Made by a program: the position numbers and the translations under genes. Source: Thermodesulfobacteriota bacterium (GTDB lineage Bacteria > Desulfobacterota > Desulfarculia > JACQYL01). From it: a stretch of DNA of 64,000 nt. Where the stretch lies: NCBI GenBank assembly GCA_963675595.2, contig CAXXLZ010000001.1, positions 256,001-320,000 of the forward strand, read 5' to 3'. Positions within the stretch are counted from its first letter, which is position 1; each line of letters opens with the position of its first letter. Positions 1 to 64,000 of this stretch are shown here, piece after piece. Under the pieces are notes generated by a model. It had not been told where the DNA came from. It saw only the letters and a program-made list of their open reading frames with translations, and searched no databases.

Positions 1-1
1 C

Positions 2-1006
2 AGACTTGGGGATCGTTGGATTCCCATGGCCACCGGCACCGACGCCGACCTGAATGCAGTGGGAGGCTCCATCGAGATAGCCGAGCACGGAGTCTACGCT
101 GTCGGAGACGGCGGCGTAGTGATACATTTCGACGGATCGGCGTGGTCGCGAATCCCTCTGGAAGAAGAAGCGAACCTCAACGACCTCTGGGTGACTCGCG
201 AGGGGATGGTCTACGTGGTGGGAGACGGCGGGCTGATCCTCAGATACCGCAATTCACAATGGTCGTATATGGAATCCGGGACGGATCAGGATTTGAACGT
301 GGTCGTGGGACGTCGCCCCGGGCTCTGGTCGCAGGTACCCGTGGCGGCCGGAAAGGGCGGAAAGGTGCTCTTCTACGACGGGATTTCCTGGGTTGATATC
401 TCTCCGGGTGAATCTCTTGACTTCCGGGCGATTCTATCCAATTACAGGGATGACATCTTTGTGGTGTCGGCGGAAGGGGTCACCTACCGATACGACGGCA
501 ACTCCTGGACAAGAGGCGTGGCTCCCATTGCGGAAGGCATTCTTTCCGGTTGGGGAAGGCCGTTGGGAGATTCCGTCATCGTAGGACAGTCCGGAGCGAT
601 TCTGCGCTTTTCCGATCAGGCGCCTTCGGCTCCGGCGGTTAAGCTGTATACCGACAAAGAATCCTATTCATTGTCGGACACGGTGGTTGTGTCCGTTGCG
701 GTCGAAAACAGGGGGCCGGCGGTTTTCGGTTCTCTGTATGTGTATTTGAGGACGCCCGCGTCCATTGAGGATATCTCGTATCTTTCAAGTGCGGGGTGGC
801 GGGACAGTTCGGTTCCCTTGTTTGATCCGATTTTCATTCCATCCGGTTACAGCCTGCAGGCGGAGTTGTTCACCATCCAACTGCCCATTTCGTTTCCGCG
901 GGTGAATCAGCCCGGCACGTACCGGCTGGGGATAGGCTTTTTTTCGAGGGAAGACCGGCAGCCCATCGGAGAGACTTCGGTGACGTTGTTCGAAGTGGTG
1001 GAATGA
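2..1006 (+). CDS. Probable beta-propeller repeat protein with C-terminal Ig-like domain (5' end lies before the window)
   Basis: Frame is open from position 2. Repeats such as VYAVGDGGVVIHFDGSAWS, VYVVGDGGLILRYRNSQWS and VAAGKGGKVLFYDGISW; beta-rich tail starting AVKLYTDKESYSLSDTVVVSVAVEN. Confidence 0.7.
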   Translation, partial: RLGDRWIPMATGTDADLNAVGGSIEIAEHGVYAVGDGGVVIHFDGSAWSRIPLEEEANLNDLWVTREGMVYVVGDGGLILRYRNSQWSYMESGTDQDLNVVVGRRPGLWSQVPVAAGKGGKVLFYDGISWVDISPGESLDFRAILSNYRDDIFVVSAEGVTYRYDGNSWTRGVAPIAEGILSGWGRPLGDSVIVGQSGAILRFSDQAPSAPAVKLYTDKESYSLSDTVVVSVAVENRGPAVFGSLYVYLRTPASIEDISYLSSAGWRDSSVPLFDPIFIPSGYSLQAELFTIQLPISFPRVNQPGTYRLGIGFFSREDRQPIGETSVTLFEVVE

Positions 1007-1166
1007 GAAGATACCAAGGGAGAACGAGTCGGTTGTCGTGGAGCCGACAGGTGCGAAAAACCTACGTGGGCGGTTGAGAACGTACACAGTGGTCGGATTG
1101 AGCCGGCCTTAGGCGACCGGGCAAAGTTGAATCTAATAAAATCAGGCAGTTATCGGATGTAATGAT

Positions 1167-1181
1167 TGGCATGGATATTGC
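1167..1181 (+). promoter_or_regulatory. Sigma54 (-24/-12) promoter
   Basis: TGGCAT-GGATA-TTGC matches TGGCAC-N5-TTGC. IHF-like AATCAGGCAGTTA at 1140-1152. Confidence 0.75.
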
Positions 1182-1192
1182 TCCATGGAGCG

Positions 1193-1302
1193 ATGAAAAG
1201 GGGAGCCGCCCCAAATACTCCGCTCGGGGCGGCAAACCAACAGTAAAAACTCCTTCCTCTCAAAAGTGGGTGCGCTCGAGCGCTGAACCCACTTTTGTTT
1301 TT
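1193..1302 (+). ncRNA. Candidate sigma54-dependent small RNA
   Basis: Begins about 12 nt after the -12 box. Hairpin GCCGCCCC/GGGGCGGC (1205-1233), single-stranded AAAAACTCCTTCCTCT, then a terminator. No convincing ORF. Confidence 0.6.
1261..1302 (+). terminator. Intrinsic terminator
   Basis: CAAAAGTGGGT...ACCCACTTTTG stem followed by a T-run. Confidence 0.8.
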
Positions 1303-1442
1303 CTGGGGTAACATATTGATATGACTGTAAAATTTAGGAAGGTTGATTAAGTAGAAAGGACAAGTATATTATGGGGACAGGTTTTTTCGCTCCCGGGTGG
1401 ACCGGTCGGGATATCGACATCGCGTCACACCGGTGACCGGCA

Positions 1443-2423
1443 ATGCGGAGCCTGTCCTATGCGGCATTTCTTCCCGTGATGACCCTTCATATCGAGGCGG
1501 TTCCCATCGGTCGCAGGATGCGCGGCGCCTTGAGGGCGGTCGCCTTCTTGTTTTCATTTCTTCTGCTGCTCTCGGCTTGGACTTCAGTTCGCTCCGAGGA
1601 GAGCGGCGGAACCGCCGTTCTGATTTCCGATTCCATTCGCCCTTACATCGAGGCCGTCGAGGGCTTTTCCGAGTCTATGTCATCCGAAGTCGTCGAGTTC
1701 ACGCTGTATTCCAAAAAGAAGTCGCTTCCTCCCAAAGTCACTGATTCTTCATGGGAATTGGTGCTTGCTGTAGGTCCCAACGCCGCCGGACTCCTGATCG
1801 AGCTCCCGCCGTCGATTCCACGGATGTACACCATGGTATTGAATCCACGTGACGCCCTTCCTAAAGGTATGGATGTGCCCGGTGTCTCGCTGAATATTCC
1901 CGCCGACCTACAACTTATTGTAATATCAGAACTATTGCCGAAAGTGAAACGGGTCGGCGTCTTCTACGACAAACGATTCAATGCCGACCACATTGCACAG
2001 TTGCTGGACGCGGCATCGACTTTGGGTTTAGAAGTGATTCCGGTTTCCGTTACATCGAAACGGGAACTCAGGGACTCTCTCACCGGTCGCCTACCGAACC
2101 TTGATGCCGTTCTGATGGTGCCCGACCCCACGGTGATTTCCGAATCGGTGGTGGTTTTCGTGATCAAGGAGTCCTTGAAGAGCAGAGTGCCGGTGATTGG
2201 TTACAATCGGTTTTTCCAGGAGGAGGGGGCGTTGTTTTCGTTTATTATTGATTACCGCGAAGTGGGGCGTAAGACCGCCGAACTGGCCCAACGTCTGCTG
2301 AGAGGAGAGCATGTGGGTTCGGAACCTCCCCCGATTCAAGTGAGGATCAATCGTAACCTTGCGAGAAAGTTCGGCTTTACGCTTGGGGAGTTGCCTCCCG
2401 CGGTGAAGGAGGACGCCTCTTGA
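1443..2423 (+). CDS. ABC-type substrate-binding-like periplasmic protein (true start may be downstream)
   Basis: Signal-like hydrophobic segment; motifs LLPKVKRVGVFYD, DAVLMVPDPTV, GALFSFIIDYREVGRKTAELA. Confidence 0.8.
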   Translation: MRSLSYAAFLPVMTLHIEAVPIGRRMRGALRAVAFLFSFLLLLSAWTSVRSEESGGTAVLISDSIRPYIEAVEGFSESMSSEVVEFTLYSKKKSLPPKVTDSSWELVLAVGPNAAGLLIELPPSIPRMYTMVLNPRDALPKGMDVPGVSLNIPADLQLIVISELLPKVKRVGVFYDKRFNADHIAQLLDAASTLGLEVIPVSVTSKRELRDSLTGRLPNLDAVLMVPDPTVISESVVVFVIKESLKSRVPVIGYNRFFQEEGALFSFIIDYREVGRKTAELAQRLLRGEHVGSEPPPIQVRINRNLARKFGFTLGELPPAVKEDAS

Positions 2424-3901
2424 AATCGGAAGCAAACCAGACCGGGAAGCAACGTCCCGCGTCGCTTTTGGTAAGAATCCTGTCGTCTTCGGTTCTGCTC
2501 ATCGCAGTAACGGGAGTTTTTCTGGGGTACACCGGCGTGCAGCTCATTCAGGACTTCGCCAAGGAAAGATTCGACGAGCGGATGCAGTTCTTGGCGCGTC
2601 ATCTGGCGCTTAACGCCGAGCTGGGTTTGCTCGTGGAACAGCGCAACGCTCTGGAGCGATTAGCGGACAACATCCTGGCGGAAAAGGGTGTGGTTCGGGT
2701 TGTCATCGAGGGAGGAGCGGAGCCCATTACGGCGGAAGCCATAGACGGGAAAAAGACGGGCCTGCAGCAGGTCAGCCGATTTGTCACCACTCCGGCAATG
2801 GACGTGGAAAATGTGGTGTTCGAACCGGGTTCCTTGACGGAAGGGTTGCTTCAGGAGAACGTCATAGGAAAGGTGACCATCTTCTACACCGATCAGGAGC
2901 TTCGAGCCTTGATTCGTTCCTTGGGCCTTCGTTTCGCCATGGTGGCCGTCGGAATCTGTTTGCTGGGTACGGTGTTCATGCTGTTCATCTCGCGTTCGAT
3001 TCTGGCGCCTCTGCGCAAATTGGTGGTCGCGACGCAGCGTGTAAGCGGGGGCGAGTTGAACTTGGAAGTGGAAGGAGGACACGTCAGGGAGACGGATGAC
3101 TTGGCCCGGTCGTTCAATACGATGTTGCATTCCATTCGAGAAAGCAGGGCCGCGCTCAGGGAATCCTACGAGGAACTTGCCAAACAGAAGAACATGGCGG
3201 AGGTGGGTAAATTCAGCATGGTGCTGACCCACGAATTCAAGAATCCCCTGAGCATCGTCAAAGGTTCTCTTGACATTCTAAAAAAACCCGATATTCCTTC
3301 GGAGACACGGGCCTTGATGATTACTTATATGCAGGAGGAAGTGCTCCGCATCGACCGACTCATTGAGGAATTCCTGCTGTTTTCCAAGCCGAAGAAACCC
3401 GACATGAAACCCTGTCCGGGCGACGCCCTGCTGGGTCGCCTGGCCGAAAAATTTCGGGTGAGAATCGGTTCATCGGGGCCCCGCATTGAATTCATTCCCG
3501 CGGAGGAACCGGTCTATATTCTGCTGGATGAAACCCTGTTCACCAGGGCCCTTGAAAACGTCATCAAGAATGGGGTTGAGGTTTCGGAGGAGTCCGGGAG
3601 GGTACTGATTCGTTCGACCGTGACGGACGGGAACTGGAAAATTGAGATTTCCGATGAAGGCCCCGGCATTCCCCAAGAGGTCAAGGAATTGGTTTTCGAA
3701 CCGTTTTACTCCACAAAAGCCAAGGGAACGGGTCTGGGAATTCCCACCGCGGCCAATGCACTGGCCGCCCACGGGGGCAAACTGGAGATCGCCGAGAATC
3801 ATGACGGCGGCAAGGGCACCACTTTCATCATTTCCCTGCCCATGACCCGGGAACCCAAGGACAACGGAGAAGCCCATGGCGTCGATACTGGTCGTCGATG
3901 A
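2420..3901 (+). CDS. Membrane sensor histidine kinase (HAMP-HisKA-HATPase)
   Basis: Two TM segments, HAMP, H-box THEFKNPL, N-box ENVIKNG, DEGPGI, GTGLG. Confidence 0.92.
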   Translation: MKSEANQTGKQRPASLLVRILSSSVLLIAVTGVFLGYTGVQLIQDFAKERFDERMQFLARHLALNAELGLLVEQRNALERLADNILAEKGVVRVVIEGGAEPITAEAIDGKKTGLQQVSRFVTTPAMDVENVVFEPGSLTEGLLQENVIGKVTIFYTDQELRALIRSLGLRFAMVAVGICLLGTVFMLFISRSILAPLRKLVVATQRVSGGELNLEVEGGHVRETDDLARSFNTMLHSIRESRAALRESYEELAKQKNMAEVGKFSMVLTHEFKNPLSIVKGSLDILKKPDIPSETRALMITYMQEEVLRIDRLIEEFLLFSKPKKPDMKPCPGDALLGRLAEKFRVRIGSSGPRIEFIPAEEPVYILLDETLFTRALENVIKNGVEVSEESGRVLIRSTVTDGNWKIEISDEGPGIPQEVKELVFEPFYSTKAKGTGLGIPTAANALAAHGGKLEIAENHDGGKGTTFIISLPMTREPKDNGEAHGVDTGRR

Positions 3902-4247
3902 TGAAGAAAGAATGCGTCACATCCTATCCATCATGCTTGAGCTTCGAGGACACCAAGTGGAACAGGCGGGTGATGGAGAAGCGGCGCTTGAAATCATAAG
4001 GAAGAAGAGATTCGACCTCTTGATCCTCGATGTGAAGATGCCCAAGATGGACGGAATAACTCTTCATAAACATGTGAAGGAAATCGATCCCTCTTATCCC
4101 GTTATTTTCATAACCGCTTTCGGCTCCATCGATTCTGCGGTTCAGTCCATGCGGGAGGGGGCGTTTGATTACATTACCAAGCCCTTTGACGAAGACCGCA
4201 TCCTTTCCAGTGTGGACGCAGCCACTCAAGATGCGGGGAGGAACTAA
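3876..4247 (+). CDS. Stand-alone response regulator receiver protein
   Basis: ILVVDDE, LDVKMP, ITAFG and KPF receiver motifs; no output domain. Confidence 0.88.
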   Translation: MASILVVDDEERMRHILSIMLELRGHQVEQAGDGEAALEIIRKKRFDLLILDVKMPKMDGITLHKHVKEIDPSYPVIFITAFGSIDSAVQSMREGAFDYITKPFDEDRILSSVDAATQDAGRN

Positions 4248-5611
4248 TGGCACACATTCTCGTGGTTGATGATGAAGAGAAGATGCGCCATATTCTTTCG
4301 ATCATGCTGGAGCTCAAAGGCCATACGGTCGAGCAGGCCCCGGACGGGGAAAGCGCTCTCAACATGGCACGGGCCAAACGGTATGATTTGCTGATTCTCG
4401 ACATCAAAATGCCTGGGATGGACGGGATCACCCTACACCGAAATCTCCGGAAGATTGACCCCAATTATGCCGTTATCTTCATCACGGCTTTCGGTTCGGT
4501 GGATTCCGCGGTCCAGACAATGCGGGAAGGCGCGCTTGATTACATTACCAAGCCTTTTGATGAGGATCGAATCCTTGTGACGGTGGACCGTGTCGCCAAG
4601 ATGTCGCGGCTCATGTCCGAAAATGAGGGGCTTCGTAAGGAGATTGCCGAGCAAGCCGGACTTTCCGACTTGATATGTGTTTCGCCGGCCATGAGGAAGA
4701 CGCTCGAGATGGCCGGAAAAGTGGCGCAGAAACAGGAAACCACGGTGCTACTGAGTGGCGAGTCCGGAACCGGTAAGGAAATCGTGGCCAGGTTTATCCA
4801 TGCGAACAGTCCCAGGGCCAAAGGACGCTTTGTGGCGGTGAACTGCGCGGCCATTTCCCCCAACCTTGTCGAATCCGAGCTTTTCGGCCATGAAAAGGGT
4901 GCCTTTACCAGCGCGAGTTCTCAGAAGACGGGCAAGTTCGAGTACGCCTCGGGGGGGTCCTTGTTTTTGGACGAAGTGGGAGACCTCCAGTTTGAGGCTC
5001 AGGCGAAGGTGCTGCGCGCACTTCAGGAGAAGACCTTTGAACGGGTGGGGGGCAACAAGCCGATCGTCGCCGATGTCCGGGTAATTTGCGCCACGAACAA
5101 GGACTTGGCCAAAATGGTGGCTGAGAAGCAGTTTCGGGAGGACCTTTACTACCGGATCAACGTATTTCCGATCCTGATCCCGCCCCTCCGGGAGCGCAGC
5201 GAGGCCATCATTCCATTGGCGGAGTATTTTATCGATAAGTTCGGCCGGGAAGTTCATTTCAAGCCTCAACTCAGCGAGGGAGCCAAACAGCTTCTCCTTC
5301 GCCATTCCTGGCCGGGAAACGTGCGAGAATTGGTGAACGCCATGGAGCGAGCCGTCATTCTGGCCGGAAGCGATTCGGTGATCAGCGAGTCTACGCTTTC
5401 ATTTCTGGCGGGTGTGACAAAAGAGACGGCCAAAGATGATTTCTCGCTTCCTCCGGGGGGCATCTCTCTCGAAGAACTCGAACGAGATCTGGTTCTTCAA
5501 GCGCTGTCCACGGCGAACAACAACAAGACCGTAGCCGCCAAACTGTTGGGAATCAGTCGATCCAAGTTTCGAAGAAAGTTGAACAATCTCCTCGGGGAAA
5601 CCAAGGATTGA
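4247..5611 (+). CDS. NtrC-family sigma54-dependent response regulator
   Basis: Receiver, GESGTGKE Walker A, ELFGHEKGAFTSA, FREDLYYRINV, WPGNVREL and a Fis-type HTH. Confidence 0.95.
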   Translation: MAHILVVDDEEKMRHILSIMLELKGHTVEQAPDGESALNMARAKRYDLLILDIKMPGMDGITLHRNLRKIDPNYAVIFITAFGSVDSAVQTMREGALDYITKPFDEDRILVTVDRVAKMSRLMSENEGLRKEIAEQAGLSDLICVSPAMRKTLEMAGKVAQKQETTVLLSGESGTGKEIVARFIHANSPRAKGRFVAVNCAAISPNLVESELFGHEKGAFTSASSQKTGKFEYASGGSLFLDEVGDLQFEAQAKVLRALQEKTFERVGGNKPIVADVRVICATNKDLAKMVAEKQFREDLYYRINVFPILIPPLRERSEAIIPLAEYFIDKFGREVHFKPQLSEGAKQLLLRHSWPGNVRELVNAMERAVILAGSDSVISESTLSFLAGVTKETAKDDFSLPPGGISLEELERDLVLQALSTANNNKTVAAKLLGISRSKFRRKLNNLLGETKD

Positions 5612-7551
5612 GACCGGGTTACTCGCTTCAGATACGCTGGACCATTCCAATCTTCATCTTACTGACGCTCTTCGCAGCGAGTTTGGTGGAGGCCGATGAA
5701 TGGGCGCAAACGGACAGCACCCTGCTGATGTTCGTGGGTGAAGACCTGTCCGTGCTGTCCATCGCGTCCAAAAGGGAAGAGCGTGTCCAGGAGGCCCCGG
5801 CCTTGGCCAATGTGGTCACTGAAACCGAAATACGAAAATACGGATTCGATACCCTTGGTGAGGCTCTCTCCACGACTCCGGGTTTCTATGTGGGGCACCA
5901 GGACCGGAGGAGCAGAGCGTATTTGAGGGGCGTACGGGATTCCACCCTGTTCCTGTATGACGGTATTCCGTTCAGTAATGATTCCTCGAACAAAAGTGTG
6001 CCTTTGGATCGGGAATTATTCACCTCTTGGATTAAGCGCATCGAAATCGTGCGGGGGCCGGGTTCCGTGCTTTGGGGACCGGACGCATTTTCCGGTGTGG
6101 TCAATGTGGTTCCTCTCAAGGGGAAGGACCTCAACGGCGCGGAAGTAGGAGTTTACGGGGGCAATCCCGGTCGGTACGGAGGGTATGCCCAGTGGGGTCA
6201 AGTCATCAATGGCTGGGATGCCTTTATTTCCGTAAACGGCTCGGAAAGCGACAATTTTCGGGATCGATACCGTACGCGAAGCAGCGATTCGGAGAATCCC
6301 GTGATCGAAGGTTCCGTGGAGAACGACAAGGCCGTGGAGGTTGTAGCCAGTTGTTCCTACAGGAATTTGCTCAGGATTTCGGGGAGGTTCTCACATTTCA
6401 AGGATTACTTGACTCTGAAGACCCAGAGCGGAAGAGTCGAGCCCGGAGAACGTTCCGAGCCGTTCAGCATGGTCAAAATCGACTTGAAACAGGAACTCTG
6501 GGGCGGCGACTTGAGAATGCACAGTTTTTTCAATCACTTCGATTTAGATAACAAGGAAGGGACCGACGAGCTGAAGCAGGAAAACGATACCTATCACTTA
6601 GAGCTCCTCTATGATCGATCCTTTTGGCGTGACGGTCTTCTTACGTTCGGTACCTCCTACAGAAGCAACTCAGCCACGGAACGCTTCGTTTCAAACGATC
6701 CTTTCCTGGGTGAAACAAAGGTGGACCTCAAGTATGACTCGGATCTGTACTCCGTTTTTTCTCAGCTCAGACAGCGACTTGGAGATTTTGACGTTTGGTT
6801 CGGAGCACGCTTCGATTCCCACAGCGAATACGACGATACTTTCAGTTTTCGAGCCGGTTCCACCTGGTTGGCCGATAATGACTTCATTCTGAAGCTGCTT
6901 CTGGGTACCGCATTCAGGACCCCGGCCAATATCCAGGCCAAACAGTCCGGGAACCTCGACACGGAGCAAGTGATGGCGGTGGAGCTTTCAGCGGACTGGA
7001 ATGTGACCACGGATCTGCATGTTCGCGCCACCGTGTTTCATCACCAACTCCGCGACCTGATTCAGCAGAATTCGGAAGGTCTGGTGTCCAATCGGGACAG
7101 CGAGCACATCACGGGAACCGAGCTGGAAGCGACTTACAACCCCACTTCCTCGCTGGAACTCTTTGCCAACGGGACTTTCATGGACTCATCGGATGACCCG
7201 ATTCAACTGGAGGGACTCCGTGAGGACCGTTACGATCCCGGCCCCTCGTCCATGGCCAATTTGGGGGCGCACTGGAACTTCTACAAGAATTTCAACGCCT
7301 CGCTGCGCTTTCGTTTCCTCGGTGAACGAGAAGTGGCACGTATTGTTCTGGAAACGGCGGAACGCCCCAAGGCGGATGCGGTGGTGCTGGGATTCCTGAA
7401 CGTGTACGCGGAGGACCTTTTCACGGATGGGCTTACCGCGGGGATCAAGATCGACAACCTTTGGGACGCGGACTACAAGGAACCGGGCAATTTCGACCTG
7501 ATCCAGGGGGATCCGCTCACCTGGAGGTTTTACCTTCAGTACGCCTTCTGA
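5608..7551 (+). CDS. TonB-dependent outer-membrane receptor
   Basis: Signal peptide; plug motif IKRIEIVRGPGSVLWGPDAFSGVVNVV; IDNLWDADY; C-terminal Phe. Confidence 0.9.
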   Translation: MRPGYSLQIRWTIPIFILLTLFAASLVEADEWAQTDSTLLMFVGEDLSVLSIASKREERVQEAPALANVVTETEIRKYGFDTLGEALSTTPGFYVGHQDRRSRAYLRGVRDSTLFLYDGIPFSNDSSNKSVPLDRELFTSWIKRIEIVRGPGSVLWGPDAFSGVVNVVPLKGKDLNGAEVGVYGGNPGRYGGYAQWGQVINGWDAFISVNGSESDNFRDRYRTRSSDSENPVIEGSVENDKAVEVVASCSYRNLLRISGRFSHFKDYLTLKTQSGRVEPGERSEPFSMVKIDLKQELWGGDLRMHSFFNHFDLDNKEGTDELKQENDTYHLELLYDRSFWRDGLLTFGTSYRSNSATERFVSNDPFLGETKVDLKYDSDLYSVFSQLRQRLGDFDVWFGARFDSHSEYDDTFSFRAGSTWLADNDFILKLLLGTAFRTPANIQAKQSGNLDTEQVMAVELSADWNVTTDLHVRATVFHHQLRDLIQQNSEGLVSNRDSEHITGTELEATYNPTSSLELFANGTFMDSSDDPIQLEGLREDRYDPGPSSMANLGAHWNFYKNFNASLRFRFLGEREVARIVLETAERPKADAVVLGFLNVYAEDLFTDGLTAGIKIDNLWDADYKEPGNFDLIQGDPLTWRFYLQYAF

Positions 7552-7668
7552 CGGAGACGCATGCAGTCGATGGAAACCGTGTTCAAGGCGTAGCTGTAAG
7601 AATCCGGCATCGGCGGAAGGCGAGAAAGACGACGGTGAGTCTCCGGCTTACCGACAGATTTCGTATGA

Positions 7669-9531
7669 CTATGTTGTTGGAAGCGCTTTGAGGGTCGGCG
7701 CCGAGCCCCGTGTCCCGGCGGCTGCTTCTCCCCCGACTATAGCGGCCAAATCATCTACGAACTCCTTAAGCTGCTCGGCCTGCGCGTTCATTTCCTCCGA
7801 TGCGCCGGCCGATTCTTCGGCGTGGGCCGCATTCTGCTGGACCACCTTGTCTATCTCGGCCACGGCCGTGTTGATCCGTTCGATCCCTATGGCTTGTTCA
7901 TCCGAAGCCGAAGCGATTTCTCCGACCATGCTTCCCATCTTACCGGTTTTTTCCGTTACTTCGGTGAAGACCTCACCGGTTTTTCCCACGAGCTCGGCTC
8001 CCGCTTTGACTTTTGTCACCGTGTCCTCGATGAGATTCGCCGTGTTTCCCGCCGCTTGGGCGGCGCGCATGGCCAGATTTCGGACTTCCTCCGCCACCAC
8101 GGCGAAGCCCGCACCGGCCTCACCGGCCCGGGCCGCCTCGACTGCGGCGTTCAGCGCCAGGAGATTCGTCTGAAAGGCGATCTCGTCGATGGTCTTGACG
8201 ATTTTGGAGGTCTCTTCGCTCGCCTGGGAGATTCCATCCATGGACGCCCTCAGTTCGTCCATGGCTTTGTCCGCTTCCGCGACGACCCGGTTGACTTCCC
8301 TCATGAGGCTGTCGCCTTCCCTGGCATGTTGCGCATTTTGTTTGATCATGGCCGACATCTCCTCCAAGGAGGAGGAGGTTTCTTCTATGGACGCGGCCTG
8401 CTCGGAGGCGCCTTCGGCCAGAGAATGGCTCGTTGAGGAGACTTGGCCCGAGGCCGAGCTCACCTGTGTGCCGCATTCGTTCAAACCTTCAACAATACGT
8501 TTAATGGGTCGAGTGATGCCTCGCGTGATGAGGTATGCCAGCAGAATTCCCAAAACGAGACCGATGAGGGTGAAGACCAGCGCCGTATAAGCCGCCTTTC
8601 GCTGGGCCGAATAGGCGGCGGACATTTTCGATGCTTTGGCCGGGTCGATGACCAGCTCCATGGCCTGTTCCAAATCTGAGTTTAGGGTCGTGGAGGAATC
8701 CAGCACCGTTTGCCCAAATGCCTCCATTTTGGAGACTTCGTTACGAAATTCGCCTCCCAAGTCCAGGTAGGATTTCAGGTAATCCGCTATTCGGCCGGCC
8801 GCTTCCTCCATTTCAGGCTCTCCAGCCAGGACGCCTTTCCACTCGGCCAAGCCGGCGGCGGCGGCTTTCCAAGAATCGGAGAACAGGTCCCAGTGCTCCT
8901 TTGTGGGATGGGCGGCGTAATCATGGGCGGCGGTCTGGAGCTTCAGCACATTGGCGATTACCGCCTCGTTCATGATCATATCGATTTCACCCCACTTGAC
9001 GATTACGGGGATATTCTCAGACTGCTCCGCCCTCGCCTTGGTGGGATCGATCACTTGTTCCATGACGCCTTCCAGATACCCGACGATCTCCTCGATGAGT
9101 TTGTCCCAATCCTTTTCAATTCCGGCGGTTTTTCCCAGTGAATCGATCAATCCCGAAATCGCGGTATGCGTCACGGCCAGTTGCTCTTTCGTACGCAGGG
9201 CGACTTCCTCCAGCTCCGGGTTTCCTTTCACCAGGTCGTGCCACTGCCGCACGCCCGAATCAGCCTCTTCCCATGCACGTGTTAAAGATTCACGATTTTC
9301 GTCTGTGGGGTCGAAACGAAACGCATCCAGCGCATTGATCAGTCTGAGCGTATTCTGGCTCATTGCTTCGTTCATGACCATGTCGATGTCGGCCCATAAG
9401 GCGTAATCCTCCAGGTGAGATCGGACTCCGGCGACGCCTCGCCATCCCTGGAACCCAAGAAAGGCTGCAATAATGATAATAATCCCGAAGCCAAACACGA
9501 TCTTGGTACTGAGCTTCATCTTTCCAAACAT
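7669..9531 (-). CDS. Methyl-accepting chemotaxis protein with duplicated periplasmic sensor module
   Basis: Two TMs; [37 protein letters not shown] signature. Confidence 0.95.
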
Positions 9532-9966
9532 TTTTCCGCCCCTCGGTTTGAAACCGTATTCATCAAATGCGAATGGACCAACGGTATGGATTGGCGGGCC
9601 GACTCGATGCTTTCATCGGCGCGCCGGCATGGTGGTTGCGGATGCACGAAAAGAAGGGTAGCCGCTGTTCCGCATGAGAGATTCCGTCTCACAATTATGA
9701 ACTCTCTTCCGACGGCTGAAGCCTTTAGATAACCATATTAAATGATTCCGCCCGTATTTCCCAGGATGAAATTTTATACGCTATATGGATGAAATTTGGT
9801 CCATATACGTTCCATTTACTCATCTCTTCTTGGGCTGACTCCATTTTCCGGCGGAGAAAGGGGCAAGCCTCCAAGGGATAATCTTCGGTATTGCCGTGTC
9901 GGAAGGTGTGGATATCCATTGACGAGTTTCCGAGGAGAGTCGGCGTCGGTTTCCGGGGAAGCCTCG

Positions 9967-10755
9967 TTACCGCGAGAGGTTGGTCTTCTCCGCTGAAAAG
10001 GCCCAATCCCAGACTTCCTCCGCTTTGGGAAACCAGCCCCACCCGTGACGGCGGACGGCTTCCCAGGGGTAATATACCTTCTCCAATCGAATACGTTCGA
10101 AGCCGTTTTGGATCAGTTGTCGTCGGATTTCCTCCGGCCGGTAAACCTTCTGAAGAAGGAGGCCGTCCGGATCGTCCGCGTAAAGCCCGGCCACAGCGTC
10201 GAATCTGTGTTTTCGAACGTAATGGCCTTCGGTGGTTTCGTGCGCCTTGTCCTCGGACATGCCTTGATTCACCAAATCCTGAATGGATAGTTTCATCAGG
10301 TATTCGATGGTATCGGCGGAGGGAAGAACACCCATGAGACGTCCGCCCACGGCAACGGCGGCGGCTGTTTGGGCGAGCATCCGCCGGGCTTCCTCCGGCG
10401 AGGGCGGCACGATCGAGTTGACTGTAAGGCCCAAATCCACCCTCCCACACCATTGGGATAGGTCTCGTAGGTCTCCGGTCTCAAACAGGCAATAAGGGTG
10501 CAGCTCTCTTGCTTTTTTGAGCATTCCGCTACAGTTATCGAGGCCGATCACGGTCGCACGGGGAAATAACTCGCTCAGATGTTCGACGAGGTGTCCATGT
10601 CCGCAACCGAAATCGATGCACAGGTCGACCCGGGATGTTTCGACTTCCCTTAGAAAATCGTAAAAAGGATTAACAACCCCGGGAATCCATACGTTAAGCA
10701 TGCGATCAGTGTAGTTTTCCGCAAAATCGTCCCAAATCGTTTCCGTGACGCCCAC
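9967..10755 (-). CDS. Class I SAM-dependent methyltransferase
   Basis: IDFGCGHG motif I, VIGLDNCSGML, GDLRDL. Confidence 0.85.
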   Translation of the reverse strand: MGVTETIWDDFAENYTDRMLNVWIPGVVNPFYDFLREVETSRVDLCIDFGCGHGHLVEHLSELFPRATVIGLDNCSGMLKKARELHPYCLFETGDLRDLSQWCGRVDLGLTVNSIVPPSPEEARRMLAQTAAAVAVGGRLMGVLPSADTIEYLMKLSIQDLVNQGMSEDKAHETTEGHYVRKHRFDAVAGLYADDPDGLLLQKVYRPEEIRRQLIQNGFERIRLEKVYYPWEAVRRHGWGWFPKAEEVWDWAFSAEKTNLSR

Positions 10756-11158
10756 CTCCGTCGATCTTCATCGGATACCGCCGAACCGTTACATCATTAC
10801 AGAAAAAGAGCTATGATATACCGGTTTCGGCCCTTCGGAAAGACTTCCGGCGCGCTCAAAGTCGTGGAATACGCCTGTGGATCTTCGGGAAGTGCTTGGA
10901 GAACACGGAGTACGTCATTGAGAGCGAAAGTTCCGGCTTTCGTCAAACCTTCGGGAAACCGATCGCGAAACCGGGATGGTTGCGATACTATCTGCAGACC
11001 GTGGCCGACGAAGCGACCATGGCATTTCCCCGCTCTTCGTTCATTAAGGGATTGCCGAGGATTTCGCCATACGTGGGCGATTGCCGAGCCGCACCGCTTC
11101 CTTGGAGACACAGCAAAGGGAGCGGAGAGAGAAGGCTCTTGAAACGATATCGGTGTGA

Positions 11159-13732
11159 ATGGAGGTAATTTCTCGGATGAACAGGAGAGTGATCCGCATC
11201 CTCGGACCCTTGTTCGGTCTTCTGCTTTTCTCAACGGCTCTCTGGGTTCTCCATCACCAGCTCAAGGCGTTTCACGTTCACAACATTGTTCACAGCCTGC
11301 ACGCCCTGTCCGGCCGGTCCCTCTTTTTCTCCGTTTCGTTGACCATCGTCGGCTACCTGATTATGACCGGGTACGACACCCTCGCTTTGCGCTACATACG
11401 TCACTCCCTTTCCTATTCGAAAATCGCTTTGGCCTCGTTCATCGGTTACGCATTCAGTAACAACATCGGCCTTTCGATGATTGCCGGAGCCTCCGTGCGT
11501 TATCGCCTTTACTCCTCATGGGGGTTGACGGCTCTTGAAATCACTCGAATTGTGGCTTTTTGTACGGTGACTTTGTGGCTTGGGTTCTTCGCCGTGGAGG
11601 CCATAGTCTTTCTTGCGGATCCCCCCGCACTTTCCGCCGCCCTTCGGCTGCCCTTCACCTCGGTTCGTTTATTCGGGATGTTTTGCACGGCGCTGGTGCT
11701 CGGTGTTTTTGCGGCGAGCTTTGTGGTGAGAAGACCGTTCAAAGTGAAGGGGTGGGAGCTGTCCCTTCCGTCTCCCGGCCTTTTATTCGCCCAGGTGTGC
11801 GTTGCTTCGTTGGATTGGGCTTTGGCCGGGGCCGTATTGTATTCGCTTCTGCCTTCGATTTCCGGCTTCACCTACGCGCAATTTATCGGGTTGTTTCTCC
11901 TGGCGCAGCTCATGGGACTTCTGAGTCAGGTCCCAGGTGGCCTCGGTGTTTTCGATACGGCAATGGTCATGCTTCTTTCCCCGCATCTTCCCGCGTCGGA
12001 GACCGTGGGGTCCCTGCTGGCCTATCGGGTGATCTACTACATCATCCCTTTGCTGTGGGCGACTCTCCTGTTGGGGGTCCATGAAATCCTGCAGAAGAAG
12101 GAGTCGATCCGCAAAGCCGTTCATGCCATAGGACGCCGGGGTTCCGCCGTGATACCGCAGGTCATGGCCCTGAGCACGTTCGTCGGGGGTGCGGTGCTGC
12201 TTTTCTCCGGGGCCACGCCCGCGGTGGACGGCCGTCTCAGGTGGCTCAACGACGTCATTCCGCTCCCGATTCTGGAGCTTTCTCACTTCCTCGGAAGTCT
12301 TGTGGGCGGTGCCTTGCTCCTGCTGGCCAGGGGGCTTCAGCGTAGACTGGACGCCGCCTATGTGCTTACGGCGCTTCTTCTTGCCGCCGGAATCGTTCTC
12401 TCTTTGTTGAAGGGATTGGACTACGAGGAGGCGATCGTCCTATCCGTCATGTTGTTGGGCCTACTTCCTTGCCGCCGGTATTTCTATAGGTCGGCCTCTT
12501 TGTTTCGAGTCGGCTTTTCACCGGCCTGGATCGTCGGGATTGTCGGCGTACTCCTCAGCTCCGTGTGGTTGGGCTTCTTCTGTTATAAGCATGTGGAGTA
12601 CAGCAATGATCTCTGGTGGCGTTTTACCCTCTTTGGAAATGCGTCGCGTTTTCTCAGGGCCGGTGTCGGCGTCATGGCCGTGGTCGTATTCTGGGGTACG
12701 GCCAGAATATTGAGCCCGGCACCGCCCAGGGCTTCCGGTTTCGGAGAAGAGGAACCGGGTTCGGTGAGTGAGGTGGTTCGGAATTGCTCGGACGGCTATG
12801 CTTATCTTGCCCTGCTTGGGGACAAATCATTTCTGTGGAGTGAGAGCCGTAATGCTTTCATAATGTATGGAGTCGAAGGCAGAAGCTGGGTTTCCATGGG
12901 GAATCCCGTAGGTCCGCCGGAAGAGTGGCCCGAGCTGATCTGGGAATTCCGCAGAATGGTCGATCGATTCGCGGGGTGGGCTGCCTTTTACGAAGTGAGC
13001 ACCGAAAGGCTCCACTTGTACTTGGACGTGGGGTTGTCCCTCATCAAATTGGGAGAAGAAGCCCGAGTCTCTCTGGAAGGCTTTTCACTGGAGGGAAGCG
13101 CGCGCAAGGGCTTGCGATACGCGGTCCACAAGGTGGAAAGAGAAGGGTGCGTCTTTGAGATTGTCTCTGAAGAGGACGTTGCCTCCATACTTCCTGAACT
13201 CGAGGGAGTTTCCAGTGCCTGGTTAATGGAAAAGAACACCGGAGAGAAGGGATTCTCACTCGGTTTCTTCAACCCGGAGTATTTGAAGCAACTTCCCGTG
13301 GCCGTTGTCCGCCAAGACGGGAAGATAACGGCGTTCGCCAACGTCTGGCCCGGAGGAACGAAGGAGGAGCTGTCCGTTGATCTGATGCGCTACACGCCCG
13401 AAGCTCCCCGTGGAGTGATGGATTATCTGTTCTCTCATCTCATGTTGTGGGGAAAAGCCGAAGGCTACCAATGGTTCAATCTGGGCATGGCGCCCTTGTC
13501 CGGTCTGATTGAAAACGGCCCGGCTCCCTTTTGGAGCCGTGTTGGAGCATACGTATTTCGACACGGGGAGCACTTCTACAATTTTCAGGGCCTACGGCAG
13601 TACAAAGAGAAGTTCGATCCCGTTTGGAGGCCGAAATATCTGGCCTGCCCGGGCGGACCGGCGGTCCCGAGAATTCTGATCAACATTGCGGCCCTCGTTT
13701 CCGGGGGATTGAAGGAGGTTGTCGCCAAATAA
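11159..13732 (+). CDS. mprF: Bifunctional aminoacyl-phosphatidylglycerol flippase/synthase MprF
   Basis: Multi-TM N-terminus (SQVPGGLGVF, LLAYRVIYY); C-terminal VDLMRY, FNLGMAPLSG, FYNFQGLRQYKEKF. Confidence 0.92.
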   Translation: MEVISRMNRRVIRILGPLFGLLLFSTALWVLHHQLKAFHVHNIVHSLHALSGRSLFFSVSLTIVGYLIMTGYDTLALRYIRHSLSYSKIALASFIGYAFSNNIGLSMIAGASVRYRLYSSWGLTALEITRIVAFCTVTLWLGFFAVEAIVFLADPPALSAALRLPFTSVRLFGMFCTALVLGVFAASFVVRRPFKVKGWELSLPSPGLLFAQVCVASLDWALAGAVLYSLLPSISGFTYAQFIGLFLLAQLMGLLSQVPGGLGVFDTAMVMLLSPHLPASETVGSLLAYRVIYYIIPLLWATLLLGVHEILQKKESIRKAVHAIGRRGSAVIPQVMALSTFVGGAVLLFSGATPAVDGRLRWLNDVIPLPILELSHFLGSLVGGALLLLARGLQRRLDAAYVLTALLLAAGIVLSLLKGLDYEEAIVLSVMLLGLLPCRRYFYRSASLFRVGFSPAWIVGIVGVLLSSVWLGFFCYKHVEYSNDLWWRFTLFGNASRFLRAGVGVMAVVVFWGTARILSPAPPRASGFGEEEPGSVSEVVRNCSDGYAYLALLGDKSFLWSESRNAFIMYGVEGRSWVSMGNPVGPPEEWPELIWEFRRMVDRFAGWAAFYEVSTERLHLYLDVGLSLIKLGEEARVSLEGFSLEGSARKGLRYAVHKVEREGCVFEIVSEEDVASILPELEGVSSAWLMEKNTGEKGFSLGFFNPEYLKQLPVAVVRQDGKITAFANVWPGGTKEELSVDLMRYTPEAPRGVMDYLFSHLMLWGKAEGYQWFNLGMAPLSGLIENGPAPFWSRVGAYVFRHGEHFYNFQGLRQYKEKFDPVWRPKYLACPGGPAVPRILINIAALVSGGLKEVVAK

Positions 13733-13824
13733 AGGTCGCTCCGTTCTTACGAATCCACGCCGCCCGATACCGGAAAGCGGTGTTTCCATGAAAGCTTCCT
13801 TAAAGCGAAGTCTTTGAATAAGGA

Positions 13825-16353
13825 GTGAGAATGACCATTCCCTACTATTACCTGATTCCCCCTCTTCCGGAAGGGATGGAAGGATTGGCCGAGGTTGCGT
13901 TGGACCTCCGGTGGTCTTGGAGTCACGAGACGGACCTGCTCTGGGAGCGTATCGACTCCGAGCTGTGGGAGCTTACCCGGAACCCATGGCTTATTCTGCA
14001 ATCCGTTTCCTATGCTCGTCTCGAAACCCTGGCCGCGGACCCGGTTTTTCGAGATCAGCTGAACACATGTCTTGAAGGACACCACAAATACTCGGGAGAA
14101 GAAAGTTGGTATTCCCGGAGTCGTCTCCCGTCGCAGTTGAGTGTGGCCTATTTCAGCATGGAATTCGGTTTGAGCGAGGCTTTGCCCATCTATTCCGGAG
14201 GGTTGGGAATTCTGGCGGGAGACCACCTGAAGGCATCGAGTGATCTGGGCGTGCCCATTGTGGGGATCGGCCTGCTCTACCAGCAGGGCTACTTTCGACA
14301 GGTCATTGATGCCGCCGGGGCTCAGGTGGAATTCAACCCTTACAATGATCCGGCCCAACTTCCGATCCTCCCGGTGCGTGATTCCGACGGAGAATGGGTG
14401 CGAATCGTGCTTCCTTTCCCGGGGCGCCACGTCGTGCTTCGCGCATGGGTGGCCAAAGTCGGGCGCGTAAAGCTTTATCTTCTCGACAGCAACGACCCCA
14501 CCAACAGCCCCTCGGATCAGTGCATAACCACGGAACTCTACGGCGGCGGGCCGGAACTTCGACTTCAACAGGAAATCGCTTTGGGCATTGGCGGTTGGCA
14601 GCTGTTGCGGACCCTCGGGATCCATGCCGGGGTGTGCCATCTGAACGAGGGCCACGCCGCACTGAGCGTCCTTGAAAGAGCTCGCTCCTTCATGGACGAT
14701 GCGGGCCGGCCTTTTGGCGTGGCGTTGACCGCGACGAGGGCCGGGAACGTCTTTACCTCCCACACTCCGGTGGACGCCGGTTTCGATCGGTTCCCTCCCA
14801 ATCTGATTGGAAAGTATCTGGGTGTCTATGCCGACGAACTGGGAATAGGGTTGGACGGTCTCCTCTCTTTGGGGCGAGTCGACCCGGAAAATTCCGCGGA
14901 ACCCTTCAACATGGCCTACCTCGCCTTCCGAGGTTCGGGAAGCGTGAACGGGGTCAGCAAACTGCACGGAACCGTGAGCCGACGAATTTTTCAAAATCTC
15001 TTCCCTCGATGGCCCCAGTCCGAAATTCCGGTTACACACGTTACGAACGGCGTCCATACGCCGTCGTGGGAATCGGCCGGCGCGGATGAACTCTGGCACG
15101 AGGCGTGCGGCAGGGACCGTTGGAAGGGGACCATGAGCAAGATGGAGGACGACCTTAGGCGGGTTCCGGACGAGACGCTCTGGGCGTTTCGTAATGAAGC
15201 TCGTCGTGGGCTCGTGGCGTATGCGGGGAAGCGGCTCACTCGGCAGCTGGAGGCCGCCGGCGCTTCCGGGAAAGAGACGGCGGAATCGGTGAAGGGGCTC
15301 GATCCCGGCATATTCACCATGGGGTTCGCTCGACGATTCGCCCCCTACAAAAGACCTGATCTGTTGCTGCACGATCCGGATCGTTTGGCCCGTCTACTCG
15401 GGAACGACCGACGGCCCGCTCAACTTATCATCGCCGGAAAAGCCCACCCTAAAGATGCGTTCGGTAAGGCACTGATTCAGGCATGGTCGGACTATATCCG
15501 GCGACCGGACGTAGGCGGAAGAGTGGTTTTTCTGTCGGATTACGATATGTCGTTGGCGGAGCGTCTTGTACAGGGCGTCGATCTTTGGATCAACACGCCG
15601 CGCAGGCCGTGGGAGGCCAGCGGCACGAGCGGAATGAAGGTTTTGGTCAACGGCGGTCTCAACCTTTCGGAACTGGACGGGTGGTGGGCGGAGGCTTACG
15701 GAGCGGAGGTCGGATGGGCCCTGGGCGACGGCCTTGAGCATGATGAAGATCGGGAGTGGGACGCCAGGGAAGCGGAAGACCTCTACCGTATTTTAGAGGA
15801 GGAAGTGATCCCCGCATTCTATGATCGGGATGCAGGCGGGATTCCCAAGCGTTGGACGGCGCGTATGCGGGCCAGTATGGCGGTACTCACGCCGCGATTC
15901 AGCGCCAATCGCATGGTTCGGGAATATGTGGAACGGCTGTACATACCGGCGGACTCCGCTTGGCGCAATCGGATCGCGGACGGCGCGCGCACGGCGCTCC
16001 AGATGGTACGATGGCTGGACGCACTGGAGAAGAACCGGCGTCAAGTGAAGTTCGGCGACCTTCGGATCGAGGAACAGGATGGGCATTTTGCCTTCACGGT
16101 GCCCGTGGATCTGGGAGAGTTGGAGCCGGAGGCGGTCCGGGTTCAGCTCTACGCGGATGCCCGAGAGGGGGAAGAACCGGCGGTCCACACCATGCTTCAG
16201 GGGGATGCGGTCCCGGACGCCCCCGGAGGTTATGTCTACACTGCGCGGATTCCCGCAACCCGGCCGGCGGAGGACTATACGCCGCGCATCATTCCGGCCT
16301 TTGACGGTGCTTCTGTCCCTATCGAAGCCGATTGGATTCAGTGGTACCGGTGA
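13825..16353 (+). CDS. glgP: Alpha-glucan (glycogen/maltodextrin) phosphorylase
   Basis: AYFSMEFG, YSGGLGILAGD, HLNEGH, FARRFAPYKR and the PLP-site motif EASGTSGMK. Confidence 0.95.
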   Translation: MRMTIPYYYLIPPLPEGMEGLAEVALDLRWSWSHETDLLWERIDSELWELTRNPWLILQSVSYARLETLAADPVFRDQLNTCLEGHHKYSGEESWYSRSRLPSQLSVAYFSMEFGLSEALPIYSGGLGILAGDHLKASSDLGVPIVGIGLLYQQGYFRQVIDAAGAQVEFNPYNDPAQLPILPVRDSDGEWVRIVLPFPGRHVVLRAWVAKVGRVKLYLLDSNDPTNSPSDQCITTELYGGGPELRLQQEIALGIGGWQLLRTLGIHAGVCHLNEGHAALSVLERARSFMDDAGRPFGVALTATRAGNVFTSHTPVDAGFDRFPPNLIGKYLGVYADELGIGLDGLLSLGRVDPENSAEPFNMAYLAFRGSGSVNGVSKLHGTVSRRIFQNLFPRWPQSEIPVTHVTNGVHTPSWESAGADELWHEACGRDRWKGTMSKMEDDLRRVPDETLWAFRNEARRGLVAYAGKRLTRQLEAAGASGKETAESVKGLDPGIFTMGFARRFAPYKRPDLLLHDPDRLARLLGNDRRPAQLIIAGKAHPKDAFGKALIQAWSDYIRRPDVGGRVVFLSDYDMSLAERLVQGVDLWINTPRRPWEASGTSGMKVLVNGGLNLSELDGWWAEAYGAEVGWALGDGLEHDEDREWDAREAEDLYRILEEEVIPAFYDRDAGGIPKRWTARMRASMAVLTPRFSANRMVREYVERLYIPADSAWRNRIADGARTALQMVRWLDALEKNRRQVKFGDLRIEEQDGHFAFTVPVDLGELEPEAVRVQLYADAREGEEPAVHTMLQGDAVPDAPGGYVYTARIPATRPAEDYTPRIIPAFDGASVPIEADWIQWYR

Positions 16354-16583
16354 GTGATTTCAGGCTCCGTTAAGAAAGTCCGGTGCGAACGAGATAAGCG
16401 GGCGGCGAGTGAGGTACGCAGGAGAGGGAGCCGTCTCCGACAACAACAATGAGCGTCTGACTTTGATTGTCCAATCAACGCTCGGTGATATGTGCCGACC
16501 AATCGATCTGATTGCTCCGCCGACGAACTGCGGCAACGAGCTTCCAGTCGACTTAGGAGCGACCGAAAGAGGAGGAAATCCAC

Positions 16584-17558
16584 ATGGCTTCGTCCGGTGG
16601 TAGAGTCGTCGATACGATTCCAGGGATCACCTTGGGACACGCACAGGATCTGCAGGCAGGCACGGGGTGCACGGTGATTCTCACGCCTCAAGGCGCGGTA
16701 TGCGGGGTGGATCAACGAGGCGGGGCACCGGCCACACGTGAGACGGATTTGTTACGTCCCATGCACTTGGTGGACAAGGTGCACGGAGTGCTGCTCGCAG
16801 GAGGAAGTACTTTCGGATTAGCCGCGGCGGACGGCGTGGTCCGGTGGTTGGAGGAGCGAAGCGTCGGATTCGACGTGGGAGTGGCCAAGGTCCCCATCGT
16901 TCCAGCCGCCGCCCTGTTCGATCTGGCGTTCGGTCGCGCGGACGTTCGACCCGATGCGGCCATGGGCTATGCCGCCTGTGATGCGGCCTCCGACGACCTG
17001 ACGACGGCTGGGGGAAACGTGGGTGCCGGTACGGGCGCCACCGTGGGGCATGTGCTCGGACCCCAGGGGATCATGAAGGGGGGATTGGGCTCCGCCGTGA
17101 TCGAGGTAGCGCCCGGGATGCGGATCGGCGCCGTGTTCGCCGTGAACTGCTTTGGAGACGTCGTCGATCCCAAAACGGGCAGGACGCTGGCCGGAGCGCG
17201 AAAAACTCCGGAAGGCGGTTTCGTGGACCCATTGGCGGAACTGGCGAAGAGGCCCGCCGGTTTTGCCGAGTCGGTGCGCAACACGGTCATCGGGGCCGTG
17301 TTCACCAATGCCGTTTTGTCCAAGGAGGCGGCACTCAAGGTGGCTCAGATGGCGCACAACGGCTTGGCCCGCACCATCATTCCCGCGCATACCATGTATG
17401 ACGGCGACACGATTTTTGCTTTGGCCACCGGAATGGGTGAACCTGCGGACGTCAACGTGGTCGGCGCGTACGCGGCTGAAGCGACGGCGCGAGCCGTTGT
17501 GGACGCGATCGGTCGGGCGGCTTCTCTGCACGGTGTGCCGGGTTTACCAGACCGTTGA
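16584..17558 (+). CDS. P1 family peptidase (DmpA/peptidase S58)
   Basis: GVDQRGGAPATRET, GNVGAGTGA, NTVIG, AHTMYDGDTIF. Confidence 0.9.
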   Translation: MASSGGRVVDTIPGITLGHAQDLQAGTGCTVILTPQGAVCGVDQRGGAPATRETDLLRPMHLVDKVHGVLLAGGSTFGLAAADGVVRWLEERSVGFDVGVAKVPIVPAAALFDLAFGRADVRPDAAMGYAACDAASDDLTTAGGNVGAGTGATVGHVLGPQGIMKGGLGSAVIEVAPGMRIGAVFAVNCFGDVVDPKTGRTLAGARKTPEGGFVDPLAELAKRPAGFAESVRNTVIGAVFTNAVLSKEAALKVAQMAHNGLARTIIPAHTMYDGDTIFALATGMGEPADVNVVGAYAAEATARAVVDAIGRAASLHGVPGLPDR

Positions 17559-17671
17559 AAAACGCGATGTGCTGCGTTGCGCCTCATCCCTCGTCACTGC
17601 GACGTACTTCTATATACGCCTCATTTCTCAGGATTTACGCGCCTTGCATCTCATCGTTTTTCAACAATCTG
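17548..17671. mobile_element. MITE-like palindromic repeat, copy 1
   Basis: Terminal inverted repeats CAGACCGTTGAAAAACG / CGTTTTTCAACAATCTG; similar to 53475-53593. Confidence 0.7.
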
Positions 17672-17765
17672 CAAGAATCCGACTTTTTCAGCAGGTTGTT
17701 ACGGGGTCCGGCCGGATGACGCCGGAGTTCTACCGCGTTCATTCACGGGAGCGGAGGAAACAGGA

Positions 17766-19787
17766 TCATTTGAAGTCGAAATGGAAGACTCCGTCCCATC
17801 CGGTTGGGGGAGGAGAAGACTCCAGAATTTCGCAACGGGCCGCATAGGTTCGACTCGGCCCATCAGTCGGGTCCAGGGCCAAGGCTTGTTGAAAGCACCG
17901 GCGAGCTTCGGTCCAACGTAATTCTCGGTATAGCTTCAGACCTTGCGCGAACCGTTCATTGACCTTCATCCCTCGGTCATCCAAGCCGCCTTTGACCGCC
18001 TGCAATTCGAATACGGTCGCCGCCTCCTTCTTGCCTTTCACGCGGATTCGATCGAGCTCCCGGAGCTCGAACCGTGCTTCCACGAGTCGGGCGGTATTCT
18101 CTCCGATGAGAATGCCCGTATCGTAAGCTTTGTTTGCCCCTTCGAGGCGTGACGCCAAGTTCACTTCGTTTCCCAACACGGTATAGTTGAAATAGCGTTT
18201 CCCCCCCACGTTTCCCGCCACCATGTTCCCGCTGTTGATGCCTATGCGGATGGAAAGTCTCGTCTCGAATTCGGAGTCCGCCGTCGCATTCCGAGCCGTG
18301 CGCCACATTTCCAGGGCCGCGGAGCAAGCCCGAAAGGCATGGTCCGGCTGGAAAATGGGGATGCCCCACAGCGCCATGAGTGCGTCCCCGATGAACTTGT
18401 CCACCATGCCGTCCCAAGAAAACACGATTTCGGAAAACGCGCCGAGATGGCGGTTGAGCACCCGGACCAGAAGATCGGGGGGCAGACGCTCCGACAGCCC
18501 GGTGAAACCCGCCACGTCGAGGAAGAGTACGGAGGCTCTCACGGTCTCTCCGCCGAGTCGCAGTCGTTCCGGGTGCTCCAGCAATCGGGTCACCACGGAG
18601 GGCGCCAGATACTTTGAAAAGGTGTTGCGGATGAAATTACGCTCTTCGCGGGTTTTCAGGTAGTGCAGAAAGGGACTCGCCAGAAACAGCGCGGTGAAGG
18701 GAGCAAAGAACCCGGAGGCGGGGACATGGTAAGAGGCGTGAGCGAACAGCATATAGCAGATGAACGCACCGGCGCCGCTTACGGCGAGCCAAAGAACAAC
18801 ACCGAAAGCGGGCCGAGTCTTATAAAACAGCCATCCGAGCAGCATGGCCGTGACTAGGCCCAACGGCAGGGCCCACTTGCGGGCAAGGCTGCGTATGGCA
18901 CGGTCTTGAAGGAAACCCGCAGCCGTTTGAGCATGGATTTCCACTCCGGACATATATCCGCCGTGGAACCGCGAGAACGGAACGGGAAAATCCTCCGGAC
19001 CTCGTGCCTCCCCGTCCGCCGCCGTTCCCGTAACCAGGCCCACCAGAACGATTTTGTCCTGAAAGGTTTCCGGCGGAAGGTGTTTCTCAGGCTCCAATGC
19101 TTGATAATAAGAGACCATGGGAACGGTTCGCGCGGGCCCGAGAAACGGGATGCCGATTTCCGATGTCTCCTGTGCGGGCCGGTCCACGGCCTTCCCTCCG
19201 GCACCGGATTCCCAGTAAAGCGCGACCGCCGCCGTAGCCAAGGCCGGCAGGCCTCCGGCGAAGCGTTTGAATCTTCGGACGAACCCGTCCGGGTCCACCG
19301 GGAAGTTCACCACGGCGGAGACCGTGTGTTCTCCCCGCAGGGAGGGAAGGGCTTCCACCAGGATTTCCTGAACGAAACGTCGTTCTTGGACCACGTGGAG
19401 GTCGGCCGCCAGTATGACCGGTTCGTGCCGAGCCAAGGCTTCGGCGAGAAGCCGGTCCTGTTCCGGATCCGATGGTTCGGCGAACACCAGGTCGAAGGCC
19501 ACGACGCGGGCCCCGCATTGAAACAGGGAATCGATGAGTCGTGCATGAAGGCCTCTGGGCCAGGGCCATCTTTGATTCAGCACGCCGAAAGAGGGTTCGT
19601 CCACGGCCACGATGACGATCTCTTCGGGTGGTTGGACGGGACCTCTCATTTCGAAGAGGCAATCGTAGGCGAGCCGGTCCAGCGTTGCGCCCCAAGGGGA
19701 AAGACAAAACCCGATGGAAATCGATAAGGCCAAGACGGGGATGAGGATCGAGAGAAATCTGTTTTTGTTTTCGTCCGGCTTGGTCAC
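17766..19787 (-). CDS. CHASE2-domain class III adenylate/guanylate cyclase
   Basis: CHASE2 motifs IVIVAVDE, RWPWPR, GVEIHA; three TMs; cyclase motifs LFLDVAGFT, DKFIGDALM, YTVLGNEVNLASRLEG; TPR-like tail. Confidence 0.93.
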   Translation of the reverse strand: MTKPDENKNRFLSILIPVLALSISIGFCLSPWGATLDRLAYDCLFEMRGPVQPPEEIVIVAVDEPSFGVLNQRWPWPRGLHARLIDSLFQCGARVVAFDLVFAEPSDPEQDRLLAEALARHEPVILAADLHVVQERRFVQEILVEALPSLRGEHTVSAVVNFPVDPDGFVRRFKRFAGGLPALATAAVALYWESGAGGKAVDRPAQETSEIGIPFLGPARTVPMVSYYQALEPEKHLPPETFQDKIVLVGLVTGTAADGEARGPEDFPVPFSRFHGGYMSGVEIHAQTAAGFLQDRAIRSLARKWALPLGLVTAMLLGWLFYKTRPAFGVVLWLAVSGAGAFICYMLFAHASYHVPASGFFAPFTALFLASPFLHYLKTREERNFIRNTFSKYLAPSVVTRLLEHPERLRLGGETVRASVLFLDVAGFTGLSERLPPDLLVRVLNRHLGAFSEIVFSWDGMVDKFIGDALMALWGIPIFQPDHAFRACSAALEMWRTARNATADSEFETRLSIRIGINSGNMVAGNVGGKRYFNYTVLGNEVNLASRLEGANKAYDTGILIGENTARLVEARFELRELDRIRVKGKKEAATVFELQAVKGGLDDRGMKVNERFAQGLKLYRELRWTEARRCFQQALALDPTDGPSRTYAARCEILESSPPPTGWDGVFHFDFK

Positions 19788-19898
19788 CGATACTCCTCAA
19801 ATGCGCACTGATCCATCACCGCGATCCTTGGGCGATGGGCTTCCGCAGTTTCCCGATCAATATTAAGGGAGAGTGCTTCCGTACCGGGTTCCGGGGTG

Positions 19899-22800
19899 CT
19901 AGAAGTTGACGGACAAGGTCAGAAAAATTTCCCGCTCCGGAATCCGACCGTTGAACACGAACAGATCCGTTACCCAGTCGAACTGCCGATCGAACAAGTT
20001 CCGTATGTCCAGACGGATGGCCCCGGTCTTTCCGGGAAACTCGTATGCGATTCCCAGGTCCGTGATCCAGAGGCTCTCGTTGGAGCGGTCGGCCGATTTC
20101 ATGTCCTGCAGTCGGAAAGTCTCGGACAACTGAGCGGAAATTCCGGTGGAATGGACGAAAACCAACCGAGCGCTTGCCAAGTGATCCCTCCGGTCCGTCT
20201 CGGGCAGGTTCTCATCGTCCACGTCCATGAACCGGTATTCCGCCGCGAAACCCAGGCCTTCACCCACGAGCTGGTTCCATGAGGTTCGGAATCCCCTTGA
20301 GCGCCCCCGTTCGGTGGATTCGACCACTGCGTCGTCTTCTCTGTAACTGGAAGTGAAGCGCCGCTCCAAATAGAAAAGGTTTGCGGCGACGAAACCGGAA
20401 GACCATTCGTATTCCCATGCCAGGTCCGCCTCCTCGGCCACGGCCCCTTCAAGGGCGTTGCGGAAGATGGGAATGCCGGCGATTTCGAGCGGATCGATAC
20501 GGTTGGCATCGAACGGCAGTAAATAGCGAAAGGCGGCCAGTCGGAAGGTGTGTCCACGGAACGGGCCGGCAATCAGGCCGAGACGGGGGTTGAATTCGTC
20601 TCTCGTCCAATGGGTTCCGTTGTACGAGTTGCTTTTGCGGATGGAGTCCAGATAGGCGGAAGCCTCGAGAACCAGTTGGGGCGTAAGAGTCCAAACGTCT
20701 TGAACGTAGTAGCTGTGAAACTCGTTGCATAGACGATTGGAGAACGTTTCCGGTTCAAGGGGAATTCGGTCGCCGTTTTCGTTGTAGAAGTAGTCGATCC
20801 GGGCGTCCAGGTCGTTGTCGCCCCAAAAATGCACCGTGCCCGCCATGAGCTGGTGATCGCCGAAACGAAACCATTGCTGGGCTTGGATTTGGATGTAGGG
20901 TCTGGCAAAGTCGTCCTGTTCCAGAGTCTCGATGGAAAAGGAGGGATCGGGAGGGAACTCGAAAGGGCCGTAAACCTCGTGATTCACCAGCGTTCCGTGG
21001 GTGTTCAGCAGGGTGGAGAAAAACATGAAGTCCGTGTGGGGGCTGAAATGATGATGATAGCCCAGTTCAAGGCGAGACAGTCGTGTCTTCGAGTACTCTT
21101 CCGGGTCCGCGGGACTCGAAACCTCGAAGCGAGGGTAGATCGCGTCCCCCTGTTTTCCGTCGAAGTGAGAGGCGGCCAGCATAACACCGTCACGGGGGGT
21201 GGGGTCCCATTTGAGGGTGGTGCTCGCCCCGCTGCTGCGTTCGTAGTCGGTTTCCCGCCAACCTTGGGTTTCGGCGTGATTCGCTCCGAAGGAGAAGGCC
21301 GTGTCGAGTCCCGGCAAAGCGCCGTAAAATAGGGCGCTCCCACCGAAGCTCTCCTGGGTGCCCATGTATCCCGTGAGTGTTCCGTTGATCGCAGGTCGTT
21401 CGAAAAACGACGTATAATCATTGAACCGGTTGAAGGAGTTCAGGTTGGCGGGCTGCAGGATGCGGGCCACGAGCGCTTCCGAGGCGCCCACTCGCCCAAG
21501 CCCTTCCTGAGCGAAATAGGCGCCGGAGAGAAACAGGTGCCCCGCGAAATTGGTGTAGTCCTGTTTTACGGAAGCGGAAGCCTTTCCGGCCGCCCATGCC
21601 GAGAGTCCCAGCTGGTCGTAGATGACGGACAGGTTGACATTTTTGACGGCCAAATCGCGATCCAGGAGAAAGCGGGAACGATATACGGCCCTGCGATCGT
21701 TGAGTTCCATGGAACGGTTCAATGCCTTCACGGCCTCGGAGGAGCGGTTGAGGTCCCTCAGCAGGATACTTCGATAAAGATGAGGTGTGGGGTCCTCCGG
21801 ATCCAGGATGGCGGCTTCTTCGAACAACTCCAGGGCCTTTTCGAAGCGGCCGGTTTGGGCGAGCATCTTGCCCCAATAACTCAGGAAGAGAGAGCGTCCG
21901 GGTTCCAGCAGCACGGCGGTGGTGATCTCCTCCTGAGCCCGGTTCGTTTCCCCCAAGCGCATGAAAGCCAGGGCCAGACCCAGGTGGGGTTCCGCCATAC
22001 CCGGATCGATATCCAATGCTTTTTCAAAAGAGGAGAGGGCCGATCCGGTCTTTCGGAGTGCGAGTCGGATGAAGCCGTGAAGATTCCAGGCGTCCGCCGA
22101 AAGGGGGGATTGATCCAGGGCCGTTTCCACCAAGGATCGGGCTTGATCCATATCGTCGCTTCCGAACTTCAGCCGGGCGAGGTGCACCAGAGCGGTGACG
22201 TTGTTCGGATCAAGGTCGATCGCGTGCTCCAAGGATTTGCCGGCGCCGTCCAGGTCGAAGACCGACTGCTGCACGTAGCCGAGCACGATCCATGAGGACG
22301 GGGAGGTCGAGGCGTTTTCGGTTCCCCGACGTGCTTGACCGAGGGCTGTCTCCTTGTCGCCCTCCAGTAGGGAGATGAGGGCCGTCAGACTCCACGCCGG
22401 TCCCATATCCGGGAACTTCCCGATTACGACTCTCAGAATTTCGCCGGCGTCCCGAATCCGTCGATCCCGCATAAGGATCAGGGCTTCCTGGATGCGGAAC
22501 CGGGGAAAGTCCGGATAGAGCGCGATACCTCGTCGGATCATTTCCAGCGCTTCCTCGGTTCGATTCGATCGCCCGTAAGCGGCGGAAAACCCCAGGAAGG
22601 TTCGTGCGTTCGGTTGGGACACGGAAGCAAGCAGCGACAGGGCTCCTTGGGGGTCGTCTTGATCCAATCGTGTCCAGGCAAGGCCGGTGAGAGCGTCGGA
22701 TCGACGCGGATGTTCCGAAAGCACTTCCCGGAACAAGGAGGCCGCGGCTTCCGCATCCCCCAAGTCACGCAGCAACCAAGCCAGGGCCTCTTTGCTTTCC

Positions 22801-23651
22801 GGATCTTGGGGGTCTTCTTCCAATCGTGTTCTCAGGCTCCGAAGTTGTTGTTCCGCTGAAGCCCGATCAACCGTGACAAGCGGCAGGTCCCTCGGCTCCA
22901 CCAAGTCCGGGAGCGTGATGGTCCATTGAACCGCGTCTTGCGGAGACAAGAGAAGCTCTTTGCTGATGGGCTTCCCCGGACGCGCGATGATGCGTTCTCC
23001 AGCCCGGACGTCGGTATTGCCCGTATCGTTCCACGCCGCCACGCTTCCCTCCAGCACCGTGAGAACGACGGTGCGGTCGGGTTCCACTCGCAAGTTGAGC
23101 TCCGTACCCCGGAGACCTCCTGTGATCGTGGGAGTTTCGATGTCGATGCGTGTGTCCCGGTTCTTGTTGCGGAACCAGGCTTCCCCTGATTCCAGCCGGT
23201 AGAGGGAATCGGAAGCCGACTCTGCTGCGGGTCGAACGGCCTGACGCCCCAGCCATCCGGCCGTGGGCGTGATCTTCTTCAGGATGAACAGGGTGTTTCG
23301 ATTGAGCTGAACGAGGGTTTCATCCGCGAGCAGCACGGCGGCCCAACCGTCCGCCCCGGTTCGGACCGCTTCACCGGCCTTCAACTCTGTTCCGGGGGCG
23401 GCTTTCTTCCACTCCGGACCCACGTGAAGGCTCACTTCCACCCGGCCTCTCGTGTCTATGATCTTGCCCGAGGGCGGAGCTTGAGCAGCGTGGGCAGAGG
23501 TTGCGAGGAACAACAGAAAACAACAGAGCCACAGGGCAAGCCCGAAGGAAAGGCAAGATGACCGCGGCACAGACGCCGAAACCTGACCGGCAAGTCCGGG
23601 ATTTCCTATCGGGATGCCCGTACTGCGCGGCTTCAGGGTTCGAAAAACCAT
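19899..23651 (-). CDS. FecR-domain / TPR / beta-barrel outer-membrane protein (start uncertain)
   Basis: FecR-like N-domain (GEAVRTGADG, IETPTITGGLRGTE), many TPR-like helices, barrel-like C-terminus IRNLFD...LSVNF. Confidence 0.8.
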   Translation of the reverse strand: MVFRTLKPRSTGIPIGNPGLAGQVSASVPRSSCLSFGLALWLCCFLLFLATSAHAAQAPPSGKIIDTRGRVEVSLHVGPEWKKAAPGTELKAGEAVRTGADGWAAVLLADETLVQLNRNTLFILKKITPTAGWLGRQAVRPAAESASDSLYRLESGEAWFRNKNRDTRIDIETPTITGGLRGTELNLRVEPDRTVVLTVLEGSVAAWNDTGNTDVRAGERIIARPGKPISKELLLSPQDAVQWTITLPDLVEPRDLPLVTVDRASAEQQLRSLRTRLEEDPQDPESKEALAWLLRDLGDAEAAASLFREVLSEHPRRSDALTGLAWTRLDQDDPQGALSLLASVSQPNARTFLGFSAAYGRSNRTEEALEMIRRGIALYPDFPRFRIQEALILMRDRRIRDAGEILRVVIGKFPDMGPAWSLTALISLLEGDKETALGQARRGTENASTSPSSWIVLGYVQQSVFDLDGAGKSLEHAIDLDPNNVTALVHLARLKFGSDDMDQARSLVETALDQSPLSADAWNLHGFIRLALRKTGSALSSFEKALDIDPGMAEPHLGLALAFMRLGETNRAQEEITTAVLLEPGRSLFLSYWGKMLAQTGRFEKALELFEEAAILDPEDPTPHLYRSILLRDLNRSSEAVKALNRSMELNDRRAVYRSRFLLDRDLAVKNVNLSVIYDQLGLSAWAAGKASASVKQDYTNFAGHLFLSGAYFAQEGLGRVGASEALVARILQPANLNSFNRFNDYTSFFERPAINGTLTGYMGTQESFGGSALFYGALPGLDTAFSFGANHAETQGWRETDYERSSGASTTLKWDPTPRDGVMLAASHFDGKQGDAIYPRFEVSSPADPEEYSKTRLSRLELGYHHHFSPHTDFMFFSTLLNTHGTLVNHEVYGPFEFPPDPSFSIETLEQDDFARPYIQIQAQQWFRFGDHQLMAGTVHFWGDNDLDARIDYFYNENGDRIPLEPETFSNRLCNEFHSYYVQDVWTLTPQLVLEASAYLDSIRKSNSYNGTHWTRDEFNPRLGLIAGPFRGHTFRLAAFRYLLPFDANRIDPLEIAGIPIFRNALEGAVAEEADLAWEYEWSSGFVAANLFYLERRFTSSYREDDAVVESTERGRSRGFRTSWNQLVGEGLGFAAEYRFMDVDDENLPETDRRDHLASARLVFVHSTGISAQLSETFRLQDMKSADRSNESLWITDLGIAYEFPGKTGAIRLDIRNLFDRQFDWVTDLFVFNGRIPEREIFLTLSVNF

Positions 23652-24594
23652 GAGTCGTTTTCTTGCGGTTTGAGAAGGCCAGGGATTGGAGCGGCAATGG
23701 GCAAACGAACCGACGAACAAAGCGGCCTCCGGTGTTATTGGACGCAATGTCTTTCTGAAGTCGTTGTGCTGATGGCTCATCGTTCTTTGATGATCGGTTC
23801 GAGGAAATCGTCGGGACAAAGAATCCGAGCCGTGCATCAACTTACCATAGGCGATTGAGAGTAACCACGGAAAATCAGGAAGTGCCCGGGATTCATGACG
23901 AAGCGGCGACACGCGGTCCGATCGTTCAACATCGTTGGGTTTCTATGACGAGATCGACATGTCTGGACGAACGTCGGAGAATCTATAATTGATGGACTTT
24001 CGAGAGGACGGCATAAGTGGATCCACGGCTGGAGGATCTTTAACGGACAATTCCGGCAGGAGCGTCCCTCTGATCCCGGACGAAGGGCGGTGTTAAAGCT
24101 AATTTATGGATATCATAGAGTTATTATCTGAGCAGAAAAGTGAAAAAGAACTCTGGAGCCCATGAGGGTTCTCAAGCCTTTGTGTCAACGGAGAGAAGAT
24201 GACGTTCGTTCAATCTATTTCTAATAGACCTCCGGAAAGCCGAAAATCCGGGCCATCGGGATGGATAGGATTGATGAACTGCTTTTAACATGTTGAATTT
24301 GAAGGAACTTTATCGGGGAATCCAGTTCCATGTACGTAAATGTGATTCAGGGTATAGTTCTTGCTCTCAAAAACATGGCCGTCCCTGGGGTGCCCGGGTC
24401 CGGTGCGGCTGTCCGTGCAGTCTTTTCGAAATGCTTGCAGGGCACCCGACGCCGGGATCAGGGCGGGGGAGTGTGGCAAACGGAGACCGTGTCGTTATTT
24501 CGCTTCTCGATCCCCCGGGCGGCTCCCGGGACCCCCGAAAGAGAACCGTGTTCCCGCTGGGGACACCACAAAGTCATCGATGGAGACAGGCAAC

Positions 24595-25044
24595 ATGGAA
24601 CAAACCGCGGGCAAGGTAAATGAAAGACGGGACGTCTTGGGCCAAATCCTAAGCGGAAAAGACGAGCAGTGGAGCTCCGACCTGGACGAACTCACCCGAT
24701 TGACCCGCATCGCAGCTTCACCCAGGCGTTTAGTGAGAATGCCGGAACCTTCCGCCAAGAAGACTGCGGCAACGTCTCGAAAGAGGGGCCCCAAGCGTAA
24801 GACCACATCCTACTTGTACCCGGTGCTCTTTGAACGCTTGGGGAAAGCCAAGTCTCGTCTCCGGAGGTTGGCCCCCAAAGAAATTCAGGTCAAAGTGTCC
24901 AAATCGGAAATCGTCAACTGTGCCCTCATGATGGCGCTGGACGAGTTCGACTCCACGGCCGACGACAGCCGACTGGTTCGACTGATGCTTTCGGACAAGC
25001 CGAAGAAGAGCGGACGCAAAGAATCACCCGGGGAAAGCTCTTAA
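24595..25044 (+). CDS. Hypothetical protein upstream of parA, possibly RHH-like
   Basis: GGAG SD before ATG 24595; basic KRKTTSYL segment and VSKSEIVNCAL helix; directly upstream of the ParA gene. Confidence 0.55.
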   Translation: MEQTAGKVNERRDVLGQILSGKDEQWSSDLDELTRLTRIAASPRRLVRMPEPSAKKTAATSRKRGPKRKTTSYLYPVLFERLGKAKSRLRRLAPKEIQVKVSKSEIVNCALMMALDEFDSTADDSRLVRLMLSDKPKKSGRKESPGESS

Positions 25045-25188
25045 CGAGTTTCCCGGACTGCGACCGAACGAATGTGAGCCCCTCCGGGGTCGCATTGTTC
25101 GCGGGATTCGAGTCCCGGGAGGAAGGGGACTTTTCATAATCAAACCATTTCCAGCACATTGGAAATAAGCTTCGAGGGAGCAAGGCCC

Positions 25189-26253
25189 ATGACGATCACC
25201 TGCCCCCAATGCAAGACCCGGCACGACATCGACGAAAGCCGGATTCCGCCTCAAGCTACCATGGCCCGGTGCAGAAGGTGTGGGCACCGGTTTCCGCTGG
25301 AGGCGAAGAGCAAAGGTAACGGCAACGGCAACGTATCGGAAGAATCCAAGAAAGCACTGATGGAAGAGGGCGGTCGGGAGGCCCGAATCATCGGTGTCAT
25401 GCTCAGCAAAGGCGGTGTGGGGAAAACCACCACGGCGGTGAACCTCTCGGCCGGATTGGCCATGGCGGGATTTCAAACGCTGCTTATCGACACCGACACG
25501 CAAGGGCAGGGAAGCTATATGCTGGGTGTCACGCCTGAGTGCGGGCTGACCGAGCTTCTGATGGGCGAGGTCGGACATGATGACGCCATTGTAAATGCGC
25601 GCGACAATCTCTGGCTCCTGGCGGGCGGGAAGTCGCTGGCAGGAGTGAAGCGGGTCATCGACCGTAAGGACTTCGGCGGTGAGTGGACCCTCTCGGAATC
25701 CTTGGCTCCGCTGAGCACCCGTTTCGATTACATCATTGTGGATTCTTCTCCCGGTTGGGACCCCGTCACGGTGAACGTGCTGTTTTACGTCCAAGAAGTT
25801 TTGACTCCGGTTTCCCTGGAAGCCATGTCGCTTCAGGGACTCTCCGAATTTCTCAAGAGTCTGAACGCCATTCGCAGGTACAACGACAAAGTCAGGCACG
25901 AGTACATTCTGCCCACGTTCCTGGACAAGCGGGTGAAACATCCCTTCGAACTCTTGGACAGGTTGTCCAAAATCTATCCTGATATCATGTGCAAGCCCAT
26001 TCGTTACAATGTGCGGCTTTCCGAAGCTCCGGCTTCGGGTATGACCATCTTCGAGTTCGCACCCCAGTCTCCGGGCGCTCAGGATTACGGCGAGCTGGTC
26101 AAGAGGATTGCCGGTGAAGGTAAAGGCATGACTGCGGTGAAGACGGCGGATGACGGTTCGACCGACGGTACTCGAGTCTCTTCTCCTCTCCACGAAAGGG
26201 GAGGCGCTCCGAAGAGTGCCCCCGTCGAGATTCGTTCGGTGACCGCGCACTGA
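25189..26253 (+). CDS. ParA-family ATPase with N-terminal zinc-ribbon finger
   Basis: MTITCPQCKT...ARCRRCGHRF finger; deviant Walker A KGGVGKTT; IDTDTQG; IIVDSSPG. Confidence 0.88.
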   Translation: MTITCPQCKTRHDIDESRIPPQATMARCRRCGHRFPLEAKSKGNGNGNVSEESKKALMEEGGREARIIGVMLSKGGVGKTTTAVNLSAGLAMAGFQTLLIDTDTQGQGSYMLGVTPECGLTELLMGEVGHDDAIVNARDNLWLLAGGKSLAGVKRVIDRKDFGGEWTLSESLAPLSTRFDYIIVDSSPGWDPVTVNVLFYVQEVLTPVSLEAMSLQGLSEFLKSLNAIRRYNDKVRHEYILPTFLDKRVKHPFELLDRLSKIYPDIMCKPIRYNVRLSEAPASGMTIFEFAPQSPGAQDYGELVKRIAGEGKGMTAVKTADDGSTDGTRVSSPLHERGGAPKSAPVEIRSVTAH

Positions 26254-26434
26254 GTTCGGGCTGTGAACGGCACATGTCGGTATCGCCGCCGACGATTTCG
26301 GAATCAGGGAAGCACAATACGGTTGGCCCGCGATTGCCGCTCTTCGGAGCGGCTGTGAGGGGACGCCCCGGAAGATTCGGGCGATCGACGACAATCATTG
26401 AATAGAGCCGACTCACGGCCCTAGGACGGATAAC

Positions 26435-27679
26435 ATGGAACTGGTTCATTCCGCCGCCCAGGATATTGTGGAAGAATCTACACCCAAAACCGGCCCCGCC
26501 AAGGAAGTGGTCGCTCTGGCCATTCAAGCGACTCAGGAGGTCTTTCGATACGCGGACAAGACCCACCCGGGCGTTGCCGTGCTGTTCAAACTGGGAGTCC
26601 GACGCCGAGCCAGGGCCATGAGCTTTGGAAGCGATCCGGGCGTTGCCAGGGAGAGACTGTTCCTGAAGCAACTGGCCCCCGGCACTCGCAGGCCGGAAGA
26701 GCCTATGGGCTGCGGTCCTTACCGCATACAAGCGCCCGTGGTCGACCTGCCCTCGACGCCCAATATCTATGATCGTTTGGCGGAGGCGGTGCAGGTGGGA
26801 CGAAAATCGCCTCAGGGGCTGAAAGACATCATTGCCGATCACGAAGGCTTGGAGTCAAATTTACTCCTCGCGGCCAACCTGGGGCTGTACGGTGAGGTCG
26901 GTCGAATCGATAACCTGGAACGTGCGGCGGCGCTCATCGGCGGAGACATGCTGTATTCTCTGGCGGCTTGCTTGGTGGTGATGGAGGATTTTCGGGATGT
27001 TCCGGAAGACCTCACGGAAGCGCGGGCATTTTTCCAGCATGGTTTGGCCGCCGGGGTTCTGGCACGTACCATTGCTTCCACCACGGAATTCGGAGACTAT
27101 TTACGTTTTTTTCTGGCCGGTTTCCTGCATGATTTGGGGCGGCTCATTGTGTTCAAGAACCGGCCCGGTGGGGCTGCACGGGCTCTGGCCAAAGCTCGGG
27201 AGAAGCAGGTCTTCCTTTCGTCGGTGGAGCCCGAGGAAATCGGATATGATCATGCCACCGCGGGAGGCGCCTTTCTGCGTCGATGGAATTTCCAGAGACC
27301 GATCCGTATCGCCGTTCTTAACCATCACGTGCCGGAAATAGCCGCCTCGGTGCGGGAAAGCGCCGTGATACACTTGGCGGATGCCATGAGTCGGGCCATG
27401 GGATACGGGTTCTCCGGCGAGTTCTTCGTGCCTCCGATTCGGGAGGCGGCTTGGGAATCTCTGGATTTGAGCCCCAAGGACCTCAAGGAGATCGGTCTGA
27501 GAGCGATGGAAATTCTCGATCCCCTTCTGGGCACGGAAGAGGTCGAGATGAGTGCCTCCGTTCCGGAGGTTAAGACCTCTGCCGACCCTGAGCCGAAGCC
27601 TTCCCAGTCGGAGCCCGTGCCTCAAGAAGGTGCATCCGCCGAGGTGGAAGACGCGGAAGTTCCATTCGAGTTCTTCTGA
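26435..27679 (+). CDS. HDOD domain protein
   Basis: LLLAANLGLYG, FLAGFLHDLGRL, GYDHATAG, NHH. Confidence 0.8.
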   Translation: MELVHSAAQDIVEESTPKTGPAKEVVALAIQATQEVFRYADKTHPGVAVLFKLGVRRRARAMSFGSDPGVARERLFLKQLAPGTRRPEEPMGCGPYRIQAPVVDLPSTPNIYDRLAEAVQVGRKSPQGLKDIIADHEGLESNLLLAANLGLYGEVGRIDNLERAAALIGGDMLYSLAACLVVMEDFRDVPEDLTEARAFFQHGLAAGVLARTIASTTEFGDYLRFFLAGFLHDLGRLIVFKNRPGGAARALAKAREKQVFLSSVEPEEIGYDHATAGGAFLRRWNFQRPIRIAVLNHHVPEIAASVRESAVIHLADAMSRAMGYGFSGEFFVPPIREAAWESLDLSPKDLKEIGLRAMEILDPLLGTEEVEMSASVPEVKTSADPEPKPSQSEPVPQEGASAEVEDAEVPFEFF

Positions 27680-27752
27680 GAGCACTCTCGCGCTTGAGTG
27701 TCCCCGAGACCTGCGGTGCGGTCATCTCCTCACGCAGCGGGTTCCGTCCGGT

Positions 27753-27950
27753 TCAATCGGAGGAGGTTTCTTCAAGCAATATGCGATGATCCACGAGGCT
27801 GAGCCTTTTGATCACCGCGCTGACTTCACGTCGTTCACCGAAAATGTTCACCAACACCAGCTTTCCGTCCTGGAACTCCGCCGTGTCGATGCTTTCGAGC
27901 AGTTTCTCTTCGTTTCCATCCTTTAGAATGTAGGCGTCTGCTTCACACAT
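27753..27950 (-). CDS. cooT: CooT-family nickel-binding protein
   Basis: MCEADAYIL...LVNIFGE...LSLVDHRILL pattern with Cys2; overlaps the stop of the upstream gene. Confidence 0.8.
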   Translation of the reverse strand: MCEADAYILKDGNEEKLLESIDTAEFQDGKLVLVNIFGERREVSAVIKRLSLVDHRILLEETSSD

Positions 27951-28380
27951 TATTAAATATCTCCCTAAGCTTGCGGATGATGATTTCAACCAGGTGAGGT
28001 AATGGTTCCTCGCGGATTCCTATAATTTCCACGGGCTCCTGGGTAAGCGGCACCAACAGCTTCAGAGCGGGGCTGCGGCCTATGGCCTCGGAGATGCCGG
28101 CGGTGACTTCCCCAAGCATCGCGTCGGCCAGCAACGTGGCGATGGGCGCGACAATGACGTCGGCCTGCCGAACCGTGCAGCGGATGGCGTTCTCTCCTGT
28201 GGCCCCCCGATTGGCTTTAGCCTTGAGCATCTGGGCCGTGGCAATGGAGTTGGTTCCCAGGGCGAGAATCTCAAATCTCTCACCGAACTCTTGCTTTATT
28301 CGTTTCACGATGCTGTACCCGATGCCGCCGCCCTGTCCATCCAGGACGCAGATTCGGGGTCTATGTTTTCCAGGGATCAA
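27943..28380 (-). CDS. DUF3842 family protein
   Basis: RICVLDGQGGGIG, ALGTNSIATAQMLKAKANRGATGENAI; TTG start at 28380 with GGAG SD. Confidence 0.8.
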   Translation of the reverse strand: MIPGKHRPRICVLDGQGGGIGYSIVKRIKQEFGERFEILALGTNSIATAQMLKAKANRGATGENAIRCTVRQADVIVAPIATLLADAMLGEVTAGISEAIGRSPALKLLVPLTQEPVEIIGIREEPLPHLVEIIIRKLREIFNNV

Positions 28381-28555
28381 GATTACGTTACTCCAGATGT
28401 CGAAATGTGAATTCTCGTGTATTCTCGGGGGCCTTAGGCGAGGCCTTCCAAAAGAACTCCCGAAAAGCCCGGACAAGGACTCCATGATCGAGTAGGTTGC
28501 CTCCGGCCTCATACCCAAACAAATCTTGGACTCCCCCTTCGTCCGGTCATGAACG

Positions 28556-28604
28556 AAAAAAGGCCACGGGCTTCCCGCTTCTGCGGGAGACGCCTTCGTG
28601 GCCT
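28556..28604 (-). terminator. Terminator-like hairpin in the leader of DUF3842-cooT
   Basis: Minus strand AGGCCACG...TCCCGC-AGAA-GCGGGA...CGTGGCC followed by TTTTTT. Confidence 0.6.
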
Positions 28605-28756
28605 CATAAGGGCAACTATTCGCCTTGCCCGACAAAAAGGCGGGCAGGCGGTTTGCCTATTCTTTCTCGAAAAATCCGAGGAAAAAATGTTCGCAACGGA
28701 TTTCGAAGCGGAATACTTTCCGCCGAGCACAACTTCCAATTGTGCTTTTCTACTCC

Positions 28757-28784
28757 ATTAGAAAATTGAGAAGGATCTTGTCAA
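28757..28784 (-). promoter_or_regulatory. Putative sigma70 promoter
   Basis: Minus strand TTGACA-N16-TCTAAT. Confidence 0.45.
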
Positions 28785-29217
28785 GGAAAACGGCCGAGTT
28801 TCGTAAAGGATATCCGGAAAAAAGTGCGGGGTATCGGTATATTAATCCGTCAAGCCGGAATTTCGTAAATACGTATCTCGCGGATTGCGCGCTCGCCGGC
28901 ATTGAGGCGTTTATCGTTCCCAACCCGTAGGTTGGATCGTTGCCCATCAGGCCTTGCATCGCCACCGGAACCGTTCTCAGGAGGTCGCGGCGGATGACTC
29001 GGTCGGGCAAGTCCGGCAGCCGATCCTATCAACCGGAAGATCAAGCCCGCCGCTCCGCGTGGGGTGACTTTTCCCCGGTTCGAGGGTATACCGGTGGCAA
29101 CGAGGTGGAGGAGGGAGCCGGAACTTGCACGAGGAGTCTGCGGGTCGGACGGCGGAAGCGCATCAAATTTGCAGGGTCGGAAGCACGTCTGAGCGGAGAT
29201 GATAAAGGGAGGGAGAC

Positions 29218-30999
29218 GTGGTTTTGAAAGCGAAATCCTTTACGATGCCGTTGACGATTTTATTGGTGATCGCGATTTCACACGGATCGGCGGCAGGCGC
29301 GGGCGACTACTACGCTGATCTCGACGTGCCTTACGGAGATGCGTTTCTTGTCACGGAACTCAGGACCTTTTTGACCGACGATCCGTCGGAAACACCTCCC
29401 GATTGCGATAATGACGACGTGGATCTGTACGAGAACATGGTTTCCTATAATGTGAGAAACATGGATATCTATTATCCAAAGGGAGGTGCCAGTTCTCGGA
29501 AGGTGGTGTTTTTCGTTCACGGGGGCGGTTGGGAGGGAGGCTACAAAGAATGGTACTCTTTTGTGCCCACGGTTTTCACCGGTGAAAAAGGGTGGGTGAC
29601 CGTGGTCGTGAACTACAGGCTGGTTTCCGACGAAACGTTCAAGGCCGAAACCTGTCCGACCCGAGAAAGCTGCGAAGGAGAAAACGCTCCCGATCCCTGG
29701 GGGAAGGCGGGAATCCCTCCTCAGTACACCGAGAATTCGAAAGCGTCCTGGTATCCTGATAATCTGGACGACGTGGCCGACGCTTTTGCATGGGTGCTTT
29801 CCCACATCGGAGAATCTCCCTATTTCGGCAATCCGGATGAACTCTTCCTGCTCGGACACTCTGCCGGGGCGCATCTGGTTTCGCTCCTGGCGGTGCATCC
29901 CGATTATGCACACCTTCGTCCCATGATGCGCGGTGTCGTGTCCATGAGCGGCCTCTATCAACTGGACCACCTGAATCCGGCTTCCTATGCGGATATGTTG
30001 GACCAGTTATTCAAGGGGTGCGGGCACAAAGGGGAACTTCCTTGTTCCAAAACCGTTCTTGATGAGGCTTCCCCCCTGTTCTACATTGAGTCCGGAGTGA
30101 CGCCGCCGCCTTTCCTTGTGATATATTCCGAGGTGGAACTTCCGGACATGACCGCTCAAGCCGTCGTTTTCGAGGACGCGCTTTCCGATGGAGGGCATGA
30201 TGTGACGGGCGTCTACCTTTCCGGTTTCACTCATGTTACCGAAATGATGGCCGTTGAATACACCTCGGACAACGAACCCGTGACGGCTTCCACAGGGGAG
30301 CCCGGGAGTTGCATGGAAGATTTCGGCCCCAACCCAAAACCGGAAAGGTATCGGAACCCCACGGACCGGATCATCGCCTGGATCGAGTCCAAGTCCCCGA
30401 CCCTCGTGCCGGAGCCCGGAAACGGCATATGGAAGACCCCGGAAGGGCTGTCCTTTTATGTACAGAAATACGAAACCGGGAGCAGCGTTGTGGTGTTCAC
30501 GCTCGATGGTGTCGAGTTCGCGGCTTTTCTGGATGAAAACGTGGCCGACGGTATTGATGTTTCCAACGACGTGGGGGGCCGAGGATACTCGTTGACTTTC
30601 ACTCCGAGCGATTCGGAAAACGGTTGGATGAGCGTGAGCTCCGGGGCGGGTTCGTTCTCAGGTTCGGTAGTCCTTCAATTTCCCTCCCTTGCGGAAGCCC
30701 CCTCGGGTTTCACTCCGCCTGCCGACGGAATCTGGAAGTCGGACGACGGCGTGGCTTCCTATCTCCAGAATTATGAAGGAGAGAGCTGCATCTTGTTGCT
30801 TACTCTCGACGGTGTAAATTTCACGGCGTTCCATGATCCGTATTGCGGCGACGGTGTTTCCGCAAACAACGACGTGGGTGGGCGTGGATACTCCATGAGC
30901 CTCGAGCTGGACGACGCCGAGCATGGTCGTCTACTGGCGACGGGGGCCGCCGGGGAGACTGCGAGGGACATTTCACTGCTCTTCGCGGCCGCACCCTGA
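29218..30999 (+). CDS. Exported alpha/beta hydrolase (HSL-like) with two C-terminal repeats
   Basis: Signal peptide, VHGGGW oxyanion motif, GHSAG nucleophile elbow; duplicated ~100-aa C-terminal module. Confidence 0.85.
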   Translation: MVLKAKSFTMPLTILLVIAISHGSAAGAGDYYADLDVPYGDAFLVTELRTFLTDDPSETPPDCDNDDVDLYENMVSYNVRNMDIYYPKGGASSRKVVFFVHGGGWEGGYKEWYSFVPTVFTGEKGWVTVVVNYRLVSDETFKAETCPTRESCEGENAPDPWGKAGIPPQYTENSKASWYPDNLDDVADAFAWVLSHIGESPYFGNPDELFLLGHSAGAHLVSLLAVHPDYAHLRPMMRGVVSMSGLYQLDHLNPASYADMLDQLFKGCGHKGELPCSKTVLDEASPLFYIESGVTPPPFLVIYSEVELPDMTAQAVVFEDALSDGGHDVTGVYLSGFTHVTEMMAVEYTSDNEPVTASTGEPGSCMEDFGPNPKPERYRNPTDRIIAWIESKSPTLVPEPGNGIWKTPEGLSFYVQKYETGSSVVVFTLDGVEFAAFLDENVADGIDVSNDVGGRGYSLTFTPSDSENGWMSVSSGAGSFSGSVVLQFPSLAEAPSGFTPPADGIWKSDDGVASYLQNYEGESCILLLTLDGVNFTAFHDPYCGDGVSANNDVGGRGYSMSLELDDAEHGRLLATGAAGETARDISLLFAAAP

Positions 31000-31234
31000 T
31001 TGCGTGATTGAGGAATTCGATTCACCCGTCGATGATGAACGGCCTGCCGTTTCCCATCATCTCCGTACCGCCATCGAGTCGCGTCCAAAACGTCCTTGTT
31101 TCTTGGCAGGTCTTCAAGCGAGCCTTCTATTCGGAGGAGTGCGAGGCGTCACTCGGCTGTGGGAAACCCGGAAAGGAGTGAAACGACCTTCGCTACTTCG
31201 GCGGCGGTTCTTGCCGGATTCGGGAAAGAGGCCT

Positions 31235-31699
31235 TCATTCCCGGGGGAAGCATAGGAGATCGGGCTTGCCGATCATGGCCATCATGGTCATAAGCGACAC
31301 GGCGCACAGCTGTTCCCGCTCCCCCTTTACGGCGTAAACTTCCGAACGACAGATGGTCAATGTCCGTCCCGCCTTCAGCACTTTCGATCGGGCCGTGAGC
31401 CGCTCTCCATCGCCGGGCGCCATGAGGTTGAGTTTGTACTCGACGGTGAGTACCGAGGAGTCCTCCGGCATCAGGCTGTAGGCGGCATATCCCCCCGCAT
31501 TGTCCGCCAGGGTTCCAATAATGCCGGCATGAAAATACCCGTGCTGCTGGGACAGCTCCCTACGGTAGTCTACCTGGATTTCGCAGAAGCCGGGTTCCAC
31601 CGTGACCAGTCGCGCGCCGATCAAGTGCATGAATCCTTGACGATGGAAACTGTCTCTCACACGCTGAGCGAATCCCGGATCCTTGGGTTCATAAGACAT
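31235..31699 (-). CDS. PaaI family thioesterase
   Basis: QQHGYFHAGIIGTLADNAGG and VLTVEYKLNLMAP; start MSYEPK with GGAG SD. Confidence 0.9.
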   Translation of the reverse strand: MSYEPKDPGFAQRVRDSFHRQGFMHLIGARLVTVEPGFCEIQVDYRRELSQQHGYFHAGIIGTLADNAGGYAAYSLMPEDSSVLTVEYKLNLMAPGDGERLTARSKVLKAGRTLTICRSEVYAVKGEREQLCAVSLMTMMAMIGKPDLLCFPRE

Positions 31700-31890
31700 T
31701 CGGAGTCTCCTGGAGCGTGCAGGTGTTGGTTTGTTGCGGACGCGGCCTGCTTTTTTCGATAGGATAGGTCGGTAAACGGTTTGCATGCGACGCTGAACCG
31801 CCGTTTCATGCGTCCGCATTTTATCCACTGCACGGGTCGAGAAATCTTCGCGCCGGCGAAGATGAACCATCTTATAGAGGACCAAGCCTT

Positions 31891-32493
31891 GTGAAAAGGG
31901 AATACTGGCTCGTTCTTTTCTTCGCTCTGGGTCCGTGGCTGGTTTCAGGGGCTTGTACCAGCGAGGGGGACGCCGCGAGAAAAACGCTGGAAGAGCGAGG
32001 CGTCGAATTCAACGAAATGGGATTCCTCACCGCCGTCCAGCAAGGAGACGAGGAAGCCGTGGCGTTATTTCTCAAAGCGGGCGCCGGCGTCAACGTCACC
32101 TGGCCCGGGGCTCACGTATCGGCTCTTATGGTGGCATCCATGCACGACCGAACGGGAATCGCCGCAATGCTCATTTCCAGGGGAGCACAAGTGAACTTTC
32201 AGAGCGACCGAGGCGATACGGCCCTGCACTATGCCGCTTATGTCGGCGACCCTCGGCTGGCGAATCTCCTGATCGACGCCGGGGCCTGGCTGAATTCCAG
32301 GTCCAACATGGGGGACACTCCTCTCATAACAGCGGCTCGCTTTGGCCGCAGGGATGTGGTCGTGCTTTTGCTGCAACGGGGAGCCGATCCGCACATCCGC
32401 AACAGGGACGGAGAGAGCGCGTTGGATGCTGCGAGTGCTCGGGGACACAGGGAGATCGTTTCCCTTCTGGAGAACCCTCCCGTCCCGACCTGA
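31891..32493 (+). CDS. Ankyrin repeat protein, probable lipoprotein
   Basis: LVSGAC lipobox-like; repeats GDTALHYAA, GDTPLITAA, GESALDAA. Confidence 0.88.
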   Translation: MKREYWLVLFFALGPWLVSGACTSEGDAARKTLEERGVEFNEMGFLTAVQQGDEEAVALFLKAGAGVNVTWPGAHVSALMVASMHDRTGIAAMLISRGAQVNFQSDRGDTALHYAAYVGDPRLANLLIDAGAWLNSRSNMGDTPLITAARFGRRDVVVLLLQRGADPHIRNRDGESALDAASARGHREIVSLLENPPVPT

Positions 32494-32739
32494 ATCTGCG
32501 GGTTCGGGCATTGAGAGCCGGTGGGAGGAAGCGTCCGAGTCCCCTTGGAGATAAGGAACTCCAAACCGCGGACGGCATCTTCCCTTACTCGATTGAAAGG
32601 GTCCGGTCGTTAAGGGGCGGACCAATTCCTTTCCCGTCCAGTGCGTTTCATGAGGACGATCCATTCAAGGCGTCGCCCGCGCTCACCCCCCTCCCCCGGA
32701 GGGCTGGGCCCACGGGACGGAAGGAAACCGGCAGCGCCT

Positions 32740-33174
32740 TCAGGATCGGCCGGTTCTCGGAATCGCCTCCACCCGGACCGTCACTTCTCCGTATCCCATG
32801 CAGGACACACCCGTGTCCGGACACCTTACCTGTCTCATGAAGTGAAAATGTTCCGGATCGAGTCCTTCGCTGAGCCTTTCGTTGATCAAAGCCACGGGAA
32901 TACATAGCTGGCCGGCCAAGTAGACGCAGATTCGCTTCGGACAAAACTTGGATAGGAAATTGCCGTCCGCGTCAAGGAGAAAGCGATCTCCCTCGCGGTA
33001 GCCGGAGTTGCAGTTTCTGGCGTGAATCACCTCCGCTTGGATGGAATACCGTGGAGCCGCTTCCGATAAGCGTCTCACATGTCGGATCCGGTGTCCCCCT
33101 TCTTGGAAGCGTTCGAGTTCCTGCTCCGAGTAACCTACCCGGTTTCCGTACCTGCGTATGATGTCCTGGTCCAT
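32740..33174 (-). CDS. Cys-containing hypothetical protein (TIGR04076-like)
   Basis: CNSGYREGDRF, CPKRIC, VRCPDTG; AGGAG SD. Confidence 0.6.
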   Translation of the reverse strand: MDQDIIRRYGNRVGYSEQELERFQEGGHRIRHVRRLSEAAPRYSIQAEVIHARNCNSGYREGDRFLLDADGNFLSKFCPKRICVYLAGQLCIPVALINERLSEGLDPEHFHFMRQVRCPDTGVSCMGYGEVTVRVEAIPRTGRS

Positions 33175-33343
33175 ATTCGACTCCTTTTGTCGGCCGGTCG
33201 CAAAACGGCTGTGATATGGCCCTTCCCGGATTCATTCATGCTGTGAAAGCTGCGTTTTGAATGCGGTTATGCTATAACTATCTGGAATTACAGGATATGC
33301 TTTGAATAAAAAATAAACCTGATTATTCGTTTGGTGAAAAAAC

Positions 33344-33370
33344 TAAAGTAATTTCGCCGTTAGTCGATGT
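33344..33370 (+). promoter_or_regulatory. Sigma28-type promoter, distal copy 1
   Basis: TAAA-N15-GTCGATGT. Confidence 0.7.
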
Positions 33371-33377
33371 GTAAAGT

Positions 33378-33460
33378 GACAACGAGATGCCAGTCTCAAA
33401 CTCCTGATTGAATGAAGAGGACAACCCCGTTCCCGTGTTGCAGGTGCCGGCACATCTGTG
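33378..33460 (+). ncRNA. Flagellin-antisense structured element, copy 1 (ends approximate)
   Basis: GAGAT-GCCA-GTCTC hairpin; CTCCTGATTGAATG antisense to the flagellin SD region; CAGGTG-CCGGCA-CATCTG hairpin. Confidence 0.6.
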
Positions 33461-34218
33461 ACCCCGGAGCCCACGAGCGTGAAGGAAGCGTTTCGCTTTC
33501 CCGCTCGGAAAGGAGATTGAAGCACCCATCCAAATAGACGCTTTCTGAAGGATTTTCAAGTGGGGTCCGGTTCAACGCCTCCCGCAGCCGGAACGGGCAG
33601 ACCGGCCGAAAGGGAACGAGGGCGTCGGAGACCCCGACGAGAGAAACGAGAACCGTAAACGGGAGTCCCGTTTGATCGAATTTCGCGTAGCGATGAAGAG
33701 ACCGAATACCCAAGGAGAACGCGGAGAATACTACCAATTGATGACGTAGCGGATTTGGCGAGGTGCTCCTCGGTCCCATCCCATGCTCGATTTCAGCGCC
33801 GCCGACCGCGGCGGGGGCGTTGCGAGGGGAGGACCCGGGCTGAGAAGTCAAGACCATCTTGAGGCGTCGAGGTCTTTGGGGAAGCTGAAAGCCGTATTCA
33901 CGGCTTTGGCGAGCCGCGAGCCTTTAGGTTTCGTTCGCGTCCACCGCCGGGGCACAATGCATTTTCAGCGGTGGGAACCTCATCCATATTATTCTGAAGC
34001 ACAATCGGCAGTCGTCTATCTAAATTCACCCAAAACTTTCGAAGCCTCGACTCAACAGGAAGTGGAATCTCCGTTCCGCCTCCTCTTATCTCGAGCAGTA
34101 CCCTCCTCTTTTGCCCTAATCCGACATCTATTGCACGAATCGGCCACCGGAAAGCAAGCTCGGGAGACCATTTGTCCCGCATAAAGGCTCCGATTGTGAA
34201 AAAAATTTGTTCTCATGC

Positions 34219-34245
34219 TAAAGTTGGTTCACAAAGTGACGATAT
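34219..34245 (+). promoter_or_regulatory. Sigma28-type promoter of flagellin 1
   Basis: TAAA-N15-GACGATAT, about 190 nt upstream of the ATG. Confidence 0.72.
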
Positions 34246-34438
34246 CCAAAGCGAAGCTGTTGAATAAATCGATGAATCCAAACCGAGATTAAAAGTTTTT
34301 TACAGATTTCGTTTTTCGAAGGGAGGAATTCGAAAGAATATAAACCGGAACATCAAAAACGTCATTTGCCGGATGACGCGACGAACAACCATGCGGGGAA
34401 GGGAGTCCCCTAAGCATTCAATCAAGGAGGATTGAGAA

Positions 34439-37285
34439 ATGGCATTATCCGTTGTTAACAATCTTGCATCTTTTTCCGCCCAGCAGGCCCTCACCAAGAG
34501 CACGTACCATCTTCAGAAGGCCCTGAATCATCTTTCCACCGGCTACCGCATCAACAGTGCGGCGGACGATCCCTCCGGCTTGGCCATTTCCGAGCGATTT
34601 CGCGGTCAGATTCGAGGCCTGGAGCGCGCCACGGCCAACGCCCTGGATGCTCAGTCCATGCTGCAGACCGCCGAAGGCTCGCTGGGGGAAACGCACGCCA
34701 TTCTTCAGCGCATGCGGGAACTGGCCGTTCAGGCGGCCAACGGCGTGCTCACCGGAAGCGACAGACAGGAACTGCAGCGCGAGGTGGATCAATTAAAGGA
34801 AGAAATCGACCGCATCGCCACGGCTACCGAGTTCAATACCAAGAAGCTTCTCGATGGATCCTCGGCCGCCCTGTGGAGCGCGGACGGATCGGATATCACC
34901 GCGATCATCCGAGGTCGCGTTGTGGAAGGAAACTACAAGCTGGTCAAGAACGCCGAGCCCCTGACCAATCATGTGTTGAAAACGGACATTTTTCGTTTGA
35001 AGGACGGAGCGATCTCACAAGAGGAGGAAGGGTCCGCCAACCAGTTGCGCTTCACCTTCGGTGGGGATGACGGTGAATTAACCGTGGCGGGCGGATCGAC
35101 CCTGAATTTCCGTTTCAACTTCGACGGTGTGAACAACATCGATATCGGGGTAACGGCGGGATCCGCGGACGGAAGCGGATTTACGGACGCCGAATACCTG
35201 GCGAGGGTGATCAACGCCAACTCGACCATCAGCCGATACGTCGAGGCCGAATTGGTTTCCGAAGGCGATATTGTTTTGCGGTCCAAAGAAGTCACGGAAA
35301 TCGGAGACAATTATACTCTGCAACTGGTCACCGCCGGGGGCGGGGCTTCCGCGGTGGCGGCGTGGCAGCCCAACATTACCAATTGGGGCGGAGATGAGTT
35401 GAGCTCGACCCAGACGAGCAACAACCTCTGGACTACCGCGGTACGATTCGCCGATTTCGATCTTGTTGTGGGGTCGACGGCATCGGGAACCATGGGAACC
35501 TTCGGCACGGACCGCGCGACGGCCGCCGAGAACAAAGTGATCCAATATGTGAGTAATGCGGCGGAGCTCGAGGGCGGCGACTACGAAATCACCACTGTGG
35601 CGGCGGATAACATCCCCAGCGGCCTGCAGGGTGCGGATGGTTTGAGCGTCGACGCCGGCTTGCTCATGGGCGCCTATATGAAGAGCTCTTCCACTGCGGA
35701 AGTCACCACGATTCAGGCCGCCGTGGACGCAAACCATTACGTGATCGTCGAGGTCACCGGGGCCGGCGGGAGCGGCGTGGTGGACCTCAAAGTCTCCTGG
35801 GATCAGGGCGCCACCTGGACCAACATCGGCAACTACCATGAGGGCGCGTCAATTAATAAGCTAGCCGGGGATCCGGATAACTGGTTCTCCTTGCAGTTCA
35901 ACGGCGATATGGCTACGGGGGACCGTTTGCTCATCGGATTGCAGAATGGAATCGCAGCGACCTCCAACGTGGCGCGGCTCACGGGTCCCGCCAACGAATG
36001 GACCAACATAGCGGATTCCGACGGTGGATGGGACCCGAGGGAGAACCTCGCCGGCGCGGACTTCCAGTATTTCAATCATGGGCTTTGGGAAGATTTGGGT
36101 GCCAACCCGGGAAGCAAAACCGATACTTTGACCTTTGCCCGCATGGACGAGGAAGGACGCGTAACCTTTGGCACGCTGGACGTCACCTGGGGCACCGATG
36201 CCAACTTCGAGAGCAGAAGTTCGAGCATCAACATTCTCCAAGGGGGAGACGTCGCCGGCTTGACCACGGAACTGTCCAAAATCGACCGGTTCTACGACGC
36301 CAATGGAAATTTTATTCTGGGCGATAACGGCAAGTGGATCGACATCTACACCGCCGCGGGAGATCAGGCTTCTTTTTATGTGGACGGCGGCGACACGGTA
36401 AAGGAGCTTGCCGATAAGATCGAGCAGATCATCAGCCTGGAGGCCACCTCTCAAAACTGGGAAGGCCTGGGATTGGGCACCGTACTGGATTCCGAAGGCG
36501 AGAATCATGTGGTGGACTTTGTTACCAACGCCACGGAGAACTCCGACGAAGCGGTCAAGGGAACCCTGCTCATTCGGTCGCCGAAACAAGGATTGAGCGG
36601 AATCCTTTACTTCAGCGCGGAAGAAGCCGTGCTCAACGCTCTGAGTCTGGCCACGATTAAGGACCCGTCCGAGGACGTGGACCCGTTGACGGTTGAGGTA
36701 TACGATGCGCACACGGGGGAATTGATCGGACAGGATACGGTAAGCGACAACGTGCTTCACGGCGTCATCCAGGGAGTTGATGTTCTGGTGGACGCCAATG
36801 TGGACATCAATTACTCCTGGAACGAAAACACCAAAGAAATCGACTTCTACAGCGCCACCGAAGACCAGATCGAATACCTGCACGTTGTGGACAACTCGGT
36901 GAATTTTCAGATCGGCGCCAACCCCGGGCAAATCATGGAAGCTCATATCTCACAGATGGATGCTTTGGGGCTCGGAATCGAAAACGTGCTGGTCGTGAAC
37001 CAAGCCACGGCAGTGGCCGCCTTGGACAGCATCGATGAGGCCATCCAACGGGTGTCTTCAGAACGCGCCCGACTGGGTGCCTATGTCAACCGACTCGATT
37101 TCACCATTTCGAACCTGGCCGTTCAGGAGGAGAATCAGATCGCAGCCGAGTCCCTGATTCGCGACCTCGACATGGCCATGGCCATCTCGGAGATGACCCA
37201 GTACCAGATTCTGCAGCAGGTGGGCGTTGCCATGTTGGCTCAGGCCAATGCCATGCCTCAGAGCCTCCTCAGCCTGCTCGGATAA
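34439..37285 (+). CDS. fliC: Flagellin 1 (948 aa)
   Basis: LSTGYRINSAADDPSGLAISE, LQRMRELAVQAAN, FQIGAN, RARLGAYVNRL, AMLAQAN. Confidence 0.96.
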   Translation: MALSVVNNLASFSAQQALTKSTYHLQKALNHLSTGYRINSAADDPSGLAISERFRGQIRGLERATANALDAQSMLQTAEGSLGETHAILQRMRELAVQAANGVLTGSDRQELQREVDQLKEEIDRIATATEFNTKKLLDGSSAALWSADGSDITAIIRGRVVEGNYKLVKNAEPLTNHVLKTDIFRLKDGAISQEEEGSANQLRFTFGGDDGELTVAGGSTLNFRFNFDGVNNIDIGVTAGSADGSGFTDAEYLARVINANSTISRYVEAELVSEGDIVLRSKEVTEIGDNYTLQLVTAGGGASAVAAWQPNITNWGGDELSSTQTSNNLWTTAVRFADFDLVVGSTASGTMGTFGTDRATAAENKVIQYVSNAAELEGGDYEITTVAADNIPSGLQGADGLSVDAGLLMGAYMKSSSTAEVTTIQAAVDANHYVIVEVTGAGGSGVVDLKVSWDQGATWTNIGNYHEGASINKLAGDPDNWFSLQFNGDMATGDRLLIGLQNGIAATSNVARLTGPANEWTNIADSDGGWDPRENLAGADFQYFNHGLWEDLGANPGSKTDTLTFARMDEEGRVTFGTLDVTWGTDANFESRSSSINILQGGDVAGLTTELSKIDRFYDANGNFILGDNGKWIDIYTAAGDQASFYVDGGDTVKELADKIEQIISLEATSQNWEGLGLGTVLDSEGENHVVDFVTNATENSDEAVKGTLLIRSPKQGLSGILYFSAEEAVLNALSLATIKDPSEDVDPLTVEVYDAHTGELIGQDTVSDNVLHGVIQGVDVLVDANVDINYSWNENTKEIDFYSATEDQIEYLHVVDNSVNFQIGANPGQIMEAHISQMDALGLGIENVLVVNQATAVAALDSIDEAIQRVSSERARLGAYVNRLDFTISNLAVQEENQIAAESLIRDLDMAMAISEMTQYQILQQVGVAMLAQANAMPQSLLSLLG

Positions 37286-37307
37286 CCTGCGGTCCGCGAC
37301 GCAATTC

Positions 37308-37344
37308 AAGGCGGGGCTCCGTTTCGGAGCCCCGCCTTCTTTTT
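37308..37344 (+). terminator. Intrinsic terminator of flagellin 1
   Basis: AAGGCGGGGCTCC-GTTTC-GGAGCCCCGCCTT then CTTTTT. Confidence 0.88.
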
Positions 37345-37693
37345 CGTAACGGTTCTCCTCCACGCCCGCCCATTTCTTCTCGGGATACCTTCGGATTCCG
37401 ATTTCGGTGACATCTCGAGCCGCCGCCACTCGTGCTTCGGCCGGACGCCGGCACACGAAGCGCTTCCCAGCCTCCGCGTCGTCCTCCGTTCCTGCATTCG
37501 TGAGAGTTGAAATCGGTACAACCCCTTAATTCCCGTCGCCGTTGACGTTATGGGCGCAGGTTGAGGCACGGCGAGGCCTCGAAGACCCGTCTGAATCGGT
37601 TGTCTTGGTGGCGTTTTCCCGGCGCTAAGGTATGCGATGGAGTAAAATTTCAATTTATGAACAAAGTCGAACACGATTTTTCTTTTATAAATG

Positions 37694-37720
37694 TAAAGTA
37701 TTTTCGCCGTTTGACGATGT
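37694..37720 (+). promoter_or_regulatory. Sigma28-type promoter, distal copy 2
   Basis: TAAA-N15-GACGATGT; spacer nearly identical to copies 1 and 3. Confidence 0.72.
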
Positions 37721-37726
37721 AAGAAT

Positions 37727-37825
37727 CAAACAGGTAATGCCACCTGAACTCCTTGATTGAATGCGGATTGGGAAGCCGAAAACTCCCGGGTGCCGGCACA
37801 TCCGGAAGAAAAAGGCGAAGTTAAC
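37727..37825 (+). ncRNA. Flagellin-antisense structured element, copy 2 (ends approximate)
   Basis: CAGGT-AATGCC-ACCTG hairpin; 37749-37773 is the exact reverse complement of 42277-42301; CCGGGTG-CCGGCA-CATCCGG hairpin. Confidence 0.68.
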
Positions 37826-38057
37826 CGTCACGACACACAAGAAACATCGCAACGGATGGGAGGATGATCCATCTTTCGTTAAGTCGTCGGATTCGGGCCG
37901 CCCGGGGTCGGGCATCAAACTCCGTGCAATGCTTTTCCGGCCTCCGGGATAGTCGTTAGGAACGGCACGAACCCCGAATATTCAAATCTTTCTCTCCTTT
38001 TTGATCAGCCGACAGTCCCCGGTTGAGCGCAAAATGCGCTTTTCCGCGCCTTGACAC

Positions 38058-38084
38058 TCAAGTTCGTCCGTTTCACACCGATAC
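38058..38084 (+). promoter_or_regulatory. Sigma28-type promoter of flagellin 2
   Basis: TCAA-N15-ACCGATAC, at a position equivalent to the flagellin 3 promoter. Confidence 0.6.
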
Positions 38085-38345
38085 AATTTGCGGGTAACTG
38101 CGGGGATCGCACCCGTCTCAAGCGGACGTGCATGCGATTTCCCTATCGTCTTTTGGTGATGCACGTTGATCCGAGCACCCTTGCCGGAGGGAGAGCGGAG
38201 GCGATGTGCATTGCTGCGGAAAGGGGGGGATAAGCCAACTAGAGCGCACTATTCCGTTGAGAATCGCCCCATAAGGGGACATCTCACGATGCCTTAGACG
38301 AGGGAATGGATTCCCGATCTGAGTTCAATCAAGGAGGATTGATTC

Positions 38346-41162
38346 ATGGCATTGACTGTTGTCAATAATATTGCTTCATTCGCTGCTCAGAAGGCCCTCA
38401 GTTCGAGTACCACTCACCTGCAGAACGCCCTGAACAGCCTTTCCACCGGCCTCCGCATCAACAGCGCGGCGGACGACCCGTCCGGACTGGCGATTTCCGA
38501 GCGGTTCCGCAGCCAGATTCGAGGCTTGGAACGCGCCACGTCCAACGCCTTGGACGCTCAGTCCATGCTGCAAACCGCGGAAGGCTCCCTCGGAGAAACC
38601 CACGCCATCCTGCAACGTATGCGCGAACTGGCGGTTCAAGCGGCCAACGGCGTGTTGACCGCAAGCGACCGGCAGGAAGTTCAGCGCGAAGTGGACCAGC
38701 TCAAAGAAGAAATCAACCGCATCGCCAACACCACCGAGTTCAACACCAAGAAACTGCTGGACGGTTCCTCCACGGCCCTTTGGAGCGCGAACAATTCCGA
38801 CATTGAAGCGGTCATTCGCGGAAAGGTGGCCGAAGGCAACTACAAGCTGGTGAAGAGTGCGGAGCCGCTGAGCAACCAGGTACTGAAGACGGATATCTTC
38901 CGGCTGAAAGACGGGGCCATCTCCCAGGCGGAAGAGGGTTCTCCGAACCAGATGCGGTTCACTTTCGGCGGATCGGATGCGACAATAGACGGAACCGGGG
39001 CGTCGACATTGACGTTCCGGTTCAACTTCGACGGCGTGAACAACATAGACGTATCGTTGAACTCGGCGTCGGGAGACGCCGCCCTCTTAACCGACGCGCG
39101 GTATTTGGTGGATGCCCTCAACGCCAACGCGACCATCAGCCAATACGTCGAAGTGGAGCTGGTGTCCAACTCGGACATTATCATTCGGTCCAAGGGGGTA
39201 ACGGACGAAAGCGACAATTATACCCTTCAGCTGGTGACCGGCGGAGGCGGTGCGTCGGCCGTGGCGGCGTGGCAGGCCAACATCACCAACTGGAGCGGAG
39301 ATGAGCTGAGTTCGACCCAGGCGACCAACAACCTCTTTACTTCCGCGGTCCGTTTCGCGGATTTCGATCAGATCGAAGGTCAGGTGAACTCGGGAGTGAC
39401 GGGCACCTTCGGAACGGACCGAACCACGGCCGCGCAGAACAAGGTGATCCAGTATGTGAGCAACGCCGAGAACCTCGAAGGGGGCGATTACGAAATCCTT
39501 ACCCTGTCGGCGAACGACTTTCCGAGCGGTACGGCGGGCGGAATCGGCGCTGTGGACTCCGCGTGGATTTTGGGCGCTCATCGACAAAGTTCGTCCACGG
39601 GAGAGATCGTGACCCTTACGGCGAGCGTTGACGAGAACCAGTACGTCATCGTCGAAGTGACCGGCGCAGGGGGCAGCGGCGTGGTGGACCTGAAGGTTTC
39701 CTGGGACCAGGGAGAAACCTGGACCAATGTTGGGAACTATCATGATGGGACTTCCATCAATAAGACTACCGGAGACCCGGCCAACTGGTTCTCCATGGAC
39801 TTGAACGGTGACTTGGCCACCGGCGACCGGTTCCTTTTCGGTCTGCAGGACCAATTGGATACGACCTCCAACTATGCCAGGCTGACGGGTCCCGCCAACG
39901 ATTGGTCGACCAGCTTGACCGCGGATCTGACGGAAGACTACGAGAACTTCAACCACGGGTTATGGCAGGACCTGGGAGCCAATCCGGGTGAGAAGACCCA
40001 TACCCTGACGCTTGCGAGCATGGACGAGGAAGGACGGGTGACCTTCGGCACCCTCGATGCCACCTGGGGAATGGATGACGATTTCGAGAGCCGAAGCTCG
40101 AACATCAAGATTCTCGAGGGCGGCGACGTTGCCGGTCTGACCACGGAGTTGTCCAAGATCGATCGATTCTACGACTCCAGCGGGAACTTCGTCCTGGGCG
40201 ACAGCGGCAAATGGATCGATGTCTACACCGCCGACGGAGACAACGCGTCGTTCTACGTGGACGGCGGTGATACGGTTCAGGAGCTTGCCGACAAGCTGGA
40301 ACAGATCATCAGCCTAACCTCGACTTCCCAAAACTGGGATGGTCTGGGGCTGGGCACGGTGCTGGACTCCGACGGCGAGAACCACGTGGTGGATTTCGTT
40401 ACCAACGCCACGGAGAACTCCGACGAAGCCGTCGAAGGAACCATGATCATTCGTTCGCCCAAACAAGGGGTCAACGGCTACCTCTATTTCAGTGCGGAGG
40501 AAGACCTGCTCAACGCCCTGAGTTTGGCCACCATCCAGGACCCCAAGGAAGACATCGATCCTCTCACGGTCACCGTATACAACGCCCACACGGGCGAGTT
40601 GATCGGCGAGGACACGGTGAGCGACAACGTCCTGCACGGAGTCATCCAGGGTGTGGACGTAATGGTGGACGCCAATGTGGACATCTCTTACTCCTGGAAC
40701 GATGATACTCGAGAGATCGACTTCTACAGTTCGGAAGGAGTGCAGGAAGAGTACCTCCACGTGGTGGACAATTCGGTGAACTTCCAGATCGGCGCCAACC
40801 CGGGCCAAGTGATGGAAGCCTACATCACACAGATGGATACCGTGGGATTGGGCGTTCAAAACGTTCTGGTGGTGAACCAGGAGACGGCCTCCGATGCCAT
40901 GTCCACCATCGACGACGCCATCCAAAGGGTGTCCTCGGAACGCGCCAGGCTGGGCGCTTACGTGAACCGTCTCGACTTTACCATCTCGAACCTGGCGGTT
41001 CAGGAGGAAAACCAGATCGCGGCGGAATCTTTGATCCGCGACCTGGATATGGCCAAGGCCATTTCCGAAATGACCCAGTACCAGGTGTTGCAGCAGGTGG
41101 GTGTGGCCATGCTGGCCCAGGCCAATACCTTGCCTCAGATGGTGCTGTCCCTACTCCGGTAA
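38346..41162 (+). CDS. fliC: Flagellin 2 (938 aa)
   Basis: Conserved flagellin N- and C-terminal motifs; paralog of its neighbours. Confidence 0.96.
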   Translation: MALTVVNNIASFAAQKALSSSTTHLQNALNSLSTGLRINSAADDPSGLAISERFRSQIRGLERATSNALDAQSMLQTAEGSLGETHAILQRMRELAVQAANGVLTASDRQEVQREVDQLKEEINRIANTTEFNTKKLLDGSSTALWSANNSDIEAVIRGKVAEGNYKLVKSAEPLSNQVLKTDIFRLKDGAISQAEEGSPNQMRFTFGGSDATIDGTGASTLTFRFNFDGVNNIDVSLNSASGDAALLTDARYLVDALNANATISQYVEVELVSNSDIIIRSKGVTDESDNYTLQLVTGGGGASAVAAWQANITNWSGDELSSTQATNNLFTSAVRFADFDQIEGQVNSGVTGTFGTDRTTAAQNKVIQYVSNAENLEGGDYEILTLSANDFPSGTAGGIGAVDSAWILGAHRQSSSTGEIVTLTASVDENQYVIVEVTGAGGSGVVDLKVSWDQGETWTNVGNYHDGTSINKTTGDPANWFSMDLNGDLATGDRFLFGLQDQLDTTSNYARLTGPANDWSTSLTADLTEDYENFNHGLWQDLGANPGEKTHTLTLASMDEEGRVTFGTLDATWGMDDDFESRSSNIKILEGGDVAGLTTELSKIDRFYDSSGNFVLGDSGKWIDVYTADGDNASFYVDGGDTVQELADKLEQIISLTSTSQNWDGLGLGTVLDSDGENHVVDFVTNATENSDEAVEGTMIIRSPKQGVNGYLYFSAEEDLLNALSLATIQDPKEDIDPLTVTVYNAHTGELIGEDTVSDNVLHGVIQGVDVMVDANVDISYSWNDDTREIDFYSSEGVQEEYLHVVDNSVNFQIGANPGQVMEAYITQMDTVGLGVQNVLVVNQETASDAMSTIDDAIQRVSSERARLGAYVNRLDFTISNLAVQEENQIAAESLIRDLDMAKAISEMTQYQVLQQVGVAMLAQANTLPQMVLSLLR

Positions 41163-41674
41163 ACTGAAACCATAATGATCCATAGGGGGCCCCGCATGAC
41201 CGGGCTCCCGCAACGGATCGAGTCCGGTGTCGAGGCGAACCGCCTCGGCATCGTTCTCTCCAAACCCAATTCGGGACCAAAACCGGTTCAAGGCCATTCC
41301 CTCCCCGAAGCCTGCCCGGTTCGCCCGGATCACCTTCGGCTCCCCAGCTGCGGAGCGGGTTTCGTCACGGAGCCGCGCTCCACCTTTTCGACATCCCCTC
41401 CATATGGCTCCTCAGGAGCGCTCTTCTTGTCGTTTCTCGCAAAGTGCGCCACCGTTATCATTTCATGGATCTAAGAATAAGCAAGGGGTGAGGTAGACGC
41501 CTCATTTCGTTAATAGTGGTTGTAGTGCCGACGATTGACCCTCCATTCACGAAACGCCTGAAACCTTAGGTTTCTATCTGTGGTTTCGGTGCCGGCTTTG
41601 CGCTCCTTATCATGATGACGGAGTGCGATTTGAAGTCATGGTGAAACCTAAAGACGATTTTTTTCATATGAAGG

Positions 41675-41701
41675 TAAAGTAATTTCGCCGGTTGACGATA
41701 T
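41675..41701 (+). promoter_or_regulatory. Sigma28-type promoter, distal copy 3
   Basis: TAAA-N15-GACGATAT. Confidence 0.72.
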
Positions 41702-41707
41702 ACAAAT

Positions 41708-41806
41708 CAAACAGGTAATGCCACCTGAACTCCTTGATTGAATGCAGATTGGGAAGCCCGCAACTCCCGGGTGCCGGCACACCCGGAAGAAAAAGGCCGA
41801 GTTAAC
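41708..41806 (+). ncRNA. Flagellin-antisense structured element, copy 3 (ends approximate)
   Basis: CAGGT-AATGCC-ACCTG; CTCCTTGATTGAATGCAGATTGGGA (41730-41754); CCGGGTG-CCGGCA-CACCCGG. Confidence 0.68.
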
Positions 41807-42031
41807 GCATCAACCCCGTGACGAACCTAGGTGAAGAAATCCACAGGAGGTGTTTTTCTCAAAACCATAAATCGCCGGCCCGTCACAGCCCATCCAGAGG
41901 CGTCGGGGTTCCCGTTCCATGCCCTTCTATTTTCAGGGTTGACGGGAGGTCGCTCGCGCTCTGGTACCTCCCCGCCTTACGTTCAACCCCCCTCGGGCGA
42001 ACGCAAGATACGTTTTCCTATGCCCTGAAGC

Positions 42032-42058
42032 TAAAGTTCCGCCTTTCCATGCCGATGC
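42032..42058 (+). promoter_or_regulatory. Sigma28-type promoter of flagellin 3
   Basis: TAAA-N15-GCCGATGC, close to the FliA consensus TAAA-N15-GCCGATAA. Confidence 0.8.
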
Positions 42059-42310
42059 TATAACCGACCGACTATCGGATTTGCACGAGTCTCGTGAAGA
42101 CGTGCGTGCAGATTTCCATCTCCGAGGCGCGAGCCGCTGATCCGTGGACCCTTGCCGGAGGGCGAACGGGGATGACAAGCGCCGCGGCGAAAGGGGGGAT
42201 GCCCGGAAATATGCTGATTCTTGGGGGACGTCCCATGGGAGGGAAGTCTCTCAAAACCTCAGACAAGGGAATGGAATCCCAATCCGCATTCAATCAAGGA
42301 GGATTGATTC

Positions 42311-45157
42311 ATGGCATTGACTGTTGTCAACAACATTGCTTCCTTTGCTGCTCAGAAGGCGCTCAGCTCGAGTACCACTCACCTGCAGAACGCCCTGAAC
42401 AGCCTTTCCACCGGCCTTCGCATCAACAGCGCGGCGGACGATCCGTCCGGACTGGCGATTTCCGAGCGGTTCCGCAGCCAGATTCGGGGCTTGGAACGCG
42501 CCACGTCCAACGCCTTGGACGCCCAGTCCATGCTGCAAACCGCGGAAGGTTCTCTCGGAGAAACCCACGCCATCCTGCAACGTATGCGCGAACTGGCGGT
42601 TCAGGCGGCCAACGGCGTGTTGACCGCAAGCGACCGGCAGGAAGTTCAGCGCGAAGTGGACCAGCTCAAGGAAGAGATCAACCGCATCGCCAACACCACC
42701 GAGTTCAACACCAAAAAGCTACTGGACGGCTCCTCCACGGCCCTCTGGAGCGCGAACAATTCCGACATTGAAGCGGTGATTACGGGAAAGGTGTCCGAAG
42801 GCAACTACAAACTGGTGAAGAGCGCCGAGCCGCTCAGTAACCATGTGTTGAAGACGGACATTTTCCGGCTGAAAGACGGAGCCATCTCGCAGGCCGAAGA
42901 GGGGTCCGCGAACCAGATGCGCCTCACTTTCGGTGGAGACGACGGAGAAGTGACCGTCGCAGGCGGATCGACCCTGAACTTCCGGTTCAACTTCGACGGT
43001 GTAAACAACATCGATATCGGAGTAACCGCAGGATCCGCCGACGGCACGGGCTTTACGGACGCTGAATATCTGGCGCGGGCCATCAACGCCCACTCGACCA
43101 TCAGCCAGTACGTGGAGGCGGAACTGGTGTCCGAGGGCGATATCATTATTCGCGCCAAGGATGTGACGGACGACAGCGACAACTACACGCTGCAAATGGT
43201 GACCGCCGGAGGCGGCGCGTCGGCCGTGGCGGCGTGGCAGCCCAACATCACCAATTGGGGCGGTGATGAACTTAGCTCGACCCAGACGAGCAATAACCTC
43301 TGGACTTCCGCGGTCCGTTTCGCGGATTTCGATCAGATCGAAGGTACGGTCAACTCGGGAGTCACGGGCACCTTCGGTACGGATCGGACCACCGCCGCCG
43401 AGAACAAGGTGATCCAGTACGTCAGCAACGCCGCCGATCTCGAAGCGGGCGACTATCAGATCACAACGGTGGCAACGGGCGACATCCCCAGCGGTTTGCA
43501 GAGTACGGACGGTCTGACCGTGGATCAGGGTCTGCTCATGGGCGCTTATCTCACGAGCACGTCCACGGCGGAAGTCACGACGATTCAGGCGGCCGTGGAT
43601 GAGAATCAGTACGTTATCGTCGAGGTGACGGGAGCCGGCGGCAGCGGCGCGGTGGACCTGAAGGTTTCCTGGGACCAGGGCGCCACATGGTCCAGTGTCG
43701 GGAACTACCACGAAGGAACCTCCATCAACAAGGTCGCCGGAGACCCGGACAACTGGTTCACGCTGGAATTCACCGGGGACATGGCGACCGGAGACCGCTT
43801 GCTTATCGGGCTCCAGAACGGGATTGCAGCGACTTCCAACGTGGCGAGGCTGACCGGTCCGGCCAACGAATGGACCAATGTAACGGATTCCGACGGAGAT
43901 TGGGACCCGAGGGAAAACCTGGCCGGGGCGGATTACCAAACCTTCAATCATGGGCTGTGGGAAGACCTGGGGGCCAATCCCGGTGAGAAGACCCATACCC
44001 TGACGTTTGCGAGCATGGACGATGAAGGGCGGGTGACCTTCGGCACCCTCGACGCCACCTGGGGCGCGGATGACGACTTCGAGAGCCGAAGCTCGAGCAT
44101 CAAGATTCTCGAGGGCGGCGACGTCGCCGGTCTGACCACGGAGTTGTCCAAGATCGATCGGTTCTACGACTCCAGCGGGAACTTCGTCCTGGGCGACAGC
44201 GGCAAATGGATCGATATCTACACCGCAGAAGGAGACAACGCGTCGTTCTATGTGGACGGCGGCGACACGGTGCAGGAGCTTGCCGACAAGCTGGAGCAGA
44301 TCATCAGTCTCACCTCGACTTCCCAGAACTGGGATGGTCTGGGGCTGGGCACGGTGCTGGACTCCGACGGCGAGAACCACGTGGTGGATTTCGTTACCAA
44401 CGCCACGGAGAACTCCGACGAAGCCGTCGAAGGAACCATGATCATTCGTTCGCCCAAACAAGGGGTCAACGGCTACCTCTATTTCAGTGCGGAGGAAGAC
44501 GTACTCAACGCCCTGAGTTTGGCCACCATCCAGGACCCCAAAGAAGACATCGATCCTCTCACGGTCACCGTATACAACGCCCACACGGGTGAGTTGATCG
44601 GTGAGGATACGGTGAGCGACAACGTCCTGCACGGAGTCATCCAGGGTGTGGACGTGATGGTGGACGCCAATGTGGACATCTCCTACTCCTGGAACGAGGA
44701 TACTCGAGAGATCGACTTCTTCAGTTCGGAAGGAGTGCAGGAAGAGTACCTCCACGTGGTGGACAATTCGGTGAACTTCCAGATCGGCGCCAACCCGGGC
44801 CAAGTGATGGAAGCCTATATCACACAGATGGACACCGTGGGATTGGGCGTTCAGAACGTTCTGGTGGTGAACCAGGCGACGGCCTCCGATGCCATGTCCA
44901 CCATCGACGACGCCATCCAGAAGGTGTCCTCGGAACGCGCCAGGCTCGGCGCCTACGTGAACCGTCTCGACTTCACCATCTCGAACCTGGCGGTTCAGGA
45001 GGAAAACCAGATCGCGGCGGAATCTTTGATCCGCGACCTGGATATGGCCAAGGCCATTTCCGAAATGACCCAGTATCAGGTGTTGCAGCAGGTGGGTGTG
45101 GCCATGCTGGCCCAGGCCAACACGTTGCCTCAGATGGTGCTGTCCTTACTCCGGTAA
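42311..45157 (+). CDS. fliC: Flagellin 3 (948 aa)
   Basis: Conserved flagellin termini; patchwork similarity to flagellins 1 and 2. Confidence 0.96.
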   Translation: MALTVVNNIASFAAQKALSSSTTHLQNALNSLSTGLRINSAADDPSGLAISERFRSQIRGLERATSNALDAQSMLQTAEGSLGETHAILQRMRELAVQAANGVLTASDRQEVQREVDQLKEEINRIANTTEFNTKKLLDGSSTALWSANNSDIEAVITGKVSEGNYKLVKSAEPLSNHVLKTDIFRLKDGAISQAEEGSANQMRLTFGGDDGEVTVAGGSTLNFRFNFDGVNNIDIGVTAGSADGTGFTDAEYLARAINAHSTISQYVEAELVSEGDIIIRAKDVTDDSDNYTLQMVTAGGGASAVAAWQPNITNWGGDELSSTQTSNNLWTSAVRFADFDQIEGTVNSGVTGTFGTDRTTAAENKVIQYVSNAADLEAGDYQITTVATGDIPSGLQSTDGLTVDQGLLMGAYLTSTSTAEVTTIQAAVDENQYVIVEVTGAGGSGAVDLKVSWDQGATWSSVGNYHEGTSINKVAGDPDNWFTLEFTGDMATGDRLLIGLQNGIAATSNVARLTGPANEWTNVTDSDGDWDPRENLAGADYQTFNHGLWEDLGANPGEKTHTLTFASMDDEGRVTFGTLDATWGADDDFESRSSSIKILEGGDVAGLTTELSKIDRFYDSSGNFVLGDSGKWIDIYTAEGDNASFYVDGGDTVQELADKLEQIISLTSTSQNWDGLGLGTVLDSDGENHVVDFVTNATENSDEAVEGTMIIRSPKQGVNGYLYFSAEEDVLNALSLATIQDPKEDIDPLTVTVYNAHTGELIGEDTVSDNVLHGVIQGVDVMVDANVDISYSWNEDTREIDFFSSEGVQEEYLHVVDNSVNFQIGANPGQVMEAYITQMDTVGLGVQNVLVVNQATASDAMSTIDDAIQKVSSERARLGAYVNRLDFTISNLAVQEENQIAAESLIRDLDMAKAISEMTQYQVLQQVGVAMLAQANTLPQMVLSLLR

Positions 45158-45175
45158 ACTGAAACAATGCATAAC

Positions 45176-45217
45176 ACCGTCGGGAATCCCCTAATGATTG
45201 GGATTTCCGATGGTTTC
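45176..45217 (+). terminator. Stem-loop between flagellin 3 and flaG (partial terminator or stabiliser)
   Basis: ACCGTCGGGAATCCC / GGGATTTCCGATGGT with only a short T-run. Confidence 0.5.
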
Positions 45218-45247
45218 GCCCTACAGAGGTAAGCGAGGTGAACGGAC

Positions 45248-45661
45248 ATGGTAGAACTGGGACTGCTTGAGATATCCCGACAAACCGTGGCCGCCTCAGA
45301 TAATGAGATGCGAGGGAAGCCGGCCGCGGAGAGGCGGATAGACCACACGGCGGCGCTCCAACTCCTCCCTGAAGATCGGGTGGACAAGCCGACGAGGCCG
45401 AATCCCACTAAACCCGGCTCGGTTTCGGGCAAAGACGCGGATGTCGAGAAGACGGAAGAGAATCAGGAAGTGGTGGAACTGATGCCCCCTGGGCGTGTCG
45501 GTTTTGAGTACAAGGTCGACAAAGAATTGGGGCGGGTTTCGCTCAAGGTTTATGACAAAGAAACGGGAGAAACCATCCGGGAGGTACCGCCGGAGGAGCT
45601 TACGGAGGTTGCCAAGAAGATGAAGAAAATGGCCGGAATTCTTTTCGAGAAGAAGGTGTAG
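45248..45661 (+). CDS. flaG: Flagellar protein FlaG
   Basis: FEYKVDKELGRVSLKVYDKETGETIREVPPEE...GILFEKKV; follows flagellin. Confidence 0.9.
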   Translation: MVELGLLEISRQTVAASDNEMRGKPAAERRIDHTAALQLLPEDRVDKPTRPNPTKPGSVSGKDADVEKTEENQEVVELMPPGRVGFEYKVDKELGRVSLKVYDKETGETIREVPPEELTEVAKKMKKMAGILFEKKV

Positions 45662-45974
45662 CAGAGCTGATTTCCACCCATCTCGTGTGGGAGGACGCTT
45701 GATCGCTTCCCGGCAAGTTCGAAAAGACATGGGGAGCGTAAAGGGTGTGGTATGTCCTGAGAAGCGAATGTTTCCCTCCGCCCTTGTATCTCATCTCTCG
45801 CCGTGCTTCGAAGGTCCCGAAGTACTCTCCGGCTTCGGGGCTTCTATTCCGATGCTGCGGTCCGGCGCCTCTTCTTGGCCTCGCTCCCAATCCCCAACCG
45901 CTTGTCACCCGTTGTGGTTTCGCCTACAATACGATTCCTTTGGCAAATCCAGACGAGGAAGGAATCTATTGGTC

Positions 45975-46451
45975 ATGACTTGGAAGCGTAAGGTAATGCG
46001 TCTCTTTTACTTGGGCGCGGTGGTTTGTCTGGTTGGAACGCTGGCTGTTTCCTCGGCCGCCGCGGCGAAAGTCCGGTGGGAGTCCTATGACGAAGGGATC
46101 GCTCGAGGAAAGAAGGAGCAGAAGAAGATACTGGTGAAGTTTCACGCGGATTGGTGCACTTACTGCAAAGAGATGGAGCGGACCACCTTTTCCGATCCGG
46201 AAATCGTGGCCTACATCAATCGCTATTTTGTTCCCGTGTCCGTGGATACGGATAAACAGAAGGGGCTTGCCGTCAGGTACCGGGTGAACAGTCTTCCGGC
46301 TTCCTGGTTCTTGGATTATAAAGGTGAGCAGATCCTTCCCGTGCCGGGATATGTACCCCCAAAAATGTATCTTTATTTCCTGGAATGGATTGCGGAGGAC
46401 GGGTACAAGGATACGTCCCTGAAGGACTTTCTGAAGAATAAGAAGGAATGA
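45975..46451 (+). CDS. Exported thioredoxin-family protein
   Basis: Signal peptide and FHADWCTYCK CxxC motif. Confidence 0.88.
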   Translation: MTWKRKVMRLFYLGAVVCLVGTLAVSSAAAAKVRWESYDEGIARGKKEQKKILVKFHADWCTYCKEMERTTFSDPEIVAYINRYFVPVSVDTDKQKGLAVRYRVNSLPASWFLDYKGEQILPVPGYVPPKMYLYFLEWIAEDGYKDTSLKDFLKNKKE

Positions 46452-46527
46452 GCCGGAAGGAATGATCCTCCGATTTCCGTCGTGGGGACCGGAAGGGCGG
46501 GGAAAGGATCGGCTTCCCGGGGTCCGG

Positions 46528-47268
46528 TCAGAGCTTATTCACGAACCATTCGGGTGCCACGCTTTGCAGGTAGCTGTTGATGGTCGCCAGGCTGTCCGTG
46601 AAGATCAACAGACCCACCAGAACCAACAATATCCCGGCGAAGAGGTTGAATACCGGGAGCCACCGTTTGATTCGGCTGAGCAGTGGAAGAAAATGACCCA
46701 CCGCCAGGGACGCGAGAAAGAACGGGACCGCCATTCCGAGGGAATAAGTGGTCAGCAGGATGATTCCCTGGGTTGCATTCTGATGGGTCCCCGCAACCAT
46801 TAGAATCGACCCGAGAATGGGCCCCACGCACGGAGTCCAGCCCACCGCGAAAGTGATTCCCACCAACGTCGTTCCCAAATAGCCGGCAGGCTTGTGCCGC
46901 AAGTGAACCGAGAATTCCTTCATCAGAAAAGGAAGCTGAAACTTGTATGAGAGGGCGATGAGCAGGCCGAAGAGGATGATCAATATCCCCCCGACCTTTC
47001 GGATGATATCCCCGTAGTCGAAAAAGAAACTCCCGAGGGTGCTGAAAGAGAAGCCCAGCGCCACAAAAGCGATCGAAAAACCGAGGATGAAGAAAAGGGA
47101 GTGGATGATCACCCGTCTACGGTATACGGGCTGGTCCTCAATGGCGATCTGATCGTAGCTGAGGCCGGTAATAAAGCTCAAATAGGAAGGGAACAACGGA
47201 AGGGTGCAGGGGGACAGAAAGGTCAACACCCCGGCGGTGAAAGCGATAAGGATGGTCACATCGGCCAA
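46528..47268 (-). CDS. ccdA: Cytochrome c biogenesis / DsbD transmembrane protein CcdA
   Basis: AGVLTFLSPCTLPL and GWTPCVGPILG motifs. Confidence 0.92.
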   Translation of the reverse strand: MADVTILIAFTAGVLTFLSPCTLPLFPSYLSFITGLSYDQIAIEDQPVYRRRVIIHSLFFILGFSIAFVALGFSFSTLGSFFFDYGDIIRKVGGILIILFGLLIALSYKFQLPFLMKEFSVHLRHKPAGYLGTTLVGITFAVGWTPCVGPILGSILMVAGTHQNATQGIILLTTYSLGMAVPFFLASLAVGHFLPLLSRIKRWLPVFNLFAGILLVLVGLLIFTDSLATINSYLQSVAPEWFVNKL

Positions 47269-47350
47269 GCTGCTCCCCCCTGAAATTAAAGTCTTCCGTT
47301 GACGTGGATGTTTGTAAGTGGATTCAGGACCTCACCGGACCGGGGCGGGG

Positions 47351-47509
47351 TCATGAGTTGTCCTCTTCTCCCATATCGTCCCGCTTTTTCGAGTCACCGA
47401 CCCGACACGAGGACCGCATTCACGTATCCACCCCCAGTCCGGGAAGCACCACCGCTTGCAGCAGCACCCATAAGCCGACGACGATCAGAAAAATCCAAAC
47501 TTCGTTCAT
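47351..47509 (-). CDS. Small single-TM protein, putative selenoprotein (52 aa if TGA at 47420-47422 is Sec)
   Basis: GGAG SD; MNEVWIFLIVVGLWVLLQAVVLPGLGVDT-(TGA)-MRSSCRVGDSKKRDDMGEEDNS; SECIS-like hairpin after the TGA. Confidence 0.6.
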
Positions 47510-47539
47510 TGTATTCTCCAACGCCCGGTTGGAGCCTGC

Positions 47540-47761
47540 TCAACCTCAGGAAAAGGGTGAAGACGACGGTCCGCAACTCGAACGGGCTGATGAGGCAACG
47601 CTCCCGTTTAGAGGACCGGAGCAGGTCGCAAAGGCGGATAGGAGTCTCTTTGGGTTGGATGCTCCACACTTGGGGCATTTGACCTCTGCAACCTTTCCCA
47701 AGGAGACGATTTCTTCAAAGTGGTGTGAGCATTGGTCGCAACAAAACTCGTACAACGGCAT
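47540..47761 (-). CDS. FmdB-family zinc-ribbon protein, putative C-terminal Sec-Gly
   Basis: MPLYEFCCDQC...CPKCG...KRLLSAF; GGAGG SD; ends TCC TGA GGT TGA with a hairpin starting 11 nt after the first TGA. Confidence 0.78.
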
Positions 47762-47925
47762 ACGTTTTTTCCTCCGGCGCACTGTACGCTCCTTCCAGGA
47801 GCGTCGTATGAGTTCAATTCACTGTTAAACATTTTCCAGTTTTTTTCAAGGAGCATATCCCTCCCGGACCGGGAGCCGTTCCTTCGGCCGCTCCGGAGAC
47901 TCCGTTTCAGCGGCTTCAGGTTTCA

Positions 47926-48141
47926 TCAGCCTCACCCGCAACAGGATCTTTTAACGGCTGGACTAGGCGATCCTTCCCGGCCTTGTTCGGCACTTGTTCG
48001 TTTCTTGACGTCGCATCCCGAACGGCCCGTATTCCGGCTTCCGCAATGGGGGCATTTCTCTTTTCGCAGCCTCCACCCTCTCGCGACAGCCGAAAATACG
48101 CTCTCACAGTCCCCACACACGAATGTTACAGGCGCTTTCAT
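47926..48141 (-). CDS. Small zinc-ribbon protein, putative C-terminal CCG-Sec-Gly
   Basis: CGDC and CPHC pairs; AGGAGG SD; ends TGC GGG TGA GGC TGA TGA followed by a hairpin. Confidence 0.65.
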
Positions 48142-48194
48142 CCCGTGCCTCCTTTCGTCCGCATTTATATATAGACCCGTGAACGGCGAAGAGG

Positions 48195-48986
48195 TTACAC
48201 GTTTCTATGGATAGGAGTGAAGAAAACCTTTTCCGAAGGCTTCGCGTCCAGAAACCCGGCGACGGGACTCAGGTCGGCCAAGCGACGGGTAAGGTTGGGC
48301 CAAAACCCCTCTCCACCCAAGTGGAGCCACCCGCCGATGTGGACGAGAACACCGCCTGATGCGGCCTTTGTCCGAGCCCAAAGACGCCGGATTTTACGCT
48401 CCATGGTATCGGTCCTTCGATTCCATTCCACCGACGTATCGCCATCCATAAGAATCAGCTCCCAAGGCGCAGACTTTCCGTGAAAGCGGACGGCCACTTG
48501 CTTTCTGAGGTTTTCGAAACTCTCGGATGGGTGACGGGGCGCGAGTCTAAGCATGGCCTCGAGATTGGGCATCGAGATCAGTTCTTCGAGAAATGGGAGC
48601 TTGTTTTTTGAGGATTCCGAGTCGTCCGTGCAAACCACCGTTGTAGACCTGGAATGGGCGTAGTCCCGGCTCGCGCTGAACTCGAAAGGCAGGGCGATCT
48701 GGTTCCTGATGTTCCGAAATGGCTCGAGCTGGAGGATGGACTCGATCTCAAGGTTTCTTTTTTTTGCCAGAAGACGCAGCCGCTCATCGAGGAGTTGCAG
48801 TTGTCTACGGGCGTGCTTCATTCGGAAACGGACTGCATAGGGACTGGTTTCGACACTGACGATCGTGGGACCGATGCGGTCGAGCATTCGCTTAAGCAGT
48901 TCTTCCCCTCTCGGGTCCCTGTGGATCGTACCAAGAAGGAAAAGACGGGCTTCCGGAACGGCTGTGGAGTCCGCCGAAGGGCTCAA
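48195..48986 (-). CDS. Hypothetical protein
   Basis: 263-aa ORF overlapping the HDOD gene stop; LLGTIHRDP and HIGGWLH motifs. Confidence 0.65.
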   Translation of the reverse strand: MSPSADSTAVPEARLFLLGTIHRDPRGEELLKRMLDRIGPTIVSVETSPYAVRFRMKHARRQLQLLDERLRLLAKKRNLEIESILQLEPFRNIRNQIALPFEFSASRDYAHSRSTTVVCTDDSESSKNKLPFLEELISMPNLEAMLRLAPRHPSESFENLRKQVAVRFHGKSAPWELILMDGDTSVEWNRRTDTMERKIRRLWARTKAASGGVLVHIGGWLHLGGEGFWPNLTRRLADLSPVAGFLDAKPSEKVFFTPIHRNV

Positions 48987-49825
48987 GTCTTCAGGAGGAA
49001 GGGCGTTCGTTTGAGCTCTCGCTTCAGTTCGGCGAGGCTGCGATCCATGACGTCCTCCGTCAATCCCGCAATTTCCAGAACGTCGCGAAACTCACGGAAG
49101 CTCCAATTATCCACGCCGAGTCCGATGCCGGCCAGCTTGCAGCATCGGTCGGCGAGATAGATCAGGGCCGTGATGGGGTGCCCTTTCCGAACTTCCTCAA
49201 TGGTGTGGTGAGTGCGTATGGGTTCACTGATGCTTGACGGGAGCTGCCATTTATCGGCCACCTCTCCCCCCACGGCGGCGTGGTCGATACCGATGATCTC
49301 TCGTTCCGCTTCCACGAAAGTGTAATTCTCTTCAGTAACCAAGTGCATAATTTCCCGAAATCGGTCTTGGACAAAAGAGTTCAGAACGACCTTGCCGATG
49401 TCGTGCAGCAGGCCGGCGGTGAAGAGGGCCGAGGGGTCCGCCTCAGGATTGGAAGCACCCAGAATTTGCGCCAGGAGGGCGCAGGAAACGGAGTGACGCC
49501 ACATCTCCCGAGCCGCCATTCCGTACCCGGGAACATCGGTGGTGTAGTAACTTAGAGACCCTCCGATGACGGCCAGCTCGATCACCTCCTGTGGGCCCAG
49601 AAGCTGAACGGCGCGCCGAAGAGAGCTGATTTCCTCCTGAAAGCCGAAATATCCCGAGTTACATAGCCGCAGCACCGTGGCTGTGATGTTTTGGTCGTAC
49701 TTGATCACATCCACAATCTCTCCCGGAGGAGCGTTCCGGCTCCGCATCAGATCGAAGGCTCTGTGAACCGTCGCCGGAAAAGGAGGAAGACTTTTGATGG
49801 AATAGAGTATTTTCTGACCCACCAT
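48983..49825 (-). CDS. HDOD domain protein
   Basis: SLPPFP, DQNITATVLRLCNSGYFG, WRHS, AGLLHDIGK, GIDHAAVG. Confidence 0.92.
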   Translation of the reverse strand: MVGQKILYSIKSLPPFPATVHRAFDLMRSRNAPPGEIVDVIKYDQNITATVLRLCNSGYFGFQEEISSLRRAVQLLGPQEVIELAVIGGSLSYYTTDVPGYGMAAREMWRHSVSCALLAQILGASNPEADPSALFTAGLLHDIGKVVLNSFVQDRFREIMHLVTEENYTFVEAEREIIGIDHAAVGGEVADKWQLPSSISEPIRTHHTIEEVRKGHPITALIYLADRCCKLAGIGLGVDNWSFREFRDVLEIAGLTEDVMDRSLAELKRELKRTPFLLKT

Positions 49826-50140
49826 CAGCGCGTTACCTCGGACAGGTAATAGGTGATCCCCTGAAATCGTTCCATTCGGAGCGACGGCTCCGGGAAGGCG
49901 CGGGGAGCGGATCGGGAGCGGCGAGGGCTTCCTTCGGGTCCCGTACCGATTTTCGAGCTTTCAAAAAAGCCGGACAACGGGCTTGGCCTGCAAAGGCGCT
50001 GTCTGAAGGCAAGAGGCATAAACGTATGGAAAAACGCTCCTGAGAAAAGGGTTCCGGAACCTTCCCTTGCCTCTCCATATCCGATCCGTCTCGGTCCGGC
50101 GGGAGATGTCGGAAGAAGGGGGTGCTCTCCGTAGGTCGCC

Positions 50141-51136
50141 TTATGAACCACCTTCATGTTGCGGTGTCCTGTGAGCGCCTTCCGTTGTTTTGTATCCTGT
50201 TTGAGGATTCGCGCGGCTACAGACCACATGACGCAACGAATCCGCCGCCGCCGGGGAAATTACCGCCCCGGACTCCGTAAAATCATCCAGAGGAGCGTGA
50301 GCGGCGGGCGTCTGAAAATAGGCCACCTTTGTAGCCGCGCCGTTGGCGAATTCCCATGAGAACGCCTCGGATTCATCCTGCAGCCTGACAAGGCTCTCCC
50401 TTGGGAGGCCGGAAGAAATGTCCGCCGTCAGCAGTTGATCAAGTGTTTCCTTTCCCGTGATCACAACGAGGCGGGGACGGAAATACTCAAGAAATCGCCG
50501 AGTGTGCATTTCAAAACAAGGGGCTGCGGCATTTCTCACACCCGTGCCTTCCATATCCGTCTTACAGTGGACCAGTGGAAGGATGATGGAATGCTTTCCG
50601 AGTATACCTTCGGGGTCGTCGTAGCCAAGCGTTTCCAAAGCGGAACGGTTCAAAATGGAGCGGGTCACCGCGGATAGGAGAGTCCAGAGTTCATGAACAT
50701 GGTGCTTGTCCTGTGCCGCGCCTTCGGGTTTTGAATAGACCAGGGCTCCATCCCCCGACCTTCTTCGAATGGTTACAGTTCCGAAAGTCGTCAGGGATTG
50801 ATCTTCCCCGGGCAGTATGAACCTTCCCAATCGGTCCGCGAAACGCCGGGTGTAGAAACTCTCGTACGACGGTAGGTCGTGGCTGAGCGTGGGCACATTC
50901 CGTTCTCCCGGGCACAGTCGCCCCGCCTCAACCAGAAAGAGGAGGGGGATTCTTCTTTCACCTTGAACCTCGGGAATGAGCGTCGGCTCGATGCCGGTCC
51001 ATGGCTCTGGAAGGTGAAGTTCGGACTTATGCCGCAGAGCGGCGGACTTGAACTGATTTCCGACGATTTCGGCGCACGAGTTGGGCTGCTTTTTAAGCGC
51101 CTCCATCATGCGCGCACATCTCCACAAAGTTTGCAA
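50141..51136 (-). CDS. Hypothetical protein, possibly distant uracil-DNA-glycosylase-like fold
   Basis: Long ORF; LPEPWTG, PLVHCK and FRPRLVVITGK loosely recall UDG-like proteins. Confidence 0.5.
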   Translation of the reverse strand: MQTLWRCARMMEALKKQPNSCAEIVGNQFKSAALRHKSELHLPEPWTGIEPTLIPEVQGERRIPLLFLVEAGRLCPGERNVPTLSHDLPSYESFYTRRFADRLGRFILPGEDQSLTTFGTVTIRRRSGDGALVYSKPEGAAQDKHHVHELWTLLSAVTRSILNRSALETLGYDDPEGILGKHSIILPLVHCKTDMEGTGVRNAAAPCFEMHTRRFLEYFRPRLVVITGKETLDQLLTADISSGLPRESLVRLQDESEAFSWEFANGAATKVAYFQTPAAHAPLDDFTESGAVISPAAADSLRHVVCSRANPQTGYKTTEGAHRTPQHEGGS

Positions 51137-51246
51137 TATCCATTCCTCCGGCGATTCGGCGGGTCCGGGATCCTATAAGGCTTTTCGGGAAGAACCTCTC
51201 TGCGAGCCCGCCGGTCGATCTGATTGCTCTCCTCGGAAGGAGACGG

Positions 51247-51753
51247 CTAGGGCGCTTTGACGAAGAGTTCGTCGATGAGAAGACGATTGGTGTCCGAGAG
51301 GTCTTCGAACTCGACGGCAACGCCGATTCGATCGCGGTGGATATTGACTCGCAATATTTTGCCTTTAATCTCCATAGGTTCGGACATCATGGGATGTTGG
51401 AGATAAACCAGTATATCCGGCAGCCCCTGGTCTTTGTTCCATTCGGGTAATCTGGTCGAAGTGTTGGTTTCCATGAACAGTCCACCGGAACTGATGTCCT
51501 TGATCACGGACACGTGGATTTCTTCGGAAGCCGGTAGTCGCCATTTGACCGGGGCCACGAGTCTTTTTCGTGTGTGTCTGCGACGCTCTTGAGCGGGCTC
51601 TCTGACCCAGGAAACCCCGCGATCTTCAAGGTAGTCGGTAATTGTTTTCAGGATCAAGGAGGCGAGGGAACGTCGTTCCTTGCGAGCGATCTTTTCCAGA
51701 GCCTGCCGGATTTCAGTGGGCATTCGAAAAGAGTAGACAGGATCGTAAGACAC
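51247..51753 (-). CDS. Ribbon-helix-helix / PilZ fusion protein
   Basis: GTG start with AAGGGGA SD; YSFRMPTEIRQALEKIARKERRSLASLILK (RHH-like); ERRRHTR and DISSGG PilZ motifs. Confidence 0.82.
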   Translation of the reverse strand: MSYDPVYSFRMPTEIRQALEKIARKERRSLASLILKTITDYLEDRGVSWVREPAQERRRHTRKRLVAPVKWRLPASEEIHVSVIKDISSGGLFMETNTSTRLPEWNKDQGLPDILVYLQHPMMSEPMEIKGKILRVNIHRDRIGVAVEFEDLSDTNRLLIDELFVKAP

Positions 51754-52133
51754 GTAGTTTTCCCCTTGTATTCGTTTGGGATCAGAAGCAACGACGCTTG
51801 GCCGTAAGTTGTCACAATTTGCATGACAGATCAAGGAAAAAGTGCGGCGATCCGTGTGCGGCGGATTCAACCGTCGGAGAGGAGCCGGGCGTTGCGACAC
51901 TCATCGGTTTTTTGGAAAGGAATCCGTTCGGAAACCATGCCCCACCCTTGAAAACCTTTCCCCGAAGCATTAAAATTTTATAGTACGATTTTTGTAGGGC
52001 GGCAGCCCTCTTTTTTTCGATTGGAGATTGTTCCCGTGGGAAGTACCTCGAAGGCCGGTCGAGCCGGCCTTTGCGCACAGACAACCGGAACCTTCAGAGC
52101 AAACAGGACTGAACGTTAAAGGAGAGTAACGCG

Positions 52134-52838
52134 ATGAGGAGTGTTGCCTATTCGCAGGAGAAGGCCCAAGTGGTGGTAAACGACTTCATAAGAAGCGTTT
52201 ACAACTGGATGGTGATGGGGTTGGGTCTGACGGGAATCATGGCCTATTACGTGTCGGGCAGCGAGACATTGGTCAGGCTGATTTTCGGGAATCAGATTCT
52301 CTTCTGGGGCTTGGTTATCGGTGAGCTTGTGCTGGTTTTCGCCATCAGTGGTCGGATTCAGCGTATGTCGGGGCAAACGGCGACGGCTCTGTTTCTTCTT
52401 TATTCCGCTTTAAACGGAATGACCCTTTCATTTGTTTTCCTCGCCTATGCGGGCAGCTCAATAGCAAGGGTATTCTTCATCACGGCGGGGACTTACGCCG
52501 TTTCCAGCATCTATGGGATGACCACTAAAAGGGATCTGACTTCGTTGGGAAGCTTTCTCTTCATGGGGCTCATCGGCATTATCTTGGCCTCGGTGGTGAA
52601 CCTGTTCGTCCACTCCACCGCCATGCAGATGATCATATGCTACGTGGGGGTGCTGGTGTTCGTGGGATTGACCGCCTACGACACCCAGCAGATCAAGGAG
52701 ATGGCTCTTTCAAGGCCCGCCGGCTTGGACGCGGACGTGCAACGGAAAGGCGCCATCCTGGGAGCTCTTCGGCTCTACCTGGATTTCATCAACCTGTTCC
52801 TCATGATGCTGCAGATATTCGGAGGATCAAGAGAGTAA
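52134..52838 (+). CDS. Bax inhibitor-1/YccA family membrane protein
   Basis: About seven TMs; TAYDTQQIK and GALRLYLDFINLF. Confidence 0.93.
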   Translation: MRSVAYSQEKAQVVVNDFIRSVYNWMVMGLGLTGIMAYYVSGSETLVRLIFGNQILFWGLVIGELVLVFAISGRIQRMSGQTATALFLLYSALNGMTLSFVFLAYAGSSIARVFFITAGTYAVSSIYGMTTKRDLTSLGSFLFMGLIGIILASVVNLFVHSTAMQMIICYVGVLVFVGLTAYDTQQIKEMALSRPAGLDADVQRKGAILGALRLYLDFINLFLMMLQIFGGSRE

Positions 52839-52866
52839 TTCGACCGAGATGTTCCTGATTCAGAAG

Positions 52867-52908
52867 AAAAGATTCCGCCGGCCATATTGCGCCGGCGGAA
52901 TCTTTTTT
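52867..52908. terminator. Bidirectional intrinsic terminator
   Basis: AAAAGATTCCGCCGGC / GCCGGCGGAATCTTTTTT between convergent genes. Confidence 0.85.
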
Positions 52909-53002
52909 GGGGGGGGACCGGAAACGGGAATGTGAAACCGCGGAAAAGCCGCCGGCGACAAAGCCCCAAGCTCGCTCCTCGTGGGCTCTCTATTCGGCAG
53001 GC

Positions 53003-53302
53003 TTATGCGGGCAACCGGTTCAGCGGCTCTTCGCAAAACGGGCATGAGAGCAAAAGAACGATGTCCTCTTGGGGGTCAAGAGGGTTCTTTTCCTTGCCGA
53101 AGCCGGAGGACTGGCAGAAGATGCATTTGTAGACCACATATGAGCGCTTCTTGTGAAAACAGGAAGAACATACGAACCCGATGATCTCCATGAAGTAACA
53201 AGACTCTTTGTTGATGGGTTGTCCACAGAGCCCGCATACTTCCAGGCTGTAACGCATGCGGGTTTCGGATAGACGGGGAATGGAAGGGTCCCGGCTAAGC
53301 AT
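53003..53302 (-). CDS. Small protein with four CxxC motifs
   Basis: CGLC, CSSC, CIFC, CPFC; GGAG SD; ends before the bidirectional terminator. Confidence 0.6.
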   Translation of the reverse strand: MLSRDPSIPRLSETRMRYSLEVCGLCGQPINKESCYFMEIIGFVCSSCFHKKRSYVVYKCIFCQSSGFGKEKNPLDPQEDIVLLLSCPFCEEPLNRLPA

Positions 53303-53474
53303 ATCTTATCTCCGTTCAAACCGCGCTCGAAACCCCTGCCGCTCCCGGGACAAGAGTACGTTCGTCCCGAAACGTCGGAATTGTCGGGGGCTGCGCCGCG
53401 GGCGCTCCCGTAGCTTATGATAATGGGCAGACCAGCTGTCTCTATTATCGGCGAAAGTTCCCACGGACTTTAGC

Positions 53475-53593
53475 CGGCTCTTGAAAAACGCGATCCGCCG
53501 CGTTGCGCTTCATCCCTCATTATTTCGGCGTACTACATGTACGTTTTGTTCGGGGTTTGCGCGCCTTGACAATCATCGTTTTCCATCAGCCTG
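53475..53593. mobile_element. MITE-like palindromic repeat, copy 2
   Basis: TTGAAAAACGCGAT..CGTTGCGC.TCATCCCTC..CGTAC..CGCGCCTTG..TCATCGTTTT shared with 17548-17671. Confidence 0.65.
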
Positions 53594-53776
53594 GGCCGGC
53601 CGAACTCTTTCCACGAGTCGGCCGGTCATTCCGAAGGTGCCGGACTCACACGGACTCTCGACTTCCTAAGTCATTGCCGTTGATGGAAGTGAAAGGTATA
53701 CTAAAAAACTCATGGTCGGCGCCGCCCCGCTTCCGGCCCCGAACGGCACCAACTACCACCGTAGAGGGTTTTGACC

Positions 53777-54484
53777 ATGATTCACTTCATTCCCTCCCAT
53801 CAACGGCATTTTGCCGATTTCGGTCGCCTCAAGACCTATTGGTTGTTTTCCTTTTCAGACTACTATGATCCCGAGAACGTACAATTCGGGGCGCTGAGGG
53901 TTTTCAACGACGACGTGCTCCAACCGGGATTCGGATTTCCAGCCCACTCGCACGACGAGATGGAGATCATTACCCTGGTTCTGAAGGGAGAACTCACGCA
54001 TAAGGACAGTACGGGAGTCGCCTCCTCCATTCGAGCCGGGGAAGTGCAAGCCATGACCGCCGGCACGGGAATCACCCATTCCGAATATAATCAGGGGGCG
54101 GAACCGGTTCACCTCTACCAGATTTGGATTCACCCGGAGGTGGAGGGATTGACTCCCGGCTATCGCCGAGAGGATTTCAGCGGGCACGAAAAGCGTGACC
54201 AATGGCTTCCCATCGTCTCCGGACAAGGCAAAGGTGACGCGCTTCCGATCCGGTCGGACTCTTCGATTTACCTGACGGAACTTTCTCAAGGCGTCGAACT
54301 TCACTTCGAATCGGACCATCAAAGAAAGAAGTTTGTCTACGTCACAGCCGGAACTGCGGAGCTGAACGGGCAAACACTGACTGAAGGAGACCAGGCGCGC
54401 GTGGAAAGTGAGTCTTTCCTGTCCTTCAAAGCGCTCGAAACCGCTTCGATGGTCCTCCTTGATTTGCCCCGGGGCCGCAAGTAG
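53777..54484 (+). CDS. Pirin family protein
   Basis: FGALRVFNDD, AHSHDEMEII, MTAGTGITHSE, LYQIWI. Confidence 0.92.
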   Translation: MIHFIPSHQRHFADFGRLKTYWLFSFSDYYDPENVQFGALRVFNDDVLQPGFGFPAHSHDEMEIITLVLKGELTHKDSTGVASSIRAGEVQAMTAGTGITHSEYNQGAEPVHLYQIWIHPEVEGLTPGYRREDFSGHEKRDQWLPIVSGQGKGDALPIRSDSSIYLTELSQGVELHFESDHQRKKFVYVTAGTAELNGQTLTEGDQARVESESFLSFKALETASMVLLDLPRGRK

Positions 54485-54636
54485 GGTCCCCTGCGAACCG
54501 CACTCCGAGGGAGTGCGCCTCATCGTTCTCCCTCGATACAGGCTGCGAACTCCCTCTGCAATAAGCCGATACCAGGTCGGCTTTTTTGAGCCGGCCGATT
54601 TCCTGACTCGTTTCAGGAAAAGAGGAGCGTGGCGGC

Positions 54637-57006
54637 TTGAAAAAGCGAATTCTGTGGCTCGGCCTCGGATTACTCGGACTCATCTCTCTTCTTCCGGTTG
54701 TCGGCTTCCTTTGGTGGCGGGTGCAGGTGGGAAGAAATCTCCCCCGGCTTGACGGTACGGTAACGGTTCCGGGGCTTGCCGCCGCCGTCGATATCATTCG
54801 CGACGAATTCGGTGTGCCTCATATATTCGCTGAAAGCGAACCCGACCTTTTCTTGTCCCTGGGATTTGTCATGGCCCAGGATCGCCTCTGGCAAATGGAT
54901 TTTCACCGACGGCTCGGCGCCGGTCGTCTGGCCGAGCTCTTCGGCGAGGAGTTGGTGGAAACGGACCTTTATTTCAGGACCCTCACCGCAGGTATGGGGC
55001 GTCCCGCAATCCCTCCGGACTCCCGACGGCTCCTCGAAGCCTTTGCCGCCGGCGTCAATGCGTACATAGAGAGTCATAGAAACCGAATGCCCGTTGAGTT
55101 CGAAATACTCAAAGTGTACCCGGAACCCTGGTCGGTCGAGGATTACTTCCCGATTCTGAAACTAGTGTGCTGGGGGTTGAGCAGCGGTTGGAGGGTCGAT
55201 CCCACTGCGGGGGGCGTCCTGGAAAAGGTGGGGGAGGAGATGATGCGCCAGGTGTACCCGGCTTGGCCCGGCGAGGCCCCGGTTACGGTTCCTTCATCGG
55301 CAATCGTCTCCTCGGGATTGCGTCTCCACGGCCTCGAGTCCGCCGTCCGCTGGAGCGGGTTTCATGCTTCGGGAGCCAGCAACAACTGGGTAATCGGGCC
55401 GAGCCGTTCCAAGAGCGGGCGTCCGATACTCGCCAATGATACCCACCTCCCTCTGATCAATCCTTCCTTCTGGTACGAAGTACGTCTAGTCTGCCCCACG
55501 ATGGACGTCTCGGGATTCGCCATTCCCGGAATTCCCGGCATCCCGGTGGGACAGAATCGCAAGGTCGCCTGGGGCGTCACCAACGTCATGCTCGACGACG
55601 TGGACTTCTTTGCGGAAAAACGCAATCCGGACAATCCAAAACAGGTCTTGTATCGAGATCGTTGGGTGGACTTGCGTGTGCATCGCGAGCGAATCCGAGT
55701 CAGGGGAGGCGGAGTCGTGGACAAAGAGGTCTTCGTGAGTCCTCACGGCCCGTTGATCACCGGAGGGGAAACCGAGAAGCGTGATTTGCCTCTGGCGGCG
55801 AGGTGGGCGTTTCGGGATCGAATTCAGACTCTGCGTTCCGCTCTTCTCTTGATGAAGTCGGAAAACGTCTTTCAAGCGATCGATGCCTTGAGAGACTGGG
55901 CCGCTCCGGCCCAGAATTTCGTGTTCGCCGATGTGCAAGGCAATTTCGGCTACTGGTGTTGCGGAACGGTTCCGGTTCGCGTCAAGGGCGACGGGCTTCT
56001 GCCCGTCCCCGGATGGGACGGGGAGTATGAATGGTCCGGGTTCGTCCCTTTTGAGGAACTTCCCCACGTTGTGAATCCCGAGTCGGGATTCGTGGCCTCG
56101 GCCAACAACAAAGTAGGCGAGGATGGAAGTGGGGCATGGCTCGGCCGCTACTGGGAACCTTCGGATCGGATCGTACGAATTCGTCGGATGATCGGCTCGC
56201 GGAGGAAATTGGGTGTCGAAGACGTCAAAGCCATGCAGCTCGACGTGACCTGTCCGCTCGCGGAGGAACTCACTCCAAGACTGGTTCGAGTGTTGAAGGA
56301 GAGGCTCCCCCGTTACGTTTGGGCAAGAACGCTGTTTGAGAACTGGGATCACGCAGTCGAAGCGGACAGCACTGCGGCCGCACTCTTCGAGACGGTCTTT
56401 GGAAGGCTGGTCTTCAATCTGTTGCACGACGAACTGGGGGACGAGCTGTTTTCGGCTTATTTGAAGGCATCGGCTTTCGTCCCCAGGGCGATGAGACACC
56501 TGACGCGCCTGGAGGAGTCGGCCTGGTTCGACCGGGTGGATACTCCACGAAGAGAAACTTTGGACGATATCCTGGAAATCAGTCTCTTGGAGGCGATCAG
56601 GGAGTTGGAAAGAAAATCCGGCGGGCATCCCGAGGAATGGACCTGGGGGCGGCTGCATCAGATCGTGTTCGTTCACCCCTTCGGACTGAAGAAGCCTCTC
56701 GACGCGCTGTTTAACCTGGGCCCTTACGCCGCACCCGGCAATCACCTCACGGTCGACAAGAATCAGTACTCCTATGGGAATCCGTTCCGCACCGAAGTGG
56801 GCGTATCTCAAAGGATGATCGTGGACCTTGCAGCCCCGGACCGCTCCTACCGGGTTCTGCCCACGGGGGAGTCCGGCAATCCCGACGGGGCACACTACGA
56901 AGACCAGACCCACCTGTACCTGAGTGGGACGTACCGGCGGTGCTGTCCGGAGTCCCCGGCTGCTTCGAAATCATCGAAGGAGAGGTTGACGCTGAAACCG
57001 GAATGA
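54637..57006 (+). CDS. Penicillin acylase family (peptidase S45) Ntn hydrolase
   Basis: IIRDEFGVPHI, AQDRLWQM, catalytic ASNNW, ILANDTHL, SANNK. Confidence 0.93.
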   Translation: MKKRILWLGLGLLGLISLLPVVGFLWWRVQVGRNLPRLDGTVTVPGLAAAVDIIRDEFGVPHIFAESEPDLFLSLGFVMAQDRLWQMDFHRRLGAGRLAELFGEELVETDLYFRTLTAGMGRPAIPPDSRRLLEAFAAGVNAYIESHRNRMPVEFEILKVYPEPWSVEDYFPILKLVCWGLSSGWRVDPTAGGVLEKVGEEMMRQVYPAWPGEAPVTVPSSAIVSSGLRLHGLESAVRWSGFHASGASNNWVIGPSRSKSGRPILANDTHLPLINPSFWYEVRLVCPTMDVSGFAIPGIPGIPVGQNRKVAWGVTNVMLDDVDFFAEKRNPDNPKQVLYRDRWVDLRVHRERIRVRGGGVVDKEVFVSPHGPLITGGETEKRDLPLAARWAFRDRIQTLRSALLLMKSENVFQAIDALRDWAAPAQNFVFADVQGNFGYWCCGTVPVRVKGDGLLPVPGWDGEYEWSGFVPFEELPHVVNPESGFVASANNKVGEDGSGAWLGRYWEPSDRIVRIRRMIGSRRKLGVEDVKAMQLDVTCPLAEELTPRLVRVLKERLPRYVWARTLFENWDHAVEADSTAAALFETVFGRLVFNLLHDELGDELFSAYLKASAFVPRAMRHLTRLEESAWFDRVDTPRRETLDDILEISLLEAIRELERKSGGHPEEWTWGRLHQIVFVHPFGLKKPLDALFNLGPYAAPGNHLTVDKNQYSYGNPFRTEVGVSQRMIVDLAAPDRSYRVLPTGESGNPDGAHYEDQTHLYLSGTYRRCCPESPAASKSSKERLTLKPE

Positions 57007-57198
57007 CGGCTCCCGGTTTGTCGGGAACGGCGGGAAAGGAGCGTTTGGTGCGAAGCAATACCGTTTACCGAGGACGGCGACGCGTAAGAGGTCCGATGGT
57101 GTTGGACGAGCGATGGTCCGGTTTGTCCGTCGGGCTCGGGAAATTATGGTGTTTCGGCCGCAACGAGTTACTCGAGGGACGAAGTGGGGAAGCCTGAC

Positions 57199-57900
57199 AT
57201 GTTGTCGTATCTTCCCCAAGGGGGCGTATCCGTCGACGATGCGGGATCGGCCCAGCTTCCGATCCGGTTGCGTTTTGAACGGATCGCGGAAAGCGCCCCC
57301 GACGTGGAGTCTTTCGCGTCCAGGGCGATGAAGCTTTTGGGCGATCTCGTCAACGCCCGGAGCATTCAGTTGATCGTTCCGGATTTCAAAAGAGATCGAC
57401 GCTTGATTCAGGCCAAGTTGACGAGAAACGGCGGGAAACGGCGGATGGAATTCGACGACTCGGAATTCTTCTACCAGAAATCGGGGGTCAAGCGGAGGAG
57501 AACTCCGACCTATCTCCTTCAATCACTCTATCTCTATGCCCTGGAACTCCCACAACGCTGGTCCGCGACCTTGCGAATCGAGTTTCCGGGCATTTCCATC
57601 TTGTCTTATTCCGATGATTCAAACCTCAGGAAACTGCTCAGGTCCATGAGTCGCGGTCTTCATGTCGTGCTCATGAACGAGGAGCTGCATCGTTTGGAAA
57701 GACGTGTGGAGGAAGAGGAACAAGTCAACCAGGACCTGAGGGAGTTTACCGCGAACCTGAGTAAGGAATTGCATTGTTTAAGTAGTTTCTCCACGGTTCT
57801 GGGGCAAATCTTCAATGTGGCCGAGATTCCGTTTGGATTCCGACGGGTCCATGTTTTTCCGACACGGTGGACCGGCCCCGGCCGGAGGAGGAACGCATGA
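57199..57900 (+). CDS. Hypothetical protein, possibly a truncated sensor/regulator
   Basis: Coiled-coil-like ELHRLERRVEEEEQVNQDL followed by an abrupt low-quality tail overlapping the next ATG. Confidence 0.45.
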   Translation: MLSYLPQGGVSVDDAGSAQLPIRLRFERIAESAPDVESFASRAMKLLGDLVNARSIQLIVPDFKRDRRLIQAKLTRNGGKRRMEFDDSEFFYQKSGVKRRRTPTYLLQSLYLYALELPQRWSATLRIEFPGISILSYSDDSNLRKLLRSMSRGLHVVLMNEELHRLERRVEEEEQVNQDLREFTANLSKELHCLSSFSTVLGQIFNVAEIPFGFRRVHVFPTRWTGPGRRRNA

Positions 57901-58913
57901 TCGTAGACGTGGTGTATGGATTCTTGGGGGCGGGAAAGACCACCTTTGTACGCCGGCTTCTGGACCGCCCCCCCAAGGGAGAAAAGCTCGTCGTGCTTGT
58001 CAACGAATTCGGCGAAGTGGGTTTGGACGGGCTTCTGCTGGCCGAGCAAGGAGCCGACATCGTTGAAATGCCTTCAGGCTGCATTTGCTGTACCATGTCC
58101 ACGGATTTTCGTCGGCGCTTCATGGAAATCCATGAGGAGTTCTCACCGGACCGTATCGTGGTCGAGCCCACCGGAGTGGCCACCATTTCGCAAATTCAAA
58201 GCCTGCTGGAAAGAGAGGACCTGCGTCCCCTCTATTCCCACGTCTACCGGATTCACGTACAGGACGCCTCCGAGTTCCTTCACTTCATGAAATCTCATCG
58301 GCACTTCATGATTAACCAGGTGCGGGGAAGCAACGTGGTGGTGCTCAACAAAACCGATCTGGTCGAACCCAACCTTGTGCGCATGCTGGTGGACTCCATC
58401 AAAGAAATCAATCCCGACGCTCGGGTGTTCCCCACGACCTTTGCCCTGTTGGATGAAGAGCTCATGCCGGAGATTTTGGGGGCGCCTTCTCCCATCGTTT
58501 CCGCCGTGGATACGTCGGAGGTCCCCCACGGTCATGAACATGCTCCCTTGGAGCACGGAGAATCGGTTTCCGGACACGATCACGATCACAATCATGATCA
58601 CAATCACGAAGAAGAGGACTGGGGGTTTGCCGGCCGATATGCGTCGTTCGGGCGTCGTTACTCCGAAGGTCAGGTCTTCGAGCCGGAGTGTCTGATCGGT
58701 CTTTTCGAGAAACTGATCCGCAAGGACCTTGGAATGGTAGTACGGGCCAAAGGAGTTTTCCGCGTTCCCGGTGAGTGTCTGAAACTGGAAATCGCTTCGG
58801 GACAGCTTCGTCGTGAGGAAGGACCTCGCACCCCGGAAAGTGTGGTCTCCATCATCGGACAGTTTTTGAACACGGAAGCGCTGGAGGCGCACTTGCGGAA
58901 ATGTCTGGTTTAG
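57897..58913 (+). CDS. CobW/COG0523 family GTPase metallochaperone
   Basis: GFLGAGKTT, VNEFGEVGLDG, GCICC, VEPTG, NKTD, His-rich tract, RAKG. Confidence 0.92.
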   Translation: MIVDVVYGFLGAGKTTFVRRLLDRPPKGEKLVVLVNEFGEVGLDGLLLAEQGADIVEMPSGCICCTMSTDFRRRFMEIHEEFSPDRIVVEPTGVATISQIQSLLEREDLRPLYSHVYRIHVQDASEFLHFMKSHRHFMINQVRGSNVVVLNKTDLVEPNLVRMLVDSIKEINPDARVFPTTFALLDEELMPEILGAPSPIVSAVDTSEVPHGHEHAPLEHGESVSGHDHDHNHDHNHEEEDWGFAGRYASFGRRYSEGQVFEPECLIGLFEKLIRKDLGMVVRAKGVFRVPGECLKLEIASGQLRREEGPRTPESVVSIIGQFLNTEALEAHLRKCLV

Positions 58914-59005
58914 GATGCCGTCCCGTTGTGCCGGCTCGCACGGATCACGCTCGTGGTCCCGGTAACTCCCGAATCGAAGCGACGGGACGGAAGCGGGAGG
59001 CGTCC

Positions 59006-59587
59006 GTGGAAAGGGGAGAAGAGTTCCTAAGGTGTTTCCGCGGGATTCCCGGTGTTGATCCGGTCTTCCTGCTCGATGAAGCCGACCGGTTCAAGTTGTT
59101 GGAAATTGAACCGGGTGCGGAAAAGAAGTCCTTCCTGGGTTTAGGCAAGGCATACAACAGCGGCATTCGTGAAATAATCGCCTGCCCCGTGGTAATCCTC
59201 GGCTTCACGAGCAAGGCGTTTTCCTGGGGCTGCGAGTCCCACATATTGCTGAAAAAGGACGATCGCGTCGTGGGAGAGGAGATTTGGGACCCGAACAAGA
59301 TCAGAGAGCTGGAGAGTCTGCCCGACATCTGGTTTCTTCACAGAAATTTTGTCGTCTACAAGTCCAGGGTGGATTTTCCGAGGGACGTTGTGGAACAGCG
59401 GTGCTGCTTTGAGTTGCCCGCGGTACTGTTCGAGCAGGAGTTGGAAGGAATGCCCCCGGACTGCGAATGTATCGTCTGCTATCCCTCGACCCGTGGAGAC
59501 GTGTTCCTGAAAGAGACGTATCTCGCCGGTAAGGGTGAACGGGGCACGGGCACGGCCCTTTTCGGCATTCGGAATCTCGATCTTTGA
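59006..59587 (+). CDS. Hypothetical protein
   Basis: GTG start with GGAGG SD; co-directional with its neighbours. Confidence 0.6.
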   Translation: MERGEEFLRCFRGIPGVDPVFLLDEADRFKLLEIEPGAEKKSFLGLGKAYNSGIREIIACPVVILGFTSKAFSWGCESHILLKKDDRVVGEEIWDPNKIRELESLPDIWFLHRNFVVYKSRVDFPRDVVEQRCCFELPAVLFEQELEGMPPDCECIVCYPSTRGDVFLKETYLAGKGERGTGTALFGIRNLDL

Positions 59588-59635
59588 GGAGTTCTTCGGA
59601 AGGTTCAAGAGAGGAAACATGGGGAGATTGGTGGC

Positions 59636-59872
59636 ATGCCTCGACTATCCGTCGCTATGGACTTGGGCACGAGCGGTTTGAGGGACCAGGCATTGGACGT
59701 AGGGAACAAAGAAATCATATCCACCGTCATTACCACCCGACATCCTTTGCCCGGGGCCAATGTCATCGACCACCTGCATTTGGCCATCGAAATGGGAGTC
59801 GAAGTGTCCGCCGGCAGGCTTGACCCTTCAAACGAAACCAACCCCACAGCGGAATTCCCTACGAGGACTTGA
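59636..59872 (+). pseudogene. N-terminal fragment of an ASKHA corrinoid-protein reductive activase (RamA-like)
   Basis: VAMDLGTSGLR...STVITTRHPLPGANVIDHLHLA matches my recollection of the family N-terminus; the ORF stops after 78 aa. Confidence 0.7.
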
Positions 59873-59978
59873 GGCGTGTCCGGGCGGATATGATCGAGGT
59901 AAGTTCTTGAGGACCAATTGAAAGGGTTTGAAAGGTTCGTGGGCTTTCACTATTCTGAAAATTTAACGGAGGAAAATA

Positions 59979-60665
59979 TTGATAGACTGGACAGTCGTGA
60001 CCCGCTTGGCGCTTGCCGGCTTTTTGGCCGGGCTGGTGGGCATTGAGAGGGAGACTCACGGGCGCAGCGCGGGCTTGAGAACCAATGTCCTGGTGGGCAT
60101 GGGGTCGGCACTGTTCATGATCCTTTCCTCCCAACTCAACTCGCTCTATCCGACGCTCGACAGCCATAGCATACTAAGATTGGACCCCGGCCGCATCGCC
60201 TCCTATGCCGTCGCCGGGATGGGTTTCATGGGAGCGGGCGTCATTCTCAAAGGGAAAGGGGACATTCGGGGTGTCACCACGGCTGCATGTCTTTGGGTGA
60301 ATACAGGCGTGGGGCTGGCAGTGGGCTGCGGCATGTGGTTGCCGGCCGTCGTTCTCACCACCTTCACGCTGTTCACGCTCATCTGTCTAAAATATATCGA
60401 TATGCAACTGCATCGCGACCTTTACAGCATATTGGAAATTCAGTCGGAGGACCTGCCCGGACAACTCGATGCGGTCCTCAAGGTCATCTCCGAAAGGGAC
60501 GGCAGCGTCCTTTTCGTGGAATACGACCAGAACTTGAGAAACCGAACCGTTGAATACAGCATCAGTCTCAAGATGAAACGACAAGGACCCTGGAGGGAAA
60601 TCGCCGCCGAAATCTCCGCACTTCCCGGATTGAACCGGGTTTGCTGGCGGAGTGGGCGGGTATGA
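59979..60665 (+). CDS. MgtC/SapB family protein
   Basis: GIERE...AGLRTN, DPGRIAS, GMGFMGAG, GVTTAACLW. Confidence 0.92.
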   Translation: MIDWTVVTRLALAGFLAGLVGIERETHGRSAGLRTNVLVGMGSALFMILSSQLNSLYPTLDSHSILRLDPGRIASYAVAGMGFMGAGVILKGKGDIRGVTTAACLWVNTGVGLAVGCGMWLPAVVLTTFTLFTLICLKYIDMQLHRDLYSILEIQSEDLPGQLDAVLKVISERDGSVLFVEYDQNLRNRTVEYSISLKMKRQGPWREIAAEISALPGLNRVCWRSGRV

Positions 60666-60689
60666 AATTATAGACAAGGGAATGCGACT

Positions 60690-62366
60690 ATGATTCTCGG
60701 GTTGGATGTGGGAGGAACTCACACCGATACGGCTCTGGTTTCTCCCGGGGGAGTGGCCCGGGTGGTTAAAACGCCCACGGGATCGGACCTGTTGGAAACC
60801 TTGACCGAAGCTCTCACACGGGCTCTCGAAACCATTCCTTTGGTGAAATTGGAGCGGATGGTTTTCTCCACGACCCTGGCTACCAATGCCGTAGTCCAGG
60901 ACCGGCTTGATCCGGTGGGTATGATGGTCATGGCCGGGCCCGGGATCGATCCCGAGCTGTATTCCGTGGGACCGTGTTATCGAACGATCCCGGGAGTTGT
61001 GGATCATCGCGGCAAGGAAGTGGTGCCGCCCGACCGCAGAGCCGTCGAGGGAATCCGGGAAGAAATGGGGTGGCTGGGACTGGACAAGGTGGGCGTCGTG
61101 GGAAAATTCAGTGTCCGGCATCCGGGCCATGAGATGTCCGTGAGGACCTGGATCAAGGACCATTTTTCCCATGTGGCTTTGGGACATCGGATTTCCGGGG
61201 GGTTGAACTTCCCCAGGCGCATCCACACGACCTATCTCAACGCCGCGCTCAACGACATCCACGTCGAATTCGTCCAATCTCTTCAAGCGACCCTCGACCG
61301 GTTGGGTCTCGACGCTCCGAGTTACCTGCTTAAACCGGAAGGCGGCACGATTCTTATGGATCGTTCTTTCGATCAGCCCGCCCATACCGCCCAATCGGGA
61401 CCCGCGGCGAGCGTTATCGGGGCCATTGCGCTTCATTGCACTCCTCAGACATCCCTGGTGCTGGATATCGGAGGCACCACAACGGACATGGCTGTGATCA
61501 TGAACAGCGCGCCGCTGCTGAATCCCACGGGTGTTCGTATCGGCCCCTACAAGACCTCGATACGTTCCTTGTACACCTGTTCCATCGGGGTAGGCGGGGA
61601 CAGTGAGGTGCGTATCGACAAGCAGGGAAATCTCAGGGTGGGACCGAACCGCCAAGGGCCGCCGGCGGCCATGGGTGGAAGCGTTCCCACGCCTACGGAC
61701 GCCCTGGTGTTTTTGGGAAAACTAAAGGCGGGAAGGGCTTCGAGAGCGTGCGACGCCATCGAGAAGCTGGCGCAGAAGATCGAGAAACGACCGGAAGAAA
61801 CGGCGGAGCGGATCCTTGAGGAAGCCGCCCGGGTGATTGCCGAGGGAGCGAGCCAATTCATTCAGGAGATCAACAGCCAACCCGTCTATACCATCTATGA
61901 ATTGATTGAAGACCGCAAGGTGGAGCCGGAACGGGTGGTGCTTATCGGGGGGCCTGCCCTTTGCCTGGCTCCGTATGTCCAGGAAGCCCTCGGACTGCCC
62001 GCGGCGGTGCCCAAACACTACAAGGCGGCCAACGCCATCGGCGCCGCGTGTGCTCGGGTCACTACGGAAATCAATCTGCATGCCGACACGGAAATGGGAA
62101 AAGCGGTAATCCCGGAGGAGGAATTCGAGACGTCCATCGGTCGGGACTTCACCATCGAAAACGCTCGCGCCATGGCGGGCGAACGCCTGAAGGAAAGAGC
62201 CTTGCGACAGGGCGCCAACCCGGAAGAGCTTCAGGTGACCGTTTGCGACGAACAGGTGTTCGGCATGGTCCGCGATTTTCAGCGCGTGGGGACCAACATA
62301 CGGCTTCGCGCCCAGATCACGCCGGGCCTTACCCGCAAATGGATGCATGAACTGTGCGAGATATGA
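60690..62366 (+). CDS. Hydantoinase/oxoprolinase family protein
   Basis: GLDVGGTHTD, STTLATNA, SGPAAS, DIGGTTTD, PTPTDA, ANAIGAA. Confidence 0.9.
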   Translation: MILGLDVGGTHTDTALVSPGGVARVVKTPTGSDLLETLTEALTRALETIPLVKLERMVFSTTLATNAVVQDRLDPVGMMVMAGPGIDPELYSVGPCYRTIPGVVDHRGKEVVPPDRRAVEGIREEMGWLGLDKVGVVGKFSVRHPGHEMSVRTWIKDHFSHVALGHRISGGLNFPRRIHTTYLNAALNDIHVEFVQSLQATLDRLGLDAPSYLLKPEGGTILMDRSFDQPAHTAQSGPAASVIGAIALHCTPQTSLVLDIGGTTTDMAVIMNSAPLLNPTGVRIGPYKTSIRSLYTCSIGVGGDSEVRIDKQGNLRVGPNRQGPPAAMGGSVPTPTDALVFLGKLKAGRASRACDAIEKLAQKIEKRPEETAERILEEAARVIAEGASQFIQEINSQPVYTIYELIEDRKVEPERVVLIGGPALCLAPYVQEALGLPAAVPKHYKAANAIGAACARVTTEINLHADTEMGKAVIPEEEFETSIGRDFTIENARAMAGERLKERALRQGANPEELQVTVCDEQVFGMVRDFQRVGTNIRLRAQITPGLTRKWMHELCEI

Positions 62367-62389
62367 CGGCAATCGAGGAGTGAAAACTC

Positions 62390-63697
62390 ATGCTGAAGGC
62401 CGAAAAGAAGATGGGGCTCATATTTTTCCCGGCCTACGACTGGGCCATCAGTCCCAATCACCCCGAGCGCGAAGAACGCCTCCTTTACACTCAGGACCAG
62501 GTACTGGAGGAGGGCGTGCTCGACATCGAAGGAATCCGCGAATACCGTACCCGGCCGGCGACCGTCGAGGACATCCGCCGAGTTCACTTCTGCGTGCCCG
62601 ATGAGCCCTCGGTGACCACGGAAAGCCACATGATCTCCGCGGGAGGCTGCATCGTGGCCGCGGACGCCGTCATGAAGAAGGAAGTGGATTGTTCCTTCGC
62701 CCTGGTCCGCCCGCCGGGGCACCACGCCACCCGCATCGTTCACGGGAACCGAGGCTTCTGCAATGTGAACATCGAAGCGGTCATGATCGAATACATTCGG
62801 GATACCTACGGAGTGCGCAAAGTCGCCGTGGTGGATACGGACTGTCATCATGGAGACGGCACCCAGGACGTCTATTGGCACGACCCGGACACCTTGTTCA
62901 TCTCCCTGCACCAGGACGGAAGGACTTTGTATCCCGGGACGGGATTTCCCAATGAAGTGGGCGGCCCCAACGCTTTAGGGGCCACCATGAATATTCCCCT
63001 TCCGCCTCATACCGGGGAGAAGGGAATCCTGTACGTCCTGGAAAATCTCATCATGCCGGCGTTGGAGCGCTTCCAACCGGAACTGATCATCAACTCGGCC
63101 GGCCAGGACAATCACTACCTGGACCCCATCACCAACATGAACTTTTCCGCGCAAGGGTATGCCCGACTGTCCAAAATACTTAATCCGGACATTGCCGTGC
63201 TCGAAGGAGGATACTCCATCGAAAGCGCCCTGCCGTACGTGAACCTCGGAATCATCCTGGCCATGGCGGGCATGGACACCACCCACGTGAAGGAACCCCG
63301 CTACGACGAGCAATACCGGCCGCAGGAAGACCGGATCAGCTCCTACATCGAACGTCTGGTGGAGGAGCTCGGACCCTATTTCTTCGAGGGCAAATGGGGC
63401 GGTCCCACCTATGAGATCGGAAGCGTGGCCACCAAATCCAGAGTGATCCATTACGATACGGATATGATCTCCGATAATCAGACCGAGCACGTGCGGGTCT
63501 GTGGAGACTGTGGAGGATGCTGGAAGATTCACTCGTCTTCGACCCGCGGCAGGCGGGTGCTGGTGGTGCACATTCCGCGCAACGCCTGTCCGGAATGCGT
63601 CAAGAAAGGCATGGATTGGTTCGACCGGGAGGAACCCGAGGATTACGATCATGTCTTCCTTCAGGATCGCACGAACCGGCAATATCTTGTGAAGTAA
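62390..63697 (+). CDS. Histone deacetylase family protein
   Basis: HPEREER, RPPGHH, GFC, DTDCHHGDGTQ, SAGQD, LEGGY. Confidence 0.92.
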   Translation: MLKAEKKMGLIFFPAYDWAISPNHPEREERLLYTQDQVLEEGVLDIEGIREYRTRPATVEDIRRVHFCVPDEPSVTTESHMISAGGCIVAADAVMKKEVDCSFALVRPPGHHATRIVHGNRGFCNVNIEAVMIEYIRDTYGVRKVAVVDTDCHHGDGTQDVYWHDPDTLFISLHQDGRTLYPGTGFPNEVGGPNALGATMNIPLPPHTGEKGILYVLENLIMPALERFQPELIINSAGQDNHYLDPITNMNFSAQGYARLSKILNPDIAVLEGGYSIESALPYVNLGIILAMAGMDTTHVKEPRYDEQYRPQEDRISSYIERLVEELGPYFFEGKWGGPTYEIGSVATKSRVIHYDTDMISDNQTEHVRVCGDCGGCWKIHSSSTRGRRVLVVHIPRNACPECVKKGMDWFDREEPEDYDHVFLQDRTNRQYLVK

Positions 63698-63700
63698 CTC

Positions 63701-64000
63701 ATGGATCGCCAGGCCTTGTTTCAAAGCCTGAGGCGGCGTTATCCCGTCTTCCGATATCGGAGCTTCCACAAGGAAGAAACGGCGGACCGCCTCAGGCTCA
63801 CCTTTCACTTCGAAATTCCTCCGGACATTCATTTCGATCCTTACGTGGAGATTTTCAGGCCGGTGACCGGGTTTGTTTATCCGGACCCGGCGGAAACGGA
63901 CAACCTCGTCTTTCACCTGGGCCTTATTGAGGCGATCAGTTACTGGAAGTGCGTGTGCGCACCGCGAATCTCCGTGGAATGCGGCGCGTTGACCTCCGAC
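63701..64000 (+). CDS. Partial protein, MurL-like (runs off the window)
   Basis: Open frame MDRQALFQSLRRRYPVFRY...LVFHLGLIEAISYWKCVCAPRISVECGAL; the SYWK motif recalls the MurL epimerase family. Confidence 0.55.
   Translation, partial: MDRQALFQSLRRRYPVFRYRSFHKEETADRLRLTFHFEIPPDIHFDPYVEIFRPVTGFVYPDPAETDNLVFHLGLIEAISYWKCVCAPRISVECGALTSD

Follow-up and report, generated by a model that had tools for sequence, protein, structure and literature searches.

Each of three tandem giant flagellin genes in the window, the 64,000-nucleotide stretch of DNA analysed here, is preceded by a homologous cassette that we read as a small gene whose product is a non-coding antisense RNA, which would be transcribed from its own FliA (sigma28) promoter and repress flagellin translation; we hold this reading to be slightly better than an even bet (probability roughly 0.55). 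The evidence for function is all comparative, and it presents the cassettes as conserved units apparently under purifying constraint. Bearing a promoter, non-coding and covarying with the initiation region of their targets, these units are as a functional antisense RNA would lead one to expect.

The flagellin array and its cassettes

The flagellins (948, 938 and 948 aa) each carry Pfam Flagellin_N and Flagellin_C domains, and proximal sigma28-like promoters lie at -220, -288 and -279 of flagellins 1, 2 and 3. The cassettes, at 33344-33470, 37694-37826 and 41675-41806 of the + strand, are mutually alignable, and from the start of the cassette promoter to the flagellin the distances are 1095, 652 and 636 nt (cassettes 1, 2 and 3), all upstream, so that alignment and measured distances agree with the three homologous non-coding cassettes 0.6-1.1 kb 5' of flagellins that a preliminary description had reported. 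The features, all on the + strand, are as follows.

33344-33370, +, cassette 1 distal sigma28-type promoter (TAAAGT ... GTCGATGT), an invariant block; predicted start near 33378
33378-33470, +, cassette 1 predicted RNA (comparative and cofold basis): anti-start ATGCCA 33387-33392; anti-Shine-Dalgarno (anti-SD) CTCCTGATTGAATG 33401-33414; 3' hairpin 33437-33462 with loop CCGGCA 33447-33452, unpaired probability 1.00
34219-34438, +, flagellin 1 proximal sigma28-type promoter (34219-34244) and leader: UUGCCGG-loop hairpin 34358-34381; CsrA-type GGA hairpin 34395-34410; SD AAGGAGG 34424-34430
34439-37285, +, flagellin 1 (948 aa), from Pfam domains
37694-37720, +, cassette 2 distal sigma28-type promoter, invariant block, motif shared with flagellar genes
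37727-37826, +, cassette 2 predicted RNA: ATGCCA 37737-37742; anti-SD 37749-37763; 25-nt perfect antisense to leader 3 at 37749-37773; 3' hairpin 37786-37805 with loop CCGGCA 37793-37798; conserved island ends near 37826
38058-38345, +, flagellin 2 proximal promoter (38058-38084) and leader: UGCCGG-loop hairpin 38173-38196; GGA hairpin 38302-38315; SD 38331-38337
38346-41162, +, flagellin 2 (938 aa), from Pfam domains
41675-41701, +, cassette 3 distal sigma28-type promoter, invariant block, motif shared with flagellar genes
41708-41806, +, cassette 3 predicted RNA: ATGCCA 41718-41723; anti-SD 41730-41744; 3' hairpin 41767-41786 with loop CCGGCA 41774-41779
42032-42310, +, flagellin 3 proximal promoter (42032-42057) and leader: UGCCGG-loop hairpin 42144-42167; GGA hairpin 42267-42280; SD 42296-42302
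42311-45157, +, flagellin 3 (948 aa), from Pfam domains

Every cassette thus has a sigma28-type promoter followed by ATGCCA, an anti-SD region and a 3' hairpin whose loop is CCGGCA; the TAAAGT-N13-G(A/T)CGAT promoter block, ATGCCA, TGATTGAATG and GGTGCCGGCACA are identical in all three. The stretch GGTGCCGGCACC in the cassettes is near-palindromic. Across the whole 6.79 Mb genome the pattern TGATTGAATG-N15-50-GGTGCCGGCAC has three forward and no reverse matches, a reversed-pattern control gave 0 matches, and the three array cassettes are the sole copies in the 6.8 Mb genome. Five flagellin-size genes are present in the genome and three of these, all in this array, have a cassette, while each sister genus has it at one of two flagellins; the earlier claim that every flagellin is paired with its own RNA is therefore too general. 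The target leaders combine a GGA-containing hairpin with a GGA-bearing SD, conserved across the order, CsrA-type sites which the preliminary description had passed over; csrA and fliW adjoin each other in the genome.

The promoter has the spacing of the sigma28 consensus TAAA-N15-GCCGATAA, and a gene for FliA is present. The same motif also precedes flgM, fliD (as a TCAAGT variant) and flagellins; among the nine strict TAAAGT sites in the genome are the three cassettes, the three proximal flagellin promoters and one site before flgM. That each cassette has its own TAAA-N15-G(A/T)CGAT motif besides the proximal one, as first described, is upheld by the invariant block. A distal promoter by itself does not imply a small RNA, since the cassette-less flagellin locus L076 has two tandem sigma28-like promoters as well. 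It is possible, if unlikely, that the distal promoter drives only a longer flagellin mRNA with a 5' UTR of 0.5-1.1 kb and no free sRNA, in which the 5' end would fold onto its own SD and start to give a silent or RNase-sensitive isoform, the active isoform coming from the proximal promoter. This would fit the tandem promoters of L076 and the position of the cassette, which lies upstream and on the same strand as its target in all five complete loci and in the metagenome contig L055. No terminator-like site was found on the + strand after the cassettes, in line with the earlier remark that no U-tract follows the last hairpin, nor does one separate cassette from flagellin, and the spacer ORFs matched no Pfam family. 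In E. coli, MotR is a sigma28-dependent RNA from a 5' UTR, and read-through of its terminator extends into motAB (PMC10578931). The stretch between cassette and proximal promoter nevertheless ranges from about 165 to 750 nt and cannot be aligned between units 2 and 3, and a pair of promoters for the same sigma factor making one silent and one active mRNA would have no obvious regulatory logic.

Complementarity to the flagellin leaders

Smith-Waterman scores of the cassettes against the reverse complement of their own leaders are 41, 42 and 54 (cassettes 1-3), compared with a background of 500 shuffles averaging about 16-17 and reaching at most 27; the complementarity is far above chance. Cofolding, a duplex prediction of the kind that the preliminary description had asked for, gave binding energies of -29 to -35.5 kcal/mol for the three local cassettes (dinucleotide shuffles, -6 to -11) and of -27 to -35.5 kcal/mol over five cassette-leader pairs, with 0/60 dinucleotide shuffles equalling the observed value for each. 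An antisense-to-own-leader signal upstream of the flagellin was present at 5/5 cassette loci (z 4.3-15) and at 0/7 other flagellin loci of the order and 0/33 distant ones. At locus L008, 1/100 shuffles beat the observed score in one test (35.5 vs 30.5) and 0/500 in the other. A single antisense case with z 4.8 among the comparison loci proved to be a palindromic terminator.

Of the five cassettes compared in a 5 x 10 Smith-Waterman matrix, four have their highest score with the cognate leader, and cassette 2 has its highest with leader 3. The 25/25 reverse complementarity of 37749-37773 in cassette 2 to 42277-42301 in leader 3, noted at the outset, was recovered as a minus-strand match at C1:298277-298301. 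The better fit of cassette 2 to leader 3 than to the downstream leader 2, to which it would be fused, speaks against a long leader acting only in cis, and hints at action in trans; moreover, 25-45 nt of complementarity together with a loop-loop site would exceed the needs of an intramolecular switch. A discrete RNA able to act in trans on cognate and paralogous leaders is the form of the antisense reading that we favour.

Conservation and covariation

Between units 2 and 3 the cassettes are 83-98% identical, against 35-40% for the intergenic flanks and 50-70% for the flagellin leader, and the conserved island ends about 100 nt past the predicted start, a further hint at action in trans. Fourfold-site identity is 0.79 for flagellins 2 and 3 and 0.50-0.52 for flagellin 1 against either; mosaic gene conversion is evident among the paralogues, so cassettes 2 and 3 may look more alike than they otherwise would. 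Two sister genera each have an orthologous cassette, in both cases upstream of a single flagellin, and L055 carries a further one. With a sequence model (R1), all strong matches (E 1e-20 to 7.5e-26) fell within family f1, in 3/3 genomes (three in G000, one each in G001 and G002), and there was no strong match in the other 92 genomes of the class or in 150 others sampled from the phylum. This sample of three genera and one contig is small and its members related, copies 2 and 3 being recent duplicates. L008 and L055 are 67-90% identical without a break from distal promoter to leader, and that pair therefore sets no bounds for a short RNA; such continuity is also what a long leader isoform would leave.

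The cassettes follow their own leaders across these genera, a cognate-specific covariation that was overlooked at first. The cassette spacer mirrors the SD-AUG spacer of its own leader at Own1 (GUCUCAA vs UUGAGAA), L008 (GUUUUAA vs UUGAAAC) and L009 (GAUUCA vs UGAAUC); upstream of the SD, cassette GUAACGCUUUG complements leader CAAAGCGUUAC at L008 and cassette GGCGAUGUG complements leader CACAUCGCC at L009; and the anti-codon stretches track codons 2-6 of the respective flagellin gene. The search for homologues thus returned orthologous cassettes at flagellins of both sister genera that covary with their own leaders, and the claim that antisense RNAs gate translation keeps its core in conserved units that covary with cognate leaders, having lost its one-per-flagellin generality and part of its novelty.

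From about +18 back to the UGCCGG hairpin, the cassette runs colinear with its leader's reverse complement, as would be expected of a partial, inverted copy of the flagellin 5' region that is decaying, having been spread by tandem duplication and held similar to the leaders by gene conversion. The mosaic conversion and the restriction to one family would suit such a non-functional relic, which we think improbable all the same: an intact sigma28 promoter, whose -35 and -10 bases are invariant across three genera, and a sharp 83-98% island within intergenic DNA of random-level similarity would not be expected, loop complementarity is kept while the stems of both hairpins diverge, and the indel-rich pattern, with conserved pairing blocks split by deletions, is unlike conversion tracts.

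The minus strand resembles a flagellin leader, and could itself be active as a mimic (SD-like AAGGAG plus a start-like triplet) titrating CsrA or ribosomes. Both csrA and fliW are present, and on that strand a T-rich run after hairpin 1 scores as a weak terminator-like site in copies 2 and 3. The most conserved block is, however, the + strand promoter; there is no conserved block where a minus-strand promoter would be, because the island ends at about 37826; the GGA hairpin, the first CsrA-type site, is absent from the cassette; and the start-like triplet is CTG, GTG, CTG or none across four lineages, which leaves this reading very improbable.

RNA structure and the second pairing site

Folded as single molecules, the cassettes are no more stable than shuffles (z -1.1 to -1.3), and RNAalifold on five copies gave -4.2 kcal/mol with seven pairs, two of them compensatory; selection on RNA structure is therefore weakly supported, the CCGGCA-loop hairpin excepted. 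Stem covariation, from which such selection had been argued, holds for this 3' hairpin and is weak elsewhere. Predictions for the three local copies include the 5' hairpin with its exposed ATGCC, which is not kept in the sister-genus orthologues.

A leader hairpin with a UGCCGG loop, the complement of the cassette CCGGCA loop, occurs in 5/5 cassette-bearing leaders and 0/7 cassette-less leaders. Six cassette-linked leaders show it with invariant TGCCGG on five different stems, which differ while pairing is kept (e.g., GGUUCC/GGAACC vs GGUUUC/GAAACC). CCGGCA has an unpaired probability of 1.00 in 4/5 copies, the exception being L009, where it is mostly paired (0.32). Loop-loop sites are typical of antisense RNAs that have to find their targets by collision, which again hints at action in trans. 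This partner hairpin had escaped the first reading of the sequence. A DNA-level element, such as a regulator binding site or a recombination site between flagellin units, could account for a near-palindromic GGTGCCGGCACC, as protein-binding sites often are, and would make the complementarity incidental; it would leave the cognate-specific complementarity across genera and the matching leader hairpin loop unexplained, and we give it the least credence of all.

A putative mechanism

What the sequences show is complementarity, conservation, covariation and the promoter motif; that the RNA is transcribed, where it ends, that it represses, that the loops kiss and that it acts in trans are our inferences. 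The sigma28 promoter would give an RNA of about 90-150 nt, the 5' part of which would pair with codons 2-6 and with the last two bases (UG) of the start codon, then cover the SD-AUG spacer and the SD (also the second CsrA-type GGA site), the duplex continuing for 10-25 nt beyond the SD in the upstream direction. Through its CCGGCA loop, the 3' hairpin would kiss the UGCCGG loop 70-165 nt upstream of the start codon, whereupon the duplex would spread over the initiation region and exclude the 30S subunit, probably to be cleaved afterwards. Since the same sigma factor would serve both the RNA and the flagellins it acts on, the RNA would impose a threshold or a delay, or adjust the output of each paralogous flagellin, as a layer atop CsrA-FliW control. 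Read-through into the flagellin, yielding a self-silenced long isoform, may coexist with the discrete RNA.

Comparison with known systems

The label of a candidate new system was too strong, since sRNAs of the flagellar cascade acting on flagellin mRNA are known (PMC11879080; PMC10578931). FlaX of Vibrio (PMC11879080; bioRxiv 10.64898/2026.08.28.747715) is likewise encoded beside flagellin genes within the flagellar sigma cascade. It uses several pairing sites on flagellin mRNA, including the ribosome-binding region (as on flaB mRNA), blocks 30S binding and tunes which of several paralogous flagellins gets made, but one FlaX serves several flagellins and activates some (PMC11879080). The cassettes here, in contrast, have a sigma28-type promoter each, cassette 1 follows no flagellin gene, and the complementary stretches are far longer and tied to the cognate leader. 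The cassettes showed no relation to FlaX in sequence or in Rfam. FliX, MotR, UhpU and FlgO of E. coli are Hfq-dependent; a PF17209 search of this genome found no Hfq. These four RNAs are similar in being sigma28-dependent, in arising from flagellar loci and in altering flagellin level via fliC, with whose mRNA FliX, MotR and UhpU pair, and MotR, a 5' UTR RNA with a read-through terminator, parallels the ambiguity between short RNA and long leader here; they differ in being UTR-derived, in their short fliC sites within the coding sequence, and in also targeting ribosomal-protein mRNAs (PMC10578931). In Campylobacter jejuni, CJnc170 and CJnc230 are sRNAs under flagellar sigma factors that fine-tune filament assembly, CJnc170 being FliA-dependent and shortening flagella, but the abstract names flgM and Cj1387c as direct targets rather than the start of flagellin translation, and there is no per-flagellin arrangement (PMC11187230).

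CopA/CopT and RNAI/RNAII, antisense RNAs of plasmids, use kissing loops, and resemble the present case in loop-loop complementarity (here CCGGCA/UGCCGG) beside an extended duplex over the translation start; they are encoded at the site of their target on the opposite strand, whereas the RNA gene proposed here shares the strand of its target and lies 0.5-1.1 kb upstream of it. The hag leader of B. subtilis is under CsrA-FliW control. Some plant miRNA genes, such as miR163, arose when their targets were duplicated in inverted orientation (PMC5388894), and there too the order of the regulator follows the target's reverse complement, as though it came from a partial copy turned round; the analogy concerns origin alone, since that system is eukaryotic, Dicer-dependent and directed at coding regions. 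The GGA hairpin and GGA-bearing SD of the leaders recall CsrA-FliW control of C. jejuni flaA (PMC4894983), which relies on a protein repressor and a protein antagonist, while the RNA here would add a layer on the same SD site. The cassettes, restricted to one family, probably encode a sigma28-driven antisense RNA layered on CsrA-FliW-type leaders, and probably hold back flagellin translation in this lineage, which would make them a new form of a familiar type of control.

Organization of the flagellin array

The array consists of three units arranged in tandem on the + strand. Each ends in a giant flagellin gene, with a homologous non-coding cassette upstream of that gene:

33344-33470, + strand, cassette 1
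34439-37285, + strand, flagellin 1, 948 aa, Pfam Flagellin_N and Flagellin_C
37694-37826, + strand, cassette 2
38346-41162, + strand, flagellin 2, 938 aa, Pfam Flagellin_N and Flagellin_C
41675-41806, + strand, cassette 3
42311-45157, + strand, flagellin 3, 948 aa, Pfam Flagellin_N and Flagellin_C

In every unit there are two promoters, one proximal and sigma28-like, 220-288 nt upstream of the start codon, and one distal, 636-1095 nt upstream, which forms the head of the cassette. Cassette and putative target site are 0.5-1.1 kb apart, with the cassette upstream on the same strand. Common to all three cassettes are the promoter TAAAGT-N13-G(A/T)CGAT, the motif ATGCCA exactly 18 nt 3′ of CGAT, a CTCC(T)TGATTGAATG block, and a hairpin around GGTGCCGGCAC. 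The combined pattern of CTCC(T)TGATTGAATG and GGTGCCGGCAC has three matches in the 6.79 Mb genome, all in the array, and the reversed control has none. The observation of the preliminary description is thereby borne out, both in the homology of the three cassettes, whose shared blocks align and are unique to the array, and in the perfect antisense match of 25 nt between cassette 2 (37749-37773) and the leader of flagellin 3 (42277-42301), recovered by sequence search.

No Rfam family reached its gathering score in the window, permissive scans returned chance-level matches only, and the small ORFs of the spacers had no Pfam match. Each cassette holds a tiny ATG-started frame (33387-33407, 37737-37760, and 41718-41741; MP..., 6-10 codons, ending in TGA). 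These frames lack a plausibly spaced Shine-Dalgarno (SD) sequence and are probably by-products, given that ATGC complements GCAT. The array is neighbored by genes for thioesterase, esterase, thioredoxin-like, and DsbD-like proteins, with other flagellar genes not adjacent, and two HDOD/HD-domain proteins are encoded at a distance on either side (window 26435-27676 and 48983-49822).

Units 2 and 3 arose by recent duplication; their flagellin genes have a fourfold-site identity of 0.79 that is mosaic along the gene. Between 38346-41162 and 42311-45157 this identity ranges from 0.88 to 0.96 toward either end and from 0.50 to 0.78 in mid-gene, a pattern suggestive of gene conversion in the parts encoding the conserved N- and C-terminal helices. 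The intergenic DNA of the two units is at 35-40% identity, the random level, except for two stretches, an island of 83-98% identity that comprises exactly the promoter and the following ~100 nt (37677-37826), and the final ~70 nt of the leader. Unit 1 is far older (fourfold identity 0.50-0.52) and yet has kept the same cassette blocks.

Putative promoters and transcript ends

The sigma28 consensus is TAAA-N15-GCCGATAA. The cassette promoter motif has the same spacing and also occurs upstream of flgM, fliD, and the flagellins, and the gene for sigma28 (FliA) is present in the genome with a score above the curated cut-off. The strict TAAAGT form is found at nine genomic sites: the three cassettes, the three proximal flagellin promoters, one site 63 nt upstream of a FlgM-family ORF, and two sites of uncertain meaning, one before a MerR-like ORF and one without an ORF. 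The variant TCAAGT is found 80 nt upstream of fliD, and the relaxed pattern is noisy (64 genomic matches vs. 27 for the reversed control).

On the + strand, neither a terminator nor a U-tract was found 3′ of the cassettes, which agrees with the missing U-tract remarked on in the preliminary description, and the only pointer to an RNA end is the conservation boundary near 37826, ~100 nt past the predicted start. A strong intrinsic terminator (37308-37338; 14-bp stem with 11 GC pairs, T-run) lies 3′ of flagellin 1, and 3′ of flagellin 2 there are only weak terminator-like sites (41407 and 41485).

Covariation between cassette and cognate leader

The strongest evidence for the proposed antisense pairing is the covariation between cassette and leader that can be read from the aligned sequences. 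For every cassette, the alignment with the reverse-complemented leader of its own gene begins near codon 6 and reaches back beyond the SD, lineage-specific bases included. In the spacer between SD and AUG, the leader of unit 1 has UUGAGAA opposite GUCUCAA in its cassette; at L008 and L009, the cassette-bearing flagellin loci of the sister genera G001 and G002, UUGAAAC stands opposite GUUUUAA and UUGAAUC opposite GAUUCA, respectively. Codons 2-6 vary among the flagellin genes and are mirrored in each gene's own cassette. Upstream of the SD, the cassette of L008 has GUAACGCUUUG against CAAAGCGUUAC in its own leader and that of L009 has GGCGAUGUG against CACAUCGCC, and in units 2 and 3 pairing would continue through UCCCAAUC(C/U)GCAUUCAAUC.

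When five cassettes were scored against ten leaders, the cognate leader, that of the flagellin downstream, came top for four of the five, and cassette 2 scored highest with leader 3. A blind test, in which any upstream stretch antisense to the gene's own leader was scored against shuffles, was positive at the five cassette loci (z 4.3-15) and negative at seven other flagellin loci of the order and at 33 distant ones. The distant controls came from the contig scan with flagellin 2, which gave 37 loci from other phyla, 33 of them usable; L037, L045, L053, and L054 were left out because their upstream sequence was short or missing. One distant locus, L032 (z 4.8), was rejected, its signal consisting of two GC-rich palindromic terminators that match each other. 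For L008, 1 of 100 shuffles exceeded the observed score in the blind test and 0 of 500 in the alignment matrix test. As RNAduplex gave uninformative global duplexes with long inputs, cofolding with shuffles was used instead, and the binding energy lay between -27 and -35.5 kcal/mol, compared with -6 to -11 after dinucleotide shuffling; for no pair did any of 60 shuffles reach the observed value. Base-pairing with a flagellar mRNA, one mark of the class of sigma28-dependent base-pairing sRNAs of the flagellar regulon, is supported in silico by both binding energy and cognate covariation. The interpretation given in the preliminary description is supported in part: for function and pairing of the cassettes the comparative evidence is good. 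The covariation across genera offers a natural supply of compensatory mutants.

A putative loop-loop contact

A putative second pairing site, absent from the preliminary description, involves the loop of the cassette 3′ hairpin. This loop contains CCGGCA, with an unpaired probability of 1.00 in four of five copies and 0.32 in L009. In all six cassette-linked leaders, TGCCGG recurs unchanged in or at the loop of a hairpin situated 70-165 nt upstream of the start codon, and such a hairpin occurs in none of seven cassette-less flagellin leaders. The six leader hairpins have five different stems, including a compensatory pair, GGUUCC/GGAACC in L008 vs. GGUUUC/GAAACC in L055, a metagenome contig locus. 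Complementarity between the two loops is perfect, and they follow the same order as the remaining antisense match, which looks like a kissing contact nucleating a longer duplex. The selection on RNA structure put forward in the preliminary description finds support in the 3′ hairpin; for the rest of the intramolecular structure, neither folding nor a consensus fold is supportive. A further stem, followed by UUUCGAAAAAAA, lies between cassette and proximal promoter at L008 (-290..-245) and differs from that of L055 (AGGCG/CGCCU vs. AGGUG/CACCU). This stem may act as a weak signal for a transcript end or belong to a spacer with structure of its own.

Distribution of the cassettes

Six cassette copies were used to build a covariance model based on sequence only, with which the genomes of the class and a sample of the phylum were searched. 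In the class, strong matches were found in all three genomes of family f1, three in this genome, one in G001 (E 1e-22), and one in G002 (E 1e-20), and in none of the 92 other genomes; weak matches in G072, G047, G063, and G053 (E 0.01-0.07) were not counted as strong, and a match on contig C90 of G001 proved to be merely the proximal promoter of flagellin L011. The phylum sample of 151 genomes (this one included) gave a single match of 18.9 bits, in G158, which was rejected since it has no promoter and sits in an apparent coding sequence. A BLAST search with cassette 2 in 40 relatives gave no genuine match, the sole 20-nt hit (G020) being put down to chance. Four contig data sets showed only a ~98% identical strain and repeat-induced joints.

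Homologues near other flagellins, for which the preliminary description had suggested a covariance model, are present in both sister genera, ~510 (L008) and ~545 nt (L009) upstream of one orthologous giant flagellin each, and on the metagenome contig L055, whose copy is close to that of G001. No cassette accompanies the second flagellins of these genera (L011 and L012), the three flagellins of G003 from the sister family, or two further giant flagellins of this genome outside the window, L076 (C2:2593583-2596987) and L077 (C1:1380353-1383760). Because L076, L077, and the second flagellins of the sister genera are without it, the layout of one cassette per flagellin, which the preliminary description took as that of the system, fails as a general rule and belongs to this tandem array alone. 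At L076 there are sigma28-like promoters in tandem, at -527 and -288, and L077 differs in its SD region and lacks the usual form of GGA hairpin.

Putative target leaders and CsrA-FliW

Flagellin is among the costliest proteins of a motile cell, and its translation is gated by CsrA-FliW; the B. subtilis hag leader has a CsrA two-site layout. In 9 of 10 flagellin leaders of the order, L013 departing, a GGA-containing hairpin (GGGAAnGGAUUCCC) is followed by the SD AUCAAGGAGGA. The GGGAAnGGAUUCCC hairpins are located as follows:

34395-34410, + strand, leader of flagellin 1
38302-38315, + strand, leader of flagellin 2
42267-42280, + strand, leader of flagellin 3
also in the leaders of L008-L014

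Hairpin and SD together look like a two-site CsrA operator in sequence, matching the layout published for CsrA-repressed flagellin leaders (PMC4894983). The genome encodes CsrA (87 bits) and FliW (131 bits) in adjacent genes (G000:C2:1771727-1772387), and a GGA in the loop, a GGA in the SD, and both genes are what a CsrA-FliW-regulated leader calls for. About 4 kb from csrA/fliW, a 1435-aa frame (C2:1767311) with a Flagellin_N match probably encodes a hook-associated protein. The 98% complete genome has no PF17209 (Hfq) match, which, along with the lack of a U-tract 3′ of the cassettes, sets them outside the Hfq-dependent sRNAs. A dedicated antisense RNA covering this ribosome-binding site would supplement the CsrA-FliW checkpoint with a layer of RNA control, in a lineage apparently without Hfq.

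Origin of the cassettes

Over ~100-190 nt, and allowing for internal deletions, the cassette runs colinear with the leader in reverse complement. The cassette promoter, together with the first bases of the predicted RNA, is similar to the proximal promoters of L011 and L076, which have no cassette (...CAGCCAATTG(A/T)CGATA...AAAAGCAA...; L008 cassette promoter at -509, L011 at -293, and L076 at -288 relative to the start codon), and may be a copied flagellin promoter. We infer that the cassette could have originated simply, through partial duplication of a flagellin 5′ region in inverted orientation behind such a promoter. The full reading, to which we give a probability of a little over one in three, is that the cassettes are an sRNA family that arose by inverted duplication of the target's 5′ leader and a copied flagellin promoter, has co-evolved gene by gene with the cognate leaders, and acts by a conserved loop-loop kiss and a long duplex over SD and start codon, giving each giant paralogue its own translational brake atop CsrA-FliW. 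The origin of bacterial sRNAs is still open; if true, this would document a route to trans-acting sRNAs in bacteria as well as per-paralogue control of filament composition, and the colinearity and flagellin-like promoter would make it an unusually legible case of a regulator arising from its target. Among the papers listed by the literature searches, none describes the element or a bacterial sRNA from inverted target duplication.

Possible action in trans or as a long leader

In the proposed mechanism, FliA would transcribe a short antisense RNA from each cassette, a kissing contact would form between its CCGGCA loop and the UGCCGG loop in a flagellin leader, and the duplex would then spread across the SD, the spacer, the start codon, and the first codons, blocking 30S binding and probably exposing the mRNA to a double-strand RNase. 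As regulator and target would be co-induced, the RNA may set a threshold, introduce a delay, or balance the paralogous flagellins against each other, and at the SD that it shares with CsrA it would either compete with the protein or reinforce its effect. The distal-promoter transcript may also continue into the flagellin gene as a long-leader isoform in cis, possibly coexisting with a trans RNA, as with MotR of E. coli (PMC10578931). The long leader would fit a cassette that lies upstream on the same strand at every locus with no terminator before the flagellin, as well as the conservation of L008 vs. L055 without a break from distal promoter to leader. It sits less well with cassette 2 matching leader 3 better than leader 2, with spacers between cassette and proximal promoter that are unconserved and of variable length, and with the end of the conserved island ~100 nt past the predicted start; these points, together with the loop-loop site, argue for action in trans.

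Comparison with known systems

The kind of control proposed here is already known, and its form differs. Where cis-encoded antisense RNAs lie on the opposite strand at the target locus, the cassettes lie upstream on the same strand, which places them outside that class. Vibrio FlaX pairs at several sites, the ribosome-binding region of flaB among them, and changes the composition of the filament (PMC11879080; bioRxiv 10.64898/2026.08.28.747715), the sRNAs FliX, MotR, and UhpU of E. coli depend on sigma28 and base-pair with fliC (PMC10578931), and C. jejuni CJnc170 is FliA-dependent (PMC11187230). FlaX has no sequence or structure homology to the cassettes in gathering or permissive Rfam scans; in contrast to FlaX, a separate sigma28-type promoter heads each cassette, cassette 1 is preceded by a minus-strand ORF rather than a flagellin, and the terminator at 37308-37338 parts flagellin 1 from cassette 2. 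From these sRNAs the cassettes are set apart by a host genome apparently without Hfq, a promoter of their own just upstream of the target, a long and cognate-specific complementarity, a loop-loop site, one copy per gene within the tandem array, and an apparent descent of the element from its own target.

Follow-up and report, generated by a model that had tools for sequence, protein, structure and literature searches.

The small RNA OxyS of E. coli is described as binding fhlA mRNA through stem-loops at two separated sites, one of which sequesters the ribosome-binding site while efficient regulation also requires the second (PMC2946933, citing Argaman & Altuvia 2000). Computed complementarity places a comparable pair of separated contacts, one over the ribosome-binding site, at all six of the flagellin loci considered here that are preceded by a short putative RNA gene (the cassette); three of these loci lie in the window, the whole 64,000-nucleotide stretch of DNA that was analysed. 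However, OxyS as described there is unlinked to its target, is helped by Hfq and has its second site in the coding region, whereas the cassette adjoins its target, has its second site 75-165 nt upstream of the AUG and carries an anti-SD part of 14-25 nt in place of the short loop of OxyS. Neither Hfq nor ProQ was found in a search of the 98% complete genome, which fits chaperone-free, structure-guided pairing.

Other base-pairing RNAs act on flagellar genes. FlaX of Vibrio cholerae pairs with several sites in flaB flagellin mRNA and prevents 30S binding, altering filament composition (PMC11879080). That account has FlaX cut from the flaA 3′ UTR and associated with ProQ, in contrast to the cassette, which has a predicted promoter of its own upstream of its target, belongs to another phylum and shows no sequence relation to FlaX. 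The FliA-dependent, UTR-derived sRNAs of E. coli (PMC10578931) and the σ28-dependent CJnc170 of C. jejuni (PMC11187230) are likewise described as base-pairing RNAs that tune flagellar synthesis, with origins and targets other than those of the cassette, and neither account describes an sRNA that is an inverted copy of a flagellin ribosome-binding region.

Flagellin leaders are also subject to CsrA-FliW control, a protein-RNA mechanism described for B. subtilis hag and C. jejuni flaA (PMC4894983). Like the hag and flaA leaders of that account, those examined here have GGA in an upstream hairpin loop and again in an SD hairpin; these hairpins look like CsrA-type sites, and csrA and fliW are adjacent in the genome (87.2 and 130.7 bits, respectively). 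Every flagellin leader examined has GGA hairpins. The cassette and the UGCCGG hairpin, confined to some paralogues, would form an extra layer. Searches with Rfam gave no match at gathering score over the whole window and, at E ≤ 1 between 33250 and 42400, only Ysr141 (E 0.58), in a coding region on the other strand.

In CopA/CopT and RNAI/RNAII, complementary hairpin loops of 6-7 nt have been proposed as the first contacts in chaperone-free pairing of fully complementary RNAs from opposite strands of the same DNA. The first-pass annotation of the window had interpreted the CCGGCA and UGCCGG loops as a kissing pair of this kind and as the contact that nucleates pairing, a reading that is partly supported. 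Comparative sequence makes a real, selected complementary contact likely, but the CopA/CopT analogy fails on one defining feature: the cassette and leader RNAs are not products of the two strands of one locus, and they match only in patches. Both lie on the + strand, 0.3-1 kb apart, the cassette being a distinct, incomplete and inverted copy that pairs with the leader through a chain of 4-16 bp helices. Nor is the YUNR turn, as usually defined, conserved in the cassette and leader loops, set against those of CopA/CopT and RNAI/RNAII.

Organisation of cassettes and leaders

The recurring module consists of a σ28-like promoter, an inverted copy of the flagellin start and SD region (anti-TIR, for translation-initiation region) and the heptamer CCGGCAC (Table 1). 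Matching to the σ28 promoter consensus returned six sites in the whole window against 2.41 expected, and 1 of 100 shuffles reached six; every one of the six belongs either to one of the three cassettes or to one of the three flagellin-proximal positions. The site at each cassette has the consensus-like form TAAAGT-N15-CGAT, and cassette transcription may depend on FliA. The leader TGCCGG hairpins, flanks included, and the cassette CCGGCA motifs lie where the first-pass annotation had placed them.

Table 1. Features of the three cassette-flagellin units, in window coordinates
Feature	Position	Strand	Basis
Cassette 1 σ28-like promoter (TAAAGT-N15-CGAT)	33344-33368	+	Motif match; putative start near 33378
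Cassette 1 anti-TIR, imperfect inverted copy of flagellin-1 start codon and SD region	33378-33414	+	Computed helices pair cassette 1-37 with leader 163-204
Cassette 1 hairpin CAGGTG-CCGGCA-CATCTG	33441-33458 (loop 33447-33452)	+	Predicted, unpaired p 0.95
Flagellin-1 proximal σ28-like promoter	34219-34243	+	Motif match
Leader 1 hairpin GTCAT-TTGCCGG-ATGAC	34361-34377 (TGCCGG 34367-34372)	+	Sequence read and predicted fold
Leader 1 GGA hairpin (GGGGA-AGGGA-GTCCCC) and SD hairpin (TCAATC-AAGGAGG-ATTGA)	34395-34435	+	Sequence read and predicted fold
Giant flagellin 1, 948 aa	34439-37285	+	Flagellin_N 1.7e-40, Flagellin_C 3.1e-24 (Pfam)
Cassette 2 σ28-like promoter	37694-37718	+	Motif match
Cassette 2 anti-TIR	37729-37774	+	Computed pairing
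Cassette 2 hairpin CCGGGTG-CCGGCA-CATCCGG	37786-37805 (loop 37793-37798)	+	Predicted, unpaired p 1.00
Flagellin-2 proximal σ28-like promoter	38058-38082	+	Motif match, 1 mismatch
Leader 2 hairpin CCCT-TGCCGG-AGGG	38178-38191 (TGCCGG 38182-38187)	+	Sequence read and predicted fold
Leader 2 GGA hairpin (GGGAA-TGGA-TTCCC) and SD hairpin	38302-38342	+	Sequence read and predicted fold
Giant flagellin 2, 938 aa	38346-41162	+	Gene call and Pfam scan
Cassette 3 σ28-like promoter	41675-41699	+	Motif match
Cassette 3 anti-TIR	41710-41754	+	16-bp and 8-bp helices onto leader 3
Cassette 3 hairpin CCGGGTG-CCGGCA-CACCCGG	41767-41786 (loop 41774-41779)	+	Predicted fold
Flagellin-3 proximal σ28-like promoter	42032-42056	+	Motif match
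Leader 3 hairpin CCCT-TGCCGG-AGGG	42149-42162 (TGCCGG 42153-42158)	+	Sequence read and predicted fold
Leader 3 GGA hairpin and SD hairpin	42267-42307	+	Sequence read and predicted fold
Giant flagellin 3, 948 aa	42311-45157	+	Gene call and Pfam scan

Read 5′ to 3′, the cassettes carry the anti-start (ATGCC), the anti-SD (CTCCT..) and CCGGCA, and the leaders TGCCGG, SD and AUG, so that the sites are antiparallel and colinear, as had been claimed. Cassette-leader duplexes had z scores of −3.5 to −10.7, the lowest for cassette 1, and none of 100 shuffles came as low for any of the five pairs. The cassette RNAs as a whole were not unusually stable (z −0.5 to −0.8). Positions 37749-37773 of cassette 2 are complementary to leader 3 (42277-42301) at 25 of 25 positions, and cassettes 2 and 3 each match the other's leader as well as their own. 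Between genera, the antisense part changes together with its own target (GUAACGCUUUG with CAAAGCGUUAC in G001, UGGCGAUGUG with CACAUCGCCG in G002, and CUCCUUGAUUGAAUGC with GCAUUCAAUCAAGGAG in G000, which holds the three units of the window). In the predicted folds the SD occupies a hairpin loop of 7 nt and its counterpart, the anti-SD, is largely unpaired, and on these models the SD loop and anti-SD would be as good a starting point for pairing as the CCGGCA and UGCCGG loops.

Conservation and folding of the loop pair

By itself the hexamer is weak evidence that does not exceed chance. CCGGCA/TGCCGG matches the two strands of the 64 kb window 73 times against 48.3 expected, the probability of TGCCGG arising by chance in a leader of 190-280 nt is about 0.10-0.15, and the three G000 units are paralogous copies rather than independent trials.

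Comparison of related loci, covering four lineages of one family, is real support for the loop pair. The module recurs in 6/6 cassette-bearing flagellin loci, namely three times in G000 and once each in G001, G002 and the metagenome locus L060. The first-pass annotation had named loss of the loops from homologous loci as evidence against its reading; in the latter three loci the cassette keeps CCGGCAC and the leader hairpin (U/G)UGCCGG, even though the stem sequences and almost all of the surrounding DNA are different. That the stems differ while the loop is kept holds across lineages as well as among the window leaders. Spacing is also constrained, with 64-70 nt from the predicted start to CCGGCA in all six cassettes and 18 nt from CGAT to ATGCC.

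In an unbiased k-mer test, the six cassettes shared only three hexamers (AACTCC, CCGGCA and CGGCAC), and the five complete leaders shared 17, of which all but TGCCGG, 16 in number, lie in the SD hairpin or start region; no complementary hexamer pair other than CCGGCA/TGCCGG is common to all cassettes and all leaders. Leader TGCCGG was present at 6/6 loci with a cassette versus 0/7 flagellin loci without one, a co-occurrence whose counts are not independent, as the G000 copies are paralogous and flagellins cluster by genome in the tree. The leader hairpin stems contain three pairs changed on both sides (for example GGTTCC/GGAACC in G001 versus GGTTTC/GAAACC in L060), giving a covariation score of 0.333 that 1 of 500 shuffles reached; a column alignment of the cassette hairpin gave one such pair, not beyond shuffles. 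Neither loop sequence varies in the compared loci, so the loop-loop pairing itself has no covariation support. Retention in related genera nevertheless suggests that the loop pair is probably a real second RNA-RNA contact, with the proviso that if the cassette arose as an inverted leader copy the complementarity would exist by descent and only its retention would argue for function.

CCGGCA forms the 6-nt loop of the MFE and centroid hairpins in 3/3 window cassettes, as first proposed, with unpaired probabilities of 0.95-1.00. Across the six cassettes, the motif is predicted to be unpaired (p ≥ 0.95) in five, the exception being G002, where the prediction puts it inside a stem (p 0.00-0.17). 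The proposed display is less clear for the leader motif: leader hairpins are predicted in 6/6 loci, but the G000 MFE structures close U·G pairs, leaving loops of 3-4 nt, with GCC alone unpaired in unit 1 and GCCG in units 2 and 3, and unpaired probabilities of 0.04-0.48 for the outer motif bases. The Watson-Crick contact spans 6 bp in G000, 7 bp in G001 and L060 and 8 bp in G002, with duplex energies of −9.9, −12.6 and −15.0 kcal/mol, respectively.

Proposed mechanism and alternative explanations

We propose, as about an even call, that two-site antisense pairing at the SD/AUG and at the distal loops represses flagellin translation. Each flagellin gene would be preceded by a short RNA gene with its own σ28-type promoter, whose RNA begins with about 45 nt of imperfect inverted copy of the neighbouring translation-initiation region, comprising the anti-AUG, the anti-SD and a portion of the GGA hairpin upstream, followed 64-70 nt from the start by a hairpin presenting CCGGCA(C). 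The flagellin mRNA would start at the second, proximal σ28-type promoter and present (U/G)UGCCGG in a leader hairpin. One contact would cover the SD and start codon, blocking ribosome entry and turning flagellin translation off, while the distal, GC-rich loop-loop contact of 6-8 bp would speed or stabilise binding. With one sigma factor serving both regulator and target, flagellin translation would come under a brake or threshold specific to the paralogue, atop CsrA/FliW control. The layout of the sequence, its conservation, the hairpins and the complementarity are what the analysis establishes, and cassette transcription, the 3′ end, action in trans, repression and any kinetic role of the loops are steps that we infer. 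The one metatranscriptome contig that overlaps the locus touches leader 2 only.

Alternatively, the same contacts could form within one molecule, which we judge unlikely but the most serious competitor. The upstream promoter would then give rise to an extended form of the flagellin mRNA, in which the 5′ end, bearing the anti-TIR and the CCGGCA hairpin, folds onto the SD/AUG and UGCCGG hairpin of the same molecule and locks it, the proximal promoter giving unlocked mRNA. Between cassette hairpin and proximal promoter, units 2 and 3 contain no intrinsic terminator and unit 1 a single weak candidate; no convincing terminator separates the two, and a discrete sRNA is therefore putative. In addition, the cassette is directly upstream of the matching flagellin on the same strand in 6/6 loci, and its promoter is homologous to that directly driving cassette-less paralogues, of which L008 (28.8 bits), L067 and L009 gave partial CM matches. 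The G001 anti-TIR also holds an 11-mer complementary to its neighbour's leader that was not seen, by eye, upstream of the paralogue L008. Against a single molecule, the stretch from cassette to proximal promoter ranges from 183 to 772 nt and shows no conservation, even from unit 2 to unit 3, and the cross-matching of cassettes 2 and 3 to each other's leaders suggests action in trans. Moreover, all 6/6 loci are rich in C and poor in G just ahead of the proximal promoter (C/G 1.4-2.8), a composition that a putative Rho-dependent stop of untranslated RNA would need.

It is improbable, in our estimate, that the motifs are each conserved for separate reasons, such as a protein or RNase that binds CCGG hairpins, a CsrA-type leader GGA (GCCGGA/GCCGGGA) or a short basic peptide whose coding sequence runs across CCGGCAC. 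The self-complementary CCGG is part of each motif, and GGA follows GCCG in 6/6 leaders; however, this GGA lies in the 3′ stem arm, whereas the GGA of a CsrA site is usually in the hairpin loop, a rule from work on hag and flaA. An ORF reads CCGGCAC in one frame (x-Arg-His) in 6/6 cassettes, but the peptides, of 19-63 aa, have only x-R-H in common over a threefold range of lengths, and their start codon has no preceding SD. Codons read by eye show that most substitutions between W2 and W3 and between G001 and L060 alter the amino acid; one of these is exactly the change of a G·U pair in the cassette 2 hairpin stem to G-C in cassette 3. Separate causes would also require a coincidence, as the sole conserved leader hexamer outside the TIR exactly complements the core of the cassette heptamer (2 of 4096 hexamers, about 5e-4, by arithmetic on the k-mer test).

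We give very little credence to a DNA-level element, in which the inverted repeats serve recombination or as operators, for example as a promoter segment that inverts in flagellar phase variation or as the palindromic operator GTGCCGGCAC. Although the repeats are inverted on both sides of the proximal promoter and all three G000 cassettes contain GTGCCGGCAC, a perfect palindrome of 10 bp, the palindrome is not kept in G001 (GTACCGGCAC) and G002, and orientation is identical in 6/6 loci. None of the 11 joints listed (four runs) changes strand, in contigs that would hide rare variants, and no recombinase was found by Pfam among the 26 neighbouring ORFs scanned. Indels and mismatches in the repeats are tolerated by RNA pairing, and the co-varying hairpin stems point to RNA.

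Finally, the cassette is most doubtfully a relic, a decaying remnant of an inverted duplication of part of the flagellin 5′ end, with a hexamer match due to chance or descent without function, for while its minus strand resembles a flagellin SD and truncated start and the hexamer is common in the genome, the cassette has been retained in three genera amid otherwise unalignable intergenic DNA, with a conserved promoter, fixed spacing (18 nt; 64-70 nt) and a lineage-specific match to its own leader.

Complementary hexamers in cassettes and leaders

The window carries three giant flagellin genes in tandem, followed by flaG (see table), which are three of the five giant flagellins of ~940-990 aa in this genome (G000), the others being L067 (C2) and L068 (C1). 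Each of the three is preceded by a cassette, comprising a sigma-28-like promoter, an inverted copy of the flagellin start codon and Shine-Dalgarno (SD) sequence, and a CCGGCA hairpin, and by a leader, the 5' part of the flagellin mRNA from a proximal sigma-28-like promoter, which carries a TGCCGG hairpin. The first-pass annotation had proposed that these two hairpins kiss, providing the nucleation contact between cassette and leader RNAs. It placed both motifs correctly, the leader motif lying within GTCAT-T..-ATGAC or CCCT-..-AGGG, and its view of CCGGCA as a loop was borne out by structure prediction, with a 6-nt loop in all three cassette hairpins in both the MFE and centroid folds (unpaired probability 0.95-1.00). 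The leader hairpins also form in prediction, but U.G closure leaves only GCC or GCCG looped, rather than the whole hexamer.

Features of the three flagellin units, with coordinates in the window
Feature	Coordinates	Strand	Description
Giant flagellin 1	34439-37285		948 aa; Flagellin_N + Flagellin_C
Giant flagellin 2	38346-41162		938 aa; Flagellin_N + Flagellin_C
Giant flagellin 3	42311-45157		948 aa; Flagellin_N + Flagellin_C
Cassette 1 sigma-28-like promoter	33344-33368	+	TAAAGT-N15-CGAT
Cassette 2 sigma-28-like promoter	37694-37718	+	TAAAGT-N15-CGAT
Cassette 3 sigma-28-like promoter	41675-41699	+	TAAAGT-N15-CGAT
Cassette 1 hairpin motif	33447-33452		CCGGCA
Cassette 2 hairpin motif	37793-37798		CCGGCA
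Cassette 3 hairpin motif	41774-41779		CCGGCA
Leader 1 hairpin motif	34367-34372		TGCCGG
Leader 2 hairpin motif	38182-38187		TGCCGG
Leader 3 hairpin motif	42153-42158		TGCCGG
GGA hairpin + SD hairpin, leader 1	34395-34435	+	
GGA hairpin + SD hairpin, leader 2	38302-38342	+	
GGA hairpin + SD hairpin, leader 3	42267-42307	+	

Within the window alone, chance could account for the hexamer match. The two strands together contain 73 copies versus 48.3 expected, TGCCGG would fall in a leader of 190-280 nt with P ~0.10-0.15, and the three units are duplicates of each other. A relative, organism B (sequencing runs X4-X6), carries the same locus with ~96-98% identity over 33300-42400, and the indels listed for it (34108, 37529-37579, 38132, 38223) all lie outside both hairpin loops. 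Metatranscriptome contigs (0.08 share) reach leader 2 and conserved coding regions and give no cover over the cassettes, which weighs neither for nor against cassette transcription.

Comparison with homologous loci gave a clearer result, the motif pair being kept in the related genomes G001 and G002 and in the metagenome locus L060 while the stems differ. When the k-mers common to all cassettes and to all leaders were listed blind to complementarity, three hexamers were common to the six cassettes (AACTCC, CCGGCA and CGGCAC) and 17 to the five complete leaders, 16 of which lie in the SD hairpin or start codon, the remaining one being TGCCGG; CCGGCA/TGCCGG is thus the sole complementary hexamer pair common to all. 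CCGGCA lies 64-70 nt from the predicted start in all six cassettes. The contiguous Watson-Crick match is shortest in G000, at 6 bp in each of the three units, reaches 7 bp in G001 and L060 and is longest in G002, at 8 bp (loop-pair energies of -9.9, -12.6 and -15.0 kcal/mol, respectively), and in G002 a second GCCGG in the leader and a second CCGGC in the cassette allow a further predicted 11-bp helix that includes G.U pairs.

The stems around both motifs vary among lineages, from GUCAU/AUGAC and CCCU/AGGG to AGGUUCC/GGAACCU, GGUUUC/GAAACC and GUCCC/GGGAC in the leaders, and from CAGGUG/CAUCUG to CCGGGUG/CAUCCGG, CCGGGUG/CACCCGG and a bulged CACG-GGU/ACC-CGUG in the cassettes. By column-based counts, which register shifts limit, three pairs of the leader helix changed on both sides (covariation score 0.333, reached by one of 500 shuffles) and only one pair of the cassette helix did so, not above shuffles.

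Relatives with and without the module

G000 is the sole genome of its genus in our collection, and a DNA search of 41 genomes with cassette 2 came up empty in 40 relatives, apart from a 20-nt match in G020 put down to chance; flagellin loci in relatives were therefore fetched by protein. G001 and G002, which belong to the same family and have flagellins ~63% identical to those of G000, contain one full-module locus each, in the order sigma-28-like site, ATGCC exactly 18 nt after CGAT, CTCCT, CCGGCAC, proximal sigma-28-like site and GUGCCGG leader hairpin. Scanning all genome and metagenome contigs for the promoter, anti-start and anti-SD, with CCGGCA left out of the pattern, yielded seven stretches in genome contigs, of which only L053, which is the G002 locus L006, was real, the other six adjoining no flagellin. 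Of five metagenome stretches, only L060, a new locus close to G001, was real; L059 and L061 were chance matches, and L062 and L063 have a promoter of the L055 type ahead of an unrelated gene. At L055, L062 and L063, on Bradymonadales-like contigs, a sigma-28-like promoter with ATGCC..CCTCC precedes a cysteine-rich, secreted-looking protein and no flagellin, a match that we take as chance.

Across 95 genomes of the class, covariance model R1 gave full matches only in G000 (three), G001 (one) and G002 (one), so that 3 of the 95, all within one family, have the cassette, the remaining matches being promoter-only or having E >= 0.05. The cassette model found none in 37 flagellin loci of other phyla, taken from a flagellin-based search of genome contigs, and weak matches in L039, L015, L032 and L021 scored 11-15 bits (E 0.08-0.9).

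TGCCGG occurs within 400 nt upstream of the flagellin at six of six cassette-bearing loci versus none of seven cassette-less loci (0/5 for L007 to L011 and 0/2 for the G000 giant flagellin loci L067 and L068), counts that represent non-independent events from four lineages of one family. The flagellin protein tree (12 rows, none dropped, two ending at ~641 aa where the locus ends) groups by genome and follows neither cassette presence nor orthology, a pattern that could reflect concerted evolution of the coding regions, recent duplications or repeated loss of the module.

Inverted start-region copy and promoter layout

Each predicted cassette RNA starts with an inverted copy of the flagellin translation-initiation region (TIR); for example, 37749-37773 of cassette 2 is complementary to 42277-42301 of leader 3 at 25 of 25 positions. 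The predicted duplexes are chains of helices that take in the start codon (AUGCCA/UGGCAU), the SD (CUCCUU.../...AAGGAG) and, further upstream, the 3' arm of the GGA hairpin, with z-scores of -3.5 to -10.7 equalled by none of 100 shuffles in each of five pairs, the shuffles being mononucleotide and so more lenient than dinucleotide ones. Because the cassette minus strand resembles a degenerate flagellin SD and start, inverted partial duplication is the simplest origin for the cassette. Rfam gave no gathering-score match in the window, and a search of the 9.1-kb region relaxed to E <= 1 gave only the irrelevant Ysr141.

TAAAGT-N15-CGAT, which we take to be a late-flagellar promoter shape by comparison with the sigma-28 consensus, occurs six times in the 64 kb, all on the + strand, compared to 2.41 expected (six were reached by one of 100 shuffles). 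Three sigma-28-like sites lie 220-290 nt ahead of the flagellin start codons, and the upstream ones head the cassettes, which are alignable among units for ~100 nt and divergent beyond. The cassette promoters, together with the bases at their predicted starts (..GACGAT..AAAGCAAACAG..), are similar to the promoters from which the cassette-less paralogues L008, L009 and L067 are directly driven (partial covariance-model matches of 28.8 bits for L008 and of 20.6 and 12.8 bits for the other two). The proximal promoters at loci with a cassette belong to a second class (..CCGAT..CGACC..), which suggests that the cassette originated downstream of a duplicated, otherwise ordinary flagellin promoter.

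The units differ in layout, with 772 nt from cassette hairpin to proximal promoter in unit 1 (33459-34218) versus 258-265 nt in units 2 and 3; two ORFs in the unit 1 stretch (33783-34184, +; 33396-33857, -) had no Pfam match. A strong intrinsic terminator follows flagellin 1 (37308-37338; a 14-bp stem with 11 G-C pairs, then a T-run), and no comparable one was among those listed by the search after flagellins 2 and 3.

A proposed two-site pairing and its alternatives

We propose that the predicted cassette RNA would pair with the leader as an antisense at two sites. At one, the SD and AUG would be occluded. The second would be a distal loop-loop contact, rich in GC, that serves as a constant "address" as the anti-SD drifts with its own target, such drift reading GUAACGCUUUG/CAAAGCGUUAC in G001 and UGGCGAUGUG/CACAUCGCCG in G002. 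The genome, 98% complete, yielded neither Hfq nor ProQ, which makes structure-guided, chaperone-free recognition attractive. The first-pass interpretation is partly supported: the cassette-leader loop contact is probably real, and its role in nucleation is conjectural. Against loop nucleation, folding predicts the G002 cassette motif to be paired with a downstream CCGGC (unpaired probability 0.00-0.17), the predicted leader loops in G000 are small, and the loop sequences are invariant on both sides; since neither loop ever varies, there is no loop-to-loop covariation. An equally plausible first contact would be that between the SD, predicted in a 7-nt loop, and the largely unpaired anti-SD facing it.

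The contacts of the two-site model need not join separate RNAs: the terminator search found no intrinsic terminator between cassette and proximal promoter in units 2 and 3, so the same contacts could form within one long mRNA. A C-rich, G-poor stretch precedes every proximal promoter (C/G 1.4-2.8) and would suit Rho-dependent termination. A minor rival is that a peptide is encoded across CCGGCAC. In all six cassettes a small ORF reads CCGGCAC in one frame (x-Arg-His; 33412-33540, 37761-37952 and 41742-41834 in the window), and its predicted product is 19-63 aa and very basic; its start codon has no SD ahead, and the ORF is probably incidental, though the RNA might conceivably have a dual function. 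A sigma-54 promoter reading of GGCAC/TTGC was rejected by eye for its wrong GG-to-GC spacing.

The two-site cassette RNA would form a layer on top of CsrA/FliW control, for some paralogues only. All flagellin leaders of the family, with or without a cassette (including L008, L009 and L067), contain a GGGRA-xGGA-UYCCC hairpin and an SD hairpin, UCAAUC-AAGGAGG-AUUGA, and the two-site GGA layout is known for CsrA on the hag and flaA leaders. On another G000 contig csrA adjoins fliW, beside a flgK/flgL-like gene.

Among known systems, OxyS-fhlA is nearest in logic: sRNA and target kiss at two points, of which one is the ribosome-binding site (RBS; PMC2946933). Also close is FlaX-flaB, with multi-site pairing on a flagellin mRNA and block of 30S binding (PMC11879080). 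The pair falls outside the CopA/CopT class because its RNAs are not read from the two strands of a single locus. In E. coli and C. jejuni, flagellar sRNAs that depend on sigma-28 are known. Among the listings and abstracts searched, none described an RNA lying upstream of flagellin genes as an inverted TIR copy and sharing a conserved loop pair with them, though such a description may be in print.

We tentatively offer a joint reading that, taken whole, is somewhat more apt to be wrong than right: a bacterial regulatory RNA gene would have been born by inverted duplication of its target's RBS and leader hairpin behind a flagellin promoter copy, been kept in step with the neighbouring target in several genera and, through a chaperone-free, fixed and GC-rich kissing-loop "address" and a drifting, co-evolving anti-SD, determined the subset of the five giant flagellin paralogues that is translated. 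Some plant microRNA genes have a parallel origin, by inverted duplication of their target. If true, the cassettes would constitute an undescribed RNA family in Thermodesulfobacteriota exerting post-transcriptional control of giant flagellins, and a clean natural case for the creation of an antisense regulator from its own target, for regulator and target staying matched while both drift, and for fast RNA-RNA finding in a bacterium without Hfq and ProQ. The model is also relevant to how filament composition is set in bacteria that have several flagellin paralogues, and the loop pair, invariant next to an anti-SD that co-varies, offers a direct experimental handle. Finally, the flagellin cluster is flanked by two HDOD/HD-domain proteins and a PilZ protein with an Arc-like DNA-binding domain (26435-27679, 48983-49825 and 51247-51900), which may be c-di-GMP-linked motility regulators.

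Follow-up and report, generated by a model that had tools for sequence, protein, structure and literature searches.

A cluster of FmdB-type zinc ribbons and a membrane peptide upstream of ccdA, and selenocysteine as a candidate reading of their TGA codons

In the bacterial model of selenocysteine (Sec) insertion, as embodied in the bSECISearch criteria, a SECIS hairpin with a G in its apical loop lies just 3' of the UGA, and the loop falls 16–37 nt from that codon. When Sec is placed near the C-terminus of a protein, any SECIS must therefore sit past the stop codon. Animal thioredoxin reductase is of this kind, ending in the Sec-containing tail GCUG. The use of Sec is common in Deltaproteobacteria and other lineages of the Desulfobacterota type. 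FmdB-family selenoproteins from the GOS metagenome are described, in the available text of three papers, as carrying the predicted Sec within the zinc-ribbon motif in the form CxxU or UxxU (PMC2398784, PMC9312934, PMC13188914). The available part of a 2026 review names UXX-star, SaoC and UXPK-star as bacterial families in which Sec is two or three residues away from the C-terminus, so that a -Sec-Gly end is mechanistically possible, and lists UxxxxU as the motif of TsoB (PMC13188914). A full-text literature search returned no report of an FmdB or zinc-ribbon protein with Sec in its tail or of a selenoprotein linked to CcdA.

The DNA analysed here is a stretch of 64,000 nucleotides from a Thermodesulfobacteriota bacterium (assembly GCA_963675595.2, contig CAXXLZ010000001.1, positions 256,001 to 320,000), which is referred to as the window and within which all positions below are counted. 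A first-pass annotation of this DNA had proposed that three tiny genes upstream of ccdA, facing a thioredoxin, form a redox module based on Sec.

Layout of the locus and its genes

Four closely spaced minus-strand genes, g1, g2, g3 and ccdA, run from 48141 to 46528, and no terminator-like site was found between them. The genes, the open stretch past the TGA of g3, the hairpins that follow the three TGA codons and the neighbouring thioredoxin-fold gene are as follows.

47932..48141, minus strand: g1, a divergent FmdB-like zinc ribbon of 69 aa with CGDC and CPHC pairs and an AGGAGG ribosome-binding site
47881..47920, minus strand: g1 hairpin, GCCGCU..CGGA-GUC-UCCG..AGCGGC, a 40-nt structure with the apical loop GUC
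47546..47761, minus strand: g2, an FmdB-family zinc ribbon of 71 aa with an MPLYEF.. start and CDQC and CPKC pairs
47516..47534, minus strand: g2 hairpin, CUCCAAC-CGGGC-GUUGGAG, starting 11 nt past the TGA (-8.4 kcal/mol)
47420..47509, minus strand: g3, a single-helix membrane peptide of 29 aa, MNEVWIFLIVVGLWVLLQAVVLPGLGVDT, with its stop TGA at 47422..47420
47351..47419, minus strand: the stretch past the TGA of g3, 22 open codons, MRSSCRVGDSKKRDDMGEEDNS, and the next TGA (47353-47351)
47389..47405, minus strand: g3 hairpin, UCGGGUC-GGU-GACUCGA, 7 bp, starting 14 nt past the TGA (-7.1 kcal/mol)
46528..47268, minus strand: ccdA, a DsbD/CcdA-type membrane thiol-disulfide electron transporter of 246 aa with a TTG start
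45975..46451, plus strand: a thioredoxin-fold gene with the motif WCTYC, convergent (tail-to-tail) with ccdA; its longest ORF begins at 45687

Ribosome-binding sites of the form AGGAGG, GGAGG or GGAG lie 6–9 nt ahead of the ATG in g1, g2 and g3, and g2 and g3 share one common reading frame. The tail of g1 reads ..KRSCCG and is followed by TGA (47934-47932), GGC, TGA and TGA, a run that occupies 47934..47923, and that of g2 reads ..SSCGPSSSPFS and is followed by TGA (47548-47546), GGT and TGA (47542-47540), so that TGA-GGT-TGA spans 47548..47540. The two zinc ribbons ending in TGA-GGN-TGA and the membrane peptide with its in-frame TGA are thus present where the first-pass annotation had placed them. 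Its description of each TGA as lying near a Cys holds for g1, with Cys 2 and 3 residues before the codon, and for g3, with a Cys 5 residues after it; for g2 it is true in a loose sense, the closest Cys being 9 residues before the TGA.

CcdA belongs to the DsbD_TM family (PF02683, 71.7 bits against a cut-off of 27.1), and its catalytic residues Cys21 (SPC) and Cys147 (TPC) are invariant across 11 aligned sequences. The thioredoxin-fold protein has a hydrophobic N-terminus, carries WCTYC, resembles the C-terminal domain of DsbD and is of periplasmic type; there is a promoter-like site at 45902..45930. The best NCBIfam match of both proteins is TsoB (NF045694), a DsbD-like selenoprotein. Both are partial matches (CcdA 56.1 bits, thioredoxin-like protein 66.8–66.9 bits, against a cut-off of 805) and the rhodanese domain is absent, which places neither protein in that family; the matches reflect shared DsbD-type domains only. 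Upstream of CcdA relatives with 38–50% identity in 10 other genomes, no genes resembling g1, g2 or g3 were found, one locus (L003) having 105 nt of upstream sequence only.

Stop codons, hairpins and a probable ordinary operon

TGA is the commonest stop in the window, closing 30 of 52 crude non-overlapping ORFs, and its use as a stop is uninformative on Sec. The 9-mer TGA-GGN-TGA occurs four times in the window against 2.3 ± 1.5 expected and is not enriched overall, and two of the four copies are the stop sites of g1 and g2. Of 48 larger ORFs, 3 have a further in-frame stop at +1 or +2, and the chance that two neighbouring paralogues would agree in the Gly codon class that separates their stops is estimated at roughly 1e-4 per pair, before allowing for window selection. 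The twin TGA-GGN-TGA at the neighbouring paralogues g1 and g2 is unusual. Searching the window for further genes interrupted by an in-frame TGA gave no candidate, only antisense shadows and adjacent genes that share a frame.

Each of the three TGA codons is followed by a hairpin with a G in its loop, as the first-pass annotation had said, the G being in the first two loop positions in all three cases. The g1 hairpin starts 11 nt past the first TGA and, at -16.0 kcal/mol, is in the top 6.1% of the 1970 TGA triplets of the window by a detector based on minimum free energy (MFE), which places g2 in the top 12.9%. A detector of perfect stems finds that 86 of the 1970 triplets reach -7.5 kcal/mol; by this measure g2 scores -8.4 and g3 -7.1, and g1 gives no stem. 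The folding z-scores of the regions around g1, g2 and g3 lie between -0.2 and -0.8 relative to shuffled sequence and are not significant, and 13 of 48 ordinary stops in the window (27%, TAA and TAG included) pass the hairpin thresholds that the three candidates pass. Since similar hairpins are common at real gene ends and the folding is no better than that of shuffled sequence, the hairpins carry little weight for Sec. In the case of g2, the GGAG that serves g3 as ribosome-binding site (47519..47516) falls within the 3' arm of the hairpin, which gives this hairpin a possible function unrelated to Sec.

We lean towards regarding the TGA codons of g1, g2 and g3 as ordinary stops and not as hidden Sec codons, and the reading that we favour, with a probability of roughly 0.6, is an ordinary operon in which the three small genes are co-transcribed with ccdA and each of them ends at a normal UGA stop. 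In such an operon the g2 hairpin would sequester the ribosome-binding site of g3, and termination of a ribosome 11 nt upstream would melt the hairpin, so that translation of g3 would be coupled to that of g2; the second in-frame TGA of g1 and of g2 would act as a back-up stop. CcdA would pass reducing equivalents from the cytoplasm to the thioredoxin-fold protein, and the position of the genes suggests that g1, g2 and g3 may be accessory factors of the CcdA pathway on the cytoplasmic side or in the membrane. If the TGA codons are plain stops, the locus is a routine operon of FmdB-type small proteins and a micro-peptide beside ccdA, whose minor interest is that it may have an accessory part in the reduction of periplasmic thiols.

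Selenocysteine and read-through readings of the TGA codons

The g2 protein is a member of a large FmdB subgroup in which a single tail Cys is invariant and the C-terminus is a conserved ..G-F-S/T. Near the N-terminus it has two CxxC pairs spaced by about 17 residues, as FmdB proteins do, and it lies above both curated cut-offs (52.8 bits for PF09723, cut-off 34.4; 56.4 bits for TIGR02605, cut-off 31.3). A word-indexed search with g2 found 14 relatives, including the MAG proteins P0005 and P0006, which are 67–69% identical to it. Five of these relatives (P0005, P0006, P0007, P0012 and P0018) stop at the position of the window TGA with ..CGPSS(S/R)(P/G)F(S/T), and the remaining ones run on into a Cys-rich ..CGxCGDPRGPGAC-SMD tail. 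P0005 is MBI4776604.1, P0006 clusters with P0167 and P0168, P0007 belongs to a cluster of 15 members, and MGC1404375.1, MFP3927305.1 and MFP4474734.1 are likewise close to g2. The named relatives, all of them MAG proteins, are assigned to Deltaproteobacteria, Thermodesulfobacteriota, Desulfobacteraceae, Desulfatibacillaceae, Zixibacteria and Krumholzibacteriia. A profile made from six sequences of the ..FS type and run against 1.84 billion representatives gave 19,140 matches at E<=0.001, the best 150 of which end in F[ST] (82), in F[GRK] (12) or otherwise (56). From the end states of these 150 relatives, ..GF[ST] is the ordinary C-terminus of a large FmdB subgroup; the common end of the five word-search relatives might suggest truncated selenoproteins, a reading rejected because the survey makes that end the family norm. 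A local profile search of the window and the fetched CcdA loci gave no further family member, and tblastn on plasmids and phages gave zinc ribbons of other subgroups only, namely a Thermomicrobium roseum gene ending ..CSTGGG-TGA and a Methylococcus gene.

An alternative that we hold to be unlikely, and that the twin TGA-GGN-TGA of the two paralogues brings to mind, is that g1 and g2 encode selenoproteins whose C-termini read ..CCG-U-G and ..PFS-U-G, a -Sec-Gly-COOH tail comparable to the GCUG of animal thioredoxin reductase. The hairpin 11 nt downstream would recode the first UGA, and the second UGA would terminate translation. A zinc-ribbon protein ending ..GFS-COOH would have acquired such a tail by capturing its ancestral UGA stop, and the new Sec, paired with the invariant Cys of the tail, would make up a centre for redox chemistry or metal binding, located on the cytoplasmic side of the CcdA pathway. 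The families with near-C-terminal Sec that the available part of the review lists (PMC13188914) lend it plausibility. The relatives of g2 come from lineages rich in Sec use, which also speaks for it. A residue Cys just after the ..GF[ST] end, the Cys counterpart of the proposed Sec, occurs in none of the best 150 of the 19,140 profile matches, and 94 of these 150 simply end there. In a first alignment the putative Sec of g2 fell under the last Cys of the ..CGxCGDPRGPGAC-SMD subgroup, and this candidate was dropped when hhalign aligned the g2 profile with the Cys-rich-tail subgroup up to the invariant tail CG, short of the TGA position, and left the tails unaligned. Read-through or Cys-extended forms were likewise not found in three clusters of g2 relatives. 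Homologues with Cys at the TGA positions, which the first-pass annotation had named as a check, were found for none of the three genes, and on these sequence comparisons the Sec reading lacks positive comparative support, the Cys-homologue test having failed for g2.

The DNA that follows the g2 stop in a relative is a point on the other side. The protein P0168, from the P0006 cluster, is a frameshifted prediction whose tail crosses the stop region in another frame, and the post-stop DNA of an orthologue could be inferred from the residues of P0168 together with the tail of P0006, giving one inferred sequence. This DNA begins ..TCN T[AG]A G[AG]G T?A, and five variable bases separate these codons from a match to the arms of the window hairpin; its stop, as derived from P0168, is TGA or TAA. 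Of 32 constrained positions, 23 match the window, where the background is 10.4 ± 2.5 and a score of 23 is reached at the true site only, and this agreement with one inferred orthologue indicates that the post-stop region is under constraint. Conservation of the region thus holds at a protein identity of only 67–68%. The first-pass annotation had named a lack of conservation downstream of the codon as evidence against its proposal; in this one inferred orthologue, conservation was seen instead. The arms of the g2 hairpin and their spacing are compatible with the inferred DNA, and so is the T[AG]A-G[AG]G-T?A order of codons. In the middle codon GG is kept and the third base differs (GGC in g1, GGT in g2, G[AG]G in the inferred orthologue), which is the pattern of a translated Gly codon. 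On sequence grounds the post-stop conservation would fit a translated Gly codon followed by a SECIS, and it would also fit a conserved coupling hairpin with tandem stops.

The geometry of the hairpins, with starts 11, 11 and 14 nt past the TGA codons of g1, g2 and g3 and with a G in each loop, agrees with the bacterial SECIS model. In g2 the loop lies 18 nt from the first UGA and 12 nt from the second, so that the first UGA alone is within the 16–37 nt window, whereas in g1 it lies 31, 25 and 22 nt from the three UGA codons and the first is not singled out. The frequency of similar hairpins after ordinary stops, given above as 27%, further weakens the argument. For g1 no relative was found by word-indexed search, which counts against the Sec-Gly reading. 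The g1 protein has the FmdB Cys pattern and falls under both cut-offs (23.7 bits for PF09723, cut-off 34.4; 18.0 bits for TIGR02605, cut-off 31.3), and it matches the profile of the g2 family weakly, at E=0.0026 in a small local hmmsearch. None of the NCBIfam selenoprotein models, those of the near-C-terminal Sec families (UXX-star, SaoC and others) included, matched g1, g2 or g3 at E<=1, and within the 64-kb window there is no tRNA, no Rfam match and no sel gene among the 44 larger ORFs.

It is quite unlikely, in our estimate, that the locus holds as many as three unrecognised small selenoproteins working with CcdA, that is, two zinc ribbons with Sec-Gly tails and a membrane-anchored UxxxxC peptide. 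The consequences of Sec-Gly tails would nevertheless reach beyond this locus. A route by stop capture leaves no Cys homologues, and proteins that took it would for that reason be missed by standard selenoprotein searches. If Sec-Gly tails are true, selenoproteins can arise through stop-codon capture, searches that rely on Cys/Sec alignments are blind to extensions of one or two residues, and a redox-active or metal-binding tail would be the first biochemical handle on the widespread and function-less FmdB family. If the whole FmdB subgroup ending in ..GF[ST] shares the tail, it would amount to a large hidden selenoprotein family of Desulfobacterota-type bacteria.

The reading of g3 as a selenoprotein does not exclude Sec-Gly tails on g1 and g2, nor they it. 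Here g3 would be a membrane-anchored protein of 52 aa with an N-terminal helix followed by T-U-MRSS-C (UxxxxC) on the cytoplasmic face; the hairpin 14 nt past the UGA would direct decoding, and the UxxxxC motif would exchange electrons with CcdA. The first 29 codons of g3 look strongly coding: their codon-usage score is +0.77 per codon, and the other two frames give -1.07 and -0.25. For the 22-codon extension the g3 frame scores best of the three (+0.05 against -0.42 and -0.38) and has a GC3 of 0.68. With coding pieces at 0.44 ± 0.29 and off-frame pieces at -0.56 ± 0.37 as references, this score is under 92% of real coding pieces and over 97% of off-frame pieces, and since it falls between the two classes the extension is ambiguous. 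Past the UGA come 22 open codons, with a Cys at a distance of 5 residues, although an open stretch of this length is expected by chance about one time in three (an estimate). The 7-bp hairpin presents its GGU loop 21 nt from the UGA, but the MFE fold of the region leaves this hairpin unchosen. That TsoB, with its UxxxxU motif, is the best NCBIfam match of CcdA and the thioredoxin-like protein might be taken as an architectural analogy only, and the scores, 56 and 67 bits, are far under the 805-bit cut-off. Homologues are also wanting: g3 matched no Pfam or NCBIfam family, word-indexed search returned the identical 29-aa form (P0004) alone, and tblastn on plasmids gave matches at chance level (E>=0.4). 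Taken together these results make Sec in g3 decidedly improbable.

That g2 and g3 form one read-through protein of zinc ribbon, linker, membrane helix and tail, with all intervening TGA codons decoded, is barely credible: the two genes do share a frame, and the orthologue-derived DNA is compatible with conserved in-frame residues over the hairpin, but three recoding events within 45 codons would be required, g3 has a ribosome-binding site and an ATG of its own, a search among proteins of 40–130 aa gave no fused relative and no family spans both halves.

Comparison with known systems

Whether its small genes end at their UGA codons, as we favour, or read through them, the locus can be set beside four kinds of described system. 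The GOS FmdB selenoproteins belong to the same domain family as g1 and g2. The first-pass annotation was correct that selenoproteins of FmdB type are in print, but in the available text the Sec of these proteins lies in the CxxC of the ribbon and not in the tail (PMC2398784, PMC9312934). Sec there replaces a ribbon Cys, whereas all four ribbon positions of g1 and g2 are occupied by Cys and their candidate Sec would stand next to last in the tail.

In UXX-star (NF041114, NF041211), the Cys-Cys-COOH SaoC (NF040734) and animal thioredoxin reductase, Sec is 1–3 residues from the C-terminus, and the putative ..CCGUG of g1 resembles the ..GCUG of the animal enzyme; the fold family of g1 and g2 differs from that of all three. 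The closest likeness of g2 itself is to the FmdB subgroup ending ..SCGxxxGGF(S/T) (TIGR02605 CxxC_CxxC_SSSS / PF09723 Zn_ribbon_8), with which it shares the MPxYE[FY] start, the two CxxC pairs, a low-complexity Ser/Gly tail, one invariant tail Cys and an F-S end. In comparison with this subgroup g1 has the same ribbon layout, a shorter ..SCCG tail and scores below the cut-offs, and the TGA-GGN-TGA of g1 and g2 is not a known trait of the family.

Finally, the locus resembles the CcdA/DsbD transporters that work with a thioredoxin-fold partner, in that a DsbD_TM protein with both catalytic Cys residues and a neighbour similar to the DsbD C-terminal domain are found here too. In contrast to the fused selenoprotein TsoB (NF045694), the corresponding parts are separate genes at this locus and the rhodanese domain is absent.

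Possible upstream extension of the operon and the frame shared by g2 and g3

The two genes that precede g1, the first small zinc-ribbon gene ahead of ccdA, are as follows:

48195..48986, minus strand, 263-aa ORF immediately upstream of g1
48983..49825, HDIG-domain gene preceding this ORF, with a 4-nt overlap

Given this arrangement, the g1-g2-g3-ccdA operon may start further upstream than g1. The 263-aa ORF has no match in Pfam or NCBIfam.

The FmdB-family zinc-ribbon gene g2 and the membrane-peptide gene g3 lie in a single reading frame (47354..47761, minus strand), so that read-through of all TGAs would fuse them into one 136-aa protein with a zinc ribbon and a membrane helix; no family spanning both halves was found. 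About 38 nt of the DNA downstream of a g2 orthologue could be inferred, as degenerate bases, because P0168, a member of the cluster of the close g2 homologue P0006, is a frameshifted database prediction that crosses the stop region in a different frame.

Other features in the window

46452..46527, 76-nt gap separating ccdA from the thioredoxin-fold gene that converges on it
34439..37285, plus strand, giant flagellin gene (948 aa)
38346..41162, plus strand, giant flagellin gene (938 aa)
42311..45157, plus strand, giant flagellin gene (948 aa)
57867..58913, plus strand, CobW/ZigA-type GTPase gene

The gap can form a GC-rich hairpin (GACCGGA...UCCGGUC; minimum free energy -22.4 kcal/mol for the 71-nt stretch folded), which could act as a two-way terminator. 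The three flagellin genes are arranged in tandem, and their products all combine conserved N- and C-terminal flagellin domains with very large central regions; matches to the flagellinolysin model were partial and weak. The GTPase gene scored 71.9 bits against the CobW-related selenoprotein model, below the cut-off of 180, and no in-frame TGA was noticed in it.

An FmdB-like gene in Thermomicrobium roseum

L011 592..795, FmdB-like zinc-ribbon gene on the Thermomicrobium roseum megaplasmid NC_011961.1

The encoded protein has a tail ending in SCSTGGG, followed by a TGA stop. The first 4 nt of the gene are shared with the end of an ArsR/SmtB regulator gene, and genes for a DUF302 protein and an MBL-fold hydrolase lie after it; this neighborhood hints at metal or sulfur stress.

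What the first reader, a model, noticed from the sequence alone, without database searches (positions are those of the whole stretch)
47351..47509. Unannotated 52-aa single-TM protein with an in-frame TGA
Seen: absent from the ORF track. Good SD, hydrophobic N-terminus, LPGLGVDT-TGA-MRSSC, then TCGGGTC-GGT-GACTCGA with the GGU loop 21 nt after the TGA, on top of a GTCC..CG/CG..GGAC lower stem. It lies just upstream of ccdA. Inference: a membrane-anchored UxxxxC redox peptide.
Basis: partly seen in the sequence, partly recalled or inferred. Interest (0 to 1): 0.7.

Follow-up and report, generated by a model that had tools for sequence, protein, structure and literature searches.

The report
Small membrane selenoprotein gene beside ccdA
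A 52-codon gene for a one-helix membrane protein most likely reads its internal TGA as selenocysteine; its large, unnamed family was listed once in 2008 as an "Unknown" selenoprotein and never studied.

Summary
On the minus strand, GGAG plus ATG 47509 opens 29 hydrophobic codons, TGA 47422-47420, 22 more in-frame codons and TGA 47353-47351. The stated hairpin follows the first TGA.

The hairpin alone is weak evidence. 302 of 1971 TGA triplets in the window pass the same bacterial SECIS model.

The decisive evidence is comparative:
- A full HMMER search with the read-through peptide found 23 small homologs aligned across the TGA.
- A profile search found 1557, all "hypothetical", with no Pfam or NCBIfam model.
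- Of 131 homologs inspected, the TGA column holds Cys in 78 and Trp in 40. Nine stop exactly there. The Cys five residues later is conserved in 122.
- The Trp forms behave as TGA misread under code 4.
- The window's tail adds about 20 bits to a Cys-form profile, more than any of 200 shuffles.

The same family appears with U at this column as the row "Unknown" in the 2008 GOS selenoproteome.

Verdict: a real, unannotated Sec/Cys-x4-Cys membrane protein gene and a new member of a barely described family. Its function, its link to ccdA and the host's Sec machinery remain untested.

The parts
47516..47519 (-). Shine-Dalgarno GGAG, 6 nt before the start codon
   Evidence: Read directly from the sequence.
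47423..47509 (-). Codons 1-29 from ATG 47509: short acidic N-terminus, transmembrane helix, then the conserved LP.LG..T segment
   Evidence: Translation. The family alignment starts at this Met. AlphaFold2 gives a helix at 2-24 with pLDDT about 90. This part alone scores 36.3 bits against a profile of 78 Cys-forms.
47420..47422 (-). In-frame TGA, codon 30, proposed selenocysteine
   Evidence: Of 131 homologs, the column holds Cys in 78 and Trp in 40, and 9 end exactly here. A published GOS data set writes U at this column.
47354..47419 (-). Codons 31-52, read-through tail MRSSCRVGDSKKRDDMGEEDNS, with the family's conserved second Cys (codon 35) at 47405-47407
   Evidence: The tail raises the profile score from 36.3 to 56.1 bits with X at codon 30. 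200 tail shuffles gave mean 37.8 and maximum 50.6. Cys35 is invariant in alignments A1 and A3.
47373..47419 (-). SECIS-like stem-loop: upper stem 47405-47399 with 47395-47389, apical loop GGU 47398-47396, lower stem 47414-47411 with 47381-47378
   Evidence: Fold at -16.6 kcal/mol. It meets the four constraints of the published bacterial model quoted. The background pass rate is 15%. The fold depends on context.
47351..47353 (-). Terminal TGA stop of the 52-codon frame
   Evidence: Family members run 42-86 aa where start and stop calls look sound.
46528..47268 (-). ccdA (DsbD-type transmembrane thiol-disulfide electron carrier), 82 nt downstream on the same strand
   Evidence: Pfam DsbD_TM, E 6.8e-20. 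No terminator-like or promoter-like site lies between the two genes.
47546..47782 (-). FmdB-family zinc-ribbon gene upstream on the same strand (likely start ATG 47761); it ends in TGA in the same frame as the small gene
   Evidence: TIGR02605, E 2.9e-15. Pfam Zn_ribbon_8, E 5e-14. Sequence.
45975..46451 (+). Convergent thioredoxin-like gene with a hydrophobic N-terminus and a CxxC motif (the start is approximate)
   Evidence: Thioredoxin_2, E 8.9e-17, and Thioredoxin_7, E 1.8e-14. Translation.

Best explanation
This is a real, unannotated gene for a 52-residue bitopic inner-membrane protein.

What it encodes. Codon 30, UGA, is decoded as selenocysteine. The product has one N-terminal transmembrane helix. 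Directly after the helix comes a juxtamembrane Sec30-x4-Cys35 pair, followed by a short disordered charged tail.

What family it belongs to. It is a member of a large family of about 50-residue proteins that has never been named. Many lineages have Cys-x4-Cys. One clade, which includes this gene, has TGA at the first Cys.

How decoding would work (inferred). SelB with Sec-tRNA would recognise the stem-loop whose GGU loop lies 21 nt after the UGA while the ribosome holds the UGA.

What it would do (inferred, about 0.45). The selenol/thiol pair sits at the cytoplasmic face of the membrane and cycles between a selenenylsulfide and the reduced form. In this locus it may act with the co-oriented ccdA and the neighbouring thioredoxin-like gene.

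Which steps are shown and which are inferred. Shown: the gene, the family, the Sec/Cys column and the in-frame conserved tail. Inferred: Sec insertion in this host, the topology, the redox chemistry and the partnership with CcdA.
For: - Homologs span the TGA. A full HMMER search of 1.84 billion representatives with the read-through peptide gave 24 hits at E <= 1e-3 (best 3.3e-7). 23 of them are small proteins aligned across the TGA into the tail.
- The family is large and unnamed. A profile of 20 sequences found 1557 proteins at E <= 1e-3. Every source-given name among the 120 listed is 'hypothetical protein'. Pfam and NCBIfam gave no meaningful match for 20 of 20 members.
- Sec/Cys column. 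Of 131 homologs, the column holds Cys in 78, Trp in 40, Gly in 2, Ser in 1 and Arg in 1, and 9 stop there at 29 aa. The Cys five residues on is kept in 121 of the 122 that reach it.
- Trp means TGA read under code 4. For all 10 truncated forms, including the window's, the five nearest full-length relatives are Trp forms (50 of 50). Trp outside the core is 32 of 1814 residues in Trp forms against 3 of 2279 in Cys forms. N-terminal run-ons over 15 aa occur in 9 of 40 against 1 of 78. Trp forms lie on short contigs (median 645 bp, 0 of 33 over 10 kb). Truncated forms lie on long ones (median 13,020 bp, 5 of 9 over 10 kb) (numbers).
- Clustering. With the column masked, the TGA state needs 7 changes on a tree of 126 rows, against a shuffled mean of 36 (0 of 500 shuffles as low). 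The window's five nearest rows are all Trp forms.
- Conserved tail. Against a profile of the 78 Cys forms alone, the window scores 36.3 bits for the first 29 aa, 56.1 with the tail and X at codon 30, and 65.3 with C. 200 tail shuffles reached at most 50.6.
- Independent evidence from DNA reads. Dataset S1 of PMC2398784 lists 15 read translations under '#Unknown'. By eye, 14 of them show the same W..LLQ..ILP..G..T-U-x4/5-C pattern with U at this column. Table 1 of that paper counts them as a selenoprotein family.
- The hairpin meets the four constraints of the published bacterial SECIS model.
- TGA is an ordinary stop for 18 of 29 Pfam-supported genes in the window, so a general TGA reassignment is excluded.
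Against: - No Sec machinery is in the window. ARAGORN finds no tRNA, and none of the 40 ORFs scanned against Pfam matches a Sec-machinery family. Whether the host can insert Sec is unknown.
- The hairpin is not specific. 15% of TGA triplets in the window pass the model. No Rfam family matches, even at E <= 10.
- The hairpin is not the favoured fold once upstream RNA is included: pair probability 0.05-0.29, and z only -0.52 for a 66-nt stretch.
- I could not fetch the DNA of any homolog. The TGA in the Trp and truncated forms is therefore inferred from protein-level patterns, and SECIS covariation is untested.
- The match to the GOS sequences was made by eye only.
- Four homologs lack Cys/Sec at the column (Gly, Gly, Ser, Arg). 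One Gly form carries an NCBI source name on a 202-kb contig and so is presumably a real Gly codon. The first Cys is therefore not indispensable everywhere.
- The Cys forms used for the profile were themselves found with queries that included the window's tail.
- The link to ccdA is not conserved from the ccdA side: 0 of 10 loci.
Confidence: 0.75

Rival explanations
1. The TGA is a true stop. The product is a 29-residue membrane micro-protein, or a decaying gene. The conserved tail is then the remnant of a recent Cys-to-stop mutation in a Cys-form ancestor, and the hairpin is coincidental.
For: TGA is the commonest stop in the window, in 18 of 29 genes. A single base change turns TGT or TGC into TGA. 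The hairpin passes a model that 15% of TGA triplets pass, and it is not the favoured fold in long contexts. No Sec machinery is seen in the window.
Against: The TGA state is shared by a diverse clade and is not private to this gene. There are 9 other truncated clusters and 40 Trp-form clusters, all nearest to each other, and the state is clustered on the tree. The tail stays conserved in those forms. Published reads carry TGA with the tail in frame. The window's own tail scores about 20 bits above shuffles, which is unexpected for untranslated sequence diverged to 55-59% identity in the N-terminal part.
Confidence: 0.1
2. The gene and Sec decoding are the same as in the best explanation, but the Sec/Cys-x4-Cys pair is a soft-metal site (Cu, Zn, Hg, Fe or an Fe-S cluster shared between two or more copies), not a redox couple. 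The protein would then be a membrane-tethered metal chaperone or sensor.
For: Two thiolates at a membrane surface, with a disordered tail and no thioredoxin fold. The 2026 catalogue read in passages lists several metal-handling selenoproteins, such as a MerT-like transporter, a Cu/Zn efflux transporter and CopZ-like proteins. A zinc-ribbon gene lies immediately upstream. The predicted cytoplasmic location is reducing, which favours free thiolates.
Against: There are only two ligands per chain. No metal-transport gene is adjacent; the neighbours are thiol-disulfide genes. No Pfam metal-binding family matches at E <= 1.
Confidence: 0.3
3. It is a chance ORF or a regulatory leader of ccdA. The short frame would only serve translation-coupled control through the surrounding RNA structure.
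For: The 141 nt around it fold more stably than shuffles (-62.3 kcal/mol, z -2.56, 3 of 200). An 11-nt inverted repeat (47335-47345 with 47432-47442) brackets the region. The gene lies directly upstream of ccdA with no terminator between them.
Against: A protein family of at least 1557 clusters with invariant residues cannot be a chance frame. CcdA relatives in 10 other genomes have no such leader.
Confidence: 0.02

Closest known systems
'Unknown' selenoprotein family of the GOS selenoproteome (Zhang and Gladyshev 2008, PMC2398784: Table 1 row and Dataset S1 header '#Unknown')
   Same: By eye, 14 of the 15 listed read translations show the same hydrophobic stretch, W..LLQ..ILP..G..T, then U, then a Cys four or five residues on and a charged tail. 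U sits at the column of the window's TGA. The authors count it as a selenoprotein family with 15 sequences in 9 samples.
   Different: The passages I read give no description, motif, domain or function for it, and report 0 Cys homologs. Here Cys forms are the majority, 78 of 131. Most GOS forms have U-x5-C spacing; the window has U-x4-C. The family is not named in Table 1 of the 2022 catalogue (read whole) or in the passages of the 2026 catalogue that I saw. I made no computed alignment to the GOS sequences.
Eukaryotic SELENOK / SELENOS (recalled from general knowledge, not from a call)
   Same: A small single-pass membrane protein with an N-terminal anchor and a disordered cytosolic tail carrying Sec. 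SELENOS is known to form a Cys-Sec selenenylsulfide.
   Different: There is no sequence relationship: no Pfam family matched at E <= 1. Here the Sec is juxtamembrane, not near the C-terminus. The SECIS is a bacterial type inside the coding region.
ScsA/ScsB-type and CcdA/DsbD thiol-disulfide modules (the Scs comparison is recalled, not from a call)
   Same: In this locus a small Cys-motif membrane protein is encoded next to a DsbD-type transmembrane electron carrier and a thioredoxin-like protein.
   Different: There is no homology to any named partner. The small gene is absent from 10 of 10 loci around CcdA relatives. The predicted cytoplasmic location of the motif differs from periplasmic substrates.
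FeoB-associated Cys-rich small membrane proteins (name recalled)
   Same: About 50 residues: an N-terminal helix followed by a Cys motif.
   Different: No Pfam match for any of 20 members at E <= 1. The Cys pattern is different.

Membership tests
Bacterial selenoprotein gene | In-frame TGA aligned with Cys in homologs | tested here: met
   The column holds Cys in 78 of 131 homologs. It is invariant C30 in the alignment of the window plus 64 Cys forms.
Bacterial selenoprotein gene | Conserved coding sequence continues in frame after the TGA | tested here: met
   36.3 bits without the tail and 56.1 with it. 200 shuffled tails reached at most 50.6. Cys35 is invariant in both alignments.
Bacterial selenoprotein gene | Other members carry TGA at the same position | tested here: inconclusive
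   Inferred from 40 Trp forms and 9 forms truncated exactly there. A published data set writes U at this column (compared by eye). I read no homolog DNA.
Bacterial selenoprotein gene | SECIS stem-loop: apical loop of 3-9 nt with G in its first two positions, upper stem of 4-16 bp, 16-37 nt after UGA, MFE <= -7.5 kcal/mol (model as quoted) | tested here: met
   Loop GGU, 7-bp stem, 21 nt spacing, -16.6 kcal/mol. The test is weak: 302 of 1971 TGA triplets pass. The fold depends on context. There is no Rfam hit.
Bacterial selenoprotein gene | Host encodes selA, selB, selC (tRNA-Sec) and selD | not testable with these tools
   None lies in the 64-kb window. The rest of the genome was not available. 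The nearest CcdA relative in genome contigs is only 49% identical by tblastn.
Bacterial selenoprotein gene | Selenium found in the protein | not testable with these tools
   This needs 75Se labelling or mass spectrometry.
GOS 'Unknown' selenoprotein family (PMC2398784) | Shared sequence pattern with U at the same column | tested here: met
   14 of 15 listed sequences match the family's conserved columns by eye. No computed alignment was made, because sequences from a paper were not entered into tools.
Catalogued prokaryotic selenoprotein families that have Pfam or NCBIfam models | Match to the family model | tested here: not met
   No family at E <= 1 for the window's peptide. Only scattered chance-level hits for 20 of 20 members.
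CcdA/DsbD-associated accessory protein | Conserved gene neighbourhood with ccdA | tested here: not met
   0 of 10 loci around CcdA relatives hold a family member, either upstream or anywhere in up to 20 kb. The neighbourhoods of the family's other members could not be fetched.

The most novel reading that the evidence does not exclude
The family is a widespread, overlooked class of membrane-tethered selenol/thiol redox mediators acting at the cytoplasmic face of the membrane. It would be a bacterial counterpart in architecture to eukaryotic SELENOK/SELENOS. In loci like this one it would hand electrons to, or gate, CcdA-type transmembrane disulfide relays in place of soluble thioredoxin.
Probability: 0.12. 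Interest if true: 0.75.

Novelty: new member of a known kind. Interest (0 to 1): 0.5.

Why it matters
- The gene is invisible to ordinary annotation. It is either called as a 29-aa fragment or missed, as its relatives are in public collections.
- The family has at least 1557 clusters but no Pfam or NCBIfam model and no name. Its only trace in print that I found is an undescribed table row and a data-set header from 2008.
- That paper reported 0 Cys homologs. The many Cys forms found here give the Sec/Cys pairing that is the usual criterion for a selenoprotein family.
- The family is a concrete target for a curated model. Such a model would correct many truncated or mistranslated calls.
- It also offers one of the smallest bacterial selenoproteins for testing UGA recoding. 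The whole SECIS lies within a 22-codon tail.
- It would be a rare example of a membrane-anchored bacterial selenoprotein whose chemistry (redox or metal) is open.

Tried and rejected
- Word-indexed protein search with the peptide found only the window's own 29-aa fragment.
- Rfam found nothing, at gathering thresholds over the whole window and at E <= 10 over 47250-47560.
It found 10 loci, the best 49% identical by tblastn, with no small gene in any.
- tblastn of three family members against plasmids gave two chance-level hits (E 4 and 6) for one and none for the other two.
- The 'longer' profile search gave 3 Trp forms with run-on N-termini and no domain fusion.
- ESM Atlas: for a Cys form, the nearest cluster is an unnamed 'hypothetical protein' cluster. 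There was no usable named cluster.
- Complex prediction on two copies of the Cys-form homolog P0004 with a 64-row alignment returned 'no answer' (score 0.01, mark 0.42). That is no evidence either way.
- AlphaFold2 gives only a helix plus coil, so no fold search was run.
- The antisense ORFs 47304-47828 and 47299-47682, and the out-of-frame ORF 47394-47678, have no Pfam match and overlap the supported zinc-ribbon gene. I rejected them as genes.
- A general TGA reassignment (code 4 or 25) is rejected: 18 of 29 supported genes end in TGA.
- Literature searches found no description of the family beyond the 2008 paper.
- bioRxiv supplements, and the PDF and XLS supplements of PMC2398784, could not be read. 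The figures of all papers are not held.

Full report
**What is there.** The feature lies on the minus strand.
- GGAG (47519-47516) sits six bases before ATG 47509.
- 29 codons follow (MNEVWIFLIVVGLWVLLQAVVLPGLGVDT), then TGA at 47422-47420.
- 22 further codons follow in the same frame (MRSSCRVGDSKKRDDMGEEDNS), then TGA at 47353-47351.
- The ORF listing reports only a 33-aa ORF from an upstream TTG.
- The gene sits between an FmdB-type zinc-ribbon gene (47546-47782; TIGR02605 E 2.9e-15) and ccdA (46528-47268; DsbD_TM E 6.8e-20), all on one strand.
- A convergent thioredoxin-like gene ends at 46451.
- No terminator-like or sigma-70-like site separates the small gene from ccdA.

**The RNA hairpin.**
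- A 7-bp upper stem closes a GGU loop 21 nt after the TGA, above a lower stem. The energy is -16.6 kcal/mol, z -1.87, and 9 of 200 shuffles fold as well.
- This meets the four constraints of the consensus bacterial SECIS model as given in the Fig. 2 legend of PMC13188914 (section 5 read).
- The test is weak. In my own simple version of that model, 302 of 1971 TGA triplets on both strands of the window pass, and 55 of 1971 pass at -16.6 kcal/mol or better.
- The fold is context-dependent. The upper-stem pair probability is 0.82-1.0 in the 51-nt context, 0.29 in 66 nt, and 0.05-0.07 in 90-210-nt stretches that include upstream RNA.
- In 16 contexts that start at or after the TGA, which resemble the state when a ribosome covers the upstream arm, the probability is at least 0.6 in 13 and at most 0.15 in 3.
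- Rfam has no match.
- I therefore count the hairpin as compatible with a SECIS, not as proof.

**The family.**
- The word-indexed search found only the window's own 29-aa fragment.
- The exhaustive HMMER search of 1.84 billion representatives with the read-through peptide (C for U) returned 24 proteins at E <= 1e-3, the best at 3.3e-7. 23 are small proteins whose alignment runs from the N-terminus across the TGA into the tail. The 24th (P0024, a 590-aa repeat protein) is unrelated.
- I aligned the window with 19 of the 23. Four with long N-terminal run-ons were left out. The invariant residues are M1, P23, G26 and C35. W14, L17, Q18, L22 and T29 are nearly invariant.
- A profile of that alignment found 1557 proteins at E <= 1e-3, of which 120 were listed. 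The only source-given name is 'hypothetical protein', and none has a precomputed Pfam domain.
- Pfam and NCBIfam (release 20.0) gave nothing meaningful for 20 of 20 members at E <= 1.
- The Atlas placed a Cys form in an unnamed cluster of 123 members.

**The TGA column.** I counted 131 homologs, that is 134 stored proteins less the window's two forms and P0024.

| State at the TGA column | Homologs |
|---|---|
| Cys | 78 |
| Trp | 40 |
| Protein ends there (29 aa) | 9 |
| Gly | 2 |
| Ser | 1 |
| Arg | 1 |

The Cys five residues later is present in 121 of the 122 that reach it.

Several results show that the Trp forms are TGA codons read by gene callers under code 4.
- For each of the 10 truncated forms, the window's included, the five nearest full-length relatives by N-terminal identity are Trp forms, 50 of 50.
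- Trp outside the conserved core is 32 of 1814 residues in the Trp forms, against 3 of 2279 in the Cys forms.
- N-terminal run-ons over 15 aa occur in 9 of 40 Trp forms, against 1 of 78 Cys forms.
- The three proteins found by the 'longer' search are all Trp forms with run-on N-termini.
- Trp forms sit on short contigs (median 645 bp, 0 of 33 over 10 kb). Truncated forms sit on long ones (median 13,020 bp, 5 of 9 over 10 kb). Cys forms lie in between (median 2,106 bp, 16 of 75 over 10 kb) (lengths).
- With the column masked, a quick maximum-likelihood tree of 126 rows and 40 columns, poorly resolved, needs 7 changes of the TGA state, against a shuffled mean of 36 (0 of 500 as low). The window's five nearest rows are all Trp forms.
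- The window itself is not a code-4 organism. 18 of 29 Pfam-supported genes end in TGA, including ccdA and the zinc-ribbon gene.

**The tail is coding.** I built a profile from the 78 Cys forms only and scored the window against it.

| Window sequence scored | Bits |
|---|---|
| First 29 residues | 36.3 |
| Full length, X at codon 30 | 56.1 |
| Full length, C at codon 30 | 65.3 |
| 200 shuffles of the tail | mean 37.8, sd 3.1, maximum 50.6 |

One caveat applies: the Cys forms were retrieved with queries that contained the window's tail. Even so, they share the motif among themselves.

**Prior art.**
- Table 1 of the 2022 catalogue of prokaryotic selenoprotein families (PMC9312934, read whole) names no such family. 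Neither do the passages of the 2026 catalogue that I saw (PMC13188914).
- Searching the supplements of the GOS paper (PMC2398784) for family motifs led to Dataset S1, header '#Unknown'. It lists 15 read translations. By eye, 14 carry the same pattern, with U exactly at this column and a Cys four or five residues later.
- Table 1 of that paper has the row 'Unknown': no domain, no motif, 15 selenoprotein sequences, 9 samples, 0 Cys homologs. It stands among families called previously described.
- I found no description of it in the passages read of the 2005 Sargasso paper or the 2007 Olavius paper.
- So the family has been counted as a selenoprotein before, from reads with in-frame TGA, but has never been characterised.
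- 'GOS_A' of the same paper is a different protein.

**Structure and topology.**
- AlphaFold2 with 65 rows gives a helix at 2-24 (pLDDT about 90) and coil after it (pLDDT 45-64). The mean pLDDT is 69.8.
- I compared the flanks of the helix in 57 Cys forms with trustworthy starts, out of the 78. The N flank is acidic (K+R 0.42, D+E 1.26). The 15 residues after the helix are basic (K+R 1.25, D+E 0.37). 43 of 57 have more K+R on the C side and 6 have fewer.
- By the positive-inside rule the motif faces the cytoplasm.

**Mechanism.** Four things are shown: a conserved gene, a Sec/Cys column, an in-frame conserved tail and a compatible SECIS. The rest is inferred.
- UGA30 would be decoded by SelB and Sec-tRNA.
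- The Sec30/Cys35 pair at the inner face of the membrane would form a redox couple (my preference, about 0.45) or a soft-metal site (about 0.3).
- A link to ccdA rests only on adjacency in this one locus. Ten loci around CcdA relatives (38-50% identical) have no family member.
- The neighbourhoods of other family members could not be fetched.

**Verdict.** The reading as a membrane-anchored U-x4-C selenoprotein is well supported by comparative evidence. The redox role and the ccdA partnership are open. The gene is a new member of a known but undescribed kind.

Noticed in passing
window 34439-37285, 38346-41162, 42311-45157 (+): Three tandem giant flagellin genes of 948, 938 and 948 aa. Each has Flagellin_N and Flagellin_C ends and about 700 residues between them with no Pfam match.
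   Followed up: no
window 47335-47345 and 47432-47442: An 11-nt inverted repeat, 91% complementary, brackets the whole recoding region from just before the internal TGA to just after the final stop. The 141 nt fold at -62.3 kcal/mol (z -2.56, 3 of 200 shuffles as good). In that fold the SECIS-like hairpin is not formed. Its purpose is unknown.
   Followed up: partly
window 47546-47548 and 47509: The upstream zinc-ribbon gene ends in TGA in the same frame as the small gene, so a code-4 gene call would fuse the two. The same kind of run-on explains the long N-termini of several Trp-form database entries.
   Followed up: partly
window 47932-48141 (-): A second small zinc-ribbon-like ORF of 69 aa lies further upstream. 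Its Zn_ribbon_8 match (E 2.5e-5) is below the curated cut-off.
   Followed up: no
window 45687-46451 (+) and 46528-47268 (-): The thioredoxin-like ORF and CcdA each give sub-threshold matches to different parts of the NCBIfam model for TsoB, a rhodanese/DsbD-fusion-like selenoprotein (E 1e-18 and 1.8e-15, far below the cut-off). The pair looks like a split DsbD-type module encoded convergently.
   Followed up: no
homologs P0013, P0019, P0096, P0100: Four family members have Gly, Gly, Ser or Arg at the Sec/Cys column while keeping the second Cys. P0019 carries an NCBI source name from an Aridibacter assembly on a 202-kb contig, so at least that Gly is probably a real codon.
   Followed up: no
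Dataset S1 of PMC2398784, header '#Unknown': Most of the published Sec forms have five residues between U and the Cys. The window and most homologs seen here have four. One of the 15 listed sequences does not fit the family at all.
   Followed up: no
window 48195-48986 (-) and 50141-51136 (-): Two ORFs of 263 and 331 aa on the same strand upstream have no Pfam match. The first also has no NCBIfam match.
   Followed up: no
window 47445-47468 (-): A 10-bp hairpin lies inside the transmembrane coding part of the small gene, in the minimum-free-energy fold of the 141-nt stretch.
   Followed up: no
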